Virus record (IMG/VR): IMGVR_UViG_2885360797_000005
Length of the DNA stretch: 64,000 nucleotides
Direction: 5' to 3' (one strand)
From: a virus
Lineage: Duplodnaviria > Caudoviricetes
In this document: in pieces, positions 1 through 64,000 of the stretch
Position numbering within the stretch: the first letter of the stretch is position 1
How the letters are laid out: each line of letters starts with the position of its first letter
The notes under the pieces: model-generated
The model's database searches: none
Told to the model about the DNA's origin: nothing
The model's input: only the letters and a program-made list of their open reading frames with translations
Made by a program: the position numbers and the translations under genes

Positions 1-80
1 GTGTCAGAACTCACACTCCATCCGTTGCTTTCGGCACATTCAGTTATCTTATCAATGATATTATGCTTGTTCATATTCAT
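1..80 (-). CDS. Hypothetical protein, 5' part only (runs off the window edge)
   Basis: Minus strand reads MNMNKHNIIDKITECAESNGWSVSSDT with no stop; co-oriented with the upstream operon. Confidence 0.5.
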   Translation of the reverse strand, partial: MNMNKHNIIDKITECAESNGWSVSSD

Positions 81-95
81 ATATATAATGGTTAT

Positions 96-125
96 GTCAG
101 CCGTAACGGGGTAGCTACGGCTGAC
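96..125. terminator. Intergenic hairpin (terminator or mRNA-processing element)
   Basis: Perfect 10-bp inverted repeat GTCAGCCGTA/TACGGCTGAC. Confidence 0.5.
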
Positions 126-135
126 GAATTAGTTG

Positions 136-495
136 TTATTCGAGGTTGGCAAGAAAGCGTTGCAACCTATTGTCCTTCAACTGGCTCAACTTGGTAGGTT
201 GGAAATTCTCCTGTTGCCGGACTTGCAGCTTGCCGAAGCCTTGTGCCGTATAGTCAAGCTCCACCTCCGAAAGCTCGTTCAGTGAAATGTAGCCGTATTC
301 ATCTTCCATCATTCCGATAACGATACCAAAGAGAATGGTGTCCTTTCCATCTGTTTCTCCTTCAAGAATGTACCACCGGATTGAGCCGAGAGCGAATATC
401 GCGCGACAAACTGCTTCTTTTCCTTTGCCATCCTGGGAATAAAGCGGAAAATCTTTTAAGGTTTCCGCTAATTGGGGTGTCATTAACCTGCACAT
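136..495 (-). CDS. DUF2958-like protein
   Basis: PLYSQDGKG..WYILEG..LFGIV..EYGYISLNEL pattern typical of this mobile-element family; ATG at 495. Confidence 0.7.
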   Translation of the reverse strand: MCRLMTPQLAETLKDFPLYSQDGKGKEAVCRAIFALGSIRWYILEGETDGKDTILFGIVIGMMEDEYGYISLNELSEVELDYTAQGFGKLQVRQQENFQPTKLSQLKDNRLQRFLANLE

Positions 496-496
496 C

Positions 497-664
497 TCAA
501 TCAAATTCTATTTCGTCCTCATAAACATCTATCTCTGCGCCACTGCTGAACTGCACAGTAAAACCTTTTGCAGTCTTGGCTACTATCGTACCACGATGAT
601 AACCACGCCATGGGGTTATCAGCTCGCATTGCCGCCCGTATTCCGGAAAATCTTTCTCGTCCAT
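497..664 (-). CDS. Small hypothetical protein (55 aa, MDEKDFPEY...)
   Basis: ATG at 664 packs exactly between the two neighbouring minus-strand genes. Confidence 0.65.
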   Translation of the reverse strand: MDEKDFPEYGRQCELITPWRGYHRGTIVAKTAKGFTVQFSSGAEIDVYEDEIEFD

Positions 665-665
665 A

Positions 666-986
666 TCAACCAACTTTAGGGTTAGTAAATTCGGGGTCAT
701 AGATAAGCTCACACTCAACCAAATGTCCGTATGCCTCGGATGCAAGTTTGGATGCCCACTCGTTCCGTTGGTCATAACATCCTTTTTGATAGTTGTATGC
801 CAACTGGCGCATAAAGCCAAGGAACACCTTGAACATCTGTTGCTGAAGGTAACGGTGCGCTCTGGTCATTTCTCTGCCTGTCTGGTTGGCTGACACCATA
901 ACACCATTCGTAAAGTTCGCAAATTGCTTGGCGAACTCTTTGTCTCTCTCGGAGGTCATAGCTCCTGATAATTCTTGATAGTCCAT
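666..986 (-). CDS. Hypothetical protein, first gene of a leading-region operon
   Basis: 106-aa ORF with A-rich leader, directly downstream of hairpin 1. Confidence 0.75.
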   Translation of the reverse strand: MDYQELSGAMTSERDKEFAKQFANFTNGVMVSANQTGREMTRAHRYLQQQMFKVFLGFMRQLAYNYQKGCYDQRNEWASKLASEAYGHLVECELIYDPEFTNPKVG

Positions 987-1014
987 AATCCTTTATATTT
1001 TTAAGTCTCAATTC

Positions 1015-1271
1015 TTTTCCCTTTTGTTTGAAGCCTTTTGGCTTCTTGGTCGGGAGAACCGTTTTTCGTGCGGTAATCCCTGCGGACAACAGGGAGGATT
1101 AGGCAAGTGTGAGGTCAGAGAGCGCGACGGAATACCCAAATTTTGGAGGCACGAGAAAATTTGTGGAAGGCTGCCGGAAAGCCCTCCGACTGAAAGCGAA
1201 GCGTCACTTGACGTTCCTCCTGTCCGCAGTACCTTTGCACGGGAAAATGGTCCTGACCAAGAAGAGCAAAA
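1015..1271 (+). promoter_or_regulatory. Long hairpin 1, candidate ssDNA (Frpo-like) promoter for the minus-strand operon
   Basis: Nested arms 1042-1055/1251-1264, CTGCGGACA/TGTCCGCAG, CAAGTG/CACTTG, apical 1137-1144/1156-1163; CTTG-N19-TACCTTTG in the 3' arm. Confidence 0.7.
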
Positions 1272-1857
1272 CGAGCAATCGACAATAGAAAAAGATTTTT
1301 CCGTAAGGAACGGAACAGACGTTTTCAGATTAGACTACAAAGAAAAACAGTGATTCTGCTATTGCAAGTGAAACCTGCAACAGAAAAATCACCGACTAAT
1401 ATTCTCAGACTAACAAGTTTTCTAAAAATCCGATGTTGATGTGAAAGCCTTTGAAGTGGAACTTGTGTAGCCTCAAAGGATTTCTCTTTAACATCGGAAT
1501 GGAGTTATCCACAAATAGCATGAACCTATCGGCTGAACTTACTTGGTGTAGTATACACGGAGGAAGTTAGACGGGATGTAGAACTGATTCATAGTCAGTT
1601 CATAAATAAACTATTTGTAACAAAATTATCATTGGCCTATAATTTTATATTCCTGATATTATTGCAATAAGACCAACTGAGATACTTGCCAGTATATAAA
1701 TCTTCATACATGCAAAGTTATGAATTATCATTCGAATATGACAGCGGAATTTATCTTAACCTCCTTGAAAAACAGCCCCATCCAGACTTTTATAACGAAA
1801 TGGGGCAATATAAGCAAAGTTCCAGTAAAAACAAAAGGAATTCCGAAAGAATATTTG

Positions 1858-1865
1858 TATCTTTG
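1858..1865 (+). promoter_or_regulatory. Bacteroidetes -7 promoter box for hsdM
   Basis: TATCTTTG matches TAnnTTTG, 133 nt before the start codon. Confidence 0.55.
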
Positions 1866-1997
1866 CAAATGAATGGTAACTGCATTAAAATGACCTAATA
1901 GAGAAAATAAAACGATACATTAAACTCCTTTGCTGTCTTTATAGGCTTGGTCAGCCTTGCAGGGACTGCTAGGAGTTTTTTTTGTTTATTATAGAAT

Positions 1998-3536
1998 ATG
2001 GCAAAGAAAAAAACAACGGACATAGTAAAGAAAACCATTGAGCAAACGCTATGGGATTCGGCAAATGAGTTGCGAGGTAATCTTGATGCTGCCGAGTATA
2101 AAAGTGTGGTGCTTGGACTGGTATTCCTAAAATACATCAACGACTGCTTCAAAGTTAAGCACGATGAACTTGTGGCTGAAGGCGAAGGCTTTGAGGAAGA
2201 CCCTGACGAATATATTGGCGATAACATATTCTTTGTTCCTGTCGATGCTCGTTGGGAAAAGGTTGTCAATGCCTCTCTTACTGCCGAAATCGGAGTTGTC
2301 GTTGATGCGGCAATGGAAGCATTGGAGAAAGAGAACAAGCAACTCAAAGGCATTCTTCCCAAAAACTATGCTCGCCCGGAACTTGATAAACGCCGCTTAG
2401 GTAACGTAATTGATATTTTTGAAAACAACCTCCACTTTACAGGTTCGGAAGCTCGTGATGTGCTTGGACGTGTATATGAATATTTCCTTGGAGAATTTGC
2501 CCGTGAAGAAGGCAAGAAAGGTGGTGAGTTCTATACTCCTTCATGTGTTGTTCGCACCATAGTCGAAGTTATCCAACCCTACAAAGGAAAAATCTTTGAC
2601 CCCGCTTGCGGTTCGGGTGGTATGTTTGTGCAGAGTAGTAAGTTTATAGAACGTCATCAAGGTAATATCAATAAAATATCCGTCTATGGTCAGGAACTTA
2701 ACAGCAATACGTGGAAATTAGCGCAAATGAACCTTGCCATTTGTGGAATTGAAGCAAATTTTGGCGACAGCTTCGGAGATTCTTTTCACGATGACAAACA
2801 TCCATTTTTGAAAGCGGATTTCGTAATGGCAAATCCACCGTTCAACATTTCCAAATGGGGCGGTGACCAATTACGTGATGACCCACGTTGGCAATATGGC
2901 ATACCGCCGGAGGGAAACGCCAACTTTGCATGGATGCAACACATGTTATATCACCTGGCAGACAATGGACGCATCGGTTTGGTTCTTGCCAATGGCTCGT
3001 TATCCTCACAACAAGGCACAGAAGGGAATATTCGTGAAAACATCGTCAAAGCCGATTTGGTGGAAGGTATTATCGCCATGCCATCCCAACTGTTCTATAA
3101 TGTGCAGATTCCATGCTGCTTATGGTTCTTAACAAAGAGCAAAGCACAACCGGGCAAGACGCTTTTCATAGATGCTCGTAACATGGGCTATATGAAAGAC
3201 CGTACACACCGTGAACTCTCTTGTGGGGAAGAAACGGAGGATCATGGCAACGACATAGCACGTATCGCTGATACTTTCGAGCAGTTCCGTGCAGGAACGC
3301 TTGAAACCGAAAAGGGATTCTCTGCGATTGCCACGATTGAGGATATAGAGAAACAAGACTTTATCCTCACTCCAGGACGTTACGTTGGAATTGCCGAGGT
3401 TGAGGAAGACGGTGAACCTTTCCAAGAAAAGATGGAGCGTCTTACTTCCGAACTTTCTGATTTGTTCGCACAGTCACACACGCTCGAAGACGAAATACGC
3501 AAGCAATTGGCAAAGATTGGTTTTACCGTCAAGTGA
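1998..3536 (+). CDS. hsdM: Type I restriction-modification methyltransferase subunit M
   Basis: GEFYTP, DPACGSGG and ANPPF (N6-adenine MTase) motifs; 512 aa. Confidence 0.97.
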   Translation: MAKKKTTDIVKKTIEQTLWDSANELRGNLDAAEYKSVVLGLVFLKYINDCFKVKHDELVAEGEGFEEDPDEYIGDNIFFVPVDARWEKVVNASLTAEIGVVVDAAMEALEKENKQLKGILPKNYARPELDKRRLGNVIDIFENNLHFTGSEARDVLGRVYEYFLGEFAREEGKKGGEFYTPSCVVRTIVEVIQPYKGKIFDPACGSGGMFVQSSKFIERHQGNINKISVYGQELNSNTWKLAQMNLAICGIEANFGDSFGDSFHDDKHPFLKADFVMANPPFNISKWGGDQLRDDPRWQYGIPPEGNANFAWMQHMLYHLADNGRIGLVLANGSLSSQQGTEGNIRENIVKADLVEGIIAMPSQLFYNVQIPCCLWFLTKSKAQPGKTLFIDARNMGYMKDRTHRELSCGEETEDHGNDIARIADTFEQFRAGTLETEKGFSAIATIEDIEKQDFILTPGRYVGIAEVEEDGEPFQEKMERLTSELSDLFAQSHTLEDEIRKQLAKIGFTVK

Positions 3537-3582
3537 TATGACTTCTACTCTTCGTTAGGTTCACCATATAATAACGAAGAAT

Positions 3583-4575
3583 ATGAAAGAAAAATTAATT
3601 CAAGAAATCAGCACCGCAATGGCAGAAGTGTTAAGTTTTGAACAAGTAGCTCACCTTAATAGCGTATTGCTTCAAGTCGTAAGCCAATACACTATTACCG
3701 AAGATGGCGAGACGCTGCACGAAAATGCAGCGTCTAACGACCGTCTGCTTGACATATTCCTGTCTGCAAAACAAGTGGAGGGTTGCACAACTCCGACAAT
3801 CAAATACTATGGTTCAACCATTCGGCAGTTATTCAAGAAGATGCCTAAAAAGGTCACCGACTATACTACAGAGGATATCAGAGCCTACCTTGCTGTATTT
3901 CAGCGAAAAAACAAATCAAGCAAAGTTACCATTGATAATATTCGTCGGATATTTTCTTCGTTCTTTGCTTGGCTTGAAGAGGAGGACTACATCGTCAAAA
4001 GCCCTGTCCGCAGAATACATAAGGTGAAAACAGGAACACAGGTCAAGGAGGTGTTGAGTGATGAGAATATCGAGCAACTCCGTGATAGTTGCACTAAAAT
4101 CCGTGACCTTGCCATTATCGACTTGTTGGCTTCAACCGGTATGCGTGTTGGTGAATTGGTAAAACTCAATCGTGAAGACATTAACTTCACAGAGCGTGAA
4201 TGTATCGTATTTGGTAAGGGCAACAAGGAACGTATAGTTTACTTCAATGCTCGCGCAAAGATTCATTTACAACAATACTTGTCTTCTCGCAAAGACCGAA
4301 ACAAGGCTCTCTTTGTCTCTTTAGCTAAACCGCATAAACGCTTGGAAATTTCGGGCGTGGAAACTCGTTTGCGTAAAATTGGGCGCACTGCAAAGATTGT
4401 ACGTGTTCATCCTCACAAGTTCCGCCGTACATTGGCAACAATGGCAATTGACAAAGGTATGCCTGTGGAACAAGTGCAACGCTTGCTTGGTCATGTCAAG
4501 ATTGACACTACCATGCACTATGCAATGGTTAATCAAAACAATGTCAAACTCTCACACCGTAAATTCATAAATTAA
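3583..4575 (+). CDS. Tyrosine recombinase of the type associated with hsdS shuffling
   Basis: TGMRVGEL, HPHKFRRT and LLGH..TTMHY catalytic residues; lies inside the hsd locus. Confidence 0.93.
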   Translation: MKEKLIQEISTAMAEVLSFEQVAHLNSVLLQVVSQYTITEDGETLHENAASNDRLLDIFLSAKQVEGCTTPTIKYYGSTIRQLFKKMPKKVTDYTTEDIRAYLAVFQRKNKSSKVTIDNIRRIFSSFFAWLEEEDYIVKSPVRRIHKVKTGTQVKEVLSDENIEQLRDSCTKIRDLAIIDLLASTGMRVGELVKLNREDINFTERECIVFGKGNKERIVYFNARAKIHLQQYLSSRKDRNKALFVSLAKPHKRLEISGVETRLRKIGRTAKIVRVHPHKFRRTLATMAIDKGMPVEQVQRLLGHVKIDTTMHYAMVNQNNVKLSHRKFIN

Positions 4576-4576
4576 C

Positions 4577-5221
4577 ATGTGGTATTGTTCGACATATAAC
4601 AGTAGCTCATCTTTCCTCAAAAATAAACAAGGAAATGATAATTTAGAGCAGCAGGCGCAAGCGTTGTTCAAGTCTTGGTTTATTGAAAATGCCATATATT
4701 CAGGGGATAAAATAGCGGATTATTTTATGCCAATTAGAGGTAAAAATCTGCTAACATCAGAAGCTACGGGTGGTAACGTTCCTGTAGTTGCAGGAGGCCT
4801 AAATCCTTCAGCTTATCATAATACAGCAAACACAGATGCTCCTGTAATCACAATATCCGCTTCTGGTGCGAATGCTGGTTTCGTAAATCTTTGGGGAATT
4901 CCCGTATGGTCTGCTGATTCATCATATATAGATAGTTCCGTAACACCTTATGTGTATTTTTGGTATAATCTATTGAAATATAAGCAAAAGAATATATTTG
5001 AGGCACAAACTGGTTCTGCACAACCCCACATTTATCCTAAGCATATTGGAGATATTGAAATTCCAAACTTAGATTTATCTCAAATACAGCTATACAATAA
5101 TGTCGTTTCAACTTATTACCATAAGATTGATGAGAACAATACAGAAAACTGTCGTTTGGCTACATTAAGAGATACACTTCTCCCAAAACTTATGGCAGGG
5201 AATATAAGTCTTGATTATTAA
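4577..5221 (+). CDS. hsdS: Spare C-terminal half of HsdS (TRD2'); homology begins at 4633
   Basis: NDNLEQQAQALFKSWF...TGSAQP...LRDTLLPKLMAG; the first ~19 codons are not HsdS-like. Confidence 0.88.
   Translation: MWYCSTYNSSSSFLKNKQGNDNLEQQAQALFKSWFIENAIYSGDKIADYFMPIRGKNLLTSEATGGNVPVVAGGLNPSAYHNTANTDAPVITISASGANAGFVNLWGIPVWSADSSYIDSSVTPYVYFWYNLLKYKQKNIFEAQTGSAQPHIYPKHIGDIEIPNLDLSQIQLYNNVVSTYYHKIDENNTENCRLATLRDTLLPKLMAGNISLDY
4633..4680 (+). repeat. hsdS central repeat, copy A (core + right arm)
   Basis: 46/48 identical to 7146-7193; core AAATGATAATTTA at 4633-4645. Confidence 0.9.
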
Positions 5222-5239
5222 TCATTTAGGCAAAACAAT

Positions 5240-5491
5240 ATGATTGAAAAGATAATAAATAGGAATATAGGAAAGAGTCAAAAATGTAGGGTGAAATATG
5301 GAAACAACTCTGAATTTGATCTTTTGATTGTCAACATCAATGATGGCGAAAGGGTACGCAAGTTCTCAATAGAAGCAAAACATCTTTCCTCTGAGAAAGA
5401 TTCTATTTATTTCTATCCTGAGACAAAGAACGATGTGGTTACAATAAGATGGAATCATGAGATTGAAAACTACATAAACGAAGTACAATAG
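5240..5491 (+). CDS. Hypothetical protein within the hsdS cassette region
   Basis: 83-aa ORF filling the gap, co-oriented. Confidence 0.65.
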   Translation: MIEKIINRNIGKSQKCRVKYGNNSEFDLLIVNINDGERVRKFSIEAKHLSSEKDSIYFYPETKNDVVTIRWNHEIENYINEVQ

Positions 5492-5528
5492 GCTACGAAC
5501 ATTTGTAGTCAAACTACTATATTATGTT

Positions 5529-6617
5529 ATGAATGACTTTGAAGAATATATAAGACAAGGTGAGCCTCAAAAAAGAGAAAAAGGCTATGCTTGGCAAACA
5601 GCCATCGGATTGCAGGCGGTGGATGCCTTGAAGCCCTCGGAATATCTGATACAAACGGCACGTCAGCATATTGAGGGCGATATAACTATCGAAGAAGCCA
5701 AACAGCTTATAGATAGTTATTATCAATCAAAGACCGTTAGAGCAGACATCGAAGACAGAACAGAAGAAGCCGATAAGGTTTCAGCACGTATTGCCGAAAT
5801 ATTATCGGAGAAGACGTTTACATTTTCGCCCGTTGAGTATATCACCATTCATCGCCGCCTGTTCCAAGGCATCTATAAATTTGCAGGAAAGGTCAGGGAT
5901 TACAATATCACCAAAAAGGAATGGGTGCTGAAAGGCGAAACTGTACTTTATGCCAGTGCCGACAGTATACGTGAAACGCTTGATTTCGATTTCATGCAGG
6001 AAAAGAATTTTAGCTATAAGGATTTGAACATCAATGATGCTATCACACACATCGCTAAGTTTATTTCCGGAGTTTGGCAGATTCACGCTTTCGGTGAGGG
6101 AAATACCCGTACAACGGCAGTGTTTACAATCAAATACCTGCGCACGTTTGGCTTCGACATCAGCAATGAAGCGTTTGCCAATCACTCTTGGTATTTTCGT
6201 AACGCTTTGGTTCGAGCAAATTATAACAACTTGAGCAAAGGTATTTACGCTACCACCGAATATATCGAAGCGTTCTTTAGAAACCTTATTCTTTCCGAGC
6301 ATAACGAACTAAAGAACCGAGCAATGCTTGTGCAAGAACTTTCTGCCCAAGACATTCAAAGTGCAAACACGATAAAAGAAGTCTCTCCAAAGTGCAATAT
6401 TTGCACTTTAAATTGCACTTTAGAAGAAATTGCCGTACTGAACTTCTTGCGAGAACAGCCTAAAGCCACGCAAAAAGAAATTGCAGCGCATATAGGCAAA
6501 TCTGAGAGAACAGTGAAGACCATTACCGTAAATTTGACCGAAAAAGGTATCATAGAGCGCAAAAATGGTAAAAGAAATGGCTTTTGGGAGATTATAACGA
6601 ATGATTTAAACAGCTAA
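5529..6617 (+). CDS. Fic-domain protein with N-terminal antitoxin-like region and C-terminal winged HTH
   Basis: HAFGEGNTRT Fic motif variant; C-terminal TQKEIAAHIGKSERTVK HTH. Confidence 0.88.
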   Translation: MNDFEEYIRQGEPQKREKGYAWQTAIGLQAVDALKPSEYLIQTARQHIEGDITIEEAKQLIDSYYQSKTVRADIEDRTEEADKVSARIAEILSEKTFTFSPVEYITIHRRLFQGIYKFAGKVRDYNITKKEWVLKGETVLYASADSIRETLDFDFMQEKNFSYKDLNINDAITHIAKFISGVWQIHAFGEGNTRTTAVFTIKYLRTFGFDISNEAFANHSWYFRNALVRANYNNLSKGIYATTEYIEAFFRNLILSEHNELKNRAMLVQELSAQDIQSANTIKEVSPKCNICTLNCTLEEIAVLNFLREQPKATQKEIAAHIGKSERTVKTITVNLTEKGIIERKNGKRNGFWEIITNDLNS

Positions 6618-6648
6618 ATTCTCATTTATGGAACAGTGGAAAGAATAT
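6604..6648 (+). repeat. 45-bp direct repeat spanning the hsdS start, copy 1
   Basis: 44/45 identical to 7817-7861. Confidence 0.9.
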
Positions 6649-7830
6649 CAATTAAAGGATGTAACCACCATTTTAGGTGATGGTTTACATGGAACTCCAG
6701 AATATGACGAAAATGGAACTGTGTTTTTCATCAATGGTAATAATCTTGTTGATGGGAAAATTGAGATAAAAGATTCAACAAAGCGTGTTTCAGAAGAAGA
6801 AGCTAATAAGTATAGGAAAAATCTAACCCAGCGAACTATATTCGTTTCTATCAATGGAACAATCGGCAATGTTGCAAAATATAAAGGAGAAGCATGTATT
6901 TTGGGCAAAAGTGCTTGTTACTTTAATGTGGCTGAAAATTTCGACTTGAATTTTATATATTATGTTGTAGCCTCGCAACAATTTAAAGATGCAATAACAC
7001 GTTTAGCTACAGGTACTACAATTAAAAATGTATCATTGGAAACAATGAGGAATTATTCATTTATGGCACCAAGCATAAATGAACAAAAACGCATCTCGTC
7101 TATCCTTTCTTCTCTCGACTCTAAAATTGAGCTGAACCGCCGGATAAATGATAATTTAGAGCAGCAGGCACAAGCGTTGTTCAAGGCTTGGTTCGTGGAA
7201 TTTGAACCATTTGGAGGCACAATGCCAAGCAATTGGGAGATTTGCGAAGCTCAAAAATACTTCAATATAAATATAGGGAAAACTCCTCCACGGAATGAAA
7301 TGCGATGGTTTAGCCAAAAATCAACAGATTGTAAATGGGCCTCTATTTCAGATCTTGGCAAATGTGGACTTTTCATTAACGATACGTCTGAATATCTGAC
7401 TAAGGATGCGGTAGAAACTTTTAATATAATCGTTGTGCCAAAAGGTACTATCTTGTTAAGTTTCAAACTCACGCTTGGACGAGTTTCAATAACAACTTGT
7501 CCACTTACAACAAATGAAGCTATTGCTCGATTCTTGATTAATCACGATTATGAACGAGAGTATTTGTATTTGCTTCTAAAGCAATTCGATTATACGTCTC
7601 TGGGTAATACATCATCTATTGCTACTGCTGTTAATTCTAAAATAATAAGAAGTATGCCGATAATGATGCCAACAGTTGATGTTCTACAGCGATTCCATCA
7701 TATTGTTAGTCCTATTTTTACAAGAATGCGTTTTTTGTCGGATGAAATAATGCAGCTTACAGATACTCGTAACACAGTTCTCCCACAACTGATGTCGGGC
7801 GGGCTAAAAATTAACAATTTAAACTGCTAA
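6628..7830 (+). CDS. hsdS: Complete type I specificity subunit (TRD1-TRD2)
   Basis: Two TRDs joined by LDSKIELNRRINDNLEQQAQALFKAWF; ends LPQLMSG. Confidence 0.95.
   Translation: MEQWKEYQLKDVTTILGDGLHGTPEYDENGTVFFINGNNLVDGKIEIKDSTKRVSEEEANKYRKNLTQRTIFVSINGTIGNVAKYKGEACILGKSACYFNVAENFDLNFIYYVVASQQFKDAITRLATGTTIKNVSLETMRNYSFMAPSINEQKRISSILSSLDSKIELNRRINDNLEQQAQALFKAWFVEFEPFGGTMPSNWEICEAQKYFNINIGKTPPRNEMRWFSQKSTDCKWASISDLGKCGLFINDTSEYLTKDAVETFNIIVVPKGTILLSFKLTLGRVSITTCPLTTNEAIARFLINHDYEREYLYLLLKQFDYTSLGNTSSIATAVNSKIIRSMPIMMPTVDVLQRFHHIVSPIFTRMRFLSDEIMQLTDTRNTVLPQLMSGGLKINNLNC
7111..7193 (+). repeat. hsdS central repeat, copy B (left arm + core + right arm)
   Basis: Left part matches ~8354-8401, right part matches 4633-4680; core at 7146-7158. 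Confidence 0.9.
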
Positions 7831-7861
7831 ATTCTCATTTATGGAACAGTGGAAAGAATAT
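7817..7861 (+). repeat. 45-bp direct repeat spanning the hsdS start, copy 2
   Basis: 44/45 identical to 6604-6648. Confidence 0.9.
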
Positions 7862-8422
7862 AAAATATCTGAAATAATAGAAGAAATCGCAATGGGGCCT
7901 TTTGGCTCAAATATCAAAGTCGATAACTTTATTGACTCTGGTATTCCTGTCCTTAATGGCTCAAATTTGCAGGGTATCAAATTAAATGAGGATTCGTTTA
8001 ACTACGTTTCTGAAGAAAAAGCGGATACTCTTGGTAGAGCTAATGCCTTCAGGGGAGATGTTGTTATTACCCATAGAGGTACATTGGGGCAAATAGTGTA
8101 TATACCTCTTGATTCGAAGTATGAAAGATATGTTATATCGCAAAGTCAATTTAGATTGAAACTCAATAAGGATATTATAAGACCGGATTTCTTTGTATAT
8201 TTTTTTCACACACGTTTGGGGCAGCATAGATTGTTGGTGAATGCTTCTCAAGTGGGAGTACCTGCATTAGCAAGGCCAACTTCCACCTTTAAGGAAGTAT
8301 TTATTCCCGTCCCACCAATGGAAATGCAAAATAAAGTAATGGGCGTACTCCATTCTATCGACTCAAAAATCGAGCTGAACCGCCGTATAAATGATAATTT
8401 AATTCCAACCTATTATGCCTAA
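7841..8422 (+). CDS. hsdS: Spare N-terminal half of HsdS (TRD1')
   Basis: Same MEQWKEY start, a different TRD, ends IDSKIELNRRINDNL then diverges. Confidence 0.9.
   Translation: MEQWKEYKISEIIEEIAMGPFGSNIKVDNFIDSGIPVLNGSNLQGIKLNEDSFNYVSEEKADTLGRANAFRGDVVITHRGTLGQIVYIPLDSKYERYVISQSQFRLKLNKDIIRPDFFVYFFHTRLGQHRLLVNASQVGVPALARPTSTFKEVFIPVPPMEMQNKVMGVLHSIDSKIELNRRINDNLIPTYYA
8354..8401 (+). repeat. hsdS central repeat, copy C (left arm + core)
   Basis: Near-identical to 7111-7158; core at 8389-8401. Confidence 0.9.
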
Positions 8423-11400
8423 AACGTTCCATTTTACAGAAGATTCATACGAGCAGTCGATTATCTCCTTGTTCAAGGATATGGGCTATGAATATCATTA
8501 TGGCCCGGAACTCGAATCCGATACCTGTCGAGAACTCACTGATGCTACCATACCGGGAGCATTACGCAAAGCAATGTTGATTATCAATGGAACAGACAAA
8601 ACTGGAGCCGTTGACGAAGCTATCCGACAAATCCGTGAACTATTCAGCCAGCCTTTGGTTAGCGCAAACGTGACCCTTACCGACTGGTTACAAAATGGTT
8701 TGGACGTTACATTCAAAACCGGGCAAGGAACATTGCGCAGTGACCATATCAAAATAATAGACCCTGTTAATATAGACAACAACTCATTTGTAGTTGCCAA
8801 TCAATGGACGGTTGTAAACGGTAACTCCACCAAACGTGCTGACATCGTGGTGTTCGTCAATGGTCTGCCTGTCTCAGTCATTGAGTTAAAATCTCCTTCC
8901 CGTGAAGTTACCAATTCGGAGGAAGCACACCAACAGTTGCAGAACTATATGCGTATCGTTCCACAACTCTTTACTGCTTGTCAAATGCTTGTGATAAGCG
9001 ATATGGCTGATACTCGTGTGGGTACTATTACAGCCCCTCTTGACCGATATATGGAGTGGAAAACCACAGATGGAAGTTACGAAAGCACTGCATTTGCTGA
9101 CTTTGAGACTTTTTTCAATGGCATCTTCACCAAACATCGCTTCATTGATATTATGTCAGATTTCACTCTTACAATGGGAGTGGATAAAAAAGTCCGTATA
9201 CTTGCAGGCTACCATCAATATTTTGCCGTTAAGAAAGCTCTTGACTGCACAAAACAAGCCTTACAACGTAATGACGGTAAAATTGGTGTATTTTGGCACA
9301 CACAAGGTTCTGGCAAGAGTCTTTCAATGGTATTCTATGCCCATCAACTTTTGAAAAATCTGCTGAGTGCCACCTTACTTGTATTGACCGACCGCCTCGA
9401 TTTGAACGACCAACTGCATAACACTTTTGCGGCTTGTAGCGATTACTTACGCCAAACGCCTATAAAGGCTACTGATGGCGAACACTTGTATGAACTGCTT
9501 GAAAAGCGTAAAAGTCATGGTATCATCTTTGCCAACATCCAAAAATTCAAAGACCGTGACAAACTGATTACCAATCGTTCTGATGTAATTGTGATTAGTG
9601 ATGAAGCCCATCGTACACAATCAAACACAAGAACAAAGGTAGATACAGAAACCGGTGAACTAAAACTTGGCTTTGCGGCTATCGTACGTAAACTTTTGCC
9701 TCATGCTGCGTTCATCGGTTTTACAGGTACACCTATCGAGCAAGACGATAACGATACAAGAGAAGTATTCGGCAACTATATTGACATCTACGACATGACC
9801 CAAGCCGTGGAAGACGGTGCCACTGTTCCTGTCTATTATGAAAGTCGCTTGTTAAAATTGGATTTGGATGCCGATACGCTTAAATTGCTGGATAACGAGT
9901 ATGAAAAGCTTGCGGAAGAAGGAGCAGAGGAACAGGACATCAAACGCTCCAAGGATGAAAACGCACGTATTCATGCCCTACTCTCAGCACCACAAACTAT
10001 CGATACCCTGTGTAAAGACATCATAGGTCACTACGAGAACAACCGTGCCGATTTGCTTACGGGCAAGGCTTTGATTGTGGCGATAGACCGTGCTACCGGA
10101 ATTGATATTTACAAAAAGCTGATAGAACTTCGTCCTCAGTGGAAAGACATTATTTGTGTTGTCATGACACAAGGAAACCAAGATCCAGTGGAATGGAATG
10201 ACATTATTGGCTCTGGCGCACGAAAAGAGGAACTGGCTCGTCAGTTCAAAGACAACAATTCACCATTGAAAATCGCTATTGTCGTGGATATGTGGCTCAC
10301 AGGTTTTGATGTACCTTCGCTTGCCACGATGTACGTTTACAAGCCCATGAAGGGGCATAATCTGATGCAGGCTATTGCCAGGGTAAATCGTGTTTTCCCG
10401 GAAAAGAGCGGTGGTTTGGTGGTAGATTATATTGGCATAGCCAAGGCTCTTAAAAAAGCCATGCACGACTATACAGGACGTGACAAGAAACGCTTTGGTG
10501 ACCCGAATATCAAGACTACCGCTTATCAGCAATTTGTTGCTGCACTAAAGCGTTGCCGTGAATGTATGGATGACTACGACTATTCAGCGTTTGCAGACTG
10601 TTCCAACTTGCAACGAGCCAATCTTATAAGAGGTGGTGTAAACGTGCTGCTTGACAAGAACAATCTTGTTTCCTCTCAACCTACCACCCAGACTGATGAA
10701 AACGGCAACATTATTTTAGTGGACTCCGTTCCTGCCGAAGCACAAAAGGTATTTATGGAAGAAAGCAAACGTCTGGCACAAGCTGCATCGCTTTGTCGTA
10801 GCCTGCTGACTCCAGCGGAACGTTATGAAGAAGCATACTTTGAAGCGGTTAGGACATTGCTTTTGCGCCTTACGGGAAACAAAAATATTACTCGAAAAAT
10901 TATAGACGAGCGTATTACACAGTTGCTCAAAGTGGCTATCAAGGCTGACGGCGTGGTGGAAATACTCAGCACCAAAGGGACTGAATTTTCTCTTTTTGAC
11001 GAGAATTTTTTGAAAGAGATTGCCGAGATGAAAGAGAAAAATTTTGCGCTCGAACTTCTCAAACGTTTACTTGAAGAACATATCAGGAAACATGCTAAAA
11101 AGAGAATGGTAGAAGCCGAAAAGTTTAGTGAAATGCTTGATGCCCGACTTGCCGAATACTTGCGTGGCTTGATTTCCAACGAGGAGGTGATAAAAGAGTT
11201 GCTAAAAATGGCGCAGGAGCTGAAAGCGAATGCAGAGCAAGCATCAGAATTGGGACTGACAGAAGAAGAACAAGCATTTTACGATGCTTTGACAAAACCA
11301 CAAGCCGTAAGGGATTTCTACGAAAACGACCAACTTGTTGCGATGGCAAAGGAACTGACCGAAGCCTTACGCAGTAGCAAAACGATTGACTGGCGGCAGA

Positions 11401-11540
11401 AAGAGTCGGCTCGTGCCAAGATGCGCTCTATGGTGAAACGATTGCTCAAAAAGTACAAATACCCACCAGAAGAACAAGAAGCTGCACTTGAAACAGTTAT
11501 TCGTCAGTGTGAACTCTATGCAGATTCAGACGAAGTATAA
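8415..11540 (+). CDS. hsdR: Type I restriction endonuclease subunit R
   Basis: D..VIELK nuclease motif, HTQGSGKS, DEAHR, FTGTP, QAIARVNR. Confidence 0.97.
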   Translation: MPKTFHFTEDSYEQSIISLFKDMGYEYHYGPELESDTCRELTDATIPGALRKAMLIINGTDKTGAVDEAIRQIRELFSQPLVSANVTLTDWLQNGLDVTFKTGQGTLRSDHIKIIDPVNIDNNSFVVANQWTVVNGNSTKRADIVVFVNGLPVSVIELKSPSREVTNSEEAHQQLQNYMRIVPQLFTACQMLVISDMADTRVGTITAPLDRYMEWKTTDGSYESTAFADFETFFNGIFTKHRFIDIMSDFTLTMGVDKKVRILAGYHQYFAVKKALDCTKQALQRNDGKIGVFWHTQGSGKSLSMVFYAHQLLKNLLSATLLVLTDRLDLNDQLHNTFAACSDYLRQTPIKATDGEHLYELLEKRKSHGIIFANIQKFKDRDKLITNRSDVIVISDEAHRTQSNTRTKVDTETGELKLGFAAIVRKLLPHAAFIGFTGTPIEQDDNDTREVFGNYIDIYDMTQAVEDGATVPVYYESRLLKLDLDADTLKLLDNEYEKLAEEGAEEQDIKRSKDENARIHALLSAPQTIDTLCKDIIGHYENNRADLLTGKALIVAIDRATGIDIYKKLIELRPQWKDIICVVMTQGNQDPVEWNDIIGSGARKEELARQFKDNNSPLKIAIVVDMWLTGFDVPSLATMYVYKPMKGHNLMQAIARVNRVFPEKSGGLVVDYIGIAKALKKAMHDYTGRDKKRFGDPNIKTTAYQQFVAALKRCRECMDDYDYSAFADCSNLQRANLIRGGVNVLLDKNNLVSSQPTTQTDENGNIILVDSVPAEAQKVFMEESKRLAQAASLCRSLLTPAERYEEAYFEAVRTLLLRLTGNKNITRKIIDERITQLLKVAIKADGVVEILSTKGTEFSLFDENFLKEIAEMKEKNFALELLKRLLEEHIRKHAKKRMVEAEKFSEMLDARLAEYLRGLISNEEVIKELLKMAQELKANAEQASELGLTEEEQAFYDALTKPQAVRDFYENDQLVAMAKELTEALRSSKTIDWRQKESARAKMRSMVKRLLKKYKYPPEEQEAALETVIRQCELYADSDEV

Positions 11541-11555
11541 TCAAAATAGAATGGT

Positions 11556-13916
11556 ATGGAAGCTAAAGATAGAGAACAATTATATAACGATTTTCAAAAG
11601 GCATTCCCTCTAGAGAAATTGAAGGACATGACTTTGGAGCAATATACAAATTTGAACAGGGAAGATTCATTTTGCTATTGGCTTGAATCAAAGACATCCG
11701 AATTAGGGTCAATATGGGGAGGTGCCGCCTATAAATTTGGTATATTCAAGTTCGACAAATTTCCTAAGCAGGATAATGGGAAATATACACATGATGATAA
11801 CTATTCTTGGAGTAGTCGTTTAGGCAGTACATCAGAAGAGGCATTTAACAATGTCAAGAATGCAATAGTGAAGATAGCTGAACACGCCAGTAATGCACAA
11901 TGGAACGAAATTGAAAAGATAAACGAGTTGTGGCCTGTAACTACATGGAAGATTGCTTTCTTATATTCCAATATGTCCCTTGTCCCCATTTATAAACGGG
12001 ATATGTTGGACACATTGGCAAGATATTTTAAGATAAACACCCTTAAAGGGAAAAAGACATCTGACATACAGCAGTTCTTGATGAAGCAAAAAGGAGACAA
12101 AAACCTCTTTGTCTTCTATGGGGAACTTCTGAGTATTCTGGAAGCTGAAAATAAAAAGAAAACAGAAACAAAGCAGGAAATCAAATACTGGATTTGCGCA
12201 CCGGGTGACCGTGCAAGTAAATGGGATTTATGCCAACAAGATAACATCATCAGTATCGGATGGGACGAAATGGGCGATTATCGTCAATACCCATCTCTTG
12301 ATGATGTAAAGAAACGTATGCAGACAATCTATGATAAGCCTGACGCATCATTTAAGAATGACAGTTTGGCCATTTGGCAATTCTGCAACGAAATGACCCC
12401 GGGAGATATAATATATGCCAAAGCCGGACAAAAGAAATTTGTCGGTCGTGGCATTGTGATGTCTGAATATATCTATAACGAAGATTATTCAGACTACATG
12501 AATGTCAGAAGGGTTAAATGGACGCATATTGGAGAATGGGAAGCTCCGCATAATACAGTTCAAAAGACCCTGACTGACGTTACTCAATACACCAATTACG
12601 TTAGAACCTTGGAGGATATGTTTGAGGGTAAAGAATCCAGACGATATTGGTGGCTTGTGGCCAGTCCCAAAATATGGAGCTTTGACAAAATGAAAGTTGG
12701 TGAAGAACAAGATTATACGCTATATAATGATAATGGCAACCAACGACGGATATTTCAAAACTTTCTGGATGCTAAAGAAGGTGATTTGATAATAGGATAT
12801 GAAGCCACTCCTACAAAGAAAATTGTAGCCTTAGCAGAAGTGTCAAAGGATACGGATGACAAGTATTTCTATTTCAAAAAGACAGAAACATTGCTTTCTG
12901 CCATTGATTTCCTATCTATTAAGGAGAATCCTGTTTTTGCGGGGATGGAATTTTTCAAGAATATGAATGGTTCTTTATTCAAACTTTCCACAGATGAATA
13001 CAAGGAACTGATGGATGTCATTCGGGAACAGAATCCAATTCGTACGGATGTAAAGTCGCAAAAGTATGAAAAAGAGAATTTCTTGTCTGACGTGTTCATG
13101 AACGAAGAGGAATACGACAAATTAACTATGCTTCTCAAAATGAAGAAGAATGTAATTCTTCAAGGAGCACCCGGTGTGGGCAAGACTTATTCTGCCAAAC
13201 GATTGGCTTATGCCCTAATGGGAGAAAAGGATGATTCCCGAATAGAATTTGTCCAGTTTCATCAGAACTACAGTTATGAAGATTTTATCATGGGCTACAA
13301 ACCAAATGCAGAAGGAGGTTTTGAGTTGCGTAATGGTATTTTCTATAACTTCTGTAAGGTTGCTCAGAACAATCCAGAAAAGCAACATTTCTTTATTATT
13401 GATGAGATTAACCGTGGTAATCTGAGTAAAATCTTCGGAGAATTACTGATGCTGATAGAAAGTGATTATCGCGATACAGAAATCAAATTGGCTTATAAGG
13501 ACGAACTGTTTTCTGTCCCCAAAAATCTATACATCATCGGAATGATGAATACAGCTGATAGGAGTTTGGCTATGATAGACTACGCACTTCGTCGTCGTTT
13601 TAGCTTTTTCGAGATGAAACCCGGATTCGATTCTATAGGATTCATAAAGTACCAAAAAGAAGTTATAGGAGATACTTCTTTTGTTAAAGTCATAGATGGG
13701 ATTAAGAACCTCAACGACACAATAGAAAAAGAGTTCGGAAGAGGATTCTGTATCGGGCACAGTTTTTTCTGTAAGCCTAATACAGAAACATATACCATTG
13801 CATGGCTGAAGAATGTGATAGAGTTTGACATTAAACCCATGATTCTTGAATATTGGTTCGACAATGAAAAGAAAGCCCAACAGGAGATTGACAAACTAAC
13901 TCTTTTACTTCAATGA
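11556..13916 (+). CDS. mcrB: McrB-family AAA+ GTPase with extended N-terminal reader domains (EVE/PUA-like)
   Basis: GAPGVGKT, QFHQNYSYEDF, DEINRG, NTADRS, ALRRRF. Confidence 0.93.
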   Translation: MEAKDREQLYNDFQKAFPLEKLKDMTLEQYTNLNREDSFCYWLESKTSELGSIWGGAAYKFGIFKFDKFPKQDNGKYTHDDNYSWSSRLGSTSEEAFNNVKNAIVKIAEHASNAQWNEIEKINELWPVTTWKIAFLYSNMSLVPIYKRDMLDTLARYFKINTLKGKKTSDIQQFLMKQKGDKNLFVFYGELLSILEAENKKKTETKQEIKYWICAPGDRASKWDLCQQDNIISIGWDEMGDYRQYPSLDDVKKRMQTIYDKPDASFKNDSLAIWQFCNEMTPGDIIYAKAGQKKFVGRGIVMSEYIYNEDYSDYMNVRRVKWTHIGEWEAPHNTVQKTLTDVTQYTNYVRTLEDMFEGKESRRYWWLVASPKIWSFDKMKVGEEQDYTLYNDNGNQRRIFQNFLDAKEGDLIIGYEATPTKKIVALAEVSKDTDDKYFYFKKTETLLSAIDFLSIKENPVFAGMEFFKNMNGSLFKLSTDEYKELMDVIREQNPIRTDVKSQKYEKENFLSDVFMNEEEYDKLTMLLKMKKNVILQGAPGVGKTYSAKRLAYALMGEKDDSRIEFVQFHQNYSYEDFIMGYKPNAEGGFELRNGIFYNFCKVAQNNPEKQHFFIIDEINRGNLSKIFGELLMLIESDYRDTEIKLAYKDELFSVPKNLYIIGMMNTADRSLAMIDYALRRRFSFFEMKPGFDSIGFIKYQKEVIGDTSFVKVIDGIKNLNDTIEKEFGRGFCIGHSFFCKPNTETYTIAWLKNVIEFDIKPMILEYWFDNEKKAQQEIDKLTLLLQ

Positions 13917-14959
13917 GTGTGAATAAGAACATATTCATCAAGAATATCTACTATATGTTGGCATACGCTTTCCAAGAGTTGCAACGTAATCAGTATGAAG
14001 ATATTCAGAGTGAGGATTTCGACGAGATACATCAATTGCTTGCCGAAATTCTCATTCATGGTGTATCGTTTCAGTTAAAAAAAGGTCTGCACAAGGAGTA
14101 CATTTCTAAAACTGAATCTATAGCATCAGTGAAAGGGAAAATAGATATACCGGGCACTGTGCAGCACCTTATGCAGAGAAAAATGCGTATATCATGCCAG
14201 TATGATGAATTGTCAGAAAATTGTCTATTTAACCAAATCATTAAAACAACATGTGAGATACTTTTATCACATCCATCTGTAAAGACTAGCCAGAAATTTA
14301 CGATTAAACGTCTAATGCTTTTCTTTTCAGAAGTGAATGAAATACCCCCTCTTTCTATTAAGTGGAACTTGTTGCGTTATGATAGAAACAGTAGAACATA
14401 TCAAATGTTGCATTATATCTGCTTCTTCATTATTGACAATATGATACTGACAAGCCAAGAAGGGAAATTCAAAATGAGTCGCTTTTCTGATGAGCATATG
14501 TGCAGATTATATGAAAAGTTTGTCTTAGAGTATTATCGAAAGGAACATCCCGAAACAAAAGCCCGTGCAGCTCAAATCAAATGGAATATTGACGAACAGC
14601 TATCAACAACGGATATATTACCCATACTCCAAACAGACATCTATCTTACACTAAAAGATAGAACACTTATAATTGATACGAAGTATTATAGTCAAACTAT
14701 GCAGGAGCATTTTGATAAGGTAAGTATTCACAGTGCTAACCTTAACCAAATACTTGTCTATGTTTTAAATGAAGATGATAATATGCAGGGGAAAGTAGAT
14801 GGAATGCTGCTATATGCAAAGACAGATGAAGATATTGTACCTGATGGTCAATTAAAATGGAAGACTGGTAGCACTATATATTTCAGGACACTTGACTTAG
14901 GTGTTGATTTTAAGTATATTCGCAAACAACTGGATGATTTTTTAATCACTAAATCATAG
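13913..14959 (+). CDS. mcrC: McrC modification-dependent nuclease subunit
   Basis: IKNIYYMLAYAF start, TDI..IIDTKYY nuclease motif; 4-nt overlap with mcrB. Confidence 0.93.
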   Translation: MSVNKNIFIKNIYYMLAYAFQELQRNQYEDIQSEDFDEIHQLLAEILIHGVSFQLKKGLHKEYISKTESIASVKGKIDIPGTVQHLMQRKMRISCQYDELSENCLFNQIIKTTCEILLSHPSVKTSQKFTIKRLMLFFSEVNEIPPLSIKWNLLRYDRNSRTYQMLHYICFFIIDNMILTSQEGKFKMSRFSDEHMCRLYEKFVLEYYRKEHPETKARAAQIKWNIDEQLSTTDILPILQTDIYLTLKDRTLIIDTKYYSQTMQEHFDKVSIHSANLNQILVYVLNEDDNMQGKVDGMLLYAKTDEDIVPDGQLKWKTGSTIYFRTLDLGVDFKYIRKQLDDFLITKS

Positions 14960-14984
14960 TTTTAGATGAAACCAACAATCCATA

Positions 14985-15659
14985 ATGAAGAATAAAATGT
15001 CAAGAGCACCCATCTTTACCATCAGCAGGCTCCGTATGGGGACAGACGGACATGGAGTAACCACGCTTGTCGCTTTCATGGGGTGCCCACTCAAATGCAA
15101 GTATTGCCTGAATGAGAAATGCCATGAGCCGATATACGAAGATGATGGAAAGACTCTGAGGAATGGTATTATGCTGCTTACTCCAAGTGAGTTGTATGAT
15201 TTGGTAAAGATTGACAACATCTATTTTCAAGCAACAGACGGAGGCATTTGTTTTGGAGGTGGAGAACCGACATTATATCCAGAGTTTATTGAGGAATTCT
15301 GTGACCTTTGTAACGAAAAATGGAAGATTACAATAGAAACTTCGTTGCGCTGTTCCGGTGAAACTATCAGGAAATTAAGCAAGGCAATAGATTACTGGAT
15401 TGTGGATGTCAAATCTTTAGATTCGGATACATATTCTTCATACACACGTGTATCATCTATGATAGAACAGCATTTGACGATACTGAAACGATGCGTTACG
15501 GATAAACAAGCAACGATTAAAGTGCCTATCATTCCCGGATTCAATAACGAAAGTGAAGCAGATAGAACCGCCGAAGACATCAAAAAAAGGTTTAGGTTTA
15601 CCAATGTAGTTAAGATTAGATATATAACAAAATATTGTTGTCCAACAAAAATTGATTAA
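14985..15659 (+). CDS. Radical SAM protein, glycyl-radical activase-like (short form)
   Basis: DGHGVTTLVAFMGCPLKCKYCLN (CxxxCxxC), GGGEPT, IETS, VDVK, PIIPGFN. Confidence 0.88.
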   Translation: MKNKMSRAPIFTISRLRMGTDGHGVTTLVAFMGCPLKCKYCLNEKCHEPIYEDDGKTLRNGIMLLTPSELYDLVKIDNIYFQATDGGICFGGGEPTLYPEFIEEFCDLCNEKWKITIETSLRCSGETIRKLSKAIDYWIVDVKSLDSDTYSSYTRVSSMIEQHLTILKRCVTDKQATIKVPIIPGFNNESEADRTAEDIKKRFRFTNVVKIRYITKYCCPTKID

Positions 15660-15704
15660 TGAAATAACTCCAGTTGCAACATAGGTTTACAAAATAATAG
15701 AAAT

Positions 15705-16583
15705 ATGACATCAAGAAAGAATAGCGATGAACACTATGTCATCGATTTATGCGATGAAGTTCTTGGTTTAAAAGCATCAAGGCAGCAGACTTTTGACTTT
15801 CTGCGTGGCGATGGGAATCCCGGAAAGAAACTTCCTGTTGATGCGTATTATCCCCAATTAAAACTCGTTGTAGAATATAAGGAGCGGCAACACACAGAAT
15901 CGGTGGCTTTCTTCAACAAGAAAACCACTGTGAGTGGTGTATGTCGCGACGAACAGCGACGTATTTATGACCAGCGACGCAGGGACGTTCTGCCCAAGCA
16001 CGGTATTAAACTGATTGAAATATCATACACTGACTTTAAGTATGACAACCATAAACGCCTCATTCGTAATCGACAAGCAGACATGGCTGAAATACGAAGA
16101 ATACTTTCAAAGACTCAAAATGAAAATCAAAAAGTTGAACATAAAAATACAGATAAGCAGACAAAAAAAGATGAAAGAAACAATCTAAGGAGTAAAACAC
16201 CTGTAAAAGATGGAAGACATACTTGGGTTTACTCTGCATATAGTAAGTTTGGCTGCCTGTTTATATTGGCAGTTGTCTTTTGTACACTATTGATTTCATC
16301 TTATCTCACTATATCTGTTTTCGATTTTAACGAAGGTTTATCATTAATAATTATGTTTTTCTCTTTATTTGTAGTATCATTCATTTTTCATCACTACACA
16401 ACAGGGGTGGATGAAAAGTTGGATAAGGAAAAATATAAAAGAAAAGAAGTATCTTCTATTTATAGTAGTACGAACCATAATCCTGTCTGCTGTCCCCAAT
16501 GTGGAAGTCATACTATAGGTCTGTCAGATAATGGAGGATTCGTCTGTATAGACTGTGGGGTGCAGTGGTATCAAACATATTAA
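15705..16583 (+). CDS. Putative PD-(D/E)xK nuclease with two TM segments and a C-terminal Zn ribbon
   Basis: PVDAYYPQLKLVVEYKERQH; two hydrophobic stretches; CPQC...CIDC. Confidence 0.65.
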   Translation: MTSRKNSDEHYVIDLCDEVLGLKASRQQTFDFLRGDGNPGKKLPVDAYYPQLKLVVEYKERQHTESVAFFNKKTTVSGVCRDEQRRIYDQRRRDVLPKHGIKLIEISYTDFKYDNHKRLIRNRQADMAEIRRILSKTQNENQKVEHKNTDKQTKKDERNNLRSKTPVKDGRHTWVYSAYSKFGCLFILAVVFCTLLISSYLTISVFDFNEGLSLIIMFFSLFVVSFIFHHYTTGVDEKLDKEKYKRKEVSSIYSSTNHNPVCCPQCGSHTIGLSDNGGFVCIDCGVQWYQTY

Positions 16584-16715
16584 CTATCATAGAAGAACTG
16601 TTTCGGGATTGTGGAGGGAGTCCGTTCCTTATCCAATTATGCCTCAAAATCATAAATTTTCCACAAAAAAGTTTACCAGACAGCGATAATTACAGAACAT
16701 TATAAAAATAAGGTC

Positions 16716-17861
16716 ATGAGTACAGGAAAAGAAAAATGCGAAATGCTAAAAGCAATCAGAAAACAGATTGCAGAACGATACAACTTAGAGTACACACCAT
16801 CAGAATGCACTCACAAAGGAAATTGCCTTGGTACATGCCCTAAATGCGATGCCGAACTCCGTGACCTTCAAGAACAGTTAGAACGAAGAGGAATAACGGA
16901 TATTGATTGGAATGTGGAAATTCCCGAAGAGGAAAGTAGTGTAGATCCAGAGGATTCTGCCCGCTCTATTCTGCAAGGTGATGTTGAATCACCGAAAGAG
17001 CCTGAATTGATAAAAGTAACAATGGGGATGCCCGCTCCTCCATACCTATATAGAGATAAAAAACGCGTTCTCTACAAGGAGTGTCAGGTAGCAGGTATTA
17101 CGTTCCATAACCTTGAAGAAGTTTGGGATGAGTTATATGAGGGGGCTGAACTTGCATTAGTCAGAGAAAAAGACAACAAGCACGACAAATATGCTATTGC
17201 CGTAGCCTTGGCCGATGATTATGATGGGGAACCGGATGACTTTGATTTTGACTACATCTTGGGATATGTACCTCGGTCGGATAATAAGGATTTGGCTGAC
17301 ATGATGGATATGGGTTGGGCAGAAGCTTTTGAATGTGAGCTTAGTCAGGTCAACGGTTCTAACCCCTATAAGGGAAGTCTGTGGATGAAGATATACATCG
17401 TCAGCAAAGACGAGGAAGAATATGAGAATACAGAACACCTGTTGCATGCCATGGAACTGGATGATGAAGCATACGAAGAGTTTACCACTTGCATAGAAAA
17501 TCATGGCTGTGCTTATTTTAGGTGGGGAGGTTTCCAACCGTGTGAATACCACAATTTCCCAAAGAAAGGCGATAAAGTTGTATTCATACACAAAGGAGAA
17601 AATATCTCAGAATTATATCTAATGTATTGCATAGCTGTAGGCGATGATAATGCAGCCTACTTCGTAGAGGACAAAACCTCATTACATGCTATTGATGACA
17701 GTTGCTATTATGTGTTCACTACCATTCACGGCCCACTAAAGGTAAGCAATAATCAAATTTCTTTTCTTGAAGATGAGATTGTTTGCGATATTCAAGCTGA
17801 TGAATACCTTTCAGAAAATGCTTCGACCAAACTACAACTATTATTTGATAGCAGGAAATAA
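16716..17861 (+). CDS. Cys-rich N-terminal domain + HIRAN domain protein
   Basis: C..LKAIRKQIA..ECTHKGNCLGTCPKC; HIRAN pattern VAGITF..LVREKDNKHDKYAIAV..LGYVPR. Confidence 0.8.
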   Translation: MSTGKEKCEMLKAIRKQIAERYNLEYTPSECTHKGNCLGTCPKCDAELRDLQEQLERRGITDIDWNVEIPEEESSVDPEDSARSILQGDVESPKEPELIKVTMGMPAPPYLYRDKKRVLYKECQVAGITFHNLEEVWDELYEGAELALVREKDNKHDKYAIAVALADDYDGEPDDFDFDYILGYVPRSDNKDLADMMDMGWAEAFECELSQVNGSNPYKGSLWMKIYIVSKDEEEYENTEHLLHAMELDDEAYEEFTTCIENHGCAYFRWGGFQPCEYHNFPKKGDKVVFIHKGENISELYLMYCIAVGDDNAAYFVEDKTSLHAIDDSCYYVFTTIHGPLKVSNNQISFLEDEIVCDIQADEYLSENASTKLQLLFDSRK

Positions 17862-17863
17862 AT

Positions 17864-19270
17864 ATGATAGGCACAATTATTGGTGATTTGGCGGCTTGGA
17901 CGTATGAGAATGAGAGAGAAACATTTTGGAATCAACTCATATCATACAACTATGATAAAGTTGAGTTGTCCCTATATGCTCATGCTTATTTGCAAGCAGT
18001 CAGCATAAATGTACTTAGTGTACCCAATCAAAATGTCAACATAGTAAGGAATACAGAATGGTCACCCGAAGAATGGCTAAGAGTTGGCGGACAGTGGTTG
18101 ATGTGGCAACTTATGTGTGCTTGGAATGACAACTTGGTTTACCCGAATGGTAACGAGAAACTTCCTTCTGTAGAAAAGGAGGAATACTATGCTCGAATGT
18201 TTATGGTAGGACTTATCAGAAAACTCCGACATGGCTACACTAAAAGCGATGCTTATCACTCTGACGAAATGTTTGTAGATTTTAGCAAACATTGGAAATG
18301 GAAACCTTGGCAAGAATCTATTTCAGAAAAAGATAATTATAGCATCCTTACCTGTGTGTTTCGTGCTTGGGACTCTTTCTATAGAGGCTTTGATTTCACC
18401 TCCTCCATTCATAACGCAATGAAATGGGAAGGAAATAGACATCTTATAGCTATGCTTACCGCTTCGTTTGCAAGTGCCATGTATGGTTGCCAATACAATC
18501 TTATCAAGAAGAAATTTGCGAAGAACGGACAAATAAGCCACTTGTTTGAATTGTATTGCTTAGGCGAACATTTTGGCTATCATCATGCCTTATGTCACGA
18601 AATGATGGACGAAAACAACGGATTCAGGACATTTTACCCCAAGAATAGAGCTTTAACAAACGTGGAACGTCATTTTTGGCAAAGTGTAGCAAACCCTTTT
18701 GACCGTCTTATATTTTCAGAATCAGATTATAAAAACATAATGAAGTGCTCACCGACGGGATGGGATAACAGATATGGCTTATATTTGGATGATGGATGGT
18801 TCTATGTATATAGGAGTGGATGCCTAATAGGACGTTTCATGTTAATAGAAGAAGATGGCTATTGGCTGATAAAGAACGTACAATTATCGGGCGAACAACC
18901 ATGGAGAGAGTTTTGTAATGCCTTATTCTGTGCGTTGACAGAAAGCTGCAACTTACGTGGATTTTCAGGAAAATATGAAGATTATGCTTCAATATTCAAG
19001 TATTATCAAGGAGAACTGACCTGTCCAGAAAAGTGGAAAAATAACGTATCAGGAAAGTTTTGGCACGGAGAAATGATGTTCTGCACTAATCATATCAGCA
19101 TTGAAGAGTGGACGAAAAAAGCCGAGAATGCTCTCAAAAATATGGAACCCGATAAACAGAAATACGCAAAATCCATGTCTCTTCGTCAGTTTGGTGTGAT
19201 ATTATTTATTGAAACCCTATATAGTAAATGGTGTTCTTACGATAATATGGATTGGATATATGAGTATTAG
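17864..19270 (+). CDS. Degenerate ADP-ribosylglycohydrolase-like multidomain protein
   Basis: MIGTIIGD start and F..SIHNAM..EGNRHLIAMLTASFASAMYG resemble ARH motifs, but the GDSDT acids are absent. Confidence 0.55.
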   Translation: MIGTIIGDLAAWTYENERETFWNQLISYNYDKVELSLYAHAYLQAVSINVLSVPNQNVNIVRNTEWSPEEWLRVGGQWLMWQLMCAWNDNLVYPNGNEKLPSVEKEEYYARMFMVGLIRKLRHGYTKSDAYHSDEMFVDFSKHWKWKPWQESISEKDNYSILTCVFRAWDSFYRGFDFTSSIHNAMKWEGNRHLIAMLTASFASAMYGCQYNLIKKKFAKNGQISHLFELYCLGEHFGYHHALCHEMMDENNGFRTFYPKNRALTNVERHFWQSVANPFDRLIFSESDYKNIMKCSPTGWDNRYGLYLDDGWFYVYRSGCLIGRFMLIEEDGYWLIKNVQLSGEQPWREFCNALFCALTESCNLRGFSGKYEDYASIFKYYQGELTCPEKWKNNVSGKFWHGEMMFCTNHISIEEWTKKAENALKNMEPDKQKYAKSMSLRQFGVILFIETLYSKWCSYDNMDWIYEY

Positions 19271-19328
19271 ATTGATTCTATTCAAATAGATTTCGCTATA
19301 AATCACAAAATCACATTCTTAAAAGGCT

Positions 19329-19336
19329 TATATTTG
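19329..19336 (+). promoter_or_regulatory. -7 promoter box for recD2
   Basis: TATATTTG (TAnnTTTG) 29 nt before the ATG; an identical box lies at 21605-21612 before the next gene. Confidence 0.55.
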
Positions 19337-19364
19337 CAGATTATAAGGAATTAGTTGATAGCAT

Positions 19365-21593
19365 ATGCAAAAGCTCCGTTGTGTAGTAGAACGAATCACC
19401 TACCAAAATCCCGAAAACGGGTATTCGGTGATGAGGGTCAAGGTCAAAGGATACAATGACCTTGTAACCCTTGTCGGCAATCTGTTGGAAGTGCCGGCAG
19501 GGAGTGTTCTGCTGTGCGAAGGGGATTGGAAAGTGGATAAGCGATACGGCAACCAGTTTGTAGCGGAGAGTTGGGAAGAGGTCATGCCCGCCACCATCTA
19601 TGGCATAGAGAAGTACCTGGGCAGCGGACTGGTGAAAGGCATCGGCCCGAAATTCGCCCAACTTATCGTCAGTCGTTTCGGACTGGAAACCATCGATGTG
19701 ATTGAAACCGATATTGAACGGCTCCACGAAGTGCCCGGCATCGGCAAGAAACGTGTGGAGAAGATTGCCGAGAGTTGGGAGAAGCAGAAGGACATCAAGA
19801 ACGTGATGCTCTTCCTGCAAGGTTATGGAGTCAGTACCGCATACGCTGCCAAAATCTATCGTCAATACGGAAAAGAAAGCATTGATACCGTCAAGGCCAA
19901 TCCCTATAAACTGGCAGATGACATCTGGGGCATCGGTTTCAAGACAGCCGACGGCATAGCCGCCAAGATGGGTTATGAGAAGAACGACCTTCGTCGTTGC
20001 AAGAGCGGCATCACCTACACACTCAGCCACCTTTCCGAAGAAGGACACGTCTATGCCGAAGAGGAACAACTCCTGAATGCGGCCATCGAACTCTTGAAGG
20101 CGGACGAAGAACCCATCCGTCAGGCTATGTCAGAAATGTTGCAGAGTGAAGACCTGATACAAGACGGTGACGCACTCTATATGCCACCCTTCTATTATGC
20201 AGAAGTAGGAACAGCCAACCGTCTGAGCGGATTATTGAATAATGCGGACGGAAATCTCTTCCAAAAAGCATTAGACATCGCTGCCATCTCCAAAGCCTCC
20301 GGCATAGAGTATGACGAAGTGCAGGTGGAAGCCATCCGTGAAGCAGTCGCCTCCAAGGTTATGGTGCTGACAGGTGGTCCCGGAACGGGAAAGACCACCA
20401 CCACACAAGGAATCATCGCAGCCTTGAAGAGCATGGGACTGAGCATCCTGCTTGCCGCACCTACCGGACGAGCCGCCAAACGAATGAGTGAAGCGACAGG
20501 GATGGAGGCAAAGACCATCCACCGCCTATTGGAATACAATCCGAAAGACGGTTACAAACGCAATGACGAGAACCCGTTGGAAGGGGATGCCCTTATCGTG
20601 GACGAATGTTCCATGATAGACATCATTCTGATGAACAACCTGATGAAAGCCTTACCAACGAATATGCGCCTGGTATTGGTGGGCGACATCGACCAGTTGC
20701 CCAGCGTAGGTGCCGGAAACGTACTTCGTAACATCATCGACTCTGAGAGAATACCGGTCATCCGCCTGACACGCATCTTCCGACAGGCACAGACCAGCCG
20801 TATCGTCATGAGTGCCCATGCCATCAACAAGGGACAGTTCCCCGACACCAGCAACGGCAAGCAGACCGATTTCTTCTTCATGCAGATAGAAGAACCGGAA
20901 CAGGTGGCGGAAACCATCGTCAAGTTGGTAAAGGAACGATTGCCCAAAGCATACAACCGCCCGGCAAGCGACATCCAAGTCCTCACACCTATGCAACGAG
21001 GGGTGGTAGGTGCAGCCAATCTGAATATAGCCCTACAAGCCGTTCTGAACACCTCCCAGTTGGTACTGACCAGAAGTGGTTATTCCTTCCGTCAAGGCGA
21101 CAGAGTGATGCAACTCCGCAACAATTATGACAAGGATGTGTTCAACGGTGACCTGGGATATGTAGAGAAAGTGAACTTGGAAGATAGAACCCTGCAAGTG
21201 GACTTCGATGGCAAGTTAGTGGAATACGAAGTTTCGGAACTGGACGAGCTGACCTTAGCCTACGCAACAACCATCCACAAGTCGCAAGGCTCGGAATATC
21301 CCATCGTGGTGATGCCTGTCCTGATGACGCACTACGTGATGCTCCAACGCAACCTTATCTATACAGGTATCACCCGTGCTAAGAAGATTTGTGTACTGGT
21401 AGGAACAAAGAAAGCATTGTCTTTCGCCATCCGCAATATGTCGGTGCTGAAACGCAACACGAAATTGAAAGAACGGCTGAATCCGGCATTAACACAACCC
21501 GGCAAAGCCACGTCCCCCAAAGAATATATGCTTCCGACACAAACGGAGTACGGCATGGTAGCAGAAGAGAAAACTGAATACGGAAAGAAATAG
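19365..21593 (+). CDS. recD2: RecD2 (SF1B) ATP-dependent DNA helicase
   Basis: HhH GIGPK repeats, GGPGTGKT, APTGRAAKR, DECSM, GDIDQLPSVG, TIHKSQGSE, YTGITRA. Confidence 0.95.
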   Translation: MQKLRCVVERITYQNPENGYSVMRVKVKGYNDLVTLVGNLLEVPAGSVLLCEGDWKVDKRYGNQFVAESWEEVMPATIYGIEKYLGSGLVKGIGPKFAQLIVSRFGLETIDVIETDIERLHEVPGIGKKRVEKIAESWEKQKDIKNVMLFLQGYGVSTAYAAKIYRQYGKESIDTVKANPYKLADDIWGIGFKTADGIAAKMGYEKNDLRRCKSGITYTLSHLSEEGHVYAEEEQLLNAAIELLKADEEPIRQAMSEMLQSEDLIQDGDALYMPPFYYAEVGTANRLSGLLNNADGNLFQKALDIAAISKASGIEYDEVQVEAIREAVASKVMVLTGGPGTGKTTTTQGIIAALKSMGLSILLAAPTGRAAKRMSEATGMEAKTIHRLLEYNPKDGYKRNDENPLEGDALIVDECSMIDIILMNNLMKALPTNMRLVLVGDIDQLPSVGAGNVLRNIIDSERIPVIRLTRIFRQAQTSRIVMSAHAINKGQFPDTSNGKQTDFFFMQIEEPEQVAETIVKLVKERLPKAYNRPASDIQVLTPMQRGVVGAANLNIALQAVLNTSQLVLTRSGYSFRQGDRVMQLRNNYDKDVFNGDLGYVEKVNLEDRTLQVDFDGKLVEYEVSELDELTLAYATTIHKSQGSEYPIVVMPVLMTHYVMLQRNLIYTGITRAKKICVLVGTKKALSFAIRNMSVLKRNTKLKERLNPALTQPGKATSPKEYMLPTQTEYGMVAEEKTEYGKK

Positions 21594-21627
21594 TATCATC
21601 ATATTATATTTGCCCCAAAAGTAGATT

Positions 21628-22635
21628 ATGAAACACGCTGAATTTAAGGCTATAGCCAGACAACATCAAATAGATTTCAAGGTCAATGACCCGGAGATTA
21701 ACATTGCCGCTGATAGATTTCCTATCCGTACTATTCGGAAGAACGGCAAGAAATATAAGATAGAGGTAAAAAGTTCTTTAACTTGGAAGGATTGCCGTGA
21801 TGAGCATAACCTTTATCGCATTTTCTTCAGCGGATTCCGAAAAGAGATAACGGAAGAAGTTGACAAAGAAGCTTCTTTGACAAAAGGGCAAATGGTTACA
21901 AATCTTTTGCGCAGCGAACACATCCCATACAACGTATTCTTTCCCATGCGACATGACCTGGATGGGACAGCCCGCCTGTTCAATCGTATTCTCGGAGAGG
22001 AACGAATAGCTACCATCAGCCAGATACTTGTTGAGCATAACCCCGGAGGGCTTAAAGATGGCACATCCTTTGATGTTTACATCGAATATGCTCCCATGGG
22101 AGCAAATCCCGGTGAGAAGGGCGGCATTGGCATTGAGGTGAAATACACGGAAAAGGAGTATCTTATCAAGCATGGCACGAAAGAATGGGAAGAAACACAT
22201 AATGCTTCCGGCATTCATCTTGCAGACAATTACAGCAACCCAAGCAATGCCTGCGGCTGGTTCAAACCGGAGTTTATAGCAGACGTACCGTTTGAAGACA
22301 AAGAGAGGATGACATCCCATGTGACAGCCAACCGTTACCGCCAGATATGGCGCAACCACATTCTTGGTGCATCCATGATACTCGGATTGTGCGAGAACCA
22401 AGATGATAAACTTACGGAGTTTACAAGTCTCACGGTTTATCCCAAAGGAAACGGGCATTTCTCGGAAATCTGGGGCGAATACGAATCCAAGCTGACTCCG
22501 GCCGGATTGCAAACATTCAAGCACATCACCTACGAAGATCTGTTCCCCTTGATGCAGGAGTGTCTGAATGAAGCCAACATTCCTAATCTCAATGAGTGGA
22601 TGGATTACCTTAACAGACGATATATCATAAAATGA
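21628..22635 (+). CDS. Putative restriction-endonuclease-fold protein (PGN_0703-like)
   Basis: NLLRSE, TSFDVYIEY..IGIEVKYTE, YRQIWRNH. Confidence 0.72.
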   Translation: MKHAEFKAIARQHQIDFKVNDPEINIAADRFPIRTIRKNGKKYKIEVKSSLTWKDCRDEHNLYRIFFSGFRKEITEEVDKEASLTKGQMVTNLLRSEHIPYNVFFPMRHDLDGTARLFNRILGEERIATISQILVEHNPGGLKDGTSFDVYIEYAPMGANPGEKGGIGIEVKYTEKEYLIKHGTKEWEETHNASGIHLADNYSNPSNACGWFKPEFIADVPFEDKERMTSHVTANRYRQIWRNHILGASMILGLCENQDDKLTEFTSLTVYPKGNGHFSEIWGEYESKLTPAGLQTFKHITYEDLFPLMQECLNEANIPNLNEWMDYLNRRYIIK

Positions 22636-23225
22636 GAATTTTACACCTATCAGATACTCACGGTTGCCATCATCGGCTATACGACTTGCCCGAAGCGGAC
22701 ATTCTTGTCCATTCTGGTGATTTCACTATGTCAGGAAGCGAGAAGGAAGCCCTTGACTTCTTGAACTGGTTTTGTGACCTCCCATATCCGCACAAGATAT
22801 TCATCTGTGGTAACCATGATGAATGTCTGTATGGGGCAAACATCAGTGGCCTTAACAACAATGTCCATTATCTATGCAATTCCGGTTTGGAAATTGAAGG
22901 TTTGAAGTTCTATGGTGTACCCATGTTCATGAGTGACTGCATCAGTGACCGACAAAACCGGAACTATGCCGAAATACCTTCCGATACCGATGTGTTGATA
23001 ACGCATTGTCCGCCATACGGCATATTAGACTTTGATGATAACATAAACTACGGCTCGGAAGAATTGTTGCAACGGATTACACAGATTCATCCACGGCTGC
23101 ACTTGTTTGGGCATATACATATACAACATGGAATTACCCATAATGGCGCAACCACATTTTCCAACGGTGCCATTATGAACGTAGATTATTCTCAACTCAA
23201 TGATGCTAATCTGATAGAGCTATAA
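22632..23225 (+). CDS. Calcineurin-like metallophosphoesterase
   Basis: SDTH, HSGD, GNHD, THCPP, FGHIH; 4-nt overlap with the upstream gene. Confidence 0.93.
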   Translation: MRILHLSDTHGCHHRLYDLPEADILVHSGDFTMSGSEKEALDFLNWFCDLPYPHKIFICGNHDECLYGANISGLNNNVHYLCNSGLEIEGLKFYGVPMFMSDCISDRQNRNYAEIPSDTDVLITHCPPYGILDFDDNINYGSEELLQRITQIHPRLHLFGHIHIQHGITHNGATTFSNGAIMNVDYSQLNDANLIEL

Positions 23226-23229
23226 CTCT

Positions 23230-23295
23230 CTTTATATATGTTCAAACTCCGACCCACGCCTCACGGCGGAAGTCGGAGTTTGAACATATATAAAG
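23230..23295. terminator. 24-bp perfect inverted repeat between convergent genes (bidirectional terminator)
   Basis: CTTTATATATGTTCAAACTCCGAC / GTCGGAGTTTGAACATATATAAAG. Confidence 0.7.
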
Positions 23296-23299
23296 GAAC

Positions 23300-24577
23300 T
23301 TATGCTGTTGCCCTTTTTGCCTCCAAGAAGCGGTGGGCATTATCATTCACCAACTTGATAATCCTATCGTGGTATTCAGTGTTGCTGTTGCAAACTCCAC
23401 GACTTTGTACTACTTTCCCTTGGCTCAAACTGAACTCCACGGTCTCGATGCGGTTTCCTTGATGGTCGTGAGCCGATAGAATAACAGAGTCAGTCTTGGC
23501 ATAGTATTCGCATTGGAAAACACAATGCTTCATCTTGTTACCCTCTTCCTTGTAAGCCTCCAGCGAATCCAATACGGAAATTTCTATATCTTCATCGCTG
23601 ATGACAATGCCGAAGAAGCAGGACTTGTTCCTGTAAAACTCGGCTTCGTGTGCCTTGGCTTTTGCCATCCGCTCCATATCCCTACGCTTTTGCTCAATGG
23701 CATCCGCTTTCTTCAACCAATGGTCATGCCCGGTTTTCAAGTTTATCGGACAGATATACTTGACATTACGGATGTCCTTACCGCACTTGTCAAGCAAGCG
23801 GATGATGTCGCACCAAGTACCGAAGTCCTCAATCCGATAATGATGCCGTGAAGCTACTTTGTACGACTGCCAACAGTTATTAAGGTCGAAAGCGTGATAG
23901 ACAAAATACTCAACCGCCTTGTAGTCTCTCGTTTTCATCATTGTTTCCATCCGGTGGTCAGATAAGAGAGATTTCATCAGTTTGAGCGGATGGCAATCGG
24001 GCAATTTGCCTTTCATTCCGTTCCGTCTCAATTCGGGAAGGGCAGAATAATAAGGATAGATATAAGTATCGGATATGACCATATAGATATCAGACAATCT
24101 CCTCAACTCTATCGGACTGGCAAAACTAAAGCGGTCTTGATAATAACCTCTGGTTTTCATTCTTGAAGTAACCGCCACTTGTCCTTTGGCATTGAGCCAC
24201 AAACGGCATATTTCATAATTATAGAAATCCATCGGTTTCCCTTTGTGGTAAATGACCGTCAAAAGGAATACTCGCTGCACTTGCAATCCGTCAATCGCTT
24301 CAAGGGTAGAAAAGTAGCTCCTCTCCTGGTACTTGCGCTTCAACGTATCGGTTACTTGCAAGCGGTGTCCGCAATGAGGACAACGTACAAACTTACCTTT
24401 TCCCTCATAATCAAACTTTTCTCCGCAATCGCCACACGTACATTTACGGTTTGATGTACGGAACGCAATGTGTTTCACGACGTTTCTTATTGCCCACTCC
24501 ACGGCTTTAGAGCCGATGGCGGTCAGCTTCTCATTGGAAGCTGCCACCAATTTCTCAAACTTGTTTCTTGGTTTCAT
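23300..24577 (-). CDS. PcfJ domain protein
   Basis: MKPRNK start, Zn ribbon CGDCG..CPHCG, C-terminal EGNKMKHCV..RIETVE..QSRGVCN. Confidence 0.88.
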   Translation of the reverse strand: MKPRNKFEKLVAASNEKLTAIGSKAVEWAIRNVVKHIAFRTSNRKCTCGDCGEKFDYEGKGKFVRCPHCGHRLQVTDTLKRKYQERSYFSTLEAIDGLQVQRVFLLTVIYHKGKPMDFYNYEICRLWLNAKGQVAVTSRMKTRGYYQDRFSFASPIELRRLSDIYMVISDTYIYPYYSALPELRRNGMKGKLPDCHPLKLMKSLLSDHRMETMMKTRDYKAVEYFVYHAFDLNNCWQSYKVASRHHYRIEDFGTWCDIIRLLDKCGKDIRNVKYICPINLKTGHDHWLKKADAIEQKRRDMERMAKAKAHEAEFYRNKSCFFGIVISDEDIEISVLDSLEAYKEEGNKMKHCVFQCEYYAKTDSVILSAHDHQGNRIETVEFSLSQGKVVQSRGVCNSNTEYHDRIIKLVNDNAHRFLEAKRATA

Positions 24578-24581
24578 ACGC

Positions 24582-25004
24582 TTAAAAATCAAATAGTGAT
24601 AACTCGGTTTGTTGGGGAACTTTGGGTTTGCTTGGCTTGGGTCGGGAGTTTCTGACTTGTATCTTGCGAAACTCCTCCTCTTGATAGCGTTTGAGGGCGA
24701 TGTCCCTTTGTTCAGCCTTTTCCTCCTCTGTCAAGTCTATATGGTGGTTCACTACAACATTACAAGATAATGGCTCGCCAATTATCAATGTTGGCTCTTC
24801 TGCTGCATGGACTGCCATAGAGAACACCTCCATATCGGAAAAACCGCAACAACCTGAATGTTGAACTTCATTGAAAATATAAGTTACAATATCATCAATG
24901 CTACGTGCTGTAGCTTCATACTTGGCACGAAAAAGTTCATCCTCCTTTGCTCGGTTATCAAGGTAGTTTTTGATAATCTCTTTAAATTGCTCTGTTCCTT
25001 TCAT
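24582..25004 (-). CDS. PcfK-like protein (family that includes the Cas9 inhibitor AcrIIA9)
   Basis: MKGTEQFKEIIKNYLDNRAKEDELF..EVQHSGCCGFSDMEV..ELSLFDF. Confidence 0.88.
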   Translation of the reverse strand: MKGTEQFKEIIKNYLDNRAKEDELFRAKYEATARSIDDIVTYIFNEVQHSGCCGFSDMEVFSMAVHAAEEPTLIIGEPLSCNVVVNHHIDLTEEEKAEQRDIALKRYQEEEFRKIQVRNSRPKPSKPKVPQQTELSLFDF

Positions 25005-25034
25005 ATATGTTCGTTTTAAGTTGTTATACATTTA

Positions 25035-25340
25035 CTATCCTATCGGCAACCTCTCTAAAAGTTCCTCCAATGGGATGGTATTGATGTCCTCACTGCGGAA
25101 CAACACTTTCCACTCCGGCTTAACCAACAAGCGATGGAAACACTCAACCGAAAAGCCTTTATTATTAGAGTAGCACTCTATCAAAGCGAAGTTCTTGCCA
25201 TCCTTGCGGATATGAGCATAATCGGGAGCCATACCGAAAGCGCATCTGCGGATGTCCTCTCTGTTCCACAACAAGGTCAGTTCGTAAACATTCCCTTTGA
25301 GGTTTATCTTTTCCTCTCTGTCTTTAAGTGTGATTGCCAT
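25035..25340 (-). CDS. Hypothetical protein (MAITLKDREE...), first gene downstream of hairpin 2
   Basis: ATG at 25340; the longer track ORF runs through the hairpin and is unlikely. Confidence 0.7.
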   Translation of the reverse strand: MAITLKDREEKINLKGNVYELTLLWNREDIRRCAFGMAPDYAHIRKDGKNFALIECYSNNKGFSVECFHRLLVKPEWKVLFRSEDINTIPLEELLERLPIG

Positions 25341-25351
25341 ATGTTCTAATT

Positions 25352-25589
25352 TTTTCCCTTTTGTTTGAAGCCTTTTGGCTTCTCGCTTCCGGGTGATTTT
25401 TACGATGCCATCACACGGAGGAACAAGGGGCGTAAGGCAAATGTGGCAAGCGGAAAGAAAGAGACGGAATACCCAATTTGGCACAAATTGCGGAAGGCTG
25501 CCGTCTGCTTTCCGTGCAGACAAGAGCAGCGGCATTTGCTGTCGGCACCGCCCTCCGTTACTTTGTATCGGGAAATAGAACCGGGAGCG
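25352..25589 (+). promoter_or_regulatory. Long hairpin 2, candidate ssDNA (Frpo-like) promoter
   Basis: Arms 25384-25392/25581-25589, ACGGAGG/CCTCCGT, GCAAATGT/GCATTTGC, CGGAAAG/CTTTCCG; TTTG-N19-TTACTTTG; 32 bp identical to 1015-1046. Confidence 0.7.
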
Positions 25590-25695
25590 CGGATGACCGA
25601 ATGAAGATAACAGGCACAAAAATCCCCGACACCCTTGAACCTTGCGGTTCCCGGATGCCGGGGCAACACATTATGAAAGAGGAAAAATATATTTT

Positions 25696-26232
25696 CTACA
25701 TCAAAGGAATCTCAAAAGACTTGATGACACAATGAGCCTCTTTGTCTAATATGAACCAGTATTCGGAATGATAAGGCTTGCCATTGGCATCAACATTTTT
25801 GTATTCAATCTTGACTTTCCAACCGGTAAATGATTTTTTGACATTATCATTTGACTGTGGAGTCATAGAACGAATTACCGACATCGCCTCCATCTGACGC
25901 TCCATCAGTCCGGCAATCTCCTTGTCGTCAGGATTGAAGTTCTCCAACCCGTCAGTCAGTATCATCACCTTCTCGTTGATTTTCATCATCGCCATAGAGA
26001 GAATCATCTTCTCGTCCATCGTAATATACTCCCTGCCAAACACGGAATCCGGCTGGCTGATACCGATAATCTTGACAGCTTTCGGATTATCCACCGAAGC
26101 CTTCAATGCCAGTTCAGCCACCTCGACGGCACGCTTCTTCGGATTATAACCACGGAAAACGAGATAACCCACAACGCCCCAAAACAGAATAATCGAAGCC
26201 AATATAATGGCTAATCTTGTACCCGGTCTCAT
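25696..26232 (-). CDS. Membrane-anchored hypothetical protein
   Basis: N-terminal TM helix; 4-nt overlap with the upstream gene. Confidence 0.75.
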   Translation of the reverse strand: MRPGTRLAIILASIILFWGVVGYLVFRGYNPKKRAVEVAELALKASVDNPKAVKIIGISQPDSVFGREYITMDEKMILSMAMMKINEKVMILTDGLENFNPDDKEIAGLMERQMEAMSVIRSMTPQSNDNVKKSFTGWKVKIEYKNVDANGKPYHSEYWFILDKEAHCVIKSFEIPLM

Positions 26233-26780
26233 ATCTTCACAATTTGGAGTTTGTCAGGAGAGACACCCAGACGCTTGCGGTACACCGAACCGTCCTCACG
26301 ATACATCTCCAGTTCATTAGAAGTGATGCCTTTCTCACAAAGTTCCTTGGCTTCAGCCAAAGTTACCTGATGCCCACCGATATTTCGCCAGATGGCAAAC
26401 GAACAGGGAGATTCCTGATTGCCATAGTTGGAACAGTTGAAGGCACGACTTCCCACACGGATTTCACCGCCACAATGAGGACATTTACCGATAACCGCCT
26501 GCATATTGATGTTCCCGTCATCAGCCAGTTCAAGTACGGTAGGAAAGGCTTTTCCTTCCTTGCTGGTGAAGCCATCCAATAGAACGGAACGATTGGTAAG
26601 CAGTTCTGCTATCTCATTATCCGCCATTTTACGGTTGCCAAGAATGGCATTGATGTTCAGCACACACGAGGGATGTTCTCCCATATTATTCTCGCAGCGA
26701 TAACCCTTGCAGGTCTTCACTACGTTGCCGCCACAAAAGGGGCAACGACCAATGATTTTCTTTTCTGTTGTCATTGTCAT
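26229..26780 (-). CDS. Stand-alone topoisomerase III C-terminal repeat (Zn ribbon) protein
   Basis: Two GxCPxCGG..C repeats with GFTSKEGKAF. Confidence 0.8.
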   Translation of the reverse strand: MTMTTEKKIIGRCPFCGGNVVKTCKGYRCENNMGEHPSCVLNINAILGNRKMADNEIAELLTNRSVLLDGFTSKEGKAFPTVLELADDGNINMQAVIGKCPHCGGEIRVGSRAFNCSNYGNQESPCSFAIWRNIGGHQVTLAEAKELCEKGITSNELEMYREDGSVYRKRLGVSPDKLQIVKI

Positions 26781-26845
26781 ACTATTTGAATGTTGATTAT
26801 ACGTTATTTGATTATTATTCTAATTGAGTTCTAAATCCATTCGAT

Positions 26846-27598
26846 TTACCATTTAAGCAAGTAGCCTTGATTCCATTCCGACACAATGCCGTCAATGATA
26901 TTTTTGCCAGACATCACACTTGCCCAACCCTCCGGGTCAAGAGAGAACCAGAGGTCATTCCAGGATAAGGTACGAACCTGCCATGCCAATATGAATAAAT
27001 CCGTGTTGATGGCTTCCAGTCGGGTCACCACCTCATTGGCGATATAGTACCGCTCGGAGGAGTTGAGCAAGTTCACCTTGTGCTTCTCGTTCTTCCCGTC
27101 CCCACCGGGCACGTTGTAACTGCCCGAAGTCACTAACTGTTTCATGAACGGATAGAGAGCCGCCATCTGTGTTGCCGCATCCGTCAGCTCGTCCGACACG
27201 ATGGCAGCGATAGCCGTACCTTTCAGATTATGCCCGACAGATTTGGTCAACAGGCTGCAGTTCTTTGGTATCTCAGTCGTAACCAATTCCCCTGCACGTT
27301 TAATCTGGTAGAGGTTCTGCATCGCACCCTGCGCATTGGAGAGGTATTCCAGCATCTTGTTCTCCACAGAGTGAATACGGTCAAGGGCCAAGGTCACGGC
27401 TGTCTCGGCAGCGATAATCTGTTCCTGTCTTTTCTTACGTTGCTTGTGGATATTCTTCAATTCCACCGTCTGGGCAATCACCGCACCCGTCAATGCCGGG
27501 TCGGTCTGCTGGGCAAATGTAGGCAAGCCGTTCATCAGGGAAACTGATAGAATGGCCAATGCCGCCACTTTTGATTTTATTCTTATCATATACTTCAC
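26846..27598 (-). CDS. Exported conjugation-associated protein, paralog of 42413-43153
   Basis: Signal peptide; shared NDLxFxxDPEGWA..KN..WN. Confidence 0.7.
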   Translation of the reverse strand: MKYMIRIKSKVAALAILSVSLMNGLPTFAQQTDPALTGAVIAQTVELKNIHKQRKKRQEQIIAAETAVTLALDRIHSVENKMLEYLSNAQGAMQNLYQIKRAGELVTTEIPKNCSLLTKSVGHNLKGTAIAAIVSDELTDAATQMAALYPFMKQLVTSGSYNVPGGDGKNEKHKVNLLNSSERYYIANEVVTRLEAINTDLFILAWQVRTLSWNDLWFSLDPEGWASVMSGKNIIDGIVSEWNQGYLLKW

Positions 27599-28779
27599 AT
27601 TTTAAGACCTGCATTTCTGCGTTCAGTCAAGTTGTGTTCACGTTCCTCTTTATGCGGAGAGATTATCGGCATCATCGACTTGTTCATCAGACAGTCGTTC
27701 CAATCCTTGAAAGCCTTGGGTGGTAGCCATTGACCCATCTTGTAACGAATGGATAGTTTCTCGCTGACCTGTGCCGTTAAAGAGCGTTCCGTATTCAATT
27801 CAAAGGACTTTCCTTTGGCTTCAATAGAAAGAACATCATCCTTTTTACTGATTTTCATTGGAATATCCTCCAGTATCGCCATCATACGCAATCCATAGAT
27901 ACGTCCGGCTAAATCATTGTCGAAACAGTCAAACGCCCTCGCATTAGGGAAACGTGCCATAGTCTCGGTTATCTGCTTGTCAGAGAACGTACCACCCAAT
28001 GAGACCAAAGCCACATCCGTACCTAACAGTATCTTGTTCATTTGATAGAAAGCCATTGCATCGAAAGCTGACTCACAGAAGAACACGCTTCGTACAGCCT
28101 CACGATTGCCACCTGTCAGGTCTGCTACCCAAGCCGAAGAGGACGAATCCGTACCTGCCGCCTTTGATTTGTAACCGCCATAGCCACGAATCTCGTAGCC
28201 GTTGGCTTCGTCACTATGTCCGTTGGTATAAGGAAAACCGATGTTGTAACCGTCAAATTTTCCGTTCCGCTTATCTCTGACAAGAAAAATAAAAGATGAA
28301 AGTTCTTTCACGGTATCATCCGAAATGCCCCGTTGGGAGAATAGTACCGGTATTTTGTTGGTATCAATCGGCTTTACTTCATAGCGTGATTCATCAAATA
28401 CGGCATCGTGTCTGACAGATTTGATATACTCTCTATCTTCCCGGTATTCGGGTTCGGGCATATTGGCAAAGCGTGCCATTACTTTGGCAATCTTCTGCCA
28501 ATCGTCCTTACCCGATACCAAGAATGAATTGAGATTCTCACGGATGAGAGTGACCACATCACCTTTGGAGCCATCCCTGCGGAAGAAAGTCTGAGCCGCC
28601 TTGTTATGCGGATGGCTTACAATGAGGGTGTCACGTCTGTTGTTGCCTTCGCCCAATACCAGCTCGATATATTTGCCGACACCGGCTTTTCGGTCCAGAC
28701 GGTAGCCCAACGTATAAGCTACGTCATCCACACCCACACGGGATTTCATGTCTTTGAAGTTTACTTTGTAATCACTCAT
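27595..28779 (-). CDS. Toprim-domain primase-like protein
   Basis: FCESAFDAMA, CFDNDLAG, KDWND. Confidence 0.85.
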   Translation of the reverse strand: MSDYKVNFKDMKSRVGVDDVAYTLGYRLDRKAGVGKYIELVLGEGNNRRDTLIVSHPHNKAAQTFFRRDGSKGDVVTLIRENLNSFLVSGKDDWQKIAKVMARFANMPEPEYREDREYIKSVRHDAVFDESRYEVKPIDTNKIPVLFSQRGISDDTVKELSSFIFLVRDKRNGKFDGYNIGFPYTNGHSDEANGYEIRGYGGYKSKAAGTDSSSSAWVADLTGGNREAVRSVFFCESAFDAMAFYQMNKILLGTDVALVSLGGTFSDKQITETMARFPNARAFDCFDNDLAGRIYGLRMMAILEDIPMKISKKDDVLSIEAKGKSFELNTERSLTAQVSEKLSIRYKMGQWLPPKAFKDWNDCLMNKSMMPIISPHKEEREHNLTERRNAGLKM

Positions 28780-28802
28780 AATCGCTAAGATTTACAGAAT
28801 GA

Positions 28803-30140
28803 TTACAAGCTAATCCCGGAACTTACCTTCTGACTTCTCCGCATAACTGTCAACTCCGGCTCGTATGTCTTACGTGCCGTCATATTCAGAAATGCCGACT
28901 TATCTTTTTGGTCAGTAAGCTGAAAGAACGTTTTTGCCGTGTCCTTGGTAACTTTCTTCAATCCCAACTCCACACCATTGTAAGAAGCACGGATGGCATA
29001 GTCACCGGAACGGGTCTTGATAATGGCGGCATTCTTGAAGGGAATTTCCTCATCAGCACCCAAGGGAGCAAAAGGGTCGTTCTTGGCAAGGTAAGGCTGT
29101 TCGCCCAATGCCAACCGTTGCTTGTCCACGTGGTCAAGTATCAAGTCTGATGCCTTGTTCACATCCGCCATGATGGAAACGATGAATTTCGGTTCCTTCT
29201 TCAGGACACCAATCCACGAATCCAGATAGGCTGCTGAGTTGTCCGTTATCTTGGAATCAAATCCCATCGAATGGCTGATCATGGCAGCCGTCAGTTCCGC
29301 CACCAATTCCTCCTTCGCATATTTCGGGTCTCCGAACTTGCCACCCATTTCTCGGTTCAGTCGTTCAGCCGTCATGGTCGAGTGCGTCATTTCGTGGAGC
29401 ATGGTGGAATAATACTCCATACCTCCGCGATAGATTTCCTCCGGTGTATTACCGATGTTGAACTGCTCCTTCAAGGGAACAACAATCCGGTCTGCCAAGG
29501 GAGAATAATAAGCACCGTCCACCCGCTTGTCCGCCTGTATCGGGCAGAGCCACCCTTGGGTCTGTACCATACGGTCAAGAGCGGCATGGGCATACATACC
29601 TTCGGTATCTCGAAGCTCCGGTACTTTGAATTTATCCAGCAGCTTTTGCATACGTTCCGGCTGTACCTCTGCCAGATTGGTCTGCGCCACGTTATAAACC
29701 GGGAAAGCCTTGATAAAAGGTATCGCTTCCAAATCTTTCCGTTCCTCGCGGCTCATGGCACGGTATTCATCCGAACTGATTTTCTGTCCGTTCTTGTCCT
29801 TCACCAGCATATCCCAATAGACCACCGGAAAGGCGTGTTCTCCTTTCAGTACATGGGCTTTGAGGTTATGCGCCTGCTTGAAGGTCAGGTAAACAGGGAG
29901 GTCATAACCATTCGCTGCCGTATGAAGTTGGAGGAACAACGAGTTGGAGCCGGAATAGTTCCTGCCGCCCACGTTCTGCGGCAAGCCGGCATAACCCGAT
30001 GCACCGCCAATCCAGCCTTTCTTCCAGTCGGAGGCTTTCATCTGCTCCATACGGTCAATCATCATCGCCGCAAACTTATCCAAAGCGACCTGACCGGCAT
30101 TGCCCGAAGCTGATGGATTGTAATTAGTTCCAGATGCCAT
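28803..30140 (-). CDS. ardC: ArdC-family ssDNA-binding antirestriction protein with zincin domain
   Basis: YSGSN..YLTFKQA, YYSTMLHEMTHST, YAKEELVAEL, SAAYLDSW. Confidence 0.9.
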   Translation of the reverse strand: MASGTNYNPSASGNAGQVALDKFAAMMIDRMEQMKASDWKKGWIGGASGYAGLPQNVGGRNYSGSNSLFLQLHTAANGYDLPVYLTFKQAHNLKAHVLKGEHAFPVVYWDMLVKDKNGQKISSDEYRAMSREERKDLEAIPFIKAFPVYNVAQTNLAEVQPERMQKLLDKFKVPELRDTEGMYAHAALDRMVQTQGWLCPIQADKRVDGAYYSPLADRIVVPLKEQFNIGNTPEEIYRGGMEYYSTMLHEMTHSTMTAERLNREMGGKFGDPKYAKEELVAELTAAMISHSMGFDSKITDNSAAYLDSWIGVLKKEPKFIVSIMADVNKASDLILDHVDKQRLALGEQPYLAKNDPFAPLGADEEIPFKNAAIIKTRSGDYAIRASYNGVELGLKKVTKDTAKTFFQLTDQKDKSAFLNMTARKTYEPELTVMRRSQKVSSGISL

Positions 30141-30375
30141 AGTCCTCGTCGTCCATTACCTGACGGTCCATCTGTTCGATGTCCGTCTGCTCGATATAAA
30201 ACTCTGCGGATTCATCCGAGGGGTCTGTGCCGTGGGTACGGCACCACTCTAAATAATCCTGTTCGTTCTCACTCTCCATGACAAAACGGAGATAACCGAT
30301 TTTACCCTCCTGAAGGAGTTCCACCAACTCCTCGTGCTTCATTTTTTCACTCATATCTTGTTTTTCTTTTATCAT
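30124..30375 (-). CDS. Small acidic hypothetical protein
   Basis: Operon packing, overlaps the ardC start. Confidence 0.7.
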   Translation of the reverse strand: MIKEKQDMSEKMKHEELVELLQEGKIGYLRFVMESENEQDYLEWCRTHGTDPSDESAEFYIEQTDIEQMDRQVMDDEDYGIWN

Positions 30376-30395
30376 TAAATTGTTGTCTGATTGCG

Positions 30396-31655
30396 TTACC
30401 TTTTCATGGATGTAGATTTCTCCACCTTGACACTTTTTGCCGCAAGCATACCTGTGATTTCCGTATTGAGATACTTGGCTGCAATCTGTTCCCGGGTGGC
30501 GGTCTTTGCCTTGAAAAGGGAATAGCCGTCATCGAAGGAGATTTCATGCTTGGTGGTGCGGCCTTTGTCGCCCATATCCACGGACACCTTCCACTTGTTG
30601 TCACCTCGGTCTTTCGCCACACGCACACCTTTCGGGTCTATGCCTTCGGGAAGCTGGTACTTCTCGTAGGCTGATTTCAGATGCAGACGCTCACCGAAGT
30701 TCTTTTCCACCAACTGGGCCGGAGTCATTACCCGGTCGAAGTAGGCATTCAAGTCCTGTCTTGAAGCGACTGCCGACATCTTGGAATCACCGATTTGCGC
30801 GTAGAACTTATACTTGCCATAGTCGGCACGCTGCTCATCCTTCTCCTTATAAACATTGAACTTCTCCACGGAGATATTACCTTCCGGTCCGGCAATGGAC
30901 TTCGGCATCTTGAAGGCTTCCTCCGAAACCTTGGGCATCAGCTTGGTGGGATAATAGCGTTCCATCAACTGAGGCACGGTCATTTCCTTCTTCTGGTAGG
31001 CGGCAAGGTCGGCAGCATCCATCCGCTGGGGCTTCAACTGCTTGCCGTCCATCTTGGCGGTGAAGTACCACTCTTCAGGATTGGCTTTGCTTTGGTAGGC
31101 ATGGCCGTGGGTCACTTTCTCACCGGCGGCAGTTACCATTTGAGGCTCGCGCGGTTTGCGTTCCTGTTTCGCCTCGGCTTTCTGTTCACTCTTGGCTTCC
31201 ACTTGTGTTTCCACCTTCTTTTCCTTGGCAGGTTTCTTCCCGGCTGCGTTCTTCACAGTCTTGGCAGGCTCTTCCTGCACAACCTTCTCTTTACTCTTCT
31301 TTGTCATATCGATATTGTTTGATAGGATTGGCTCCTCATTCTTCCTTATTTTCTCTACAACTTCAAGCCTGTCACAGATGGCGACACGTGCTCCGGCACG
31401 GATGAGTTTGGGCAGATAGGTGTCCAATACGGTTCTTGGAAACTCGGCGGTCTTTATCTTCTTCTCAATGCCCGAAGTCAGTTTGTCCATCGTGGCTATA
31501 CCGAGAATCAAGGCGGCTTTTACGGCATCTTCTTTGTAGAGTTTATAGAAGTCACCCTCCCGAAAAAGGAGCATCGCATCTGGATGCTTTGCCTTCAGAT
31601 TGCTGAACTCTTTGGGTAGTCCGGCTTCCAGCTCTTTATCTGATTGCTTTGCCAT
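30396..31655 (-). CDS. MutS domain I fused to a repeated C-terminal region
   Basis: [35 protein letters not shown]; no ATPase domain. Confidence 0.8.
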
Positions 31656-31660
31656 AACCG

Positions 31661-32446
31661 TCAGCGTTTAAATGTATGGCTTGTTTTTTCTTCACGGGAG
31701 GGTTTAAGGTGGATGGCCCGTTCCTTGGACTGGGCATCCACGACTTTTTGATATTCCCAACGGTTCTTGTCCGTCATTACCAGCCCCAGGTATTCAGGAT
31801 GCTGCTCGTCATAACGGAGTTTTTGCTGCCGTTCCCACTCCTTCATATCGCCTTGGATAACTTTGAAGCCTTGTGGCTCTTTCAAGTCCACGCCCACGGA
31901 AACTTTCTCACCGCCTACATTGAGTTCGATGGGCTTGCCTTCGCGTACCTGTTGCTTCTGCTGGGTGCCCAATTCAATGTCATTGACCTTTTCCATATCT
32001 TTGAGCTTCTGCTCCAGTTGGATGTCGGTTACTTTGCGGTGGATGACCGATTGGGTTTCCGGGTCTAATTGAAGATACTGCTGCGTTTTCTCACCGTTTA
32101 CTTCCACGGCTTTTTGAAGCACCTCGCCATTCCGTAACCGTGCGGCTTCCTGCTCGGTCAAGCGGAGAACCTTGTTACGTTCCACTTCAAGTTCCGCTCT
32201 GACCGGATAGGCGATAAGAGCCGGATTACCGTTCTTGTCAGCCGTAAGCTGCAACTTCACAGGCAAGGTGATGATGTCGCCATTGCGGGCATGGATAGAG
32301 ACCTGCATCAGCGGAGTAACCTCGCCTGACACCAGTCGCTCCTTTACCTCTTTGGGCAACAAATCCGCTTTCTCCTTGTCGATGCCCAATACTGCCAGCT
32401 TCTCGTAAGGCAGCATTTCGGATAGATTTCTGTTGTGTAATTCCAT
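31661..32446 (-). CDS. DUF4099/DUF3945-like conjugative-element protein
   Basis: [25 protein letters not shown] pattern. Confidence 0.7.
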
Positions 32447-32497
32447 TTGAATGATGTTGAACTGTTAATTTTGCGGTGTCGTTACCGCTTGGATGTC

Positions 32498-32540
32498 ACA
32501 AAATTATCTACATCAAATCCCAAAGAAGAAATGCGCAACA
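32498..32540 (-). promoter_or_regulatory. Shared transfer promoter, copy 1
   Basis: Minus strand TGTTGCGCATTTC-N19-GATAATTTTGT, upstream of the gene starting at 32446. Confidence 0.7.
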
Positions 32541-33151
32541 CTATTCTGACTGCAATGATTCTGATGCTGATGCCGGAAATGGCATCGGCACAATTCTATA
32601 CGATAACGAAAGAAGCTGAAATAAAGCAAATTCGAGCAAACGATAATGCAAATAACATTGATATTAAGGATAATACAGCACGAACAGAGCCTAATAAAGA
32701 ACTGGAAGGCACATTAAAAGCTCAACCTGATATTAGAACAAACAAGCGTCTATGCACCCGAAAAGTGGACGGTAAAACGTCCCAAAAATTCAAGCGAGTT
32801 AAAGCAAACGAGCTTCTCCCTGAATTAACCATCCCCAATCTTTATGCAGAAATCAAACGGAACGGCATCCTATATCCGAAAGTAGTATTGGCACAAGCCA
32901 TTTTGGAAACGGGCTGGTTCACCTCTCCGCTGTGCAGGAATAGGCACAACCTCTTTGGATTGACCAATCCGCGTACCGGGAAGTATTATGAGTTTGACCA
33001 TTGGTCGGAAAGTGTACGTGCTTATTATACCAAGGTACAGTACAAGTACAAACGAGAAGATGGGAACTATCTGCTTTGGCTCAAAAAGATTGGGTATGCG
33101 GAAGCTCCCGATTATGTTCCGGCAGTTATCAGTGTGCTAAAAATGTTATAA
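32531..33151 (+). CDS. Exported glucosaminidase (GH73-like peptidoglycan hydrolase)
   Basis: Reads on the + strand (the track labels it '-'); signal peptide ..ASA-Q, AQAILETGW, HNLFGL, YAEAPDY. Confidence 0.85.
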   Translation: MRNTILTAMILMLMPEMASAQFYTITKEAEIKQIRANDNANNIDIKDNTARTEPNKELEGTLKAQPDIRTNKRLCTRKVDGKTSQKFKRVKANELLPELTIPNLYAEIKRNGILYPKVVLAQAILETGWFTSPLCRNRHNLFGLTNPRTGKYYEFDHWSESVRAYYTKVQYKYKREDGNYLLWLKKIGYAEAPDYVPAVISVLKML

Positions 33152-33833
33152 CGCACCATATTAGCAGCAAGTGTACCGGATAGAAAGCATAAAATCCATA
33201 CTTTGCGACATTGCCCTTGATAAATCCTCTTGCGCCATCGTATAAGAATATGGTCATACAAGCCAGCAAAGCACCGATGCTGCCATAGTGCATCATCAAT
33301 GGAAAAGCACAAAGAAGCTGCATCATTCGACCATAGGGAAAAGGAAGATTATCGTTTTGATTTCGTAACAGATTGAAAACTAAAATCATCAATATCCCTC
33401 GCCACTCATAATCCACTCCTGACCAAGTGGCAAGATAAGCAATAGAGAGAATAGCAATCCCACAAAGGACGCTATTCTCTTTCAGTTTCTCCAGTACAGC
33501 CAAAGCCACCACACCCAAAGCCAACGTGAACATCACATTGTGCGTACCGTCCGCTCCATTCAACAGATACCAAGAGACTTCGCTGATAACGGCAAATACC
33601 AATAGCCGTGTAAAGTACCTCTTTCTGTTATGCGTATAAGCGAAGCCTTCCGCTATCAAGAAGGCAAACACCGGGAAAGCGATACGACCAACACAGCGCA
33701 TGGCCTCGTAAAGTGTAGAATTGTTATCCATCAGAAAATAAGCACAATGGTCTATTACCATAGATACAATGGCGATAATCTTTAGTACACTACCGCTAAA
33801 AGTGGGTATCTTCGCAAGTCTTTCCATAATCAA
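33129..33833 (-). CDS. traX: TraX-family membrane protein
   Basis: LKIIAIVSMVIDH, GRIAFPVFAFLIAEGF, FYAFYPVHL. Confidence 0.9.
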   Translation of the reverse strand: MIMERLAKIPTFSGSVLKIIAIVSMVIDHCAYFLMDNNSTLYEAMRCVGRIAFPVFAFLIAEGFAYTHNRKRYFTRLLVFAVISEVSWYLLNGADGTHNVMFTLALGVVALAVLEKLKENSVLCGIAILSIAYLATWSGVDYEWRGILMILVFNLLRNQNDNLPFPYGRMMQLLCAFPLMMHYGSIGALLACMTIFLYDGARGFIKGNVAKYGFYAFYPVHLLLIWCVITFLAH

Positions 33834-36139
33834 CTCATTCCAAGCAGTTCCTTGACCATATCCTCGACCTCCTGATTAACACGTTTGAAATTGCGGTTCA
33901 GCATTATCTCTTTCTCACGGTCATTCTTAAACTCATAGATTTTAGGGAGAACCACATAGTGGTCTTCCTCCATCTTAATCTTCTTCATATCGAAGTGGGT
34001 CTTGCAGAAATACTTCGTGGTCTTGAACTCCTCCGACTGCTCAATGTCGAAGCTGTTAAGCATCTTGTCATCGGTAGCGGTAAAGTCACGTGCCGCCTGA
34101 CCTGCCAGCCAACCGGTAGCCATGTCCGCTATCTTGGCTGCCGGAACAAGGTAGTCCATCTTCTCCGAGATGGTGGTAGATACCTTTTGGTCGTTGATGG
34201 AGATTGAGCGTGAGGTCTGCTTCGCCTTGCCGAACACGTCATTCTGTGCCCATTCCAATGTTTCCTTGTTACGAGCCGCCCCCATGAAGATATTACCGCA
34301 AGTGGTGATAATCTTCTGCATACCCACCTTGCCATAGTCCGCTTCCAACTGAGGCAACTCTTGGAAACCCAATGTGACGGCTACCTTGTTGGAGCGTGCC
34401 GTACCAATCAGCCGGTCTATCTTATGGAAATACAGAGTGGGCAGCTCGTCCACGATGATGCTTACCGGGATGTTCCCCTTAGAGTTCACTCTTGTAATCA
34501 GTCGGTTCAATACCAGAGCGTTCAGCGAACCGATTACCTGTTCCTTTTCCGGGTCGTTGGCTATGACTAAATAGCTCGGATGCTCCTTGTCAGAAATCTT
34601 CAAGTCGAAGTCATCACCCGTAAATACCCAATAGGCTTCAGGAGATACCAATCTTGCGGCATTGACACGAAGCGTACCAACCATACCTTCCAACTGGTCA
34701 TTCGCCTTGTTCTCAAAAGCACTCTTGAAGGGAGCCATTAGTGAGGCTATCTTGTCATCCTGCATCAGGATGTTGAACACCTGGTCGTAAGACCTACCAA
34801 GGAAGGACAATACGTGCGGCATATCAGAAAACTCGCCCGTAATGGTGTCCGGCTCAACCTCATTGCCGTGTTCATCCTCATACCAGCAGCGTTCAATCTT
34901 AATCAACCTTTTGGTTCTGTCCTTATAAGAAAAGCCGTTCAAGTCCACAAACATCCTATCCTCATCCGTAGAAACATCATTGCCGTTCTCATCAACAAAG
35001 TCTAACACCACGTTTCCCTTATCGTCTATGGCATTGAAGTCATCCCAATTCCGAATAACAATCTCCAGTTTCTTTCCCTCCAGTAGAATATAGCGTTTCA
35101 ACTTCTTTCCGTTCCTGAACCCGACAGGGTGGAAGTTTACAAAGAAATAGATAATCGCTGCCAGGAAGTTCTCTGCCGAATTGGTGAAGAAGGCTTCCGA
35201 GCCGCCTTTCTTCTCGCCACCTCCCTTGTTCAAGGATGCCAGCAAAGTAGCAGCCGTTTCAGAAGCCGCCGCCAAGTCCGGGATATACTTCCGTTGAATA
35301 GGATTGATTCGGTCTGAGTATTCCACATCCGTAAAGTTGATGGTACGGAAACCACAATTAGCTGGAAGCCTTCCGGCTTTCCGATTCTTGCAGAACTGAT
35401 AGAAAAGCGTCTTTGCCAATGTCGGGTACTTGAAATCGTACACCATCATGGCAAACCCTTTTGCGGCGTGTTGTCTTATGAACGGGTCAATGATACCGAA
35501 AGACTTACCCGAACCAGGAGTACCGAGAACAATCGTGCCACGGAACGGGTTGATGATATTGATCCAACCCTTGTGCATCTTCCGTTTCCAATAGTATATC
35601 ATCGGTATGTTTACCGAGTAGTCGTTATTGGCAAGCACTTCCGACTGTTGGAAGGACTCATTCTCGAAATTGAAACGGTCATCACCAACCTTATAGTTGT
35701 AATACTTGGCGATGCCATCCAATCCCTGATGCACCAGCATGGTACCTACCACAGAACATACGGCATAGAGAATACGATTGGCAGGGAATCCCATCCAACT
35801 CATTCCGAAGTCCATCTTGTGAAAGAGGAAACAAAGTCCGACAAGGGTCAATCCGACTAATACAGGGTAGATGACCATTGTCTTCACATTGAACTTCAAT
35901 GCCTTCTTCGCCTTTGTGCCAATACACACCACACAGATGCAGACCAGTTCCACCATCTTGCAACCCGAAACGGACGTGAACACGGGGAATCTGCCTAACA
36001 GGTCAAGAATAAACTGCGTAATACGGTTATCTGCCGCAATGGGCAGATTCATAATTATCTCAATGATGAGAAAGATGTAGATGCAGCTACGGAAGTAGTT
36101 ATACATCTGCTGCTGTTCCCTTGTTTCTTCAAATGCCAT
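33830..36139 (-). CDS. Type IV coupling protein (VirD4/TraD; Bacteroides MobC-like)
   Basis: N-terminal TMs, FNFENESF, INPFRGTIVLGTPGSGKS, DELPT, TARSNKVA. Confidence 0.92.
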   Translation of the reverse strand: MAFEETREQQQMYNYFRSCIYIFLIIEIIMNLPIAADNRITQFILDLLGRFPVFTSVSGCKMVELVCICVVCIGTKAKKALKFNVKTMVIYPVLVGLTLVGLCFLFHKMDFGMSWMGFPANRILYAVCSVVGTMLVHQGLDGIAKYYNYKVGDDRFNFENESFQQSEVLANNDYSVNIPMIYYWKRKMHKGWINIINPFRGTIVLGTPGSGKSFGIIDPFIRQHAAKGFAMMVYDFKYPTLAKTLFYQFCKNRKAGRLPANCGFRTINFTDVEYSDRINPIQRKYIPDLAAASETAATLLASLNKGGGEKKGGSEAFFTNSAENFLAAIIYFFVNFHPVGFRNGKKLKRYILLEGKKLEIVIRNWDDFNAIDDKGNVVLDFVDENGNDVSTDEDRMFVDLNGFSYKDRTKRLIKIERCWYEDEHGNEVEPDTITGEFSDMPHVLSFLGRSYDQVFNILMQDDKIASLMAPFKSAFENKANDQLEGMVGTLRVNAARLVSPEAYWVFTGDDFDLKISDKEHPSYLVIANDPEKEQVIGSLNALVLNRLITRVNSKGNIPVSIIVDELPTLYFHKIDRLIGTARSNKVAVTLGFQELPQLEADYGKVGMQKIITTCGNIFMGAARNKETLEWAQNDVFGKAKQTSRSISINDQKVSTTISEKMDYLVPAAKIADMATGWLAGQAARDFTATDDKMLNSFDIEQSEEFKTTKYFCKTHFDMKKIKMEEDHYVVLPKIYEFKNDREKEIMLNRNFKRVNQEVEDMVKELLGMS

Positions 36140-36173
36140 ACGTTACTTTGTTTAATCTAAAATTATCACTCGG

Positions 36174-36644
36174 TTAAAATGGTATCTTTATGCCCAATAG
36201 CAATCCGTTACGAAAAGTGTCCCCATGCAGAAAGTTCACGTTATTTTTTTGGGTTATTACAAACTCGCATCCGTTTCTGAAAACGTAGCTGTATTCAAAG
36301 CCCGCTTCCAGTCCGAGAAAGAATTTCCTTTCCACCGCACCGAATTGAGGGCCGAAACGGAAGCGAAGCATACCGTTCTTATATCGGGCAAGCCGTTGTT
36401 TGTAAACAATACCACCATCCCAGAAGTAACCTTTCCAAAAGTCATCTTTCCTCCAGTGGTTGCCCACCTCGCCATACAACTCCACGGCATTGCCGTAGGA
36501 CAGCGGATGTTCATAGCCGACCGTGGCGTTCAACGTGGAGGGGAACTGGAAGCCTGCATTTATCGTGAGTTTGGCATCTTGTGCTTGTGCGGATGTTCCT
36601 ATGGTCATAACCGCACAAAGTAGAATAAATAATAGTTTTTTCAT
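36174..36644 (-). CDS. Outer-membrane beta-strand tra protein (TraO position)
   Basis: Signal peptide, alternating aromatic strands, C-terminal Phe. Confidence 0.65.
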   Translation of the reverse strand: MKKLLFILLCAVMTIGTSAQAQDAKLTINAGFQFPSTLNATVGYEHPLSYGNAVELYGEVGNHWRKDDFWKGYFWDGGIVYKQRLARYKNGMLRFRFGPQFGAVERKFFLGLEAGFEYSYVFRNGCEFVITQKNNVNFLHGDTFRNGLLLGIKIPF

Positions 36645-37528
36645 TGTACGTCAGAGTATTTAATGTAGTGATACGGATAATAATCGCAGTTCTTCAAGAT
36701 GTCCGAGTCAAAGCCGTCGGCATTGAGGATGTCCTCGTATTCGATGGTCAGCACGATGACGCGGCCGCTGATTTGGTTCTCTGAAATCTCCAGTCGCAGC
36801 ACTTTCTCGTCCGGGAATGTCAGCTTGGGGAGCACCAACACATTGCGATAGTTCTTCTGGAACTTCTTGGCATAGTTAAGCGAGAATACCGGAGTCAGTT
36901 CGATGGTCTGTGAGTTGGTTGCCTTGCTCTGCTTCTTGTCGGTCAGCTTCACTCGCAGTTCTTCTATGTCGTAAGGAATCTTTGTCTTGTTTTGCAACGA
37001 GTAATCAATGAAGAAGTAATCCCCGATGGCATAGATGTTATTGACTACAGCCTTCATACCGTGCGCCTTTGACACCACCTGATTGAACTTGCGGTCGCTG
37101 CCATAAACCGCCCACGCATAGCGGGCCATTTCCGACATGGGCATAGACACCTCCGGGTTGATATAAGATTGCGTATCGCTGTATGGCACTTGGAAGATGG
37201 ATGCCGCCAATGTGGGGGATTGTGTATAGACAATATCATACTGCGCGATATGCCGTTCACCTATCAAAGTAAGCGTACCTAACAGTTCATCTTCCTTATA
37301 ATCGCATACCGAAATGAAATCGCTCTCTTGAAAAGGTCTGATACGCACAATGTTGTCGGCACACTGGTTGCCGATAATCTTGGGAGTGGATATATCCACT
37401 AACTTGATATTCTCCGGCATGACGATGTGGGTGGTCACTCCGCTATTGACATAGATTCTTTCGTTGGCAGATGCGTTGCCCACGACAAAGAAGACACTGA
37501 GAATGAAAAGAAAAATCTTGGATTTCAT
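36641..37528 (-). CDS. traN: Conjugative transposon TraN (DUF4138)
   Basis: TTHIVMPENIKLVDIST, NKTKIPYDI, KLTFPDEKVL. Confidence 0.85.
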   Translation of the reverse strand: MKSKIFLFILSVFFVVGNASANERIYVNSGVTTHIVMPENIKLVDISTPKIIGNQCADNIVRIRPFQESDFISVCDYKEDELLGTLTLIGERHIAQYDIVYTQSPTLAASIFQVPYSDTQSYINPEVSMPMSEMARYAWAVYGSDRKFNQVVSKAHGMKAVVNNIYAIGDYFFIDYSLQNKTKIPYDIEELRVKLTDKKQSKATNSQTIELTPVFSLNYAKKFQKNYRNVLVLPKLTFPDEKVLRLEISENQISGRVIVLTIEYEDILNADGFDSDILKNCDYYPYHYIKYSDVQ

Positions 37529-37571
37529 ACGAATTGAATTATAATTTTAATGATTCTTGTTTTAATAATCT

Positions 37572-38762
37572 CTACCTTGCTTCATCCGAATTTATCAGAT
37601 ACACAATGGTATTGTACTTGATTTTCGCCTTGTTCTTTCGGATATTGGAGGATATGGCCGACGATGCCGAGTTATACATATTCTGCAAGGTCTGCAAGGC
37701 GATGGCTTCAGCCGATATGCCGGTTTCATATCCGCTTCCCGAATCAAAGCTGATATTCTGCTGCGCCGCACTGGAACCGGCATCCTTTACGAAGTCACGG
37801 AACTGAGATTCGGGAACATAGAAGCCTTCCATACCATCATTGTCAAAAACGGACAGATTGACCTTTACGAACTTGTCCCCAACCAGGATGCTGGTGATGG
37901 CCGCACGTACACGCTGCTGCCCGAAACCTGTCACCGTTCCATAAAGGTAAGTGCCTTTCTTCAAGTTGATGTCGCTAACCGTCACATCGTCCAATAGTTT
38001 GAATCGAAGACGGGTACCTTCACGCGCCTTGGTGGTCTGGTCAATCATCGCACGGATCAGTTTGGCATCCACCGCATCGTCCGAAGAAGATACCGTGTGG
38101 AACTTGTCCGCATTGGTATCGGAGGATTTGATAACCAGCTTGGGACGGTTGTGTTCTTTCTCTTCCTGCCTGACTTTGGCTATGGAATCCGCACGTTGCC
38201 TTTGCAAAGCCTCTTCCTGCTCCGGGTTGGTTATGCCCAACCCGCTCTCGATGGCTTTCTGCCGTTCATAACTCCTGCGTTGGATTTCCTCCAAATCTTG
38301 GGCAAACTCGTCTTTAGATGAGTAACTTTCACCATTCTGTGAAGGGTCGCCATAGGCATATTCATTGATATGCTTTCGGGATTCTGCAAGGGAACGCTCC
38401 AGTTCTTCCATTTCTTTCTGCTGACGGATGCGTTCCGCCTCGGCTGCATCAAGCATATTCAGTTCTTCCTCGGTGTAACCATGTTCCAGTTCCTCGGTCT
38501 CATTCTTCTCCTCACCGATGGCACCGACTGCGGTAAAGGCATCCTCGTCACCAAATCTGCGTGACATTTCATACATCTTATCTCCAGCTTCTTCCGCACG
38601 GGCTTCGGGAAGTTCCATGTTGATGCGGTCGGTGGCTACCGACTGACCGGTATCACCATCACCGGAGAACATCTGCATCACGAAGTATATCAACGCGCAT
38701 AGCGGCACGAACACCACCAGCGGAAAGATATACTTGGGTTGTTTGAAATTGATTTTAATCAT
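37572..38762 (-). CDS. traM: Conjugative transposon TraM
   Basis: TM + coiled coil; RLRFKLLDD..FDNDGMEGFYVP. Confidence 0.88.
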   Translation of the reverse strand: MIKINFKQPKYIFPLVVFVPLCALIYFVMQMFSGDGDTGQSVATDRINMELPEARAEEAGDKMYEMSRRFGDEDAFTAVGAIGEEKNETEELEHGYTEEELNMLDAAEAERIRQQKEMEELERSLAESRKHINEYAYGDPSQNGESYSSKDEFAQDLEEIQRRSYERQKAIESGLGITNPEQEEALQRQRADSIAKVRQEEKEHNRPKLVIKSSDTNADKFHTVSSSDDAVDAKLIRAMIDQTTKAREGTRLRFKLLDDVTVSDINLKKGTYLYGTVTGFGQQRVRAAITSILVGDKFVKVNLSVFDNDGMEGFYVPESQFRDFVKDAGSSAAQQNISFDSGSGYETGISAEAIALQTLQNMYNSASSAISSNIRKNKAKIKYNTIVYLINSDEAR

Positions 38763-39259
38763 TTGGTCTCGTTATTATTAAGGGATTTGACAATGTTTTC
38801 AAGCTGACGGTATCGTTGAACGATACGGGTGGAATCCATCCTTGACTTATGCGGTACGGCAATCATGGAATCCAATTCCTCACGGAGTTCCTGACCTTGG
38901 ACTACCAAGTCCATCAGCGTGTTGCGCTGGATGTCCTTGTTTGCCTGTATGGTATGGAAGCCTGTGAAAAGCGGTTCCATGTTGCTTATCAGATTTTGAT
39001 TTGCTTCATTCAATTCGTTAGAAGAATCTACATTGGCCCCACTAATCCAAATGTTGCCCACCAGAACAAAAGCCAATGTCCCGGTTACATAAGCGAATGT
39101 ACGCTTCGGATGTTTGGTCGCCCATGCGTTGGCCAAACGTATTCTTGCCGCCAGCCGATACTTCGTACCGATTGCCCCCATCTTGGGTTGCAGCCATGCC
39201 CGAACCTGTTGGTGGGTTTTCAGACGGCTTTCATGCAATATCTTTCTGAGTGATTTCAT
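38759..39259 (-). CDS. TraL-position membrane protein
   Basis: Single TM, located between traK and traM. Confidence 0.65.
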   Translation of the reverse strand: MKSLRKILHESRLKTHQQVRAWLQPKMGAIGTKYRLAARIRLANAWATKHPKRTFAYVTGTLAFVLVGNIWISGANVDSSNELNEANQNLISNMEPLFTGFHTIQANKDIQRNTLMDLVVQGQELREELDSMIAVPHKSRMDSTRIVQRYRQLENIVKSLNNNETK

Positions 39260-39270
39260 TGTTGCTGTTT

Positions 39271-39867
39271 TTAATAATCCAAATCCTTGTTCTCTATGGT
39301 GCGCCAGTTGGTAATCATCAGTCCGTGGGGATTGTTCCTCGTCTTCGGCACATTCTCCAAATACCCGGTCGTTACCATCGTCCGTTTCAAGTCACGGGTG
39401 CGCCGCTTGATTAGCTGCGTACCGTAGTAGGTGAATTTCCGTTCATGTTCGTCAAACTGGATGGAATCGCACATAATGGTGCAGACTGCCGATGACGATA
39501 TGATGTCGGAATAAAAACCGTTCTCGTCCATCGCCTGTTTCTGTTTCAAAGCGGTACCGTCCGCCATATACATCGCCTTGCTGACCGTCCACTTGATATA
39601 GTCGTTATCGGGTGGCAGGTTGAAGAAGTATTGATGAAAGAGCTGGATGTGCGCCTTCGCCTCCATAATAAAGTTCGCTTCCAAATTGGCACGTTCCGCC
39701 AAGAAAGGAATGTCACCGTCCAATACATATATCTGCTGCCGCTCCTTGGTGACCAAAGAGATGCAGCACCAGACCGTGAAGCCGCAGATGACGGCGCAAC
39801 CTCCGATGGTTGCGAGTACCGTCATCATGGCAAGTCTGGTTTTCTGTGCTAAAGATTCTATAAGCAT
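39271..39867 (-). CDS. traK: Conjugative transposon TraK (VirB8-like)
   Basis: FHQYFFNLPPD, AMYMADGT, RNNPHGLMI. Confidence 0.9.
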   Translation of the reverse strand: MLIESLAQKTRLAMMTVLATIGGCAVICGFTVWCCISLVTKERQQIYVLDGDIPFLAERANLEANFIMEAKAHIQLFHQYFFNLPPDNDYIKWTVSKAMYMADGTALKQKQAMDENGFYSDIISSSAVCTIMCDSIQFDEHERKFTYYGTQLIKRRTRDLKRTMVTTGYLENVPKTRNNPHGLMITNWRTIENKDLDY

Positions 39868-39890
39868 ATCGTTTTGTTTTAAGATTACAT

Positions 39891-41012
39891 TCACTTGGAT
39901 TTAATTACCGAGCCTGCCGCACCTGCCGTTGCACCGACCGCTCCTCCGGCGATAGAACCAGCCGTAGCAGCCATACCTGTAACAGTAGAACCTGCCGCAG
40001 AAGCCGCACTCGAACTTACGCCACCGGGTATCAGCCAAGAGGCCACTTCGGGAACGAAGCGGATGATGTAGGCACCCACCAGCATACCCATCGCATACAT
40101 GCAGTTAGAGCCGATGCCCTGCAATCCCAATGCGCCAATCTGTTCCCACGTATTGACAGAACCGTGCAGGAGGTGGTTGTAGGCTACCATGTCTTGCTGA
40201 AGGTTATAGAGCAGGATGAAGTCAATGTAGTAAAGGCACATATAGGTAACGAAGCCCCATAACGAGAGGGAAAGGAACTTTGACATCCATTGGCTCCATG
40301 CCGAACTCCAAGGTGGAGCAAGCGATAGCGCGAACATGATCGGGCAGAATATCATCATAATGGCGATGAATATCCGTTGCGCCACTAATATGCCGTAATA
40401 GGACATCTGGAATATCAGTTCACCGATGAAGCGTATGACATCGTTGATCCACTCGCTGACCTTGGTCTCGGCAGCCACGGCTGCACGTTGGGCATAGTTG
40501 TTGATGGTACTGCCCAAGTTCTCCACATTGTAGATAAGTTTGTCCCACCAAGCCGCATCCTCACCGATGGCTGCCACCTGTTTGGCGGTCGCGATGGAAT
40601 CCTGAACGGCTCTCAGCCGGTCCAAGTATTCACTCTGCTTTTGTGCTACCTTTAGCTCGAAAGCGGCCACCTCTTTGTTTTTGGAGTGTGCCATCGCTTT
40701 GGTGGCTGACTCCAATCCCTTGCCCGGTACTTGCAATGCGGAACAGATCCATGACGAGGAAGAGATACAGATGGAGATACCGACAATGCGCAGGAGCTTC
40801 ATCACATCCATACCGCGCCGTCCGAGTATCATCATCCAACATTCGTATGAGCCGACACAAAGGGCAAGCAGCAATCCGATGACACGTGCCAGTCCGACCG
40901 CGTCACCCAATACCGCCACATTCGGGAAGGTTTCCATGGCAACCAAGAGTTTGTCCAGACTCTCGTCAATGGCGGGCAAGCCTATGGTCAGGAAAATTGA
41001 TAATACATTCAT
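39891..41012 (-). CDS. traJ: TraJ / VirB6-like polytopic membrane protein
   Basis: Multiple TMs, W..KFLSLSLW, VPEVASWLI, Gly/Ala-rich tail. Confidence 0.8.
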   Translation of the reverse strand: MNVLSIFLTIGLPAIDESLDKLLVAMETFPNVAVLGDAVGLARVIGLLLALCVGSYECWMMILGRRGMDVMKLLRIVGISICISSSSWICSALQVPGKGLESATKAMAHSKNKEVAAFELKVAQKQSEYLDRLRAVQDSIATAKQVAAIGEDAAWWDKLIYNVENLGSTINNYAQRAAVAAETKVSEWINDVIRFIGELIFQMSYYGILVAQRIFIAIMMIFCPIMFALSLAPPWSSAWSQWMSKFLSLSLWGFVTYMCLYYIDFILLYNLQQDMVAYNHLLHGSVNTWEQIGALGLQGIGSNCMYAMGMLVGAYIIRFVPEVASWLIPGGVSSSAASAAGSTVTGMAATAGSIAGGAVGATAGAAGSVIKSK

Positions 41013-41032
41013 TGTTATTCTAATTTTACAGT

Positions 41033-41719
41033 TTAATAATGCGTTGCTGCCACTACGCACAAATGGGCAGTCTGGTTGACCAGTTCCTGCATCTTCGTTT
41101 TGGCTTCCTCGTATGCCTGTTGCCGTTTGGCATTCTCCAGTCCGTAGCCGACACCTGTCTTATGGATATAGGCGATGCCGGAACAAAGAATCTCGTTCTG
41201 CCGGCTCAACTCGTCCACCTGGTATTTGAGTTTGCCGTCACTCTTCTTCATGCAGTAGAGCAGTCCGTCAGTGATACACTTCTGCATACGGTCAAACTCG
41301 TCCTTGTAGGTGGCGTATGTCAGATCAACCGACCTGTCAGCCTCTCGAACCAGCTCTTCCTTGTATAGTTCCTCGATGTACTTGCGCTCCGTTTCCACCT
41401 TCTTCACTTTCTGCCTCTGGGTCTCTTCCGCCGTCACACGGGTAGGCATGATACGTTTTACATCGGAGTCCTTTTCCTTGAAGCGAACCCGGAAGCCGGA
41501 CTTGAAGCCTGCCCACTTCCAATACATTTCCGCACCGGAATACTTGTTGTGCAAGAAGTAATAGTACCAATCGGGAGCAAAGTCCCAAGGCCCGTTTTCC
41601 ATGGACTTCCATTGTTTTTCTTTCTCCTTGTCACGGGTCGGGCGTTGGGCTGACATTGTAATTGGAGTGCCCAATGCCATAAATGTGATTAAACCGAGTA
41701 TGATGTTTCTAACCTGCAT
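41033..41719 (-). CDS. Exported tra protein (DUF5045-like)
   Basis: Signal peptide; QWKSMENGPWDFAPDWYYYFLH. Confidence 0.7.
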   Translation of the reverse strand: MQVRNIILGLITFMALGTPITMSAQRPTRDKEKEKQWKSMENGPWDFAPDWYYYFLHNKYSGAEMYWKWAGFKSGFRVRFKEKDSDVKRIMPTRVTAEETQRQKVKKVETERKYIEELYKEELVREADRSVDLTYATYKDEFDRMQKCITDGLLYCMKKSDGKLKYQVDELSRQNEILCSGIAYIHKTGVGYGLENAKRQQAYEEAKTKMQELVNQTAHLCVVAATHY

Positions 41720-42416
41720 ATCCTTGATTCCATTTATTGATTACTTTATTCGCTATCTCATCCTTGACATTGGAGTTCAAAATCTCCCAGATATAATCCG
41801 GCTTCCAACCGCAATCCGTTATCAGGAAGCAGTACAGATTGGCGTTGTCAATGATGTACCGTGCCCTGTCAATGGAGGTTTTGAGGGTCATTACCAGATT
41901 CAGTTTTTCGTCCATGCTTGCCTTCATCAGGTTGATACCCGAAGCTGCCACGGAAGCATAGAGCTTGTAGCAATGGCTTATCTCCCTTGATATGGCTACA
42001 TTGGCATCCGCATAGTACCAGCCGACAAAAGGCTTCTTCGAGACATACTTGAAGGTATTGCTCGTAAAGTCCTTGTACTCTTTGACCAACTGATAGAGGG
42101 AGTTGGCGGTGCTTGATATGGCACCTGCCAGTACAAGGTACGAATGGGCATTGCCCAACTTGGTATCGAGTGTTGTCCGTACATCATTGAACTTGATGGC
42201 TCCCTTGGCTACAAGCGACTGCTCCCCGAAGCTGGTGGCCACCCGTTTCAATGCCTGGTCTTCATCTTTCTTCACGGCTTTGTGAAGGGCTATCAGGGCT
42301 TCAATGGTCGGCAGGTCTTTCGGGATGACATAAGCGTGAGACTTCGCCGAAAGCAGTATTGACAATGTTATACAGAGCAATCCAATTCTTATATTAAAGT
42401 CTTTCATACTTCTCAA
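41709..42416 (-). CDS. Exported tra protein
   Basis: Signal peptide, helical character, operon overlap. Confidence 0.7.
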   Translation of the reverse strand: MRSMKDFNIRIGLLCITLSILLSAKSHAYVIPKDLPTIEALIALHKAVKKDEDQALKRVATSFGEQSLVAKGAIKFNDVRTTLDTKLGNAHSYLVLAGAISSTANSLYQLVKEYKDFTSNTFKYVSKKPFVGWYYADANVAISREISHCYKLYASVAASGINLMKASMDEKLNLVMTLKTSIDRARYIIDNANLYCFLITDCGWKPDYIWEILNSNVKDEIANKVINKWNQGYAG

Positions 42417-43153
42417 TAATTAGATGTAACCAATCCGTTCCAGTCATTGATAAGACCGCTGACATTGTTCTTCATCGTCACCACATTTGCCCATCCCTCC
42501 GGGTCAATGGCAAAGAAAAGGTCATTAGCAGTGGCATATTGGGCCATCAGTATCATGCCCTCCACCTTGTAACGTATCTCCAAAAGGCCGGAATAGATGG
42601 AATTGGCAAGTGACAATCGTTCATAGCGGTCAAGCATATTATAACCGTCATTTTTCTTCTCAGCCGTACCTTGTCCTTTAAGTGGATTCTGTATCGTGGC
42701 ATTGTTCACGATATTGACGAAATTGCCCACCAACTGCTGGGTTTCCGTCACAAGGTTGCCCAGTTCATTCAGGCATAGCAGCTTGTTGGAGAACTTTGCC
42801 TTGCTTACCGTTTGGATAAGTTCCGGCACATCTTTGAGGATGTCGTATGCGCATAGTCCAATCTCCTTGTAGTATTTGCTCTCCGTACCGAAGCCCGACA
42901 CGTTCTGCATTGTCACCTTATAGAGTTCCTTGATGGTAGCCATGCTCACGGTATAGAGTTCCACCTTCTTCTTTTTCTCGGCTATTGAGTCCAGCCTTTG
43001 GTTATGCTGACCCTCAATCAGCTTTTGAGAGGCAAGGTTGCTACTTACCACCTTGATGCAGTTCTTGTCTATGACTACCTTCCATGCGGCGAATAAATTT
43101 GGAGTGGCCACTATTGTTATGAGTGCCACAAGTATCATTCTAATTCTTACCAT
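42413..43153 (-). CDS. Exported tra protein, paralog of 26846-27598
   Basis: Signal peptide; DPEGWA motif. Confidence 0.7.
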   Translation of the reverse strand: MVRIRMILVALITIVATPNLFAAWKVVIDKNCIKVVSSNLASQKLIEGQHNQRLDSIAEKKKKVELYTVSMATIKELYKVTMQNVSGFGTESKYYKEIGLCAYDILKDVPELIQTVSKAKFSNKLLCLNELGNLVTETQQLVGNFVNIVNNATIQNPLKGQGTAEKKNDGYNMLDRYERLSLANSIYSGLLEIRYKVEGMILMAQYATANDLFFAIDPEGWANVVTMKNNVSGLINDWNGLVTSNY

Positions 43154-45984
43154 AACGACATCACTTTTTGTTGTTGATTGACTTTTCTTGCGAATACCAG
43201 ATACTTGTCATCACCGGCTTGCTTCCTGTCCGCCTCGATTCTCGTGATTGCCTCCTGCATATTGCCATAGTAGGCAAGGTAAATCTTCAAGGCTTCCTTC
43301 TCAGTCCGCTCGGTGGTGTATGCCCAATAACATTCGGGCGGTTCCTCCACCCCATAGACATCGGAGTTCTGTCCCCGGCATATCCATACCTCCTTGAAGT
43401 AGTTGCGCCCCTCCCGGTTGTTCAGGGCGTTGACGGTAAAAATCTGCTGCCGCTGTATTTGGGTCAGTCCCAATATGGCGGCTATCTCATCGTACCTGTC
43501 CTTAAACTTGGTCTGGTCTAATAAAACCTTGACATCCGAGTTATTGATAATGGCTTCCTTTACGATGGGCGAATCTATCACGTCATTCAATTCCTGAGTG
43601 ACCACTCCGGCAATACCGTGAAACTTCCTTACCGTTTTATAGAGGTACTTGATATACTCTGCCATCGTAGGAGAAGCAATCGCTTTCCACGCTTCTTCGA
43701 TTATCAGTGCCTTGCGTCCTTTCTTGATACGCATCTTCTGAAGGAATACGTCCATGATAATCAGCACCACAATAGGGAAAAGCACGGGATCATCTTTTAT
43801 TTTGTCAATCTCAAAGACGATGAACCTCTCATCAAAGAGGTTTACATCCAAGTCGGAGTTCAGTGTGGTTTCCAACTCACCGCCCCGATAAAATTGCTTC
43901 AAGATAGCGGCGAAGTCCCGGATGCCGAAACTGATTTTCTCCTGCGAAGTGATTTGCGGGATGCGTTCCAAAGCAAACTCATAATAGGAGTTGAAGGACA
44001 GTTCCTTTACCCTGAGCCTGCGTTTCTGTACTTCCAAGTAATCAATCTGCTTCTCAATCTTTATCAAGAAAGAGTTCTCATAGAGTTCCTTCTTGAATTT
44101 CTCCATGATGCACAAGGCACGCTCCCTTTCTGCCTGAGTAGCCCCTTGATCATGGGCAAGCGCATTTAGGGAACGGTATTGACGAATCAGCTTTTGTCTG
44201 TGAGCCTCGGTAGGCAGCATCAACATACGGTTCTCCTCAATCTTGGAAGGAGGCTCTTCCGTATTTATCAGTTCGTCTATGTCCTCCATCCTGGTGGAAT
44301 AGTTATCATAGTCTTCTTCCATCTTTGCGTCCACAAGCAACTTCTGGCGTAAGCCTTCACGTTCCTTCTCTGTGAATTTCTCAAAGGGATGGAAATAGGC
44401 ATCGTAATACTCCACGATGGTCTGGTTCACCAACATGTCCTCTATCTTCGTGGGCAATTCGTTGCCTTTGAATATCAGAAATATCAGAGATTTTAGGAAG
44501 TTTTTCTTCTCGCCAAAATTCAGTTCGTATTCTTCCTTAGTCACCTTAAAGGGGTTCATGGAAATAGGCTTCTCTTTGGTATAGGAGATATACGTGCCAC
44601 CGAAGTAGCTGCAGATTCCTTCGTATGAATCACCTGTATCTACCATCACCACATCCGTGTTTTGTTCCAACAACTGGCGGACGACCGAGTTTGTGTGAAA
44701 AGATTTTCCGCTTCCGCTTGGCCCGATGCAGAAGAAATTGGCATTGTCGGTCATCTTGACTTTGCCTTCCTTTCCCGTGAAGTCTATGCAGACCGGCAAT
44801 CCTTGTCGGTCTGTATAGTAGGTGGTCAAAGGTGTCTGCTCAGACTCCTTTAAGTGTTCTTTGAAGAAAAAGCACAATGCCGCATCAGATAAAGTCAAGA
44901 ACAAATCGTAGTCAGGATTGAAAGCGTAGGCGTTTCCGGGAAAGCTATCCGTGAATAGTTCCAACTGGTTGTAAGCTGTCCGTGACGGCATGATGCCACA
45001 TTCATATAACTTGGTTTCCAAATACGATGTAACCGGGGTTACTTTATCCGCAGGACAACTGACCAGGATATTGAAATTGGTATATACCAACATGGAACTG
45101 TCCACGGCAAGCCGGTTCAAGACTTCCTCGATATCAGCCTTGGCTATTTTGTTGCTGGGGTCAGGCATGGAGCCGTGACGCTTTGCCTTGGCTTGTAACT
45201 TCCTTAACAGTTTTCTCTGATTGGGTATCTGGACCACTTGGTTGAATACCACACAATCCGAAAAAGGGATGTTGGTCAGGAACGAGAACAGGTCGGTGGC
45301 GATGGTATATCCGTTGATATTCGTCTGCGTATAGGGCTTGATGACTGACGGCAGGTTTATCTCGTCTATATCCACCAACGGGTAGGAACGGATGATGCGC
45401 TCCCCGGTTCTCAGGTATTCATCCGATGACTTGAAGTTGGTCATGGAAAAGGCACCGTGCCGGAACTGAAATGCCATAAAGCGGTGGCAATACTCGGATG
45501 CTTCAGCTTTGCTGAGTTTACGATGGCGGATGCCTCGCTCGGTCAGGATATCATCCACCTTGGAAACCTTCGTATGAAAATCCAGCCATGTTTTCGGGTC
45601 GTATTGCACGAACTGGCTGCGCTGCGCCTCTTGCGTCACTATCAGGTACGTGCGTATCTCCGTGAACTCCCTTCCCTCGAAATAATTGAAATAGCTCCGG
45701 GTCAGGAACTCCGCATCTTCCGGCACGTCATGGTGGTAGGCTTGTTTGCAAAGGATGTCCTGCTTCTGCAAGGCATACCCCTCGCCGAGGGTCTGTACCA
45801 CATTGGATAGTACATCCTGAAAACGTATATACTGCCCGGCATCAGTACAGAACTGCTGCACCGGATTGGTCATCTCGAAGATGACGGACGGCTCGCCCTT
45901 GGCTGAAAAAAGGACGACATTGCCGTCCGTTTCCTCCAGCCCGGCATAGAGGCCGTCAAAGACTTTTTTCTTGGTTTGTGCCAT
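43147..45984 (-). CDS. traG: VirB4-family conjugation ATPase TraG
   Basis: GPSGSGKS, VDTGDSY, IEEAWKA, KTVRKF..VVTQE. Confidence 0.93.
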   Translation of the reverse strand: MAQTKKKVFDGLYAGLEETDGNVVLFSAKGEPSVIFEMTNPVQQFCTDAGQYIRFQDVLSNVVQTLGEGYALQKQDILCKQAYHHDVPEDAEFLTRSYFNYFEGREFTEIRTYLIVTQEAQRSQFVQYDPKTWLDFHTKVSKVDDILTERGIRHRKLSKAEASEYCHRFMAFQFRHGAFSMTNFKSSDEYLRTGERIIRSYPLVDIDEINLPSVIKPYTQTNINGYTIATDLFSFLTNIPFSDCVVFNQVVQIPNQRKLLRKLQAKAKRHGSMPDPSNKIAKADIEEVLNRLAVDSSMLVYTNFNILVSCPADKVTPVTSYLETKLYECGIMPSRTAYNQLELFTDSFPGNAYAFNPDYDLFLTLSDAALCFFFKEHLKESEQTPLTTYYTDRQGLPVCIDFTGKEGKVKMTDNANFFCIGPSGSGKSFHTNSVVRQLLEQNTDVVMVDTGDSYEGICSYFGGTYISYTKEKPISMNPFKVTKEEYELNFGEKKNFLKSLIFLIFKGNELPTKIEDMLVNQTIVEYYDAYFHPFEKFTEKEREGLRQKLLVDAKMEEDYDNYSTRMEDIDELINTEEPPSKIEENRMLMLPTEAHRQKLIRQYRSLNALAHDQGATQAERERALCIMEKFKKELYENSFLIKIEKQIDYLEVQKRRLRVKELSFNSYYEFALERIPQITSQEKISFGIRDFAAILKQFYRGGELETTLNSDLDVNLFDERFIVFEIDKIKDDPVLFPIVVLIIMDVFLQKMRIKKGRKALIIEEAWKAIASPTMAEYIKYLYKTVRKFHGIAGVVTQELNDVIDSPIVKEAIINNSDVKVLLDQTKFKDRYDEIAAILGLTQIQRQQIFTVNALNNREGRNYFKEVWICRGQNSDVYGVEEPPECYWAYTTERTEKEALKIYLAYYGNMQEAITRIEADRKQAGDDKYLVFARKVNQQQKVMSLW

Positions 45985-45986
45985 AA

Positions 45987-46277
45987 TTAGGAGCTTTTTC
46001 TCAGTTTGTTGTAAATATAAATGCCCTTGTCTCTCCGCTTGTTGTGCAGTCCTCCGCGCTGTTTGATGAAGATGGTCACCAGCCCGATGACTGCCATGAC
46101 AAGCATGGCGACGAATCCGGCGAGCTTTCCCAATACAATGGAGAACAGTATGAAGCCGACAAACGACACGCCGATGGCCAATGCCGCCAACGTGAGGAAG
46201 CGTCCACGGATGCCCATGAACTCCAGCGGCTTTTGCAGTCCCTTGAATACGGGAAATTCCTCCTGATTCATCGTCAA
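45987..46277 (-). CDS. traF: TraF (DUF4133, VirB3-like)
   Basis: FKGLQKPLEFMGIRGRF plus two TMs. Confidence 0.85.
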   Translation of the reverse strand: MTMNQEEFPVFKGLQKPLEFMGIRGRFLTLAALAIGVSFVGFILFSIVLGKLAGFVAMLVMAVIGLVTIFIKQRGGLHNKRRDKGIYIYNKLRKSS

Positions 46278-46295
46278 TATCTTGTTATGTTTCTA

Positions 46296-49183
46296 CTACT
46301 TGAAGAATAGCGGAAGAGCCTCGGACAAAGCGATAAAGGCGATACAGCCACCGATGGTGAGCATGATGGTCTTCTTCACGTCCTGGTCGCCGTTTGGTAG
46401 GCTCGACACAAAGCGCGTTACCGCATTGCTGCGGCACGTTTCCACGTGTCTGCCCCCGAACCGGACGTACATGTCTCCATGTATCCGGCTCTCCAGTGGT
46501 TTAACTCTATGTGTCATAAGCAAGTGTCTCATTTCTTTTTCTGATTGATGATTTCCATACAAGATTTACATACTGCAAGCGTCTTTCTCCTGCGTCTGAG
46601 CATCTGCCTACCCCAAGGGGTATCGTTGTCAAGCTCAGACAGCAACCGCACATGGTGCATATGGAGCTGTTGGTTTTCTTGACCGCATAACTCACACTTT
46701 CCCGCTTTCAGACGGTTGATTAGAGTCGTTTTCGGCAATTGCTCCGCGACTGCCTCAAGATGTGTCTGCTCGTCATAGCCCTTGGGCTTCCTTGCGAATC
46801 CCATGTTGTAGAGGACGGTCTCCTTGGTGGTTCCGTTCTTATCCTTATGGGTAATCACGAATCTACCTTTCTTGGAGTAGCGTCTTTTGACCTTGGATTT
46901 GGTCAGGTTCAGCTTTTGGGCCAGCGTTTTGCATAGACTGTATTCCATGATGTACGCGAATGACGAACATTGTCTTGAACAGTTATTGGCGATGCAGTAG
47001 TAATTGTAGAATCCTCTTATCTCCGAATTGAACCTGCTGAGGATAATGTGCGGTTCCATTGCCAGCATCTTTGTACGCGATTTCGGCATCCACACGGTTT
47101 TGCCGTCCAACTCACGGTATGTGACGGCATCGTGCTTTTCAAGAGCCTTTCTCACGGTCTCGGAATTTACAAGCAACTGCACTTTTCCTCTATGGTTGCG
47201 TTGGAGAATGCCCCTGCTGTTTCTGCTCATCATGTCGGAGTTCAGCACCGTAATATCATAGCCAAGGAATTTTGCGGTTTCCTCGCAATGGGTTATCAAG
47301 GTCTTTTCGGGCGACAGTTCGAGTTTGAGGCAATCACGCATATGTGCAGTGATGTCTGCCTTGATGTTCTCGCAGTCTGTCTTTGACCCGATTACGCCTA
47401 TAAGGAAATCGTCAGCATACCTTGTATATACGATACGTCGGTAATCTTCGTCCATATCGAGCTTGCAGGGAATGGTTCTCAGTTGAGCCTGCATGACGGC
47501 AAGCCGTTCCGTCATGTCAGCCCTCTTGTTTTCATCTGTCTCTTGGCGCAGTTTGCGTCTCAACGCACAAGTTTTGGTATTGAGATTGAAATACGTCGGA
47601 TTGCGCTTGCGACCTACACCTCTGTTAAAAGTCTTGGCATAATCTTCCATGTATCTGTCGAAGCGGTTAAGGTAGATATTGGCAAGTATCGGGGAGATAA
47701 TGCCACCTTGGGGTGTGCCGTGATAGGATTCATGGAATTTCCAATCCTCGACATATCCTGCATTGAGGAACTTACGAATCATACGGAGAAAACGCTCGTC
47801 GGAAATCCGCTCACGCAGGATGTCGATGAGTGTGTCGTGGTCGATATTGTCGAAGAAGCCTTTTATGTCACCTTCGACAAACCACTTCACACCCGTGAAC
47901 GTCCTTTGAATCTGAGTCAGTGCGGTATGGCAGCTCTTGTGAGGTCTGAAGCCATGGGAGCGGTCGGAGAACGCACCCTCATAGATGGCTTGCAGAATCA
48001 TCCGCGCTACCTCCTGCACAAGCTTGTCACTCCATGACGGGATTCCGAGAGGACGCAGTTTCCCGTTTTTCTTCGGGATATATGTCCTCTTTGCAGGATG
48101 TGGGGTATAGGTCTCATCCTTGAGACTTTCAATCAGTCGCTTAATCTTCGCGAGGCTCATGCCGTCCATGGTCTCCCCGTCAGTGCCGGGCGTCATGTTG
48201 CCCTGCTTGACTTTGAGCCTCTCGTAAGCGGCATAATACATCTCCTCATTGAAGAGCAAGCGGTAGAGACGCTCGTACTTATAGTCCGAGGTCTTGCTGT
48301 GTGAACACAGAGTGTCGATTATCAACTGTGGATTTCTCATACGTCTCTCACGTCTTCTACGGTTGATAACTGACAGCCACCTGCCACCCTTCGCCATGTA
48401 CGCGGCTTTCCCGCGCTCGGACTACTATGGTGGCTCCGTTGCCATGTCGGGTATTCATGACCTTTGTCAATAGCCTTGCGGCATCCCGATTTAGGCAATC
48501 TTCGCTTAGATATATAGCAACAGGCACAGCATACTGTCGGATACGACTTTCGTTCTTCTATCCGCTTATTGCGGTCGCTTCGGGACTGACTCGTTGCCTT
48601 GCGCGAAAATGCAGGTCGCGCAGGTGTCCCGATACGGCGTATGTAACTGCTTTCCGCCGTAGCCACTTCTAAGGCCGCTGAACTATCGTTCAACCAATCA
48701 GGCTTTATCCTCATGTATGCCTTTCTTCCTTGCACCTCAGTCGCGGATTTGCAGTTATCCGACTCGGCACTTTTCAGACATGCTGTTTTCCTCCCTTGGT
48801 TTCCCGCAGAAGTGTCCGCTCCGTCACCACAAGGGTGGCAGAGAGTAAGTCTGATGGAAGTAGGTAAAATTGAGTCCATACCTAAACTATTGCTATTTAG
48901 TTATTTGCTATATATCCTATACGAACGCACACATCTTGAAATACACGTTGAAAGCTCCCACCAAGGCGATTACGGCTGCGATTGCCTTCATCAGGTTGGA
49001 AACCGGGGTCTGGTAGGAACTGATTTCGGTGGTGGCTTTTGTAAAGCCGGCCGCACCTTTGCTTGCCGCCATCATGTCACCCACGGAGATGGTAAGTGCG
49101 GTTACTGCCAACAAGCTTTTGTGTGCGAAAGAGGAACCCATGAAGCGGTCATACGCACGTTTCAGTTTTTTCTTGAATTGCAT
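46296..49183 (-). CDS. traE: TraE (DUF4134, pilin-like), split: exon 1 49183-48931, exon 2 46396-46296; 117 aa when spliced
   Basis: Joining ATG T|CA AAC restores ..FNVYFKMSNGDQDVKKTIMLTIGGCIAF.. in frame. Confidence 0.88.
46397..48930 (-). mobile_element. Group II intron (2534 nt, LtrA-like protein) inserted in traE
   Basis: 5' GTGCG at 48930; domain V GAGCCGGATACATGGAGACATGTACGTCCGGTTC; 3' ..CCTAC at 46397. Confidence 0.93.
46529..48340 (-). CDS. ltrA: Intron-encoded reverse transcriptase/maturase with C-terminal HNH-type domain
   Basis: RPLGIP, GTPQGG, RYADD, CELCG..MHHVR..VCKSC; ATG at 48340. Confidence 0.93.
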   Translation of the reverse strand: MRNPQLIIDTLCSHSKTSDYKYERLYRLLFNEEMYYAAYERLKVKQGNMTPGTDGETMDGMSLAKIKRLIESLKDETYTPHPAKRTYIPKKNGKLRPLGIPSWSDKLVQEVARMILQAIYEGAFSDRSHGFRPHKSCHTALTQIQRTFTGVKWFVEGDIKGFFDNIDHDTLIDILRERISDERFLRMIRKFLNAGYVEDWKFHESYHGTPQGGIISPILANIYLNRFDRYMEDYAKTFNRGVGRKRNPTYFNLNTKTCALRRKLRQETDENKRADMTERLAVMQAQLRTIPCKLDMDEDYRRIVYTRYADDFLIGVIGSKTDCENIKADITAHMRDCLKLELSPEKTLITHCEETAKFLGYDITVLNSDMMSRNSRGILQRNHRGKVQLLVNSETVRKALEKHDAVTYRELDGKTVWMPKSRTKMLAMEPHIILSRFNSEIRGFYNYYCIANNCSRQCSSFAYIMEYSLCKTLAQKLNLTKSKVKRRYSKKGRFVITHKDKNGTTKETVLYNMGFARKPKGYDEQTHLEAVAEQLPKTTLINRLKAGKCELCGQENQQLHMHHVRLLSELDNDTPWGRQMLRRRRKTLAVCKSCMEIINQKKK

Positions 49184-49296
49184 TTTTTTTGAAATTGTTT
49201 ATCTGATTTCATCACCCAAGGAACAGAGGTCGCTAAAGGAACGTGTGGGCTTCTTTTTAGAAGCTATATATTGTTTTGTCGGGTAAGTTTCTATGC

Positions 49297-49734
49297 TCAC
49301 CTTGCTTTCTCACACTCATGGATGACCTTACTTAAATCCGATTCTCCATTCTCTGCCATCTTATTTGCTTCTACAACCAAATCTTCAACCAAGATGCCAT
49401 CTGTCATGATAGGTTCACGGAAGCCGGGGCGGTGGAATGGTTGTTCCGTGCTTGATTCAGGTTGTTTCCGGTCTGACGTTGTTTCAGAATTAGAATCCGA
49501 TTGTTTTTCCGATTCATTCTGATTCTCAGTTTCTTTCTGTTTCGACTCATCCCGGCTGATTCTGAATGGCTTGAAGGTCTTTGCTTCATCCGATATGTCT
49601 ATGTCTTCTTCTGATTGTGATTCCAGTTCCGCCACCTGTGCTGCCTTGGCTTTCATGATGTCGAGGACTATCAATGCCGCATAGTAGAACAAGAGGACGA
49701 TGAAAAGCAGGAATACTATTTGTCCGTATTGCAT
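49297..49734 (-). CDS. Membrane-anchored acidic hypothetical tra protein
   Basis: N-terminal TM, acidic linker. Confidence 0.7.
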   Translation of the reverse strand: MQYGQIVFLLFIVLLFYYAALIVLDIMKAKAAQVAELESQSEEDIDISDEAKTFKPFRISRDESKQKETENQNESEKQSDSNSETTSDRKQPESSTEQPFHRPGFREPIMTDGILVEDLVVEANKMAENGESDLSKVIHECEKAR

Positions 49735-49746
49735 GGTGCTATGTTA

Positions 49747-50334
49747 TTATAAGGTGAATACTACTTGCAGATTAGTTCCTGACATTGGCAGGAAGCTCAA
49801 TCCCAACTTGACGGCTTTGTTTTCTAGCTTAGTCTTGCGCTCGAAGTTGTCCGTGGCATACAACAGGATACGCTCGCCGCATACGACATACCCCAGACTT
49901 TTGAGCCGTGAGCGGAGCCTTACCCTGGCACGGTTGGAAACCACCTTGATTCCTGTCAGCGGTTCAAGCCCGAAGATTACATGCCGCCTTTCCCGTTTGA
50001 TTAGCTCATTCCGGGTTTGGGATATGATAAGGGATGTTTCTCTCCGGCTGCGTTTCAGCCCCAACTTGGCGGCGATGTTGCATACATTCGTCCGGCTTGT
50101 ACCCAAATCACGGGCCATCTGTGTGAATGACTTGTAATGGAAATGCCTGCGGATATAGTCGGCACGCTCCATCCATTTCGTCTTGGCAACTTTTACCAGC
50201 CCTAATTTGCGGGCTTTCTGCTTGACAAGGGTCTCGCTTACTCCCAATACTATGGCGGTATGGGAAGTTGTTTCCACCGGGTACAGTTCCGTCAAGAGGG
50301 TTGTCATCTGGTCAGTCCATTGGATTGTCCTCAT
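49747..50334 (-). CDS. Putative DNA-binding protein with two HTH-like repeats
   Basis: WT..L..LYP..A..LGVS..V..KARKLGL and MARDLGTS..V..IAAKLGL. Confidence 0.65.
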   Translation of the reverse strand: MRTIQWTDQMTTLLTELYPVETTSHTAIVLGVSETLVKQKARKLGLVKVAKTKWMERADYIRRHFHYKSFTQMARDLGTSRTNVCNIAAKLGLKRSRRETSLIISQTRNELIKRERRHVIFGLEPLTGIKVVSNRARVRLRSRLKSLGYVVCGERILLYATDNFERKTKLENKAVKLGLSFLPMSGTNLQVVFTL

Positions 50335-50717
50335 GCTTTTGCCTCCTTATAGTTGGTGAAAAGCGACTTGTTATCACGGCGGTACTGCGCAAGCTGTGGC
50401 AGGTAGGTCTTGAAGAACGTGCGGACAATGGCGTTCACTATGTCGGAGCGGCTGCGGTTATGGATGTTGCACTCGTCCAGTGAGTCGGCAAGGTCGCGGT
50501 CTAACTTGCAGATCATCCGTTCTCCTTTGTCTTCCTGGGTATCTGTTTCAAGATAGGACAAGAAGGATTGCCAGTAGTCGGAGTTAGCCGATTCAAAATC
50601 TTTGGTTATTTCCACTTGATAAGTAGTAGCAGTTTCCGTATGCTCATCCGTAAGAGCCATTTCAGGGTCATTGATGCCTTTGAGAAGGTCATCTATTTCG
50701 GGAATGTCTTTTGTCAT
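50331..50717 (-). CDS. ParA partner (DUF3408/TraB-like)
   Basis: Follows parA; acidic N-terminus and an RHH-like C-terminus. Confidence 0.6.
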   Translation of the reverse strand: MTKDIPEIDDLLKGINDPEMALTDEHTETATTYQVEITKDFESANSDYWQSFLSYLETDTQEDKGERMICKLDRDLADSLDECNIHNRSRSDIVNAIVRTFFKTYLPQLAQYRRDNKSLFTNYKEAKA

Positions 50718-50734
50718 TGCTTCTATGTTGATAG

Positions 50735-51508
50735 TTATTGATTCTCTTTTGCTTTTCTTTTTAATTCCGCCTCCAAATTTTCGGTCAGTTGTATTCCTGT
50801 CAATTTCGGCTCCCGGATGGATTCGGTCGTGTCAAAAATGTAGGAGTAGATACGTTCAAAGACCGGGGTAACGATACCGCTCTGTTTATCCAGAGCCGCC
50901 ATCGTACTGAAACGCTCCATGTCGGCACGTTTGGGGATTCTTCCGGTTACAATTCCATAGTTGCAGAAGGTCTCTCTGGTGTTCTCCCAAATAACCAGTT
51001 CAGAGCGTTTGCCCACTCTGCCGTCATGCAGGTTGGGGACAATGAAAAGCTGTGCTTTCATATTTTCGCCAACGGCTTTGCGCAGGCGGTCTATGAACAT
51101 AAGGAAGCTGGCGGTGGAGGGAACGGTCATCAGATCGTAATGGAAAGGCACAACGATAATGTCCGAGTTTACGAACATCGGCACCAGTCCGTCCGCTTGC
51201 AGGCTGCCGGGGGAATCCATCAGCACGACATCCAGGCTTTGGTCATTGTGCATTTTCTCTATAAGGGAAATAATCGCTTTCTTGTCGTTGGCCTCGTATG
51301 ACAGCACATCATAGGGCACATACTGCACGTCGTATTTCTTGATGTCAGCCTTGCGGCACTTAATGATGGAGTGCTGGAAGTCGCAATCGACTATGGCGAC
51401 ACGCACTCCCTTCGTCACCAGATAGTTGGCGAAAGTCACGCAGAGGGTGGTCTTGCCCACGCCTCCTTTTTGATTTGCGAATGTGATTATGACCGGTGTC
51501 TGTATCAT
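50735..51508 (-). CDS. ParA-family ATPase (TraA position)
   Basis: FANQKGGVGKTT, DCDFQ, DSPGS. Confidence 0.9.
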   Translation of the reverse strand: MIQTPVIITFANQKGGVGKTTLCVTFANYLVTKGVRVAIVDCDFQHSIIKCRKADIKKYDVQYVPYDVLSYEANDKKAIISLIEKMHNDQSLDVVLMDSPGSLQADGLVPMFVNSDIIVVPFHYDLMTVPSTASFLMFIDRLRKAVGENMKAQLFIVPNLHDGRVGKRSELVIWENTRETFCNYGIVTGRIPKRADMERFSTMAALDKQSGIVTPVFERIYSYIFDTTESIREPKLTGIQLTENLEAELKRKAKENQ

Positions 51509-51534
51509 TTTTCCGTGCGATGAATTATTTTAAG

Positions 51535-51578
51535 ACAAAATTATCGCACGTGTAACCGCGAAAACGAAATGCGCAACA
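51535..51578 (-). promoter_or_regulatory. Shared transfer promoter, copy 2 (parA-tra operon)
   Basis: Minus strand TGTTGCGCATTTC-N20-GATAATTTTGT. Confidence 0.72.
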
Positions 51579-51680
51579 CTTATATGCCCTCGGTTAAAGT
51601 AACCGGGGTATAAAGGTTTATGTTATCTCGGAATCTCAGTTTGATGCGCCCAAAAAGTGGACGGCAACACGTCCCCGTTT

Positions 51681-53237
51681 TTATCTCTTCAAGGAATGTC
51701 CGTCATCTATATCGTCATAACCGCCTTTCTGTCCGACTTCCCATTCCCGTTTTTCAGAGTGGCTGCCTTCTCCGTGGTCTCGCATCTTGTTGTAACGGGA
51801 GAGTGGCTTATTGGCAGAGTGCTTCGGGTGTGGTTGTTGCTGTTTAGTCGGCTTCCGTTTCAGTCGCTCCAGATTGAAACCTTCTTCTGACAGGTTGATG
51901 ATGATGTGGTTCTTAAAGTTGATGGCGTATGTGGCATCTTCTTCCTGACGGATGATGAAGCCTTCCTCACGAAGGGCACTTCTGACGGAAGAGATTGTTT
52001 CATCATCGAAGATTTCCTTCAGGCGATTGATTGCATCTATATGGGACGCTGCTCTTTCAGACGAAAGGGAAACAAGGTCGGGGCGGTTCACCTTATAGAT
52101 TTTGCAAAGCAAATCACGTTCTGCCTCTGTGGTGGGTTGGAACTTCTCTACCAACTCGATGCGGTTGTTGCGGTCTATGGCTTCTGCCATAAACGGTTTC
52201 AAATGCCGGGACTCTCCATTGAAATAGATGACACCTTTCTTTATATAGGCGTGATGTTTCTTTAGTTTTTGGAATATCTCGCCCTGGGTTATCTTGGGAT
52301 TGAGGGTGAGTAATTGGTCTATGAAATCCTCTATGCGATCAAAGCGTTGTTCGGGGGTGGCGAAGTCCAACAGTTCATCAATGGCTAACACTCTTGCCCC
52401 GTGGATAACAGTCTTGTTGGCGTGGTCAACGAGTATGTAGCCGTATGCCGCATCCTTCTTGCCGAAGAACACGATGTCGATACCGAACTTGGTTTTCAGT
52501 TCCTTTTGGAGTTCTTCCTTGTTGGAGCTTACGTCACGATATTTTTTGAGGATGCTCCGAAGCTGGCGGTTACGTGCTCTGTTGTAGTCGCGTTTCTTAT
52601 ACAATGCCTCGATACTACTTATAGGAAATTTCTCTTGCACTTTGCCACCATGCTTGACAAATATCGTTCCATTCTTCTGATAGACTTCATAGCCCATTGA
52701 AGTCATTACGGCTTTGAACTGGGCGAAAGAGGAGAAGGTGTATTGCTTGGCTGCATCCAAATCTTTATTGACTTCTTCCTTTCGGTCGTTCCCCAGTATG
52801 CGGTCAATCACTTCCTGTGAACGTCTGCGCTCATGGTCGTGCTGTATCTTCCTGCCATCCGGTGCGATGCGTGAAGTGACGATGTGCAGGTGGGTGTTAT
52901 CGGTATCATAGTGGGAATAGACCAACAAGGGTTGTCCCTCCTCACCATATCCCATTTCTGTCAGATAGCGGTGAGCGAAGTCCAGTAGTTCTGCCTCTGT
53001 CATTTCATGTCCCTTACAGGAAAAGGCTACGTGGAACTGTGCCTTTTCAATCCGGGTGTTTCGGGAGGTGTATTCCTGAAGGTATGTGACCAGTTCCTCC
53101 GGGGTAGGTTTTCCGAATGTGCCGAGTGTACCGAAGTTCTGCATTTCGAGCATACGGGCAACTCCTTTCGCTACTTTACGCTCATTGTAACCGACTGCAT
53201 GGAAGTTCGAGTTTCCGGGTAATATGGTTGCTATCAT
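51681..53237 (-). CDS. Relaxase (MOB_P family)
   Basis: AVGYNERK, FHVAFS, HYDTDNTHLHIVTSR HUH motif. Confidence 0.92.
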   Translation of the reverse strand: MIATILPGNSNFHAVGYNERKVAKGVARMLEMQNFGTLGTFGKPTPEELVTYLQEYTSRNTRIEKAQFHVAFSCKGHEMTEAELLDFAHRYLTEMGYGEEGQPLLVYSHYDTDNTHLHIVTSRIAPDGRKIQHDHERRRSQEVIDRILGNDRKEEVNKDLDAAKQYTFSSFAQFKAVMTSMGYEVYQKNGTIFVKHGGKVQEKFPISSIEALYKKRDYNRARNRQLRSILKKYRDVSSNKEELQKELKTKFGIDIVFFGKKDAAYGYILVDHANKTVIHGARVLAIDELLDFATPEQRFDRIEDFIDQLLTLNPKITQGEIFQKLKKHHAYIKKGVIYFNGESRHLKPFMAEAIDRNNRIELVEKFQPTTEAERDLLCKIYKVNRPDLVSLSSERAASHIDAINRLKEIFDDETISSVRSALREEGFIIRQEEDATYAINFKNHIIINLSEEGFNLERLKRKPTKQQQPHPKHSANKPLSRYNKMRDHGEGSHSEKREWEVGQKGGYDDIDDGHSLKR

Positions 53238-53340
53238 ACTGGGGTGTGTTTAACTAATATATTCTGATACGATGTAACCGTGGTTACTTGGTATCTTGAT
53301 TCCTGTATATCGGGGTATATATAATTAAGGTATAGGGAAA

Positions 53341-53730
53341 CTATAGTTTGACAGCTTTGCGTGTCACGGCTTCAAGGTCTCTCTTTATCTCGTTCAATGT
53401 TTTCTGGGTTTCAAGGATAACCGGCATCAAGACCTCCCGGATATAGCTGGGTGGAAGTAACCCGGCTACCGCAAGTTCATTGGCTCTCTTGACCGACTGA
53501 TTCAGGTTTCCGCCTGCCCAGGATAATTCATCCCGGAACTTCCGGTAAAACGTACCAAGGTTATTGATTAGTTCTAACCGTTGTTTGGCATCGGTGTTTG
53601 AATACTCTGCCATTGCTGAACGAACATAAGTGGCAATGGTCATCTTTTTCTCTTTCAGTTTCTCTTTGAGCGTTGATTGCTCCTCCGGGGTCATTCGTAC
53701 CTTAATGTACTTGGTCTTTTGAGTCATCAT
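53341..53730 (-). CDS. Relaxosome accessory protein (MobA/MobC RHH type)
   Basis: IKVRMTPEE..YVR, GGNLNQSVKRAN. Confidence 0.88.
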   Translation of the reverse strand: MMTQKTKYIKVRMTPEEQSTLKEKLKEKKMTIATYVRSAMAEYSNTDAKQRLELINNLGTFYRKFRDELSWAGGNLNQSVKRANELAVAGLLPPSYIREVLMPVILETQKTLNEIKRDLEAVTRKAVKL

Positions 53731-53815
53731 ACAATAGTCCTTTAGTAAAATTGGTTTCCTGAACCTTTTTCGCAAGGCGAAACAGCGAGAAATCGCTCCG
53801 ATGCGGTAGCAGTCG

Positions 53816-53886
53816 GCAAGTCACCTTTGTTGATACGAAACGGAGTTTTGTGGCCACAAAGGTACAACTTGCTTGACAAATCCTGC
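53816..53886 (+). other. Candidate origin of transfer (oriT)
   Basis: Nested IRs GCAAGT/ACTTGC, ACCTTTGT/ACAAAGGT and palindrome TTTGTGGCCACAAA, then MOB_P nic-like ACTTGC and ATCCTGC; upstream of mobA. Confidence 0.65.
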
Positions 53887-53921
53887 AACGCAGTTCGATG
53901 TCCTCCAAGGTTCTTTTTACG

Positions 53922-53965
53922 ACAAAATTATCGCTGAAACTCCGCCCGGAAGGAAATGCGCAACA
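53922..53965 (-). promoter_or_regulatory. Shared transfer promoter, copy 3 (mobA-relaxase)
   Basis: Minus strand TGTTGCGCATTTC-N20-GATAATTTTGT. Confidence 0.72.
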
Positions 53966-53988
53966 GATTTTTTTGAAGGTGGTATTCT

Positions 53989-54365
53989 ATAACCAAGGTT
54001 ACTTTAACCCGATAGCCAAGGATATGGGATAACTTGTTTACAATCGTCCGAAGTGTCTCGATACGGTATAATCAAGATAACTCGGTTACTATATTCAAGG
54101 CAATGACCTAATCCTGTTTTCCGAACAGGAAGTTATCAATAACTATGGTTCTATGGTATCGTGTAACCACGGTTACTCGGTATCTACATTCCTTAATAAC
54201 ATAACCCAAAGGTGGCATTACCTGCAAACCAAGAGGTCTGTGCCTTTTGACATCTGATGATGTGATACCCGATATGATTGTTTCCAAGTTTCCGTGGATA
54301 GAGGATAGGATTAACCCATTGCCCAATATACAGGGATAATGTGGTAACAAGGATTCATACACCAA
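53989..54365. repeat. Field of degenerate TAACC/GGTTAC/GGTATC repeats
   Basis: ATAACCAAGGTTAC 53989-54002, ATAACTCGGTTAC 54077-54089, GTAACCACGGTTAC 54163-54176 and further half-sites. Confidence 0.65.
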
Positions 54366-54641
54366 GACAAAAGGGAAAAAGAGTATTCCAAACTTATATA
54401 TTCAGAGTAGTCAATGCCAACATTTATTGTTCCTCATATCACTTGGATGAAGAGATACTTTATCCCAAATACCAAGAATTGGAAAGCCATAGTACAACAT
54501 AGCCTAAATGCTTGAAACCGAAGGTAAAAAGTATCTTGAAACGCTATAAAAAGCAACGATATTTCTTTGCTATGTCACTGATTTTCACTATATTTACATA
54601 TAGAAACAGTCTCTTATAGGCTACATTATTCACCCTAAAAG

Positions 54642-54878
54642 TTGAAAGTTATGTTGTTTGAATTACTATTCTTAATATACTTGCTACCAGTGGTGTTCTT
54701 GTTCATCCTGGTACTTAGGTTTGCGCGTTTTCTGATAGTCAACGTATTCAGAACGGCAATCTGGATTATCAAGAAATCGTTTGTTCTTTTGTGGAAGGGA
54801 CTGGTCTTGCTTATTGCACTGATAACTGGCAACATTGTAGCTAACCGTAATCAGACCGATAGGGGCAGATACGATTAA
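54642..54878 (+). CDS. Small hydrophobic membrane protein
   Basis: Two hydrophobic segments; followed by a hairpin at ~54879-54912. Confidence 0.5.
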   Translation: MKVMLFELLFLIYLLPVVFLFILVLRFARFLIVNVFRTAIWIIKKSFVLLWKGLVLLIALITGNIVANRNQTDRGRYD

Positions 54879-54971
54879 AGCCGCACCAATCAAAAAAATG
54901 ACTGATACGGCTATAAGGTAGAGTAGTTAAATTCTTCCCTCCTGTTAAGAGTTAGATTCTACTCACATCAG

Positions 54972-56468
54972 CTAGAAACCTTTGCCCTTGCTTCTTTCGT
55001 AAACCACTTCTTTTTGAGAATCGCAATTAGTAAGACGGAACTGAACATTACAGCCTGTGGGGATGTCTTTGGGCAGTTGTTTGACAAGTTCCGTAATGAC
55101 TTCATCCACGTTACTGAAACCTATATCTGTAAGTTCGCCCACAACCTTGCCTTTGAAATAAGCCCGACCATAAATCATCATCTTCTTTGATATACGGAAG
55201 AGTTTGTCCTCTGTTTCTTCCAAGTCTTTCGCCTTGCCTTGTTTACTTTTCTCATCGCTAAAAAAGATGAAGTCAATGACTTTTGCATTCAGATTCCATG
55301 CCGGGGTAAAGTCTATCTTGACATATCCTCTGGTAATGTTAAATCCGTGGCTATGGTTCATACCAAAAGCAACTTCATAAAGGTTCGCATCGCAATCATT
55401 CTGAGCAATGGTAGCCCAAGTATGCCGGAATGTATAGAAGCAATAACAATCTTCTTTATCCATACCCATGTCCTGACAAATTTTGCGGATGCCGATATTC
55501 ACATTCGCATTGAAGCTATCAGAATTACTATAACGCTGATGGAAATTGAACAGGTATGGTTCATCCTTGTCATCTGAAAGATATTTTTCAAATGTGGATT
55601 GTATGAATGGCTCAATTCGCATTTCCATATAGGCATTATCTCTACGACTGTTGCGAGTCTTGGCTCTTTGATAGCCTATAATTCCGTTTTTATAGTCTTT
55701 CTTTTTGAGCTCGTACAAATCGACGGAGTTAATACCGCCAATACATAGCGATAGGAGAGCAACATCCCTGCCCAGTTCCGGTAGGGAAGAAATCATTTTT
55801 GTTTTGGGAAGAGGCCTATTAAAGAACTCACGACAGGCTTCGGCACTGATAGCTTTCTGAACTGAATTATCCGACTTGGGAATGGAAATCTTTAGCCAAG
55901 GATTGAACTTGATGCGGTTTACACCTCTTTCATCGTCATTCAAATCAGCGATGGCAGCTTTGAAAATTTGACGAATGTTCGTAGGGTACATTTCTTTTGC
56001 CCGGCTCGTTTGCGACAAACTCTCAATCCACTTCTTCAGGACGGTAGAAGTCAGAAGGCTAAACATAAGCCTGTTTGAGCCTAAGAAGCGTTCAAGATGC
56101 GCCACGGCAAGTTTGTAGTTCTTGGCGGTTCTTTGCCGACCTTCCTTTTCCATTTTGTGAATGAACGATTGGGCATACTCGCTAAAACAAACTTCTTCAT
56201 CTGTCTTCTGCAAATACTCCAGTACATCCTTGACATCCCAAAGAGAAATATCAGTTCTATTCAGCCTGTCGGTGTATTGTCGGATAATCATCGAACAATA
56301 CTCATTGACCACCGGATCGGTCAATTCACCGTTGCTGTCAATATGTGCTGCATCAATAATCTTATTGGTCTTGATGTAGCCCGGCTTTCTGTTGTGAACA
56401 ATGCGAATGTACACGGAGAAGAAACCGTCTGTCCTTGGTTTTCGCACTACTGCTTTTAATGTAATCAT
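54972..56468 (-). CDS. int: Tyrosine integrase of the ICE
   Basis: Arm-binding and SAM-like N-terminus; GINSVDL, RAKT, YTFRHTWATIA, MNH..ITRGY. Confidence 0.9.
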   Translation of the reverse strand: MITLKAVVRKPRTDGFFSVYIRIVHNRKPGYIKTNKIIDAAHIDSNGELTDPVVNEYCSMIIRQYTDRLNRTDISLWDVKDVLEYLQKTDEEVCFSEYAQSFIHKMEKEGRQRTAKNYKLAVAHLERFLGSNRLMFSLLTSTVLKKWIESLSQTSRAKEMYPTNIRQIFKAAIADLNDDERGVNRIKFNPWLKISIPKSDNSVQKAISAEACREFFNRPLPKTKMISSLPELGRDVALLSLCIGGINSVDLYELKKKDYKNGIIGYQRAKTRNSRRDNAYMEMRIEPFIQSTFEKYLSDDKDEPYLFNFHQRYSNSDSFNANVNIGIRKICQDMGMDKEDCYCFYTFRHTWATIAQNDCDANLYEVAFGMNHSHGFNITRGYVKIDFTPAWNLNAKVIDFIFFSDEKSKQGKAKDLEETEDKLFRISKKMMIYGRAYFKGKVVGELTDIGFSNVDEVITELVKQLPKDIPTGCNVQFRLTNCDSQKEVVYERSKGKGF

Positions 56469-56495
56469 ATACAATTATTTAATAAGTTGAACCTT

Positions 56496-56548
56496 GGTGT
56501 AAGCAGGTGTAAGCAAGGGGGTCATTTGGTGTAAGCAGAGAGTAAGCA
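56496..56548. repeat. Direct repeats GGTGTAAGCA x3 plus AGTAAGCA, candidate integrase arm sites
   Basis: Copies at 56496, 56506, 56528 and 56541, between int and the element end. Confidence 0.7.
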
Positions 56549-56604
56549 AATACGTTCATTTGGCTCATTTTTTGCGGTCAAATGCACGAACCGCCTAAGC
56601 GCAA

Positions 56605-56647
56605 ATCAGGCTGTAAATTCTGCTATTGCAGTGATTTACAGCCTGAT
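56605..56647 (-). terminator. 14-bp inverted repeat at the ICE end; probable ppdK terminator
   Basis: ATCAGGCTGTAAAT / ATTTACAGCCTGAT, 25 nt past the ppdK stop. Confidence 0.65.
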
Positions 56648-56671
56648 ATTAGTATTTATTTACCTAGAGTA

Positions 56672-59395
56672 TTATTCCTCTATTGCAGCCTGCGCCGCAG
56701 CCAAACGAGCTATAGGCACACGGAATGGAGAACAACTCACATAATTCAAACCAACATGGTGACAGAACTTAACAGAACTGGGTTCACCGCCATGTTCGCC
56801 ACATATACCGCATTTCAAATCATTGCGCACAGAACGTCCTTTATCCACTGCCATCTTTACAAGTTGACCGACACCATTTTGATCAAGAACCTGGAATGGA
56901 TCGACTTTCAAAATCTTCTTCTCTAAATAAACAGGAAGGAAACTGGCAATATCATCGCGCGAATAACCAAAAGTCATCTGCGTCAAATCATTTGTACCAA
57001 AACTAAAATACTCCGCATGAGTGGCTATACGGTCTGCAGTCAATGCAGCACGGGGAATTTCAATCATTGTGCCAACTTTGAAAAAGATCTCCACACCTTC
57101 CTCCTTAAAGAGTTCAGCAGCCTCTGCGCGAATCACTTCTTCCTGAGCCTCAAATTCATAAAGAATACCTGTTAATGGCACCATAATTTCAGGATGAGGA
57201 TCAAATCCCTCACGCTTCAAATCAATACAAGCACTAAGAATAGCGCGTGTCTGCATCTGCGTGATGCAAGGATAAGTATTTCCCAAACGACAGCCACGAT
57301 GACCAAGCATAGGATTGTGTTCGCAGAGACTTTCTACGCGCTGACGAATATATTCAACCGTTACTCCCATGGCTTGAGCCATCTCTTCCTGTCCTTTGAT
57401 GTCATGAGGAACAAATTCATGGAGGGGAGGATCGAGCAAACGAACATTTACAGGATAACCATCCATGGCACGGAAAATACCTTTAAAATCTTCTTTTTGA
57501 TATGGCAGCAACTTTGCTAAAGCCTTACGCCGACCTTCCACATCATCGGCCAAAATCATTTCACGCATTGCTACAATTTTCTCCTTGTCAAAGAACATGT
57601 GTTCCGTACGACAAAGACCAATACCTACAGCACCAAATTTACGGGCTACTTCAGCATCATGTGGAGTATCTGCATTGGTTCTTACTTGCAAATGCGTATA
57701 TTTGGCACAAAGATCCATTAAAGCGGCAAAATCACCTGACAATTCAGCTGCTTCCGTACGAATTTCACCTTTGTACACACATCCATTCGTACCATTGAGT
57801 GAGATGTAGTCACCTTCTTTAAGTACCACGCCGTCAATTTCTACAATTCTATTCTTGTAGTCAACGTTAATGGCACCAGCTCCACTCACACAGCATTTAC
57901 CCATACCACGGGCCACAACTGCAGCATGACTGGTCATACCGCCACGGGCTGTTAAAATACCTTCAGCAACAGCCATACCAGCAAGATCTTCTGGACTAGT
58001 CTCTATACGTACCATAACGACCTTACGGCCATCGGCATGCCATTTGGCTGCATCTTCTGCAAAGAAAACAATCTGTCCACAAGCGGCCCCCGGACTAGCA
58101 GGCAAACCACGCGTCAGTTCCTTAGCCGAAGACAAAGCCTCCTTACTGAATACTGGATGAAGTAGTTCATCCAGTTTATTGGGTTCACATCTATTAATAG
58201 CAGTTTTTTCGTCTATCATTCCCTGACGTAACAAATCCATGGCAATCTTAACCATAGCAGCACCAGTACGCTTGCCATTACGTGTCTGCAAGAACCAAAG
58301 TTTTCCCTCTTGGACGGTAAATTCCATATCTTGCATATCACGATAATGCTCTTCTAGCTTCGTCTGTATTGTATCCAACTGACGATATATTTCAGGCATC
58401 GCTTCTTCCATTGAAGGATAATTTACCTTACGGTCTTCCTCCGAAATGCCTTGCAGTTCTGCCCAACGACGACTACCTTCTAAGGTTATTTGCTGGGGGG
58501 TACGAATACCTGCGACAACATCTTCACCCTGTGCATTCACAAGCCATTCTCCATTAAAGAGATCTTCACCAGTGGCTGCATCACGACTAAAACAAACACC
58601 AGTAGCAGACGTTTCGCCCATATTACCAAACACCATCGCCATTACAGTTACAGCTGTGCCCCATTCTGCGGGAATGCCCTCCATTTTGCGATACAGGATG
58701 GCACGTTCGTTCATCCAAGAATCAAAGACAGCACAAATTGCTCCCCACAACTGCTCCATTGGATTAGTTGGAAATGCTTTGCCTGTTTGCTGTTGAATGG
58801 CCTCTTTAAAAAGTCTCACTAATTTTTTAAGGTCTTCAACGTCCAATTCATTATCGAGTTTAACACCTTTTTCTTCCTTAACCTTGTCGATAACTGCCTC
58901 AAAAGGATCTATATCTTCCTTGTTGACAGGCTTCATACCCATCACGACATCACCATACATCTGAACGAAGCGACGATAAGCATCATAGGCAAAACGTGGA
59001 TTTCCAGTTTTACGCGCCAATCCTTCTACAACCTCATCATTCAAACCAAGATTTAGAATCGTATCCATCATTCCAGGCATGGAAGCACGAGCGCCAGAAC
59101 GAACAGACAACAACAAGGGATTCTCCACATCACCGAATTTGGAAGCCATCAAATCCTCTACACTCTTTAATGCTTTTTCAACTTCTCCGCGTAAAAGATC
59201 TATAACTTCTTGCTTGCCTATCTTATAATAATCATTGCAGGTATCAGTTGTGATGGTAAATCCAGGAGGTACAGGCACTCCAATGAGATTCATTTCAGCC
59301 AAATTGGCTCCCTTACCACCTAATTCATTACGCATGTCTGCACGGCCCTCTGCCTTGCCAGCGCCAAAGGAATAAACTCTTTTTTGGTTTTCCAT
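56672..59395 (-). CDS. ppdK: Pyruvate, phosphate dikinase
   Basis: GGKGANLAEM, GGMTSHAAVVARG, GLCRTEHMF, FGTNDLTQ, CGEHGG; 907 aa. Confidence 0.98.
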   Translation of the reverse strand: MENQKRVYSFGAGKAEGRADMRNELGGKGANLAEMNLIGVPVPPGFTITTDTCNDYYKIGKQEVIDLLRGEVEKALKSVEDLMASKFGDVENPLLLSVRSGARASMPGMMDTILNLGLNDEVVEGLARKTGNPRFAYDAYRRFVQMYGDVVMGMKPVNKEDIDPFEAVIDKVKEEKGVKLDNELDVEDLKKLVRLFKEAIQQQTGKAFPTNPMEQLWGAICAVFDSWMNERAILYRKMEGIPAEWGTAVTVMAMVFGNMGETSATGVCFSRDAATGEDLFNGEWLVNAQGEDVVAGIRTPQQITLEGSRRWAELQGISEEDRKVNYPSMEEAMPEIYRQLDTIQTKLEEHYRDMQDMEFTVQEGKLWFLQTRNGKRTGAAMVKIAMDLLRQGMIDEKTAINRCEPNKLDELLHPVFSKEALSSAKELTRGLPASPGAACGQIVFFAEDAAKWHADGRKVVMVRIETSPEDLAGMAVAEGILTARGGMTSHAAVVARGMGKCCVSGAGAINVDYKNRIVEIDGVVLKEGDYISLNGTNGCVYKGEIRTEAAELSGDFAALMDLCAKYTHLQVRTNADTPHDAEVARKFGAVGIGLCRTEHMFFDKEKIVAMREMILADDVEGRRKALAKLLPYQKEDFKGIFRAMDGYPVNVRLLDPPLHEFVPHDIKGQEEMAQAMGVTVEYIRQRVESLCEHNPMLGHRGCRLGNTYPCITQMQTRAILSACIDLKREGFDPHPEIMVPLTGILYEFEAQEEVIRAEAAELFKEEGVEIFFKVGTMIEIPRAALTADRIATHAEYFSFGTNDLTQMTFGYSRDDIASFLPVYLEKKILKVDPFQVLDQNGVGQLVKMAVDKGRSVRNDLKCGICGEHGGEPSSVKFCHHVGLNYVSCSPFRVPIARLAAAQAAIEE

Positions 59396-59436
59396 AGCGA
59401 TAATTTAAAATATTTTATTATATGTGAACTATGACG

Positions 59437-59444
59437 CAAAATTA
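59437..59444 (-). promoter_or_regulatory. -7 promoter box for ppdK
   Basis: TAATTTTG on the minus strand, 42 nt upstream of the start. Confidence 0.55.
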
Positions 59445-59532
59445 TAAAAATAAGTGTTATGTACCAAAAGAAGTTACTATTTTTTCCACCCCGCTTATCA
59501 AAAAAACGACTTAAGTTTAGCTAAAAAAAACA

Positions 59533-59589
59533 AAAGAAACGCCCCATGTTTGAATTTTAATTTAACTTTCAAACATAGGGCGTTTCTTT
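59533..59589 (-). terminator. Terminator downstream of the DUF4301 gene
   Basis: AAAGAAACGCCC.ATGTTTGAA / TTCAAACAT.GGGCGTTTCTTT with a flanking A-run. Confidence 0.75.
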
Positions 59590-59641
59590 ACTCAATTTGT
59601 CATGTTATCCCATTCTGCCTATAGACATTAGACAATGAATA

Positions 59642-61165
59642 CTACTGATGCTGTTCGCGATAAAGATCATTAACAGTTTTTACAGGATTAAAAGTAGAAA
59701 GGGGAACTTCTACAAAAACTGTATTCCAATCGCTCATCGCTCCATTCCATAACCCTGGTAATTCAAGGGCTTTCAAATCTTTACCATCTTTGCTTTTATG
59801 GGATATAAATCCTGTTTGAGAATCGACGAAATCAGTCAGAGCAAAAGCCTGCCCCAAATAATCTTTCACTCCACACACTAAATCTACAGGATTAAAATGA
59901 GTACCACTCTCAAACATAGTCTTAGCATCAACATTGCTCATGTCTATTTGAGAACTTTCCAGTATTTGTAACGATATGGTACCATCTTGATTATAAGCAA
60001 GGAATGGGCCACCTCCAGGCTCACCCACATTACGCACCATACCACACACACGCATAGGACGATTAAGTTTTCGCCGCAAATATATAGCCATTTCGGTATC
60101 TTCCAACAACTTCGTTTCAGGATTCTTACAACAAAGTTTTTTCTGGACAAACTGCAACATCTCCAGCAGATCCGACATTTTATAATGCCCACTGTCCAGT
60201 TTTCTCAGATAAGCAAAAGCCTGCTGCTGAAGAACGATAAGTACACCACCCAACAGTTTTTTATAATTAACCATTTCTGGTTTTAGCCTGTCGGGGACAA
60301 CATTATCTATATTTTTTACAAAAATAATATCTGCATCAATATCATTAAGATTTTCAATTAAAGCACCATGACCACCAGGGCGGAAAAGTAAGCTATTGTC
60401 ATTTTGGCGAAACAGTGTATTATCAGGATTAACAGCTATAGTATCGGTACTTGCTTTCTGCTCAGAGAAGTCCACATTAAAACTTACCCCATATATATGT
60501 TCATAGCTGGTTACTTTCTCTGCTAATAATTTCTCAAAAAGTTTCCGATGTTCTGGAGATACGGTAAAATGAACATTCACTTCTCCATCTCCCTGCTTGG
60601 CATACATTGCCCCTTCAACAAGATGCTCTTCCATAGGAGTACGTGCCCCTTCATTATAACTGTGAAACTTTAACAGTCCTTTGGGTAAATGCCCATACCC
60701 CATCCCTTCAGCTGACAATAAAACTTTAGCCACATCCTTATAACGTTTGTCTTCCAATAGCCTATCGACACCACAACCACATAATTGTAGACAGGCCGCA
60801 TCCAAATCTTGAAAATATGCAGCATCATGAATATTGTCAAAAAACTTTTTCTCAAAATCTGTCACCGGAACTTCGGAATTGCCATCAACAAAGGTGAAAA
60901 TGTCTTTGAACATACGACTGGCAGCTCCCGAAGCTGGCACAAATTTCACAACTTTTTTATTAGGATCGCTGACATAATTATCCCAGACTTTCACATAATC
61001 TATTCGCTCATTGGCATCAGGGCATAAAATACCACGCTGCACACTTGCTGTTGCGGCAAGTCTCAAATAGGGAAAACCTTTTTTAAAATATTCAAGTTGT
61101 CTTTGTAAATGGGTTTCAGAGATACCTTTTTTCTCCAATAAAGCTTTGTCTTGTTCGTTTATCAT
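59642..61165 (-). CDS. DUF4301 family protein
   Basis: KFVPASGAASRMFK, FRPGGHGAL, GEPGGGPF, LELPGLWNGAM; ATG at 61165 lies downstream of a -7 box at 61228-61235. Confidence 0.9.
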   Translation of the reverse strand: MINEQDKALLEKKGISETHLQRQLEYFKKGFPYLRLAATASVQRGILCPDANERIDYVKVWDNYVSDPNKKVVKFVPASGAASRMFKDIFTFVDGNSEVPVTDFEKKFFDNIHDAAYFQDLDAACLQLCGCGVDRLLEDKRYKDVAKVLLSAEGMGYGHLPKGLLKFHSYNEGARTPMEEHLVEGAMYAKQGDGEVNVHFTVSPEHRKLFEKLLAEKVTSYEHIYGVSFNVDFSEQKASTDTIAVNPDNTLFRQNDNSLLFRPGGHGALIENLNDIDADIIFVKNIDNVVPDRLKPEMVNYKKLLGGVLIVLQQQAFAYLRKLDSGHYKMSDLLEMLQFVQKKLCCKNPETKLLEDTEMAIYLRRKLNRPMRVCGMVRNVGEPGGGPFLAYNQDGTISLQILESSQIDMSNVDAKTMFESGTHFNPVDLVCGVKDYLGQAFALTDFVDSQTGFISHKSKDGKDLKALELPGLWNGAMSDWNTVFVEVPLSTFNPVKTVNDLYREQHQ

Positions 61166-61636
61166 AGATTCAATTTTTGAAAACTTCTCAAAATAAGAAA
61201 GAATATCACCACAACTGCGGTATTTCGCAAAATTAAATACTTTTGCCGACAAAACACCTATTACAAACAGTTTTTTGAATAAAAAAATGAGCCACTAATA
61301 TAAATTCCAGAAAATCAATTAACATTAACAGAAAACAGGTCTCTAATATTTTTGTATTCTGTCTCATTGACATATCCTCCAATTAGAGCGGAACAAAGAG
61401 TAGAATTCATTGCCACATTCTCTCAAATCTCTGTACATGTTGCAATTTTCCTTACCCTTATATTCTAGAATTGCGATCGTATTCAGTCGGAAATTCAACA
61501 TATATTAATAAGCATCTTTCTTTTCAAGTCTATGAATACATCCGCCATTCTTTTAAATCTAAATGACCACACAAATTCTATAAAAACAAAAGCTGAAAAT
61601 GGAAAGCCTGAAAAAAATCACTAACTTTGCAACATT

Positions 61637-62398
61637 ATGAGTAAAAAAACATCCCCAATTGCCACATCACAGCGCCGAATTATTATCATCGGCGCAACTT
61701 CCGGCATAGGGCGGGAGGTTGCACAAATTTACATAGCACAAGGCCACATTGTCGGTTTGGCTGCACGACATACAAACATTCTGTCGGAAATCCAGAACAA
61801 CAGAAAAAATATATTCACAGCAACCATTGATATTTGCAGCCATGATGCCCCAGAAAAACTTGAACATTTAATAAAACAAATGGGAGGTATAGACCTCATA
61901 ATTCATTCATCTGGCATTGGATACATAAACCCACAATTAGATCCAGCATCAGAACTTGAAACCATTGACACCAACGTAAAAGGATGGACAGCCATTATTG
62001 ATTGGGCTTTTCTATATTTACTAAAGCAAGGTTATGGTCATTTAGTAGCCATTACTTCTATAGCTTCTTTGCGCGGATTAGCACCAGCACCGGCCTATTC
62101 TGCTTCAAAAGCTTATCAGGCACATTATTTGGAAGCTTTGCAGCAAAGAGTTGTAAAAACAGGACTTCCTATTACCATCACTAATATCCGGCCAGGATTT
62201 ATACGCACCCCATTGTTACCAAACCCTGATAAGTTCTTTTGGGTTATAGACACATATAAAGCAGCTCACGCTATTGTCAAAGCTTTAAAACAGCGCCGTC
62301 CCATAGTAACCATACCATACAGATGGCGACTGATGATTCCATTTATAAATCTGATGCCTAATAATATAATAGCGCATTTAATAGCAAGAAAAATCTAA
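61637..62398 (+). CDS. SDR family NAD(P)-dependent oxidoreductase
   Basis: GATSGIG, YSASK, IRPGFI; TAACTTTG box at 61622-61629. Confidence 0.92.
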   Translation: MSKKTSPIATSQRRIIIIGATSGIGREVAQIYIAQGHIVGLAARHTNILSEIQNNRKNIFTATIDICSHDAPEKLEHLIKQMGGIDLIIHSSGIGYINPQLDPASELETIDTNVKGWTAIIDWAFLYLLKQGYGHLVAITSIASLRGLAPAPAYSASKAYQAHYLEALQQRVVKTGLPITITNIRPGFIRTPLLPNPDKFFWVIDTYKAAHAIVKALKQRRPIVTIPYRWRLMIPFINLMPNNIIAHLIARKI

Positions 62399-62451
62399 AA
62401 ACTGACATATCAAATTCAATCATATATTTTCGCTTTAAGAAGAAACAGTCT

Positions 62452-63846
62452 ATGGATACTATCTGCGCTATAGCCACTGCACCAGGTGGCGCTATCGGTC
62501 TAATTCGCATTTCAGGTTCCCAAGCCATAAACGCCACAACCCAAATATTCCATCCGGCAAACTCCACCCCACTTTCAAACCGAAAAGCCGGAACTCTTAC
62601 TTTTGGGCACATCAAAACTTCAGATAATGAAATAATTGATGAAGTTCTAGTTAGTATATTCCGCGCTCCTCATTCCTATACAGGCGAAGAGTGTGTGGAA
62701 ATTTCCTGCCATGGATCTTCTTATATTCTTTCCAGAACGCTAGAGCTCCTGATTGCAAAGGGATGTAGAATTGCAGCGCCTGGCGAATTTACTCAACGGG
62801 CCTTTCTCAATGGTAAGATGGATCTGAGCCAGGCCGAAGCTGTAGCAGACCTCATTGCATCGTCTTCAGAAGCTTCACACCGCATTGCCATGAACCAAAT
62901 GCGAGGAGGATTCAGTAAAGAGTTACAAAAACTGCGAGAACGTTTACTACATATTACAACCCTCCTTGAATTAGAACTCGACTTTTCCGACCACGAAGAT
63001 CTTGAATTTGCCAACCGTTCAGAACTACAATCATTAGCTGAAAACATTGACCATCATATCACTTGGCTTTGTGAATCATTCCGTCTCGGCAATGCTCTAA
63101 AAAACGGTATCCCTGTCGCAATAATTGGGGAAACAAATGCCGGAAAATCGACATTACTCAATGCCCTCGTAGGAGAAGAGAGAGCTATTGTAAGTGACAT
63201 TCATGGCACTACGCGTGATGTCATTGAAGATACCGTCAATATTACTGGCACCACATTTCGTTTCATTGACACTGCAGGCATACGTGAAACAACCGATACT
63301 ATTGAAAACCTTGGTATTGAACGCACTTTTAAAAAAATCGACCAAGCATCAATTGTTCTATGGATAATTGATGCTACAAGTGCATATTCTCAATTCACAA
63401 CTCTATCTCCTAAAATACTTCCTCTCTGCACTCACAAGCATCTCATTGTCATTCTTAATAAAACAGATCTTATTCCTGAAAACTCTCCCCAAGACCTTCT
63501 CCCTCCCCTCCCCTTTTCTTCTCCACAATCCATAAAAATTATTCCCACTTCAGCCAAAAACGGTAATGGTATTGAAATTTTGAAGGATGAGCTAACCTCC
63601 TCCACCAACCTTCCATCTATCAATAATAACACAGTTATCGTTACAAACATTCGTCATTACGAGGCCTTGACTCAAGCCCTCGCTGCTATTCATCGTGTTC
63701 GCACTGGACTTTCCTCTTCTCTTTCAAGTGATCTTATCAGCCAAGACCTTCGCGAATGCCTCCACCATCTTTCCGAAATCGCTGGAGAAATAACTTCTGA
63801 TATGACTCTGCAAAACATTTTCAAAAATTTCTGCATCGGCAAGTAG
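62452..63846 (+). CDS. mnmE: tRNA modification GTPase MnmE (TrmE)
   Basis: DTICAIAT, GETNAGKS, GTTRD, DTAG, NKTD, terminal FCIGK. Confidence 0.98.
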   Translation: MDTICAIATAPGGAIGLIRISGSQAINATTQIFHPANSTPLSNRKAGTLTFGHIKTSDNEIIDEVLVSIFRAPHSYTGEECVEISCHGSSYILSRTLELLIAKGCRIAAPGEFTQRAFLNGKMDLSQAEAVADLIASSSEASHRIAMNQMRGGFSKELQKLRERLLHITTLLELELDFSDHEDLEFANRSELQSLAENIDHHITWLCESFRLGNALKNGIPVAIIGETNAGKSTLLNALVGEERAIVSDIHGTTRDVIEDTVNITGTTFRFIDTAGIRETTDTIENLGIERTFKKIDQASIVLWIIDATSAYSQFTTLSPKILPLCTHKHLIVILNKTDLIPENSPQDLLPPLPFSSPQSIKIIPTSAKNGNGIEILKDELTSSTNLPSINNNTVIVTNIRHYEALTQALAAIHRVRTGLSSSLSSDLISQDLRECLHHLSEIAGEITSDMTLQNIFKNFCIGK

Positions 63847-63885
63847 CCTATTGGTGATAACTGGTGCCATTTGGTGTAAAATATT

Positions 63886-63916
63886 GAAAAGTCGCTCGTT
63901 ATCGGGCGGCTTTTTT
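63886..63916 (+). terminator. Intrinsic terminator after mnmE
   Basis: GAAAAGTCGCTCG-TTAT-CGGGCGGC followed by a T-run. Confidence 0.7.
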
Positions 63917-64000
63917 CGTACCAATACTGCAATATAACCGCTTTTCACGGGTCAAGCCGAAATTCCGGTGCATTTGTTAAAATTCGAGAGCTGAAATGTT

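Follow-up and report, generated by a model that had tools for sequence, protein, structure and literature searches.

The stretch of DNA analysed here, 64,000 nt long and called the window below, belongs to a mouse-gut Bacteroidales genome and represents an integrative conjugative element (ICE); positions to the left of its first letter are given with a minus sign. The element is inserted at the 3' end of ppdK (56672), and because orphan ppdK ends are present at -9246 (encoding AQAAIEE*) and at -9125, i.e. some 9.1 to 9.2 kb left of the window, its span should be about 66 kb. Tandem elements occupy this ppdK end, with two paralogous integrases of 497 and 500 aa (one of them in the 54972-56670 region of the window) that share similar arm-type repeats (GGTGTAAGC). 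The mobilization, transfer and integrase genes are all on the minus strand (Table 1). A group II intron (Rfam RF00029, 55 bits; 46397-48397, minus strand) with a 622-aa reverse-transcriptase-like ORF inside it lies in the tra region, adjoining TraG.

Much of the rest is cargo on the plus strand. Its type I restriction-modification part (1998-11540) comprises HsdM, a tyrosine integrase, three to four HsdS-like genes (one of them short), a Fic/DOC-HTH protein and a 1041-aa ORF at 8415-11540; with its built-in recombinase it resembles a specificity shufflon. An inverted repeat with 39-nt arms and a 4-nt loop (23222-23303) lies precisely between the ends of the plus-strand cargo and of the PcfJ gene; it may be a two-way terminator or the junction of a cargo insert. 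A further plus-strand block at the left end (-7555 to -1555) encodes a 1110-aa DnaG-like primase fusion, an AAA_21 ATPase with RloB (a defence-like pair) and a DUF169 protein, and converges on the operon that starts at hairpin 1. Upstream of hairpin 2, the minus strand between 26229 and 31655 carries establishment-type genes that have no hairpin of their own.

Table 1. Positions of the hairpins, their parts and the genes around them (window coordinates)
Feature	Position	Strand	Remarks
Hairpin-1 operon	1..986	-	ORFs 666-986 (106 aa), 497-664, 136-495 (DUF2958-like)
Hairpin 1	1015..1271	+	leader block, small leader hairpin, ~235-nt rod; DNA fold
Small leader hairpin GAAGCC-TTTT-GGCTTC	1030..1045	-	rod base
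Template T-run of 5' arm	1062..1066	+	opposite conserved AAAA 1244-1247
Conserved apical domain	1128..1176	+	CGGAATACCC, variable stem-loop, GGAAGGCTGCCG; upstream of -33 box
-33 box CTTG	1207..1210	+	perfect duplex with CAAGTG 1104-1109
-7 box TACCTTTG	1230..1237	+	inner bases in bubble
Plus-strand cargo	1998-23225	+	type I restriction-modification with integrase and several specificity genes, among others
Hairpin-2 operon	23300..25340	-	101-aa ORF, PcfK-like 24582-25031, PcfJ-like 23300-24592
Hairpin 2	25345..25600	+	same architecture; BLAST and nhmmer (E 3.5e-54)
Topoisomerase C-terminal zinc-ribbon protein	26229-26780	-	
DUF3991-Toprim protein	27595-28779	-	
ArdC-like protein with zincin peptidase domain	28803-30140	-	
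Protein with MutS domain I only	30396-31655	-	
MobC coupling protein	33830-36139	-	
TraG, TraJ, TraK, TraM, TraN		-	
ParA/TraA		-	
Relaxase, MobB/TraI-MobA(P)-type	51681-53237	-	NCBIfam
NikA-like MobA (mobA)	53341-53775	-	Pfam NikA-like
Probable oriT region	53776..53900		upstream of mobA and relaxase; conserved inverted repeats and block GGCAAGTCAC in six elements
Tyrosine integrase	54972-56474	-	

Hairpin 1 stands in front of a series of small minus-strand genes. When its segment was folded as single-stranded DNA, the plus strand formed one long imperfect rod of -53.8 kcal/mol, as compared to a mean of -34.4 for 200 dinucleotide shuffles, none of which folded equally well (z -6.1). The minus strand of the same segment reached -48.5 kcal/mol (z -4.1). 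An earlier, sequence-only reading of this DNA had proposed that the plus strand folds into a single rod of about 235 nt, and with both strands folded under DNA parameters this is what we obtained, the plus strand being the better of the two. The boxes which that reading had placed on the 3' arm are also there, 19 nt apart. The -33 box is a part of CACTTG, which is perfectly paired with the 5' arm. In the -7 box TACC is paired, TTT is bulged and the final G is paired again, and on the opposite side lies an unpaired ATCC; the mismatched stretch of the 5' arm that the -7 box had been said to face is thus found in the computed fold.

Rfam gave no family at the gathering score for the hairpin-1 site, and matches listed at E up to 10 were at chance level only. 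The stretch is present in four metatranscriptome runs, as contigs that carry neither transcript ends nor strands; these contigs end at repeated parts of the hairpin (1017-1046 and 1128-1167), and depth is flat on either side. To the right of hairpin 1 there is a non-coding gap (1299-1730) containing an inverted repeat with 26-nt arms (1429-1498) and minus-strand -7 boxes at 1628 and 1720, which are possible ordinary promoters reading leftward through the hairpin.

The hairpin, about 240 nt long, is not unique to this locus. BLAST and nhmmer searches found three copies in the genome: hairpin 1, hairpin 2, and one that is cut by a contig end. Hairpin 2 has TTTG at 25535-25538 and, again after 19 nt, TTACTTTG at 25558-25565. 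The truncated copy (G000:C212:1543-1631) heads another series of small minus-strand ORFs and may belong to a second element of the genome. Full-length homologs with 77-83% identity were recovered by BLAST in seven other genomes, usually two per element. Among the BLAST-found homologs, which were not selected by any pattern, the apical domain is the best conserved block, well conserved and not invariant, and the sequence to the right of the hairpin is not conserved. The exact apical pattern occurs in at least 116 stretches, all but two of them in Bacteroidales (Bacteroides, Phocaeicola, Prevotella, Muribaculaceae, Parabacteroides and Rikenellaceae); the two exceptions were binned as Oscillospiraceae and Deltaproteobacteria. 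None of 400 further genomes drawn from across the phylum contained it, which shows only how narrow the pattern is. After removal of four poor matches, 99 distinct copies were analysed. As these had been collected by the exact apical pattern, they are a biased sample of the family, and the invariance of the apical domain in their alignment (A2) is not to be taken as evidence; the inner stem of the domain (helix 11) does covary. We also considered a transposon-like foldback element or an attC-like site, and set this aside: the hairpins have fixed positions in related elements, their sequence is conserved as well, and there are only three copies in the genome.

The rod is maintained by compensatory change. 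A consensus of 64 pairs was derived by column voting over individual DNA folds and counted on the 99 rows of A2. Standard pairs fill 86.0% of the cells, versus 36-46% when the 3' partners were slid by one to three columns, and the covariation score is 0.333 versus at most 0.097 in the slid controls. Not one of 500 shuffles reached any of the pairing or covariation measures. Substitutions on both sides of a pair, whose absence among homologs the sequence-only reading had set as the test of its proposal, proved abundant, occurring at 46 of the 64 pairs. Even whole stem segments are exchanged between subfamilies (CTGCGGAC/GTCCGCAG, CGGAGG/CCTCCG and CGGCATAAG/CCTATGCCG). RNAalifold, run on a crude MAFFT alignment of 103 sequences, returned a partial structure only.

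Hairpin 1 alone has just three G-T pairs, and the decision on which strand folds must therefore rest on the family. Here, the plus strand is the more stable one in 82 of the 99 copies under DNA parameters (mean difference -3.9 kcal/mol) and in 88 under RNA parameters (mean difference -7.6 kcal/mol). Counted column by column on the plus strand, there are 299 G.T and 155 A.C wobble cells; G.T prevails at 34 pairs and A.C at 11 (p 8e-4 if the pairs are independent), an excess of about two to one, and not an absolute one. A count of isolated mismatches on arm-to-arm alignments gave a weak excess of G.T (193 versus 154), and the column-wise count was used instead. The earlier reading had called the plus strand the folding strand from those wobble pairs that it checked, and the family points the same way. 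The small leader hairpin at the rod base, kept in 94 of the 99 copies, behaves in the opposite manner. Its single non-Watson-Crick pairs, read on the plus strand, are A.C in 19 copies (at least nine distinct variants) and G.T in none. Such a polarity, with G.U in the minus sense, argues that this small hairpin folds as the leader of a minus-sense mRNA; it thus serves as an internal control and indicates that the rod base is transcribed leftward.

The promoter boxes are a property of the whole family as well. In the 99 copies the 3'-arm profile is T99 A85 n C84 T100 T99 T88 G99, that is TAnnTTTG, with the variation at the n positions of the consensus. A -33 box, (C/T)TTG, precedes it in 97 copies, and the spacer is 19 nt in 64 copies, 18 nt in 25 and 17 nt in seven. 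TTTG at -33 and TAnnTTTG at -7 form the consensus of the primary Bacteroidetes sigma factor (PMC7366714). Pairing probability is 0.94 for the -33 box. On either side of the -7 box it exceeds 0.9, and it falls to 0.32-0.38 for the five inner -7 bases; as these bases are unpaired in the fold, the non-template -7 element would be presented already opened. The 5'-arm bases facing the box are not conserved. Hence what had been described for hairpin 1, i.e. the two boxes, their spacing and the mismatch at -7, is conserved throughout the 99 copies. The boxes are also confined to one strand: a full promoter is found on the plus strand in 75 of 97 copies, and on the minus strand in none of the 97, neither within the hairpin nor within 200 nt to its right (upstream). 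Around hairpin 1, no minus-strand -7 box occurs between -1100 and 1271.

Further downstream, A at positions +7 to +10 after the -7 box is conserved in 88-98% of copies and is paired to the T-run of the 5' arm. With the final G of the box near -7, the predicted start of transcription would be at template T1065, giving a leader of about 79 nt. In wobble pairs at box positions, and at the -33 box without exception, T is kept on the 3' arm while the 5' arm varies; past the predicted start, T is retained on the 5' arm. In double-stranded DNA the same boxes make an ordinary rightward promoter.

As the earlier reading had it, the genes adjacent to hairpin 1 are on the minus strand at lower coordinates. 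They continue past the window start. The first ATG is at 986, and three more ORFs follow left of the window, to about -994; in Pfam this operon has a weak DUF2958 match only. The operon at hairpin 2 matches PcfK (4e-52) and PcfJ (6e-42), and its first, 101-aa ORF has no family match. That ORFs begin directly at the hairpin base holds well beyond these two cases, since an ATG-started minus-strand ORF of at least 40 aa lies within 90 nt left of the base in 92 of the 99 copies. The first genes represent at least nine unrelated families, including a ParB-like protein (653 aa), DUF2958 and PcfK, and most have no Pfam family. The hairpin therefore seems to be a portable unit placed before varied cassettes of small genes.

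It is important in this context which strand is transferred. The relaxase gene is typically a lagging-region gene and the last to enter (PMC11541004). The strand that bears the hairpin is the relaxase template strand in all 11 element copies that could be mapped (the window, G124, G100 and G017, three elements of G601, two of G602, one of G605 and one more diverged element of G604), and in these the relaxase is 26-75 kb from the hairpin, beyond the tra genes. These elements are relatives, so that their shared orientation reflects one inherited arrangement and not 11 independent tests. Four contexts with five hairpin copies (G602 709664 and 726628; G605 689244; G603 1469424 and 1473324), to which no relaxase or tra gene could be assigned, stand outside the mapped set. 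By the rule that the relaxase gene enters last, its template strand would be the one transferred, and on this reasoning the plus strand is probably that strand. If it leaves rightward from about 53.8 kb, some 13 kb would enter ahead of hairpin 1 and some 38 kb ahead of hairpin 2, which would place the latter outside a classical leading region. A MOBP-like nick motif, ATCCTGC at 53881, was rejected as a landmark, as it is not conserved among six elements and its conserved surroundings are the minus-strand mob promoter. In a literature search, we did not find the transfer direction of CTn341/CTnDOT stated.

Our proposal is that Bacteroidales ICEs carry single-strand DNA promoters in the form of hairpin 1 and its relatives, analogous to Frpo and built on -33/-7 boxes, a reading which, judged from the sequences, we consider rather probable. 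The hairpin would probably turn on a few small genes when the element enters a new cell. In this scenario, the plus strand would come into the recipient as single-stranded DNA and fold into an imperfect rod of about 100 bp, rebuilding a promoter for the primary Bacteroidetes sigma factor, with the -33 box in duplex and the inner bases of the -7 box already unpaired; the latter box, TAnnTTTG, would lie on the 3' (non-template) arm, 17-19 nt past the former. Polymerase would then head for the hairpin base, copying the 5' arm from a start close to the conserved T-run (in hairpin 1, at about T1065), and would go on to the small minus-strand genes, for which the same strand is the template and which had entered just before the hairpin. 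The resulting mRNA leader would bear its own small stem-loop. Synthesis of the complementary strand would then abolish the leftward promoter. The transfer of the plus strand, the firing of polymerase from the fold and the early expression of the genes behind it are inferred. The transcript may also prime synthesis of the complementary strand, and the two roles, promoter and priming, are mutually compatible.

A bolder version of this proposal makes the promoter depend on strandedness in both directions. When folded, the hairpin would direct transcription leftward into the early genes, and when double-stranded, rightward into the variable cargo slot next to each copy; the apical domain would be set aside for loading a factor of the host or of the element, either a primase or a single-strand binding protein, and the hairpin as a whole would be a portable entry cassette that times expression and primes the second strand. 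We regard this version as unlikely. As to the slot itself, elements differ in how far apart hairpins 1 and 2 lie (3.9 to 25.5 kb), so that the region right of hairpin 1 can be recognised as a hotspot of cargo insertion, and in the double-stranded form the boxes of the hairpin aim into it.

Another possibility is that the hairpin is a single-strand origin (sso/ssi) and nothing else: polymerase or primase would recognise the folded DNA, be it on the transferred or on the displaced strand, and lay down a short primer, with any gene expression being incidental. Such an origin would share the geometry of a single-strand promoter, namely a strand-specific fold with promoter boxes in its stem. The very conserved apical domain, which contains CTG, could be its loading site, and the element does encode a DUF3991-Toprim protein and a DnaG-like primase. 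Moreover, Frpo itself reportedly primes DNA synthesis in vitro, to go by the title of a 1997 paper by Masai and Arai. However, a pure origin has no need of a place at the start of an ORF (92 of the 99 copies), behind a conserved leader with a leader hairpin in mRNA sense. It would also be odd that two sites serve a 66-kb element while 28 kb of tra/mob DNA on the 3' side have no such site. An origin without a promoter function therefore appears quite improbable to us.

It could also be argued that the rod works as RNA, either as a structured leader, a processing site or an insulator in minus-sense transcripts from promoters further right, or as a plus-sense small RNA. The small leader hairpin is clearly RNA-sense; read-through transcripts could come from the -7 boxes at 1628 and 1720, and hairpin 2, lying between co-directional genes, is probably read through when double-stranded. 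Yet the rod, unlike the leader hairpin, folds better in the plus sense, in 88 of the 99 copies under RNA parameters, and has more G.T than A.C on that strand, which does not suit a minus-sense RNA; nor is there a conserved minus-strand promoter within 200 nt in any of the 97 copies to supply one. A plus-sense RNA, in turn, would have no promoter upstream of the rod, since that region is the coding region of at least nine different genes. With no Rfam match, and with a conserved DNA promoter consensus, variable nn included, that has no role in RNA, we find a function at the RNA level very improbable. Least probable of all is an ordinary rightward double-stranded promoter, acting on the cargo slot or making an antisense RNA, within an inverted repeat of other purpose (a protein-binding palindrome, a cruciform or a recombination hotspot): the boxes do form a complete canonical promoter pointing right, towards 21 kb of plus-strand cargo genes at hairpin 1 and a hotspot of variable length, but this leaves unexplained the 46 covarying pairs along the whole rod and the bubble located precisely at the -7 box, there is no sequence conservation to the right, the gene right of hairpin 2 is on the minus strand and convergent, and hsdM has its own -7 box at 1858.

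If hairpin 1 and its relatives are indeed single-strand promoters, several consequences follow. Plasmids are able to express anti-defence genes ahead of any attack by the recipient, and single-strand promoters explain how; so far such promoters have been characterised only for the proteobacterial -35/-10 type. A conserved, covarying family of the -33/-7 type would widen the reach of this principle to the gut microbiota's main phylum, in which ICEs move resistance and fitness genes. It would provide a sequence signature for early-entry genes, i.e. for candidate anti-defence proteins, most of which have no known family. It would also offer a natural template with a pre-opened -7 element for studies of the Bacteroidetes sigma factor, and a testable part for timed expression in Bacteroides engineering.

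Strand- and orientation-specific folds of 200-300 nt with promoter-like boxes, situated on the displaced or transferred strand, are found in ssoA, ssoT and ssoU of rolling-circle plasmids and in sso1 of ICEBs1. What these origins produce is a short primer, and they are not known to be coupled to ORFs, whereas 92 of the 99 Bacteroidales hairpins immediately precede an ORF and have a conserved mRNA leader. Hairpin promoters have also been predicted in anti-defence islands (Samuel et al. 2024, PMC11541004), upstream of small leading-region genes on the transferred strand; these candidates, however, were sought by the -35/-10 consensus and by likeness to Frpo, and the word stem 'Bacteroid' is absent from that survey (PMC11541004). 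Our literature search found no report linking Bacteroides with a single-strand promoter, in agreement with the earlier statement that no characterised version built on -33/-7 boxes was known.

Close parallels exist on the F plasmid, whose Frpo1 and Frpo2 are single-strand promoters (PMC9849209), and on ColIb-P9 with its ssi/Frpo-like sites. There, as here, a long imperfect hairpin of one strand rebuilds the host promoter boxes and occurs in several copies per element; and there, as we propose here, transcription runs toward the hairpin base, the same strand templates genes that entered just before, and with the change to double-stranded DNA the leftward promoter disappears (PMC9849209, PMC11541004). 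As blastn against 72,556 plasmid records gave no hairpin match, we regard the Bacteroidales hairpin as an analogue of the Frpo/ssi sites of IncF and IncI plasmids and not as their homologue. The differences concern both the boxes and the carrier, namely -33 TTTG and -7 TAnnTTTG in a Bacteroidales ICE as opposed to the -35/-10 boxes of Frpo in a proteobacterial plasmid. The Bacteroidales hairpins are further set apart by their conserved apical domain, the conserved bubble at the -7 box and the position of one copy in the middle of the element.

What the first reader, a model, noticed from the sequence alone, without database searches (positions are those of the whole stretch)
3583..8422. hsdS shuffling locus built on direct repeats (excision-reintegration type) on an ICE
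Seen: recombinase, spare TRD2', full TRD1-TRD2 and spare TRD1' are all co-oriented, so simple inversion cannot swap them. A 13-bp core, AAATGATAATTTA, occurs at 4633, 7146 and 8389, exactly where homology starts or stops: core+right arm, full site, left arm+core. Recombination between cores would give circles with in-frame TRD1-TRD2', TRD1'-TRD2 or TRD1'-TRD2', so four specificities in total. Known: Bacteroides hsdS shufflons are usually invertible, whereas the pneumococcal tvr (SpnIV) locus shuffles by excision and reintegration. Inference: a tvr-like mechanism, here on a conjugative element.
Basis: partly seen in the sequence, partly recalled or inferred. Interest (0 to 1): 0.8.

Follow-up and report, generated by a model that had tools for sequence, protein, structure and literature searches.

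The report
Direct-repeat hsdS cassette shuffler, Bacteroidales
A restriction-modification locus on a gut Bacteroidales conjugative element changes its DNA target by cutting out and re-inserting gene halves at two kinds of 14-base sites rather than by flipping them. Searches for inverted repeats would miss this kind of switch, which occurs in many gut species.

Summary

**Locus.** hsdM, a tyrosine recombinase, a spare C-half (T2'), orfX, Fic, a full hsdS (T1-T2), a spare N-half (T1') and hsdR all lie on one strand. The 13-base core is exact at 4633, 7146 and 8389.

There is a second site class. A sites (TAAAT-GATA-ATTTA) alternate with B sites (TAAAT-TCTC-ATTTA), all in direct orientation.

**Recombinase.** It is 64-65% identical to that of the streptococcal SsuCC20p system. 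Published work shows that system's recombinase-dependent shuffling at inverted TAAAT-CATC-ATTTA sites.

**Evidence of shuffling.**
- All four predicted hsdS alleles exist in public assemblies at 100% identity per half, on 82-116 contigs each.
- One SNP-marked T1' occurs with both partners.
- In a sister element, three metagenome contigs with 99.4-100% identical flanks carry the same four modules in three orders, with breakpoints at the 14-base sites. A fourth contig is the deletion product.

**Distribution.** About 35 species representatives carry this direct-site layout. Their recombinases are separated from inverting relatives by one fully supported branch.

**Not shown.** Circles, recombinase dependence and methylation changes are untested. 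Homology to TvrR could not be tested.

**Verdict.** New variant of a known kind.

The parts
1858..1865 (+). Candidate Bacteroidetes -7 promoter box TATCTTTG ahead of hsdM. Homology of the whole R-M module to sister loci begins here.
   Evidence: Regex scan. blastn homology to L002-L004, L088 and L091 starts at 1858-1889 and ends at 11530. Promoter function is inferred only.
1998..3536 (+). hsdM (Type I methyltransferase)
   Evidence: Pfam N6_Mtase 1.7e-105 and HsdM_N 3.4e-24.
3583..4575 (+). Tyrosine recombinase, intact, SsuCC20p-recombinase family. It lies outside the shuffled segment.
   Evidence: Pfam Phage_integrase 3.8e-37 plus SAM-like N domain. It is 64-65% identical to the S. suis, S. 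mitis and S. pneumoniae SsuCC20p-type recombinases, with catalytic-region columns invariant.
4632..4645 (+). Site A1 (GAAAT-GATA-ATTTA): core plus right arm only
   Evidence: In about 50 related loci an A site lies 55-68 nt after the recombinase stop.
4646..6614 (+). C-module 1: spare C-terminal TRD T2' (to 5221) with passengers orfX (5240-5491) and Fic-wHTH (5529-6617). The ORF 4577-5221 starts 1 nt after the recombinase stop.
   Evidence: Pfam Methylase_S and Fic. PADLOC PDC-S72 4.6e-145 for Fic. T2' is found fused to T1 and to T1' in public proteins.
6615..6628 (+). Site B1 (TAAAT-TCTC-ATTTA). It contains the TAA stop of the upstream ORF, and its last base is the A of the next module's ATG.
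6628..7144 (+). N-module T1 (N-terminal TRD of the full hsdS 6628-7830)
   Evidence: Pfam Methylase_S 2.2e-34 for the 400-aa ORF. That exact protein is on 116 contigs.
7145..7158 (+). Site A2 (TAAAT-GATA-ATTTA), full site, codes I-N-D-N-L in the central conserved region
7159..7827 (+). C-module 2: C-terminal TRD T2
7828..7841 (+). Site B2 (TAAAT-TCTC-ATTTA)
   Evidence: It shares a 36-nt exact run with B1.
7841..8387 (+). N-module T1' (spare N-terminal TRD). Its ORF 7841-8422 overlaps the hsdR start by 8 nt.
   Evidence: Pfam Methylase_S 8.7e-13. It is fused to T2 (P0002) and to T2' (P0003) in public proteins. The overlap with hsdR is conserved in the sister loci.
8388..8401 (+). Site A3 (TAAAT-GATA-ATTTA): left arm plus core only
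   Evidence: It shares only 13-15 nt of exact identity with A1 and A2.
8415..11540 (+). hsdR
   Evidence: Pfam HSDR_N, SWI2_SNF2 and T1RH-like_C.

Best explanation

**Sites.** There are two heterospecific classes with the same arms, TAAAT...ATTTA, and different central bases. A (GATA) lies in the middle of hsdS. B (TCTC) lies at the stop/start junction.

**Layout.** The order is int - A - [T2'+orfX+Fic] - B - [T1] - A - [T2] - B - [T1'] - A - hsdR. Only the middle A site joins an N-module to a C-module into a full hsdS.

**Mechanism.**
- Recombination between two like sites on one chromosome excises a circle.
- Re-insertion at another like site, A into A or B into B, permutes the modules.
- C-modules stay in C slots and N-modules in N slots, and every junction stays in frame.
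- This gives four arrangements and four specificities.

**Shown here:** the sites, their orientation, the recombinase family, the four alleles, and (in a sister element) permuted orders and a deletion product.

**Inferred:** catalysis by this recombinase, a free circle as intermediate (an exchange between sister chromosomes would give the same products), and changed methylation.
For: **Layout.** Everything is co-oriented with no inverted repeats.

**Sites.** Two direct site classes are conserved across relatives. The central 4 nt is matched within a locus but differs between loci: A = CGCA twice in L008, A = CATA in L030-34 and L055, and B = TCCC in L009-11.

**Recombinase.** It is intact and 64-65% identical to the SsuCC20p recombinase. 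The published 14-bp target of that recombinase is TAAATCATCATTTA, and its deletion stops TRD shuffling (PMC10790761). I found those sites in L062, L063 and L069.

**Alleles.**
- T1-T2 is on 116 contigs, T1'-T2 on 92, T1'-T2' on 82 and T1-T2' on 86, each half 100% identical.
- The longest contigs run from 194 kb to 2.4 Mb.
- T1' carrying R181C occurs with both T2 and T2'.
- L082 reads T1-A-T2'-orfX.

**Sister element.**
- L083, L087 and L088 hold the same four modules in three orders.
- Their flanks are 99.4-100% identical and the breakpoints lie at the sites.
- L090 is L004 minus one A-to-A segment.
- L003 and L004 are permuted relative to each other.

**Short identity at A3.** Crossovers at A3 have only 13-15 nt of exact identity. 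From general knowledge, that is too short for efficient RecA recombination.
Against: - No circle junction, read-level heterogeneity or methylome was available.
- The B repeats share 36 nt and A1/A2 share 24 nt of exact identity, so some events could be RecA-dependent. In tvr the long repeats do recombine without TvrR (PMC6265443).
- L135 and L136 carry one module twice, which simple permutation does not predict.
- A1 has an imperfect left arm.
Confidence: 0.8

Rival explanations
1. The cassettes are reassorted by RecA-dependent homologous recombination or gene conversion across the 36-55-bp conserved repeats, and the recombinase is not the driver.
For: Exact runs of 36 nt (B1/B2) and 24 nt (A1/A2) exist. 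TvrR-independent recombination occurs at the long repeats in tvr (PMC6265443). Duplicated module m0 in L135 and L136 looks like conversion or unequal exchange.
Against: - Two of the three alternative alleles need a crossover at A3, where exact identity is only 13-15 nt.
- In most loci the modules are permuted without duplication.
- The 14-bp arms are invariant across a recombinase family that spans Bacteroidota and Streptococcus, while the spacers differ between loci.
- In the homologous SsuCC20p system the same 14-bp site needs the recombinase.
- The recombinase sits next to an A site in about 50 loci.
Confidence: 0.1
2. The locus is static in this strain. The spare halves are relics, and the hybrid alleles in databases arose by rare exchange between strains over evolutionary time.
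For: The assembly shows one order only. Minimal one-plus-one loci such as L014 and L002 exist and look fixed.
Against: - The four alleles are each 100% identical per half and about equally frequent.
- The same rare R181C cassette has two partners.
- The sister element shows three orders at 99.4-100% flank identity.
- The recombinase and all five sites are intact.
Confidence: 0.06
3. The hybrid alleles and permuted orders are mis-joins made by assemblers at the repeats.
For: Most sources are short-read metagenome assemblies, and the loci contain repeats.
Against: - Exact repeats are 36 nt or shorter. That is below the final k-mer sizes usually used (inference).
- All four alleles sit on long contigs of 194 kb to 2.4 Mb, and some come from NCBI genome records.
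- Only legal arrangements are seen, with C-modules in C slots and N-modules in N slots.
Confidence: 0.03

Closest known systems
tvr locus / SpnIV of Streptococcus pneumoniae (Kwun et al. 2018, PMC6265443)
   Same: - All hsd genes and TRD cassettes are on one strand.
- There are two kinds of direct repeat, one at the hsdS midpoint and one at its end.
- A tyrosine recombinase is encoded in the locus.
- A four-cassette locus gives four arrangements.
- A Fic/Doc-fold gene lies inside the locus.
- The mechanism in tvr was demonstrated as excision and reintegration.
   Different: - Here the two site classes share arms but differ in the central 4 nt, whereas the tvr repeat types are reported to share one ~11-bp core.
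- The recombinase sits upstream of the first site and so stays on the chromosome, whereas tvrR rides on the circle.
- The embedded gene is a 362-aa Fic-wHTH (PDC-S72) without a Phd partner, and sister loci carry a YhcG nuclease instead.
- The host phylum is Bacteroidota and the locus is ICE-borne.
- Homology of the recombinases is untested.
SsuCC20p phase-variable Type I system of Streptococcus suis and other streptococci (PMC10790761)
   Same: The recombinase is 64-65% identical. The 14-bp site design is the same, TAAAT-N4-ATTTA, placed at the hsdS midpoint. The operon runs from hsdM to hsdR with the recombinase inside.
   Different: SsuCC20p has four identical sites in alternating orientation (CATC/GATG), and shuffling is by inversion. 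Here there are two spacer classes, all direct, and no inverted cassette.
Inverting hsdS shufflons (B. fragilis BF9343_1753-1760, PMC7641763; pneumococcal ivr/SpnIII)
   Same: One expression site is combined with silent half-genes, and the outcome is several methylation specificities within a clone.
   Different: Those use inverted repeats and oppositely oriented silent cassettes. The inverted-repeat test fails here.
Engineered recombinase-mediated cassette exchange with heterospecific lox or FRT sites (from my own knowledge)
   Same: Sites with identical recombinase-binding arms and incompatible spacers keep a cassette's orientation and slot fixed during exchange.
   Different: That is an artificial design used between two molecules. 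Here it appears natural, acts within one locus, and is reversible.

Membership tests
tvr-type excision-reintegration hsdS locus | All hsd genes and TRD cassettes are on the same strand | tested here: met
   There are no minus-strand TRDs in about 35 related loci.
tvr-type excision-reintegration hsdS locus | Two types of direct repeat (midpoint and tail end) in one orientation | tested here: met
   A sites at 4632, 7145 and 8388; B sites at 6615 and 7828.
tvr-type excision-reintegration hsdS locus | Near-identical loci carry the same cassettes in different orders | tested here: met
   Four alleles of this locus. L083, L087 and L088 show three orders.
tvr-type excision-reintegration hsdS locus | Circular intermediates are present | not testable with these tools
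   This needs PCR or reads. Only the deletion product L090 was seen.
tvr-type excision-reintegration hsdS locus | Recombinase is an orthologue of TvrR | not testable with these tools
   No TvrR sequence could be reached. The streptococcal genomes searched held no tvrATR-type locus.
tvr-type excision-reintegration hsdS locus | Doc-Phd pair (tvrAT) and the recombinase lie together on the excised segment | tested here: not met
   The recombinase lies upstream of A1. The embedded gene is Fic-wHTH with no Phd. Sister loci carry YhcG/DUF1016 instead.
SsuCC20p-type recombinase and site family | Recombinase is homologous to the SsuCC20p recombinase | tested here: met
   64-65% identity over the full length.
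SsuCC20p-type recombinase and site family | 14-bp TAAAT-N4-ATTTA sites at TRD borders | tested here: met
   The published sites are quoted.
SsuCC20p-type recombinase and site family | Sites are in inverted pairs flanking invertible TRDs | tested here: not met
   All sites are direct. The recombinases fall on the other side of a 100/100 branch.
Classic inverting hsdS shufflon | Inverted repeats within oppositely oriented hsdS copies | tested here: not met
   Only chance-level inverted pairs were found.

The most novel reading that the evidence does not exclude
The locus is a natural heterospecific-site cassette exchanger that arose once from an inverting SsuCC20p-type shufflon.

It may do more than swap one hsdS. 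The first C-half ORF is translationally coupled to the recombinase gene, and the last N-half ORF ends just after the final A site (overlapping the hsdR start in this locus and its close sisters). Both features are conserved in dozens of loci, and in minimal loci such as Phocaeicola vulgatus L014 these are the only hsdS parts.

These end halves may therefore work as a split or half-size HsdS, so each arrangement would express two specificities. Passenger defence genes (Fic/PDC-S72, YhcG nuclease) would move with the C-module.
Probability: 0.25. Interest if true: 0.85.

Novelty: new variant of a known kind. Interest (0 to 1): 0.68.

Why it matters
- **Detection gap.** Surveys of phase variation in gut bacteria look for inverted repeats. 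A direct-repeat shuffler is invisible to them, yet this layout occurs in about 35 Bacteroidales species representatives among the 80 closest loci and in many gut and rumen metagenome contigs.
- **Generality of the mechanism.** Excision-reintegration, shown so far only for the pneumococcal tvr locus, would be a widespread way to vary methylation and restriction in the gut. Here it is carried between species by conjugative elements.
- **Evolution of recombination systems.** One recombinase family with one site design yields inversion or excision purely through site orientation and spacer class. This gives a clean natural system for studying how recombination outcome evolves.
- **Experimental access.** Cultured strains carry related loci, so experiments are feasible: Prevotella histicola T05-04, Segatella maculosa DSM 19339 and Phocaeicola vulgatus ATCC 8482.

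Tried and rejected
- **Inversion.** No usable inverted repeats were found. The minus-strand near-copies of the core at 6615 and 7828 are the B sites, a separate class, not inverted A sites.
- **Context of the three alternative alleles of this exact locus.**
  - The metagenome scan gave only one near-identical contig, L082.
  - The viral and plasmid collections gave nothing useful.
  - The genus search found T2' only in the window's own genome.
- **TvrR comparison.** I searched streptococcal genomes for recombinase, hsdM and Fic/Doc hits. I found SsuCC20p-type loci and recombinase-free Type I loci, but no tvrATR.
- **orfX.** No family was found in Pfam or PADLOC, and it has no counterpart in the other loci. 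It may not be a real gene.
- **Assembly chimeras.** I rejected these as the main cause on repeat length and contig size.
- **Literature.** No paper in the library links a tvr-like mechanism to Bacteroidales. Huang et al. 2020 note one direct-repeat locus in Sphaerochaeta.
Full report
**1. Observation.** The stretch holds a Type I restriction-modification operon written entirely on the + strand:
- hsdM, 1998-3536
- a tyrosine recombinase, 3583-4575
- an ORF with a single C-type TRD, 4577-5221
- a small ORF, 5240-5491
- a Fic plus winged-helix protein, 5529-6617
- a full hsdS, 6628-7830
- an ORF with a single N-type TRD, 7841-8422
- hsdR, 8415-11540

The 13-base core is exact at 4633, 7146 and 8389. 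With one mismatch allowed there are 5 matches, against 0.34 expected by chance. The right arm is shared by 4633 and 7146, and the left arm by 7146 and 8389. No meaningful inverted repeats exist.

**2. A second site class.**
- It contains TAAATTCTCATTTA at 6615 and 7828. The midpoint sites read TAAATGATAATTTA.
- Both classes have the arms TAAAT and ATTTA and differ in the central four bases. I call them A (GATA) and B (TCTC).
- A codes I-N-D-N-L in the central conserved helix of HsdS.
- B holds the TAA stop of the upstream ORF, and the ATG of the next N-module begins at its last base.
- The locus therefore reads int - A - C-module (T2', orfX, Fic) - B - N-module (T1) - A - C-module (T2) - B - N-module (T1') - A - hsdR.

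**3. The recombinase and its site.**
- The recombinase is intact. It is 64-65% identical over its full length to recombinases in Streptococcus suis 10581, S. mitis and a genome labelled S. pneumoniae.
- Those loci carry TAAATCATCATTTA four times in alternating orientation, and L062 and L063 differ by an inversion.
- This is the published SsuCC20p system. Its paper gives exactly these 14-bp inverted repeats, names isolate 10581, and shows that deleting the locus recombinase stops TRD shuffling (PMC10790761).
- The 14-bp TAAAT-N4-ATTTA site is thus an experimentally supported target for this recombinase family.

**4. Family survey.**
- Among the 80 closest genome loci, those whose recombinase is 71% or more identical to the window's (about 35, all Bacteroidales or MAGs with that content) have every TRD on the same strand and alternating direct A and B sites.
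- Those at 61-68% identity have the same site in inverted pairs (GATA/TATC, CATA/TATG, CAGA/TCTG, CATC/GATG) and minus-strand TRDs.
- The central four bases vary between loci but match within a locus: A is CGCA twice in L008 and CATA throughout L030-34 and L055, and B is TCCC throughout L009-11. The arms never vary.
- A maximum-likelihood tree of 54 recombinases separates 26 direct-layout loci from 28 inverted-layout loci by one branch with 100/100 support. The root is unknown, so the direction of the change is not shown.
- Metagenome loci repeat both patterns. L097 has seven alternating sites.

**5. Evidence that the cassettes move, in this locus.**
- Searching the spare halves against longer proteins found full-length HsdS proteins that are exact hybrids:
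  - P0002 is T1'-T2.
  - P0003 is T1'-T2'.
  - P0268 is T1-T2'.
  - Each half is 100% identical to the window's.
- Exact-sequence contig counts are 116 (T1-T2, the window's own), 92, 82 and 86. The longest contigs run from 194 kb to 2.4 Mb.
- A rare variant of T1' (R181C) occurs fused to T2 (23 contigs) and to T2' (7 contigs).
- A metagenome contig, L082, reads T1 - A - T2' - orfX.

**6. Evidence for order changes, in a sister element.**
- L083, L087 and L088 are three human gut metagenome contigs with 99.4-100% identical flanks and modules.
- They carry the same four modules in three orders (C11 N12 C13 N14; C13 N12 C11 N14; C13 N14 C11 N12).
- Each module is present once, C-modules sit only in C slots, and left and right flanks reassort exactly at the 14-bp sites.
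- L003 and L004 (L004 = L091) show a similar permutation.
- L090 equals L004 minus the segment between two A sites, which is the product expected of excision without reintegration.

**7. Mechanism.**
- Recombination between like sites in direct orientation on one molecule must excise a circle.
- Re-entry at another like site permutes the modules:
  - Excision at B sites and re-entry through A swaps the C-modules (T1-T2').
  - Excision at A2/A3 and re-entry through B swaps the N-modules (T1'-T2).
  - Excision at A and re-entry at the third A swaps both (T1'-T2').
- All four alleles exist, so both classes must be active.
- Crossovers at A3 rest on only 13-15 nt of exact identity, which argues for a site-specific enzyme.
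- Shown: the sites, the family link, the alleles, the orders and the deletion product.
- Inferred: that this recombinase catalyses the events, that a free circle (rather than an exchange between sister chromosomes) is the intermediate, and that methylation changes.

**8. Rivals.**
- RecA-dependent exchange is possible at the 36-nt B and 24-nt A1/A2 runs. It could explain the duplicated module in L135 and L136. It does not fit the A3 events or the spacer logic.
- A static relic does not fit four equally common exact alleles.
- Assembler mis-joins do not fit repeats of 36 nt or less and very long contigs.

**9. Comparison with known systems.**
- The behaviour matches the pneumococcal tvr locus: one strand, two direct repeat types, a locus recombinase and four arrangements, with excision-reintegration demonstrated there (PMC6265443).
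- It differs in three ways:
  - The site classes differ in their central bases.
  - The recombinase lies outside the excised part.
  - There is no Doc-Phd pair.
- Orthology to TvrR could not be tested.
- By sequence the locus belongs with SsuCC20p, but it fails that system's defining inverted-site feature.
- I found no paper in the library tying this mechanism to Bacteroidales. One direct-repeat locus in Sphaerochaeta was noted in passing by Huang et al..

**10. Extras.**
- C-modules carry passengers: Fic-wHTH here (PADLOC candidate PDC-S72) and a YhcG/DUF1016 nuclease in sister loci.
- In about 50 loci the first C-half ORF starts within a few bases of the recombinase stop, and the last N-half ORF ends just after the final A site. 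In this subgroup it overlaps the hsdR start.
- Minimal loci such as L014 (Phocaeicola vulgatus) hold only these two halves. This raises the untested idea that the end halves act as a split or half-size HsdS.

**11. Context.**
- The window holds TraG, TraM, a coupling protein, a relaxase and ArdC.
- Sequences flanking the operon (675-1247 and 19374-20485) are shared with L014, while the operon itself (1858-11530) appears with other flanks in L002-L004.
- The operon is therefore a cargo module at a variable spot of a Bacteroidales conjugative element.

Noticed in passing
window 11556-14959: An AAA_5 plus EVE-domain protein (786 aa) followed by a 348-aa ORF directly after hsdR looks like a McrBC-type modification-dependent restriction pair. 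It is absent from the same position in L014.
   Followed up: partly
window 5529-6617: The Fic protein has a non-canonical motif, HAFGEGNTRTT, and matches PADLOC candidate PDC-S72 end to end (E 4.6e-145). Its last codons and stop are the hsdS 3' tail and the B site, so it was inserted inside a C-module.
   Followed up: partly
L014:8993-11445 (Phocaeicola vulgatus ATCC 8482 isolate); also L002, L005, L090: These are minimal loci with one C-half ORF (its ATG overlaps the recombinase stop) and one N-half ORF, and no full-length hsdS. Either they are dead-end excision products or the halves work as a split HsdS.
   Followed up: partly
L135, L136 (metagenome contigs): The same C-module (m0) occupies both C slots. 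Simple permutation does not produce this duplication.
   Followed up: no
L097 (metagenome contig): There are seven alternating A and B sites. With three C-modules and three N-modules, up to nine hsdS alleles are possible.
   Followed up: no
L003, L004, L058, L061, L066: Recombinases 63-97% identical sit in MAGs labelled Clostridia, Roseburia, Succinivibrio, Oscillospiraceae or Aeriscardovia. This probably reflects mis-binning of a mobile element, and transfer across phyla is not excluded.
   Followed up: no
window 46529-48397: A group II intron reverse transcriptase/maturase with an HNH domain lies next to the conjugative TraG gene.
   Followed up: no
window 54972-61252: Pyruvate phosphate dikinase (56672-59395) and DUF4301 (59642-61252) look like chromosomal housekeeping genes. 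One end of the conjugative element probably lies between about 53 and 56 kb.
   Followed up: no
L181, L202, L203 (Streptococcus mitis group): These Type I operons have a RhuM-family gene between hsdM and hsdS and several same-strand half hsdS ORFs, but no recombinase.
   Followed up: no

Follow-up and report, generated by a model that had tools for sequence, protein, structure and literature searches.

The activases of glycyl radical enzymes (GREs), PflA among them (TIGR02493/TIGR02494; 3C8F/3CB8), are the closest relatives in sequence and structure of the radical SAM enzyme considered here and fall in the same size class. PflA-type activases and this enzyme have in common a single CX3CX2C motif, an N-terminal DGxG, a GGEP SAM motif and a protein partner encoded next door. 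A second point of reference is provided by the RiPP-type and anaerobic sulfatase-maturating radical SAM systems, in which one enzyme gene lies beside one or more substrate genes that share an N-terminus and vary downstream of it. The HIRAN family, represented by HLTF, Rad5 and bacterial lp_0118 (4XZG, 6L8O, 3K2Y), binds DNA 3'-OH ends, and the PUA-like fold is used for reading modified bases. ARG-centric systems, finally, have been predicted as a countermeasure to ADP-ribosylation by viruses (Iyer, Burroughs, Anantharaman, Aravind 2022, PMC9503650, section 3.8); that work notes a HIRAN link, for ARPP, and the sources it names are actinobacteria, planctomycetes and proteobacteria, Bacteroidales conjugative elements not being among them.

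The locus analysed here lies in a 64,000-nucleotide stretch of DNA (the window), and every gene and domain located below is on its plus strand. McrB (EVE + AAA_5) and McrC, recognised with Pfam, occupy 11556-14959 and end 25 bp upstream of a radical SAM gene; mcrC itself (13913-14959) is directly followed, as the first-pass annotation had described, by four co-oriented open reading frames. These are the radical SAM gene (14985-15659, 224 aa), a gene that had been called a membrane nuclease (15705-16583, 292 aa), a gene joining a five-Cys head to a HIRAN domain (16716-17861, 381 aa) and an ADP-ribosylhydrolase-like (ARH-like) gene (17864-19270, 468 aa), which starts 2 bp past its predecessor; the successive gaps are 45, 132 and 2 bp. 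The idea that all four form one unit fails, because only the radical SAM/head pair is conserved, the nuclease-TM gene being inserted and the ARH-like gene non-obligate. We found no published description of this radical SAM/five-Cys head system in the literature.

The conserved enzyme-partner pair

The Pfam models Radical_SAM and Fer4_12 match the 224-residue protein, and its top NCBIfam matches are GRE activases, in agreement with the likeness first proposed, every score being below its cut-off (TIGR02494, 112.8 bits against 174.35; PflA TIGR02493, 75.5 against 231.75). The closest solved structures are PFL-AE 3C8F and 3CAN (PDB PFL-AE, E 2.4e-8). C34/C38/C41 (the CX3CX2C motif), DGxG, GGEP and D141/K143 are invariant across the family, which numbers 3653 relatives, and judged from these residues the enzyme looks intact; a second, auxiliary Cys cluster is absent from the family, leaving a single [4Fe-4S] motif.

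That its best family matches are GRE activases, and that the genome has PflB and NrdD, could suggest a spare activase for a chromosomal GRE, a reading that we consider extremely improbable. In the whole genome Gly_radical is matched only by PflB, on contig C27, and NrdD, on contig C291; the window belongs to contig C322 and was rightly described as holding no GRE. Elsewhere in the genome, PflB is served by a genuine PflA (303.8 bits, cut-off 231.75) and NrdD by NrdG (144.4 bits, cut-off 126.1), each above its cut-off, and neither GRE requires a further activase. The family, moreover, falls under every GRE-activase cut-off, and its constant neighbour is a head-domain gene, not a GRE.

The conserved unit comprises two genes, encoding a single-cluster PflA-like radical SAM enzyme and at least one protein that starts with the five-Cys head. 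In the window the head (16716-16889) covers residues 1-58 of the partner, ~58 aa; its cysteines, C8, C31 and C37-x3-C41-x2-C44, are invariant in an alignment of 125 sequences (A2), as are R15, G39 and E47. It has no Pfam or NCBIfam model and matches 2635 representative protein clusters, N-terminally in every case. AF2 places the Cys loop between two helices (pLDDT 72), and a structure search with the head gave no significant match (best Z 5.2). From 590 confirmed places of the head in species genomes, 79 loci were fetched, found via the head alone. In 69 of these, across Bacteroidales and Clostridia, the same strand carries a radical SAM gene of the family, in 62 of the 69 within 300 bp of the head gene, and the pairing extends to hundreds of other anaerobe genomes; these counts are not independent events, since the loci are partly related mobile elements. 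They nonetheless uphold the suggestion that the Cys domain is the genomic partner of the enzyme, as does the tracking of partner class by enzyme clade (all enzymes whose partners are soluble/HIRAN proteins fall into a single clade, support 99). Between one and seven head-bearing genes stand beside the radical SAM gene at each locus, and the window's own genome has exactly one radical SAM gene of the family and one head-bearing gene.

In most partners a signal peptide follows the head, and the window type is soluble. This subtype consists of the head, a disordered linker with a near-invariant LxGD, a HIRAN domain and then a PUA-like domain (AF2 of the whole partner, pLDDT 81.6). The five-Cys start, the acidic linker with its two short Gly motifs and the HIRAN domain had all been described and were all located in the 381-aa protein. 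The linker (16890-17054) lies between head and HIRAN, has pLDDT below 50 over residues 69-113, and holds ILQGDV (16968-16985, residues 85-90) and VTMGMP (17016-17033, residues 101-106). At least 90% of HIRAN-class sequences retain G88, and short Gly motifs prove to be family-wide (173 found against 45 +/- 6.6 in shuffles, a 3.8-fold enrichment over 129 partners); the linker motif is not similar to the RVxG[YF] glycyl-radical motif. The HIRAN domain (17055-17408, residues 114-231) matches PF08797 with 35.9 bits (cut-off 24.7) and resembles in fold 3k2y (Z 15.1) and the HIRAN domains of HLTF (Z 10.6) and Rad5 (Z 9.6). The C-terminal PUA-like domain (17427-17858, residues 238-381) resembles YTH/ASCH/EVE domains; it has no sequence-family match, and over its whole length its fold matches are Mmi1 YTH (Z 9.1), YTHDC2 (8.4), ZmASCH (8.3), THYN1-5mC DNA (7.9) and McrB-N (6.9).

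It is also conceivable, though in our judgement rather unlikely, that the head is not the substrate of the radical SAM enzyme but an accessory Fe-S or zinc subunit that directs it to its target or supplies it with electrons. In that case the substrate would be a nucleotide or nucleic acid, the enzyme being viperin-like or DNA-modifying, and the HIRAN and PUA-like domains would bring it to DNA ends. C37-x3-C41-x2-C44 together with C8 and C31 does resemble a cluster-binding site, and the enzyme is without both the ferredoxin insert of most GRE activases and an auxiliary Cys cluster; weak viperin-type matches (PADLOC pVip, E 3.6e-8) and two nucleic-acid-binding domains in the partner point the same way. 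However, the viperin family scores far under its cut-off (26 versus 180 bits), and up to seven different head genes per enzyme fit one enzyme with many substrates better than alternative subunits. A hydrophobic segment follows the head in 110 of 110 non-HIRAN partners, with a lipobox-like Cys in 66; because all but the head thus lies behind a signal peptide and is exported, a targeting role would leave the enzyme without a cytoplasmic target.

Cassette insertion and restriction island

The pair is interrupted in the window by an inserted cassette of ~1052 bp (15637-16688, no strand assigned) that lies in the 3' end of the radical SAM gene and supplies its terminal ~9 codons. An imperfect 13-bp direct repeat, ataacaaaatatt / attacagaacatt, flanks it. 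By blastn, window positions 15005-15636 correspond to 8021-8652 of locus L007, and 16689-17861 to 8640-9816 of the same locus; the cassette itself shares 84-87% identity with L015 10857-11763 and L099 9190-10160, in both of which it stands downstream of an ARH-like gene. A secondary insertion of this cassette brought the nuclease-TM gene into an otherwise contiguous pair, and the gene is outside the conserved module because the ~1052-bp segment is inserted here and the same cassette is placed differently elsewhere. As to its name, "membrane" agrees with two hydrophobic (TM) helices, which can be read from the sequence along with a C-terminal zinc ribbon, and "nuclease", which would describe its N-domain, derives from weak matches only (PvuRts1I-like_N, E 0.0017; PADLOC mREase_II, E 1.8e-4; an Atlas DUF559 lead, 0.79).

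A single four-gene defence system, as first proposed, here with the membrane nuclease as effector, would be in keeping with the shared orientation, the tight gaps and the lack of a Bacteroidetes-type promoter box between the genes, and L015 also has a nuclease-TM homologue near the pair and an ARH-like gene. We nevertheless regard this as very improbable, since the comparison of cassette insertions largely refutes it: none of the other pairs examined has the nuclease-TM gene, its homologue occurs in just 2 other loci, each time at a different position, and what lies in the radical SAM 3' end is a discrete repeat-flanked cassette positioned elsewhere in L015 and L099.

The radical SAM/partner module is carried by a gut Bacteroidales conjugative element, within a restriction/defence island. 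A T4SS coupling-protein homologue is present in the window, and the pair is also seen on IMG/VR viral contigs. The order McrBC to radical SAM recurs in L020, and in L152/153 the two are a few genes apart. Pfam and PADLOC identify, over 19365-23225, a RecD2 helicase (19365-21593), a REase-ARP nuclease (21628-22635; PF22558, E 1.5e-21) and a calcineurin-like phosphoesterase (22632-23225), with a PDC-S10 match at E 6e-78; TAnnTTTG boxes of these downstream neighbours lie at 19329 and 21605, and RecD2 is also found downstream of the HIRAN gene in L031. Possibly these three genes and the ARH-like gene constitute one ARG-centric module. The claim that no named system is present is right in part: PADLOC names none for the four genes, giving weak domain-level matches only (pVip and PDC-M03B), but part of the neighbourhood resembles the class predicted in PMC9503650.

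The ADP-ribose connection

The 468-aa protein has no Pfam match of its own at E 0.1, and 24 of 32 aligned relatives match PF03747 (ADP_ribosyl_GH; best 9.2e-12). Compared with the canonical ARH P0441, it has EGNRHL in place of GGDSDT and is missing the TDD motif, in a stretch where the alignment is weak. Since the signature Asp motifs are absent or altered and relatives hit PF03747, the label "degenerate ARH" is fair; judged by sequence, the protein is likely a divergent, catalytically impaired member of the ADP-ribosylglycohydrolase family.

Its C-terminal ~97 residues (18977-19267) probably form a CxYYxGE domain, which is an undescribed domain. The match of the CxYYxGE profile to this C-terminus is weak (hhalign E 5.3e-4, probability 30%), and HMM matches to homologues in L152/153/158 have E about 3e-4. 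More than 45 clusters carry the domain as a fusion with the radical SAM enzyme, and a further fusion joins it to the canonical ARH (P0441, E 1.7e-34). In L031, NADAR with CxYYxGE immediately precedes the radical SAM gene, and in L032 it immediately precedes what remains of that gene. ARH precedes the radical SAM gene in L021 and comes after it in L023; the pair has an ARH-like gene downstream in the window and in L015, L028, L140, L145, L152/153 and L158. Of 21 HIRAN-type loci, ~15 have ARG/ARH, NADAR or bare CxYYxGE either next to the radical SAM gene or fused with it, and the connection to ADP-ribose is real and wider than the first-pass annotation could see. The ARH-like gene is a recurrent but non-obligate third component, and ~70 of 79 metagenome ARH-like loci are on conjugative elements that lack the pair.

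Copies of the pair are found in housekeeping surroundings as well, after rplQ (rplQ-pair-eno) and beside gidB (gidB-pair), and far commoner non-DNA versions of the pair carry a signal peptide with TonB_C passengers or other exported passengers. Both facts speak against "defence or counter-defence" for the whole pair, and on their account a defence role may be inferred for the HIRAN subtype only. Even HIRAN pairs are found without ADP-ribose genes in plain chromosomal contexts (L011, after rplQ; L020, L022 and L027). One might then regard the pair as a housekeeping module with which strict anaerobes control maturation or secretion, free of any conflict role, with the island and the ARH-like neighbour as shared cargo hot spots; in addition to the chromosomal contexts and exported family bulk, ARH-like, PAD_porph and WYL genes are frequently carried by elements of the same family that lack the pair. 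We think this distinctly unlikely. A shared hot spot does not explain the fusion of CxYYxGE to radical SAM enzyme, ARH and NADAR proteins, the association holds over ARH-like proteins as little as 35-45% identical to the window copy and over differing ADP-ribose hydrolase folds, and HIRAN-type pairs recur next to McrBC, GmrSD, type I R-M and CBASS as well as on viral contigs.

Proposed mechanism and known systems

With confidence a little above even, we favour a two-gene enzyme-partner module in which the partner is modified, with an ADP-ribose-linked HIRAN subtype in a conflict setting. We infer that the partner is a substrate and not an accessory subunit, and the metal content of the head and the target residue are proposed on the same footing. 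The head, probably binding a metal or an Fe-S cluster, would serve as a dock for the radical SAM enzyme, which would modify the partner post-translationally via SAM-derived radical chemistry; the best candidate site is the conserved Gly-containing linker motif. The logic would be that of a maturase and a leader, and in the majority subtype export would remove the head, which lies ahead of the signal peptide. The modified protein of the HIRAN subtype may act at DNA ends or on modified bases, joined by ADP-ribose-removing (in the window, ADP-ribose-binding) proteins that could be recruited via the CxYYxGE domain. The likely setting would be a conflict over ADP-ribosylated nucleic acid, either in defence or in protection of transferred or phage DNA.

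Compared with GRE activases, the window family lies below all cut-offs, its neighbour is a ~58-residue five-Cys head instead of a glycyl-radical domain, the RVxG[YF] motif is absent, and one enzyme may have up to seven partners, either exported proteins or a HIRAN-PUA protein. The arrangement of RiPP-type and sulfatase-maturating loci is reproduced here, as are a short repeated motif in the variable part and, in the majority subtype, a conserved N-terminus that would be lost at export. Unlike those maturases, the family has no SPASM/twitch, RRE or auxiliary cluster, its "leader" is folded and Cys-rich, and the candidate substrates are full-size (130-630 aa).

The text of PMC9503650 contains no mention of the five-Cys head or the CxYYxGE domain and 0 occurrences of "radical SAM". 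The locus resembles the class predicted there in having ARG/ARH without a visible ADP-ribosyltransferase, a calcineurin-like phosphoesterase, a rapidly evolving REase (in the window, PF22558 REase-ARP) and a helicase, with NADAR as an alternative and WYL regulators adjoining ARH-like genes in related elements; it differs in its ARH-like copy with absent or altered Asp motifs, and a WYL/Nudix regulator was not found in the window when queried with the WYL protein of related elements. The window HIRAN domain, finally, shares its fold with those of HLTF, Rad5 and lp_0118 at high Z, but differs from them in that this predicted DNA binder shares a polypeptide with a five-Cys head and a PUA-like domain and has a radical SAM enzyme as its partner.

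A conserved enzyme-partner pair split by a secondary insertion

Directly after mcrC (13913-14959) lie four co-oriented ORFs, encoding a 224-aa radical SAM protein (14985-15659), a 292-aa protein (15705-16583), a 381-aa protein with a five-Cys head and a HIRAN domain (16716-17861) and a 468-aa protein related to ADP-ribosylglycohydrolases (ARH-like; 17864-19270), whose gene starts 2 bp past that of the HIRAN protein. Pfam and PADLOC identify a type I hsdR and McrBC upstream, and RecD2, a REase-ARP/PDDEXK_13 nuclease and a calcineurin-like phosphoesterase downstream. The McrB homologue (11556-13916) carries an EVE domain and an N-terminal region matching PADLOC PD-T4-1 and PDC-S02 ahead of its AAA_5 motor. 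Because a T4SS coupling-protein homologue is encoded at 33830-36142, we place the island on a conjugative element. The first-pass annotation had read the four genes as one module, and expected that it would match no named system; PADLOC and NCBIfam indeed give none. The layout holds, but the single conserved system does not: what looks on a mobile element like one four-gene 'operon' can in fact be a mosaic, here of a conserved core pair, a cassette insertion and a loosely attached accessory gene.

The radical SAM protein contains Radical_SAM and Fer4_12 domains. Its suggested resemblance to glycyl-radical enzyme (GRE) activases is borne out by its best NCBIfam matches, all of which are such activases, though each falls under the curated cut-off (TIGR02494 (PFLE_PFLC), 112.8 bits vs 174.35; TIGR02493 (PflA), 75.5 vs 231.75). 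Relatives from two other loci (L076 and L011) likewise fall under the GRE-activase cut-offs, and the closest solved structures are those of PFL-AE. In 75 family members the CX3CX2C motif (C34/C38/C41), DGxG, GGEP (G92-G93-E94-P95) and a D-x-K pair are invariant; no second Cys cluster was found among these members, the sole further conserved Cys being C109. The C-terminal auxiliary-cluster (SPASM/twitch) domain is absent, the protein stopping ~30 residues past its core. As first noted, the window encodes no GRE: PflB and NrdD are on other contigs of the genome (C27 and C291, respectively). Each has a dedicated, above-cut-off activase elsewhere in the genome (PflA, 303.8 bits, for PflB; NrdG, 144.4 bits, for NrdD), so that the island enzyme is dispensable for both and its orphan status, as opposed to service to a chromosomal GRE, is upheld.

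The partner gene begins with a head of ~58 residues in which C8, C31 and C37-x3-C41-x2-C44 are invariant, as are R15, G39 and E47. The head has no Pfam or NCBIfam model, and a fold search with the head alone returned only generic helical hairpins (best Z 5.2). Among 1.84 billion proteins it occurs in 2635 representative clusters, N-terminal without exception, in proteins of 70-630 aa, and scanning a single genome for each species with the head-domain pattern yielded at least 590 confirmed places. The Cys-rich domain had been proposed as the partner of the radical SAM enzyme, and at the genomic level this is what we find: a family radical SAM gene lies on the same strand in 69 of 79 fetched head loci, and at most 300 bp away in 62 of the 79. 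The ten enzyme-less loci are mostly cut by contig ends or retain a gene remnant. Head gene and family enzyme are each present exactly once in the window's genome. Enzyme and partner thus form a conserved pair.

The remnant-bearing loci L032 and L028 preserve decayed pairs. In L032 (5840-6001) only a 53-aa radical SAM remnant lies between the NADAR gene and the HIRAN gene, and in L028 (5917-6345) an in-frame fusion joins the enzyme's first ~28 residues to the head domain.

Head loci are hosted by Bacteroidales (Prevotella, Bacteroides, Muribaculaceae, Hoylesella and others) and Clostridia (Lachnospiraceae, Oscillospiraceae), with one to seven head-bearing genes in each of the 79 fetched loci. 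Tandem arrays of five to seven such genes, of the signal-peptide and TonB_C type, were seen in rumen and gut Bacteroidales; two stand behind a single radical SAM gene (L058:920-8029 and L033:2521-6753), and no enzyme gene lies within the fetched stretch of the third (L091:843-7194). Searches with the window's radical SAM protein in 300 genomes each found no further genome phylum-wide and three order-wide. Evenly drawn samples skip the carrier gut genera; the head-domain scan of the whole collection was far richer.

In every other examined HIRAN-type locus that keeps an intact radical SAM gene, enzyme and partner genes are contiguous. Window stretches 15005-15636 and 16689-17861 align to adjacent, slightly overlapping stretches of one such locus, L007, so that the ~1052 bp between them (15637-16688) read as inserted sequence, placed in the 3' end of the radical SAM gene. 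This cassette is bracketed by an imperfect 13-bp direct repeat (15624-15636, ataacaaaatatt; 16689-16701, attacagaacatt), whose right copy is identical to the uninterrupted L007 sequence. No recombinase is encoded on the cassette, which recurs at 84-87% nucleotide identity after an ARH-like gene in two further loci (L015 and L099). The cassette is therefore a secondary insertion, and its 292-aa product, initially counted as a membrane nuclease belonging to the module, drops out of it. The nuclease label itself has sub-threshold matches only (E 0.0017; PADLOC E 1.8e-4; Atlas 0.79); a D46...E57-Y-K59 string can be read in the protein, and neither a PDB sequence search nor Atlas gave a usable relative.

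The pair is carried by a conjugative element, by restriction islands and by some viral contigs. On the IMG/VR contigs classed as viral (L178:7312-9212, L179 and L180), a weak terminase-large-subunit match (E 2.4e-7) lies 3 kb upstream of the radical SAM and HIRAN genes, and in L180 a 1052-aa helicase is encoded downstream. Two island variants (L007-L010 and L015) have a zinc-type alcohol dehydrogenase-like gene (ADH_N, 344 aa) immediately 5' of the radical SAM gene (L007:6955-7989; L015:4954-5988), itself preceded by a conserved 178-aa gene.

Partner classes and a family-wide glycine motif

The partners fall into a putatively exported majority class and a soluble class that includes the window protein. 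A hydrophobic segment follows the head in 110/110 majority-class proteins, ending in a lipobox-like Cys at about residue 80 in 66 of the 110 and in AxA-like sites in the remainder, and is therefore taken for a signal peptide. A linker follows, leading to TonB_C in one to three copies, to CarboxypepD_reg-like domains or to unannotated ones. All radical SAM enzymes with soluble partners form one clade (support 99).

The AF2 model of the window partner (pLDDT 81.6) comprises head helices at 3-21 and 42-57, a disordered acidic linker (69-113), a HIRAN domain (114-231) and a C-terminal domain (238-381). HIRAN is recognised both by sequence (PF08797, 35.9 bits vs a gathering score of 24.7) and by fold (3k2y, Z 15.1, rmsd 1.7 over 102 residues; HLTF, Z 10.6). 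The C-terminal domain has no sequence-family match; as modelled, it consistently matches PUA-like folds across its whole length, with middling Z scores of 7-9.1 (Mmi1 and YTHDC2 (YTH), ZmASCH, THYN1/EVE and McrB-N), and so would resemble readers of modified nucleic acid.

The short Gly motifs singled out in the linker by the first-pass annotation, ILQGDV and VTMGMP, prove to be instances of a family-wide motif, [LIVMFT]-x-G-[DE]-[VIPLMA]. It occurs 173 times in 129 partners vs 45 +/- 6.6 in composition-preserving shuffles, with at least one copy in 101 of the 129 (~38 expected by chance), mostly at residues 80-160. Within the otherwise unalignable linker of the HIRAN class, G88 is near-invariant. 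The motif is the leading candidate for a site of recognition or modification. The conserved G39 in the head and G88 in the linker are no more than candidate glycyl-radical sites. A likeness of the head to the NrdD Zn-ribbon and Gly loop (Gly ~15 residues after the last Cys) was considered and dropped as unsupported, because the region models as helix and the RVxG[YF] motif is absent.

A shared domain between the enzyme and ADP-ribose hydrolases

In some HIRAN-clade radical SAM genes the encoded enzyme is extended at its N-terminus by ~120 conserved residues bearing the signature QCRYYNGE...W.YE..WV (one copy each in L024, L026 and L029; at least two in L025). This extension is an instance of a domain of ~100-120 residues that we call CxYYxGE, which has no Pfam model and whose fuller signature is QCRYYNGE...W.YE..WV...DGDKTPLT.KAL..NRY.HW (L024:1532-1906, L025:1013-2200, L031:10-1389 and L032:4196-5827; proteins P0439 and P0441-P0448). 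Searching with the extension recovered more than 45 clusters of a 338-aa CxYYxGE-fused radical SAM enzyme. The same domain forms the C-terminus of a canonical ARH, P0441 (E 1.7e-34; PF03747 E 4.5e-39), is fused to another unannotated domain (FVFGSN..G.HG.GAA; P0439, P0442) and makes up proteins of two CxYYxGE copies and nothing else. Its HMM also matches products of flanking genes. Immediately before the radical SAM gene these are NADAR proteins in L031 and, ahead of the gene remnant, in L032 (E 2e-21 and 4e-26), and an ARH in L021 (E 1.9e-10); immediately after the HIRAN gene of L023 it is again an ARH (E 8e-4). Domain fusion thus ties the radical SAM enzyme to ADP-ribose hydrolases. Counted over distinct loci, the enzyme is flanked by or fused to an ARH, ARH-like, NADAR or CxYYxGE element in ~15 of the 21 HIRAN-type pairs, whereas no locus of the signal-peptide class has one. 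As some of these loci are related mobile elements, the figure is descriptive and carries no test.

The CxYYxGE HMM further matches proteins related to the window's ARH-like copy, in the stretch corresponding to that copy's C-terminal domain (E ~3e-4), and hhalign places the domain on the C-terminus of that family (E 5.3e-4, probability 30%). An HMM of the ARH-like C-terminal domain gave no significant match in the fetched loci (best E 0.013), its top five being CxYYxGE proteins. Since the forward search is not significant and the reverse profile and hhalign reach E ~3e-4 to 5e-4, we grade homology of the two domains as probable.

The window's ARH-like protein has no Pfam match of its own at E 0.1, and 24 of 32 aligned relatives match PF03747 ADP_ribosyl_GH (best 9.2e-12); its profile finds marginal DraG/ARH matches in the PDB (E 0.1-0.6). 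The GGDSDT of the canonical P0441 is EGNRHL in the window protein and GD[RK]HL in most relatives, and the TDD motif, in a weak part of the P0441 alignment, is absent. The description of this protein as a degenerate ARH is accordingly fair, its metal-binding Asp motifs being altered or missing, and the protein probably acts as a binder or as an altered enzyme. Most of 79 metagenome loci with a relative are on conjugative elements (T4CP, lysozyme), where the gene adjoins WYL-WCX, ExoX-like_C and PAD_porph genes and the pair is lacking. The pair lies just upstream of the ARH-like gene in five of the 79 (L140, L145, L152, L153 and L158), whose ARH-like proteins are only 35-45% identical to the window copy, and pair and ARH-like gene also occur together in L015 and L028. 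The divergent ARH is a recurrent accessory of the pair.

A conserved cargo block on Bacteroidales conjugative elements with T4CP and lysozyme genes (metagenome loci L101-L148; e.g. L101:5069-9407) comprises a WYL-WCX regulator, an unknown 238-aa gene, ExoX-like_C and the ARH-like gene, in many cases joined by a 513-aa PAD_porph-like protein.

Proposed roles and comparison with known systems

We infer that the enzyme modifies its partner, with the head as docking domain and the Gly motif perhaps as the site. The main rival to this proposal makes the head an accessory Fe-S or zinc subunit, the real substrate being a nucleotide or DNA. If the enzyme does modify its partner, then in the HIRAN subtype the modification would control a protein working at DNA ends or modified bases, together with ADP-ribose-processing proteins, and its outcome may be defence, counter-defence or repair. 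A fuller mechanism, which we offer tentatively and think unlikely to be right in all its parts, is that the five-Cys head is a portable unit that binds metal and is recognised by a radical SAM enzyme of minimal, PflA-like build, which modifies an LxG[DE]V-type motif, that in a DNA-sensing branch CxYYxGE is a new adaptor coupling the enzyme to ADP-ribose hydrolases, and that this branch acts on ADP-ribosylated DNA. A radical-derived modification would then be placed on both exported proteins and a DNA-end/modified-base sensor; the exported proteins would discard the head together with the signal peptide, and the sensor branch would be a radical-SAM-controlled system acting on ADP-ribosylated DNA during phage or conjugative conflict. 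That this amounts to a previously unrecognised kind of protein maturation is similarly doubtful.

Should the enzyme-substrate pairing be true, gut and rumen anaerobes would harbour a large unstudied branch of protein-modifying radical SAM enzymes, spanning thousands of protein clusters and at least 590 species-genome places and using a recognition domain that has no database model. Through CxYYxGE, an undescribed domain variously fused to the enzyme, ARH and NADAR, the NAD/ADP-ribose conflict network gains a connection to a radical SAM enzyme that is apparently the first, as we found none published. The HIRAN subtype is amenable to direct test with two genes.

Our literature searches turned up no account of the head, of its pairing with the enzyme or of CxYYxGE. 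The enzyme shares the CX3CX2C cluster and the GGE SAM-binding motif with GRE activases, but falls under their family cut-offs and lacks a cognate GRE partner, its constant neighbour being the five-Cys head gene. Unlike SPASM/twitch RiPP maturases, it has no C-terminal auxiliary-cluster domain, and it is far from prokaryotic viperin (pVip; 26.1 bits vs the NF038283 cut-off of 180), to which its PADLOC match is partial (E 3.6e-8). The closest published description is the class of ARG-centric systems predicted to counter viral ADP-ribosylation, in which an ADP-ribosylglycohydrolase (ARG) is combined with helicases, a fast-evolving REase and a phosphatase that is calcineurin-like in some cases (PMC9503650, section 3.8). 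NADAR or Macro domains are optional there, as is a regulator of the Nudix- or WYL-HTH type, which over 42% of the systems possess, and a HIRAN association is noted for ARPP (PMC9503650). WYL-WCX stands beside ARH-like genes in 40 metagenome loci of related elements, and a search of the window for a homologue of it found none. PMC9503650 makes no mention of a radical SAM enzyme. The row of ARH-like, RecD2, REase-ARP (PF22558) and Metallophos genes at 17864-23225 fits the ARG-centric template.

Follow-up and report, generated by a model that had tools for sequence, protein, structure and literature searches.

Hairpin 2, a long imperfect hairpin in the window (the whole 64,000-nucleotide stretch of DNA analysed here), is probably a single-strand promoter of a Bacteroidota type that heads a unit consisting of a gene for a 101-aa protein, a PcfK gene and a PcfJ gene. 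We put the probability of this reading at about 0.7, and regard the element as a functional analogue of Frpo that has no sequence homology to it. The reading is built on features that can be observed directly: the structure of the hairpin, the strand on which it folds, its covariation among relatives, the invariance and placement of its promoter boxes, its fixed position before ORF starts and the polarity of oriT. The window is part of a contig (C322) in a 2.9-Mb Bacteroidales metagenome-assembled genome, and carries an integrative conjugative element (ICE).

A conserved, strand-specific DNA hairpin

The + strand folds at 25384-25589 into a hairpin of 206 nt and 70 pairs, with 25384:25589 as the outermost pair and a basal stem in which CGCTTCCGG (25384-25392) pairs with CCGGGAGCG (25581-25589). 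The DNA minimum free energy of the segment 25342-25600 was -51 kcal/mol, against -37.2 +/- 3.8 kcal/mol for dinucleotide-preserving shuffles (z -3.6), and none of 200 shuffles folded as well. An apical domain occupies 25463-25505 (+), with GACGG...CCGTC in its closing 7-bp helix. The leader block at 25352-25383, which contains GAAGCC-TTTT-GGCTTC, is identical to 1015-1046 over exactly 32 bp, the length reported in an earlier note on this DNA. No other long hairpins were found between 23000 and 34000, and a search of Rfam gave nothing at the gathering threshold in the hairpin region and only chance-level matches at E <= 10.

A sister copy, hairpin 1, lies 24 kb from hairpin 2 on the same strand, at about 1047-1270 (+). 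The earlier note described the two copies as alike in architecture and different in their stems, with certain internal segments in common, and this description is accurate: both copies match the same covariance model (R1, introduced below), they are about 71% identical over the part that can be aligned, their stems differ, and GACGGAATACCCAA (25463 in hairpin 2) and GGAAGGCTGCCG (25492) are present in each.

A BLAST search with the hairpin against 401 genomes spread evenly over the order found it in only two besides its own genome. As this approach was too insensitive and its sampling too thin, it was replaced by loci anchored on PcfK and by a covariance model. With the PcfK protein as anchor, 22 loci were collected from Bacteroides, Phocaeicola, Prevotella, Paraprevotella, Muribaculaceae and Alistipes assemblies; most bear both core motifs antisense to PcfK, and the same long hairpin forms in each. 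The covariance model R1, built from 19 copies, recovers hairpin 2 (217.7 bits) and hairpin 1 (183.7 bits) in their own genome and nothing else there. Among Bacteroidaceae-family genomes (the family of a Phocaeicola vulgatus assembly), 19 of 151 contain copies, one to five per genome, and the copies in R1-positive genomes cluster on one contig and one strand. The family set analysed here comprises 52 distinct hairpin copies from Bacteroidales conjugative elements. PLSDB plasmids searched by blastn with the hairpin gave no match.

The earlier note argued for function from a structure that is kept while its sequence changes, and the family bears out that observation. In the model-fitted alignment of the 52 copies, 88.9% of cells are paired, whereas shuffling leaves 73% and sliding of the partners 32-44%, and double-sided changes are seen in 34 of the 43 pairs; none of 500 shuffles attained any of the observed measures. 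A model-fitted alignment is biased towards the structure of its model, and an independent MAFFT/RNAalifold run found compensatory change in 21 of 43 pairs. The basal stem, which lies outside R1, also co-varies: flanks taken from the same copy pair at a mean of -16.1 kcal/mol, flanks from different copies at -9.6 kcal/mol.

The structure also has a preferred strand. With DNA parameters, 50 of 52 copies fold more stably on the + strand than on the - strand (mean -47.3 versus -42.1 kcal/mol). On that strand, G-T pairs number 143 against 78 A-C juxtapositions in all, and about 46 against 4 where the helices are best supported, and the wobbles of hairpin 2 (four of its 70 pairs) are G-T on the + strand, as had been noted earlier. 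Hairpin 2 is a real, conserved and strand-specific DNA hairpin, and more than a product of chance.

Further variants of the element may be seen at contig ends in the same assembly (G000). Three short contigs, C211, C163 and C212, stop (L003:1400-1544, L004:1-140 and L005:1450-1594) within a different version of the leader block and the start of the hairpin (GAAGCTC..GAGCTTCTCCGGC). Each of these precedes different small genes, and one precedes a 392-aa gene. They probably represent additional hairpin units at which the assembly broke.

Promoter boxes on the 3' arm and the genes beside the 5' arm

The 3' arm of hairpin 2 bears the promoter boxes, and we infer that its 5' arm serves as template. 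A -33 element, TTTG at 25535-25538 (+), sits within a 9-bp duplex (25436-25444 : 25532-25540), and a -7 element, TTACTTTG at 25558-25565 (+), follows it after 19 nt; position, spacer length and the single mismatch are all as the earlier note gave them. The mismatch is a T for A at -11, and leaves TTACTTTG with five of the six near-invariant positions of TAnnTTTG. Bases 25559-25564 of the box are unpaired, in a 6x6 interior loop that faces 25409-25414. With its -33 TTTG correctly spaced and a -7 element that agrees at five of six positions, the putative promoter meets the criteria for a Bacteroidetes sigma-ABfr promoter.

The -7 element recognized by the primary sigma factor of Bacteroidetes has six near-invariant positions, T-12, A-11, T-8, T-7, T-6 and G-5 (PMC6847099), and its two n positions avoid G (PMC6847099; PMC4747536), as do the n positions of the hairpin family. 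The hairpin boxes share their -33 and -7 elements, their 19-nt spacing and their near-invariant positions with the standard Bacteroides sigma-ABfr promoter (PMC6847099; Bayley et al. 2000, as cited in PMC4747536). They differ from the standard promoter in being opposite in strand to the genes served, which they face only when the strand folds back on itself.

Across the 52 copies, the sequence of the 3' arm varies, and does so in step with its partner, everywhere except in the promoter elements. The -33 element contains TTG in every copy, preceded by T or C, within a helix that is 96.8% paired across the family, and the spacer to the -7 box measures 18-19 nt. The -7 columns read T (52/52), A (44/52), n, C (46/52), T (52/52), T (52/52), T (45/52) and G (52/52); a T at -11, as in hairpin 2, is found in eight copies, all of them in the subgroup that adjoins PcfK, and hairpin 1 has a perfect TACCTTTG box with CTTG 19 nt upstream. 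Throughout the family, an interior loop holds the first six bases of the -7 box, and the side of the 5' arm that faces them is almost without sequence conservation. Such one-sided invariance of a loop cannot be explained by pairing, and fits recognition of the non-template strand by sigma.

From the numbering of the -7 positions (PMC6847099) and the pairing table, we infer that +1 corresponds to 25570 on the 3' arm, five bases past G-5 at 25565. This base pairs with C25403, which makes 25403 (-) the predicted first templated base. The leader would then be 63 nt long and A-rich, running from 25403 down to 25341, with the ATG at 25340, and would include the 32-bp block. On the minus strand, that block reads as a predicted A-rich mRNA leader in which 25367-25382 form a small hairpin of 6 bp, and variants of it are kept in relatives.

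A conventional minus-strand promoter would, according to the earlier note, refute its inference of expression from ssDNA; no promoter of the Bacteroides type was found on the minus strand between 25341 and 25620. A sigma-70/terminator scanner found no sigma-70-like site in the hairpin, and missed the Bacteroides boxes and the large-loop terminator, as its rules predict. The terminator is an intrinsic-terminator-like stem-loop with a U-run (25616-25663, -; -35 kcal/mol, z -3.2) that closes the upstream operon 27 nt before the hairpin base. With no minus-strand promoter and a terminator just upstream, the unit itself appears to have no conventional promoter. A similar terminator was found ahead of 21 of 51 family members, compared with 8 control windows. 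Hairpin 2 differs from hairpin 1 in belonging to the subgroup adjoining PcfK and PcfJ, where a terminator usually lies just upstream, and in its T at -11.

In nearly all copies, an ORF starting with ATG on the opposite strand begins 27-74 nt past the hairpin base. Of the 52 units, 16 have PcfK as one of their first three ORFs, with PcfJ behind it in several; other units encode small proteins without a family, DUF2958, DUF6926, one Peptidase_S24 protein and one DprA-like protein. The earlier note held that hairpin 2 heads an AcrIIA9-like/PcfJ operon. PcfK and PcfJ are indeed in the unit, but its first gene is the ORF of 101 aa (25035-25340, -), not PcfK. This conserved, beta-strand-rich protein has no Pfam or NCBIfam match and no solved relative; it has 24 homologues, none informatively named, and its AlphaFold2 model (pLDDT 80.8) found no fold match in the PDB at E <= 0.001. 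We regard it as a candidate early-entry anti-defence protein.

The PcfK-family gene follows at 24582-25031 (-; PF14058, E 4e-52). Its PcfK domain justifies the term "AcrIIA9-like" at the level of the family only, there being no Cas9-inhibition data for it; to our knowledge, such activity has been shown only for the original AcrIIA9. No solved relative was found for the PcfK homologue of the window. AcrIIA9 itself bears the PcfK Pfam domain (PMC6739104). The last gene of the unit encodes a PcfJ-family protein with an N-terminal zinc ribbon (23300-24592, -; PF14284, E 6e-42). Between the convergent ends of PcfJ and a metallophosphoesterase gene lies a 39-nt inverted repeat of 85% complementarity (23222-23303), probably a two-way terminator at the boundary of the island described below.

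Inferred transferred strand, proposed expression on entry and alternative roles

The backbone genes of the ICE within the window are all on the minus strand. They comprise the integrase (54972-56474), a NikA-like accessory gene (53341-53775), a MobA/VirD2-type relaxase (51681-53237), a ParA-like gene and tra genes (TraG, TraM, DUF4138) down to the coupling protein (33830-36139), and two establishment-type genes, one ArdC-like (28803-30140) and one DUF3991-Toprim (27595-28779). A group II intron is inserted in the tra region (46397-48397, -), with its Rfam RF00029 domain at 46397-46493 and an ORF for a reverse transcriptase/maturase/HNH protein at 46529-48397. Between hairpin 1 and hairpin 2 lies a 22-kb island of plus-strand defence genes, among them type I restriction-modification, an AAA_5/EVE protein and a RecD2-like helicase. 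The spacing between two hairpin copies on one contig ranges from about 6.5 to 28 kb among relatives (G401, G503, G527, G431, G420, G403), and the variable interval suggests a hot spot for cargo insertion, filled in the window by the 22-kb defence island (1300-23300).

The motif TTGGTGTAAGC is repeated beside the ICE integrase (56494-56536) and recurs at L077:8792-8803 beside a paralogous 497-aa integrase, which lies 48 kb to the left and adjoins a prophage. The repeated motif may represent shared arm-type sites or tandem integration. Direct repeats did not serve to define the ends of the ICE, the only matches near the two integrases being 11-12 nt long, and the distances from nick to hairpin are for this reason given as ranges.

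A candidate oriT is located just upstream of the nikA-like gene (53823-53886, +) and consists of a 19-nt inverted repeat (53823-53863) with ACAACTTGCTTG and then ATCCTG|C (53880-53886) behind it. In MOBP and MOBQ systems such as RP4 and T-DNA borders, the strand that is nicked carries the repeat 5' of the nick site, whose core reads ATCCTG|C; we take the ATCCTG|C of the window to be an RP4-like nick core. The arrangement of repeat and core in those systems places the putative nick, which has not been mapped, on the + strand, with the nikA and relaxase genes predicted to enter last. The inverted repeat keeps its pairing by compensatory change, and its flanks are conserved in five related elements; the exact core occurs in only two of six aligned oriT regions.

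The relaxase is typically in the last-entering region (PMC11541004). In the window and in four of four related elements (5/5), the gene for the relaxase is found past the tra genes, and relaxase and hairpins occupy opposite strands. The + strand, which bears the hairpins, is likely to be the transferred strand and the template of the genes that they head, as far as the sequence can indicate. Hairpin 2 is on the predicted entering side of the candidate oriT. The predicted nick would be about 5-13 kb from hairpin 1 and about 29-37 kb from hairpin 2, the latter lying far from it, and outside the first kilobases to enter, because of the 22-kb cargo island.

Based on these features, we propose the following course of events. 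During conjugation, the + strand would be nicked at the oriT beside the nikA and relaxase genes and enter the recipient 5' to 3', and 25384-25589 would fold back while still single-stranded. With its -33 TTTG in duplex and most of the -7 box (TTACTTTG) unpaired, the fold would resemble a sigma-ABfr promoter that has already been opened. Host RNA polymerase could then start near template base 25403 and read the 5' arm leftwards, out of the hairpin, to transcribe the 101-aa gene, the AcrIIA9-family PcfK gene and PcfJ. Once the complementary strand is made, the boxes would point away from the genes of the unit, and the terminator at 25616-25663 would insulate them. As the boxes are averted in the duplex and a terminator lies upstream, a short burst of expression on entry is expected. 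The inference of the earlier note, that an anti-Cas9-family gene is wired for expression from ssDNA, is thus supported in every part open to a computational check. Use of the hairpin by RNA polymerase, the start site, transient expression and the anti-defence role are all inferred, and the analysis is computational, with no experiment behind it.

We counted in favour of the promoter reading the kinds of genes served (PcfK, Peptidase_S24, DprA-like and small unknown proteins), which are those of leading regions. Several points were counted against it: the distance of hairpin 2 from the predicted nick, the T at -11, an overall excess of G-T over A-C of only 143 to 78, a conserved apical domain that a simple promoter would not need, and boxes that could fire rightwards in the duplex. 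The nick and the transferred strand, moreover, rest on sequence alone, with ATCCTG|C in only two of the six regions.

The apical domain deserves separate mention. Unpaired GGAATACCC and GGAAGGCTG are nearly invariant around its 7-bp helix, and this conservation exceeds what a promoter needs; the domain may bind a protein or serve in priming. The apical loop tolerates insertions of about 70 nt (L010, L059, L063). One speculative model, unlikely but conceivable, treats the hairpin as a sensor of strand state with two outputs. Its single-stranded form would fire leftwards into the anti-defence unit while the apical domain docks a protein of the host or the element, such as SSB or the Toprim/DUF3991 primase, coupling transcription to priming, and its duplex form would fire rightwards, antisense, and help to shut the upstream establishment operon.

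Priming could alternatively be the main role of the hairpin, as an ssi site at which RNA polymerase or a Toprim/DUF3991 primase primes the complementary strand in the recipient, with mRNA as a by-product. F Frpo has been described as serving primer synthesis as well as transcription (Masai and Arai 1997, as cited in PMC12672017), the apical domain with its invariant unpaired bases looks like a site recognized by a protein, a Toprim/DUF3991 protein (27595-28779) is among those that the element encodes, and several copies per element lie on one strand. Priming alone, however, needs neither a fixed 27-74 nt to an ORF start nor a conserved A-rich leader, and the invariant bases make up a complete promoter, which goes beyond a primase site. 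The two roles are compatible, and we consider it rather improbable that priming is the principal one.

A duplex promoter on the + strand, firing rightwards to give an antisense or small RNA against the upstream operon, would leave the hairpin incidental or otherwise used. In duplex form the boxes do face rightwards and could yield antisense RNA, and TTTG, 19 nt and TTACTTTG are as close to consensus on the + strand there as in the fold. Nothing to the right of the hairpin base is conserved in the family, however, so that there is no conserved product, and such a promoter leaves unexplained why the 5' arm co-varies, why the -7 box sits at an interior loop and why the distance to an ORF on the other side is fixed. 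This explanation is quite unlikely.

Conserved structure beside a start codon is typical of mRNA leaders, and covariation by itself cannot separate RNA from DNA; the hairpin might accordingly act as RNA, either as a folded 5' leader on the minus-strand mRNA or as a + strand RNA whose structure controls translation or stability. The + strand bias in stability and in G-T pairs argues against structure in a minus-strand mRNA, where folding is worse in all but two copies and the G-T pairs become A-C mismatches. The terminator, moreover, leaves only 27 nt for a promoter, with none seen there; a -7-like box on the + strand within the leader block is not kept in relatives; and no Rfam family matches. 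An RNA element is therefore very unlikely.

Least likely is a selfish or recombinational repeat (MITE-like, or an attC-like cassette site) with no part in expression. Genomes do contain several copies, assemblies are broken at the element, downstream gene content varies and a cargo hot spot adjoins it. The copies within one element are, however, only about 71% identical with their structure kept by compensatory change, their orientation is fixed relative to genes and relaxase, they lie 5' of ORFs whereas attC lies 3', and no integron integrase is nearby, the integrases at the element ends showing tyrosine-recombinase N-terminal (SAM-like/arm-binding) domains.

Relation to known single-strand promoters

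Bacteroidales ICEs rank among the main vehicles of resistance, defence and metabolic genes in the gut, and how they survive arrival in cells armed with CRISPR or restriction is poorly understood. In enterobacterial plasmids, single-strand promoters account for early anti-defence expression. If the single-strand promoter reading of hairpin 2 is true, R1 would be a searchable marker for entry-expressed genes, most of which encode small unknown proteins, and would point to anti-defence candidates; the same device would have been convergently invented for a very different sigma factor; and the hairpin could serve as a component of tools for conjugative delivery in gut Bacteroides.

Experimental support for single-strand promoters exists in the enterobacterial plasmids F, ColIb-P9 and pESBL (class 1-3 in pESBL) (PMC9849209; PMC12672017; PMC11541004; Masai and Arai 1997). 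In the literature searched, we found no report of such promoters in Bacteroides, Bacteroidota or Bacteroidales. A large survey of leading regions included MOB type B and does not mention Bacteroidota; it relied on Frpo homology and sigma-70 boxes only (PMC11541004), and would therefore have missed a Bacteroidota version.

Promoters active on ssDNA have also been reported for the pLS20 family of Bacillus plasmids (PMC6294495, PMC8708921). As interpreted here, hairpin 2 would share with the pLS20-family case the principle that establishment genes are read from the incoming single strand outside the Proteobacteria, and differs from it in phylum and sigma factor.

The closest likeness is to Frpo1 and Frpo2 (ssi) of F and ColIb-P9 and to the pESBL promoters, which are long imperfect hairpins on the transferred strand, as we infer hairpin 2 to be. 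In common with these, hairpin 2 has its gene beside the 5' arm and its boxes on the 3' arm towards the base, occurs in several copies on one strand, and lies ahead of presumed establishment and anti-defence genes that run in the same direction as the tra genes. The Frpo1 region of F, upstream of ssb, forms a hairpin of about 310 nt on the transferred strand with the gene beside its 5' arm, and the leading-region genes of F point towards oriT in the same orientation as the tra genes, the same circular topology as in the ICE of the window.

Hairpin 2 departs from Frpo in several respects. Its boxes are those of Bacteroidota sigma-ABfr (-33 TTTG / -7 TAnnTTTG), not the -35/-10 boxes of sigma-70 (TTGACA / TATAAT); it is shorter (206 versus about 310 nt) and has a conserved apical domain; and it resides on an integrative element, up to tens of kilobases from oriT. 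When R1 was run with filters off against 18 kb of the F leading region, the best score was 11.7 bits and nothing was found at the ssb-proximal hairpin. Hairpin 2 is not a sequence member of the Frpo family; as far as function can be inferred, it works like Frpo.
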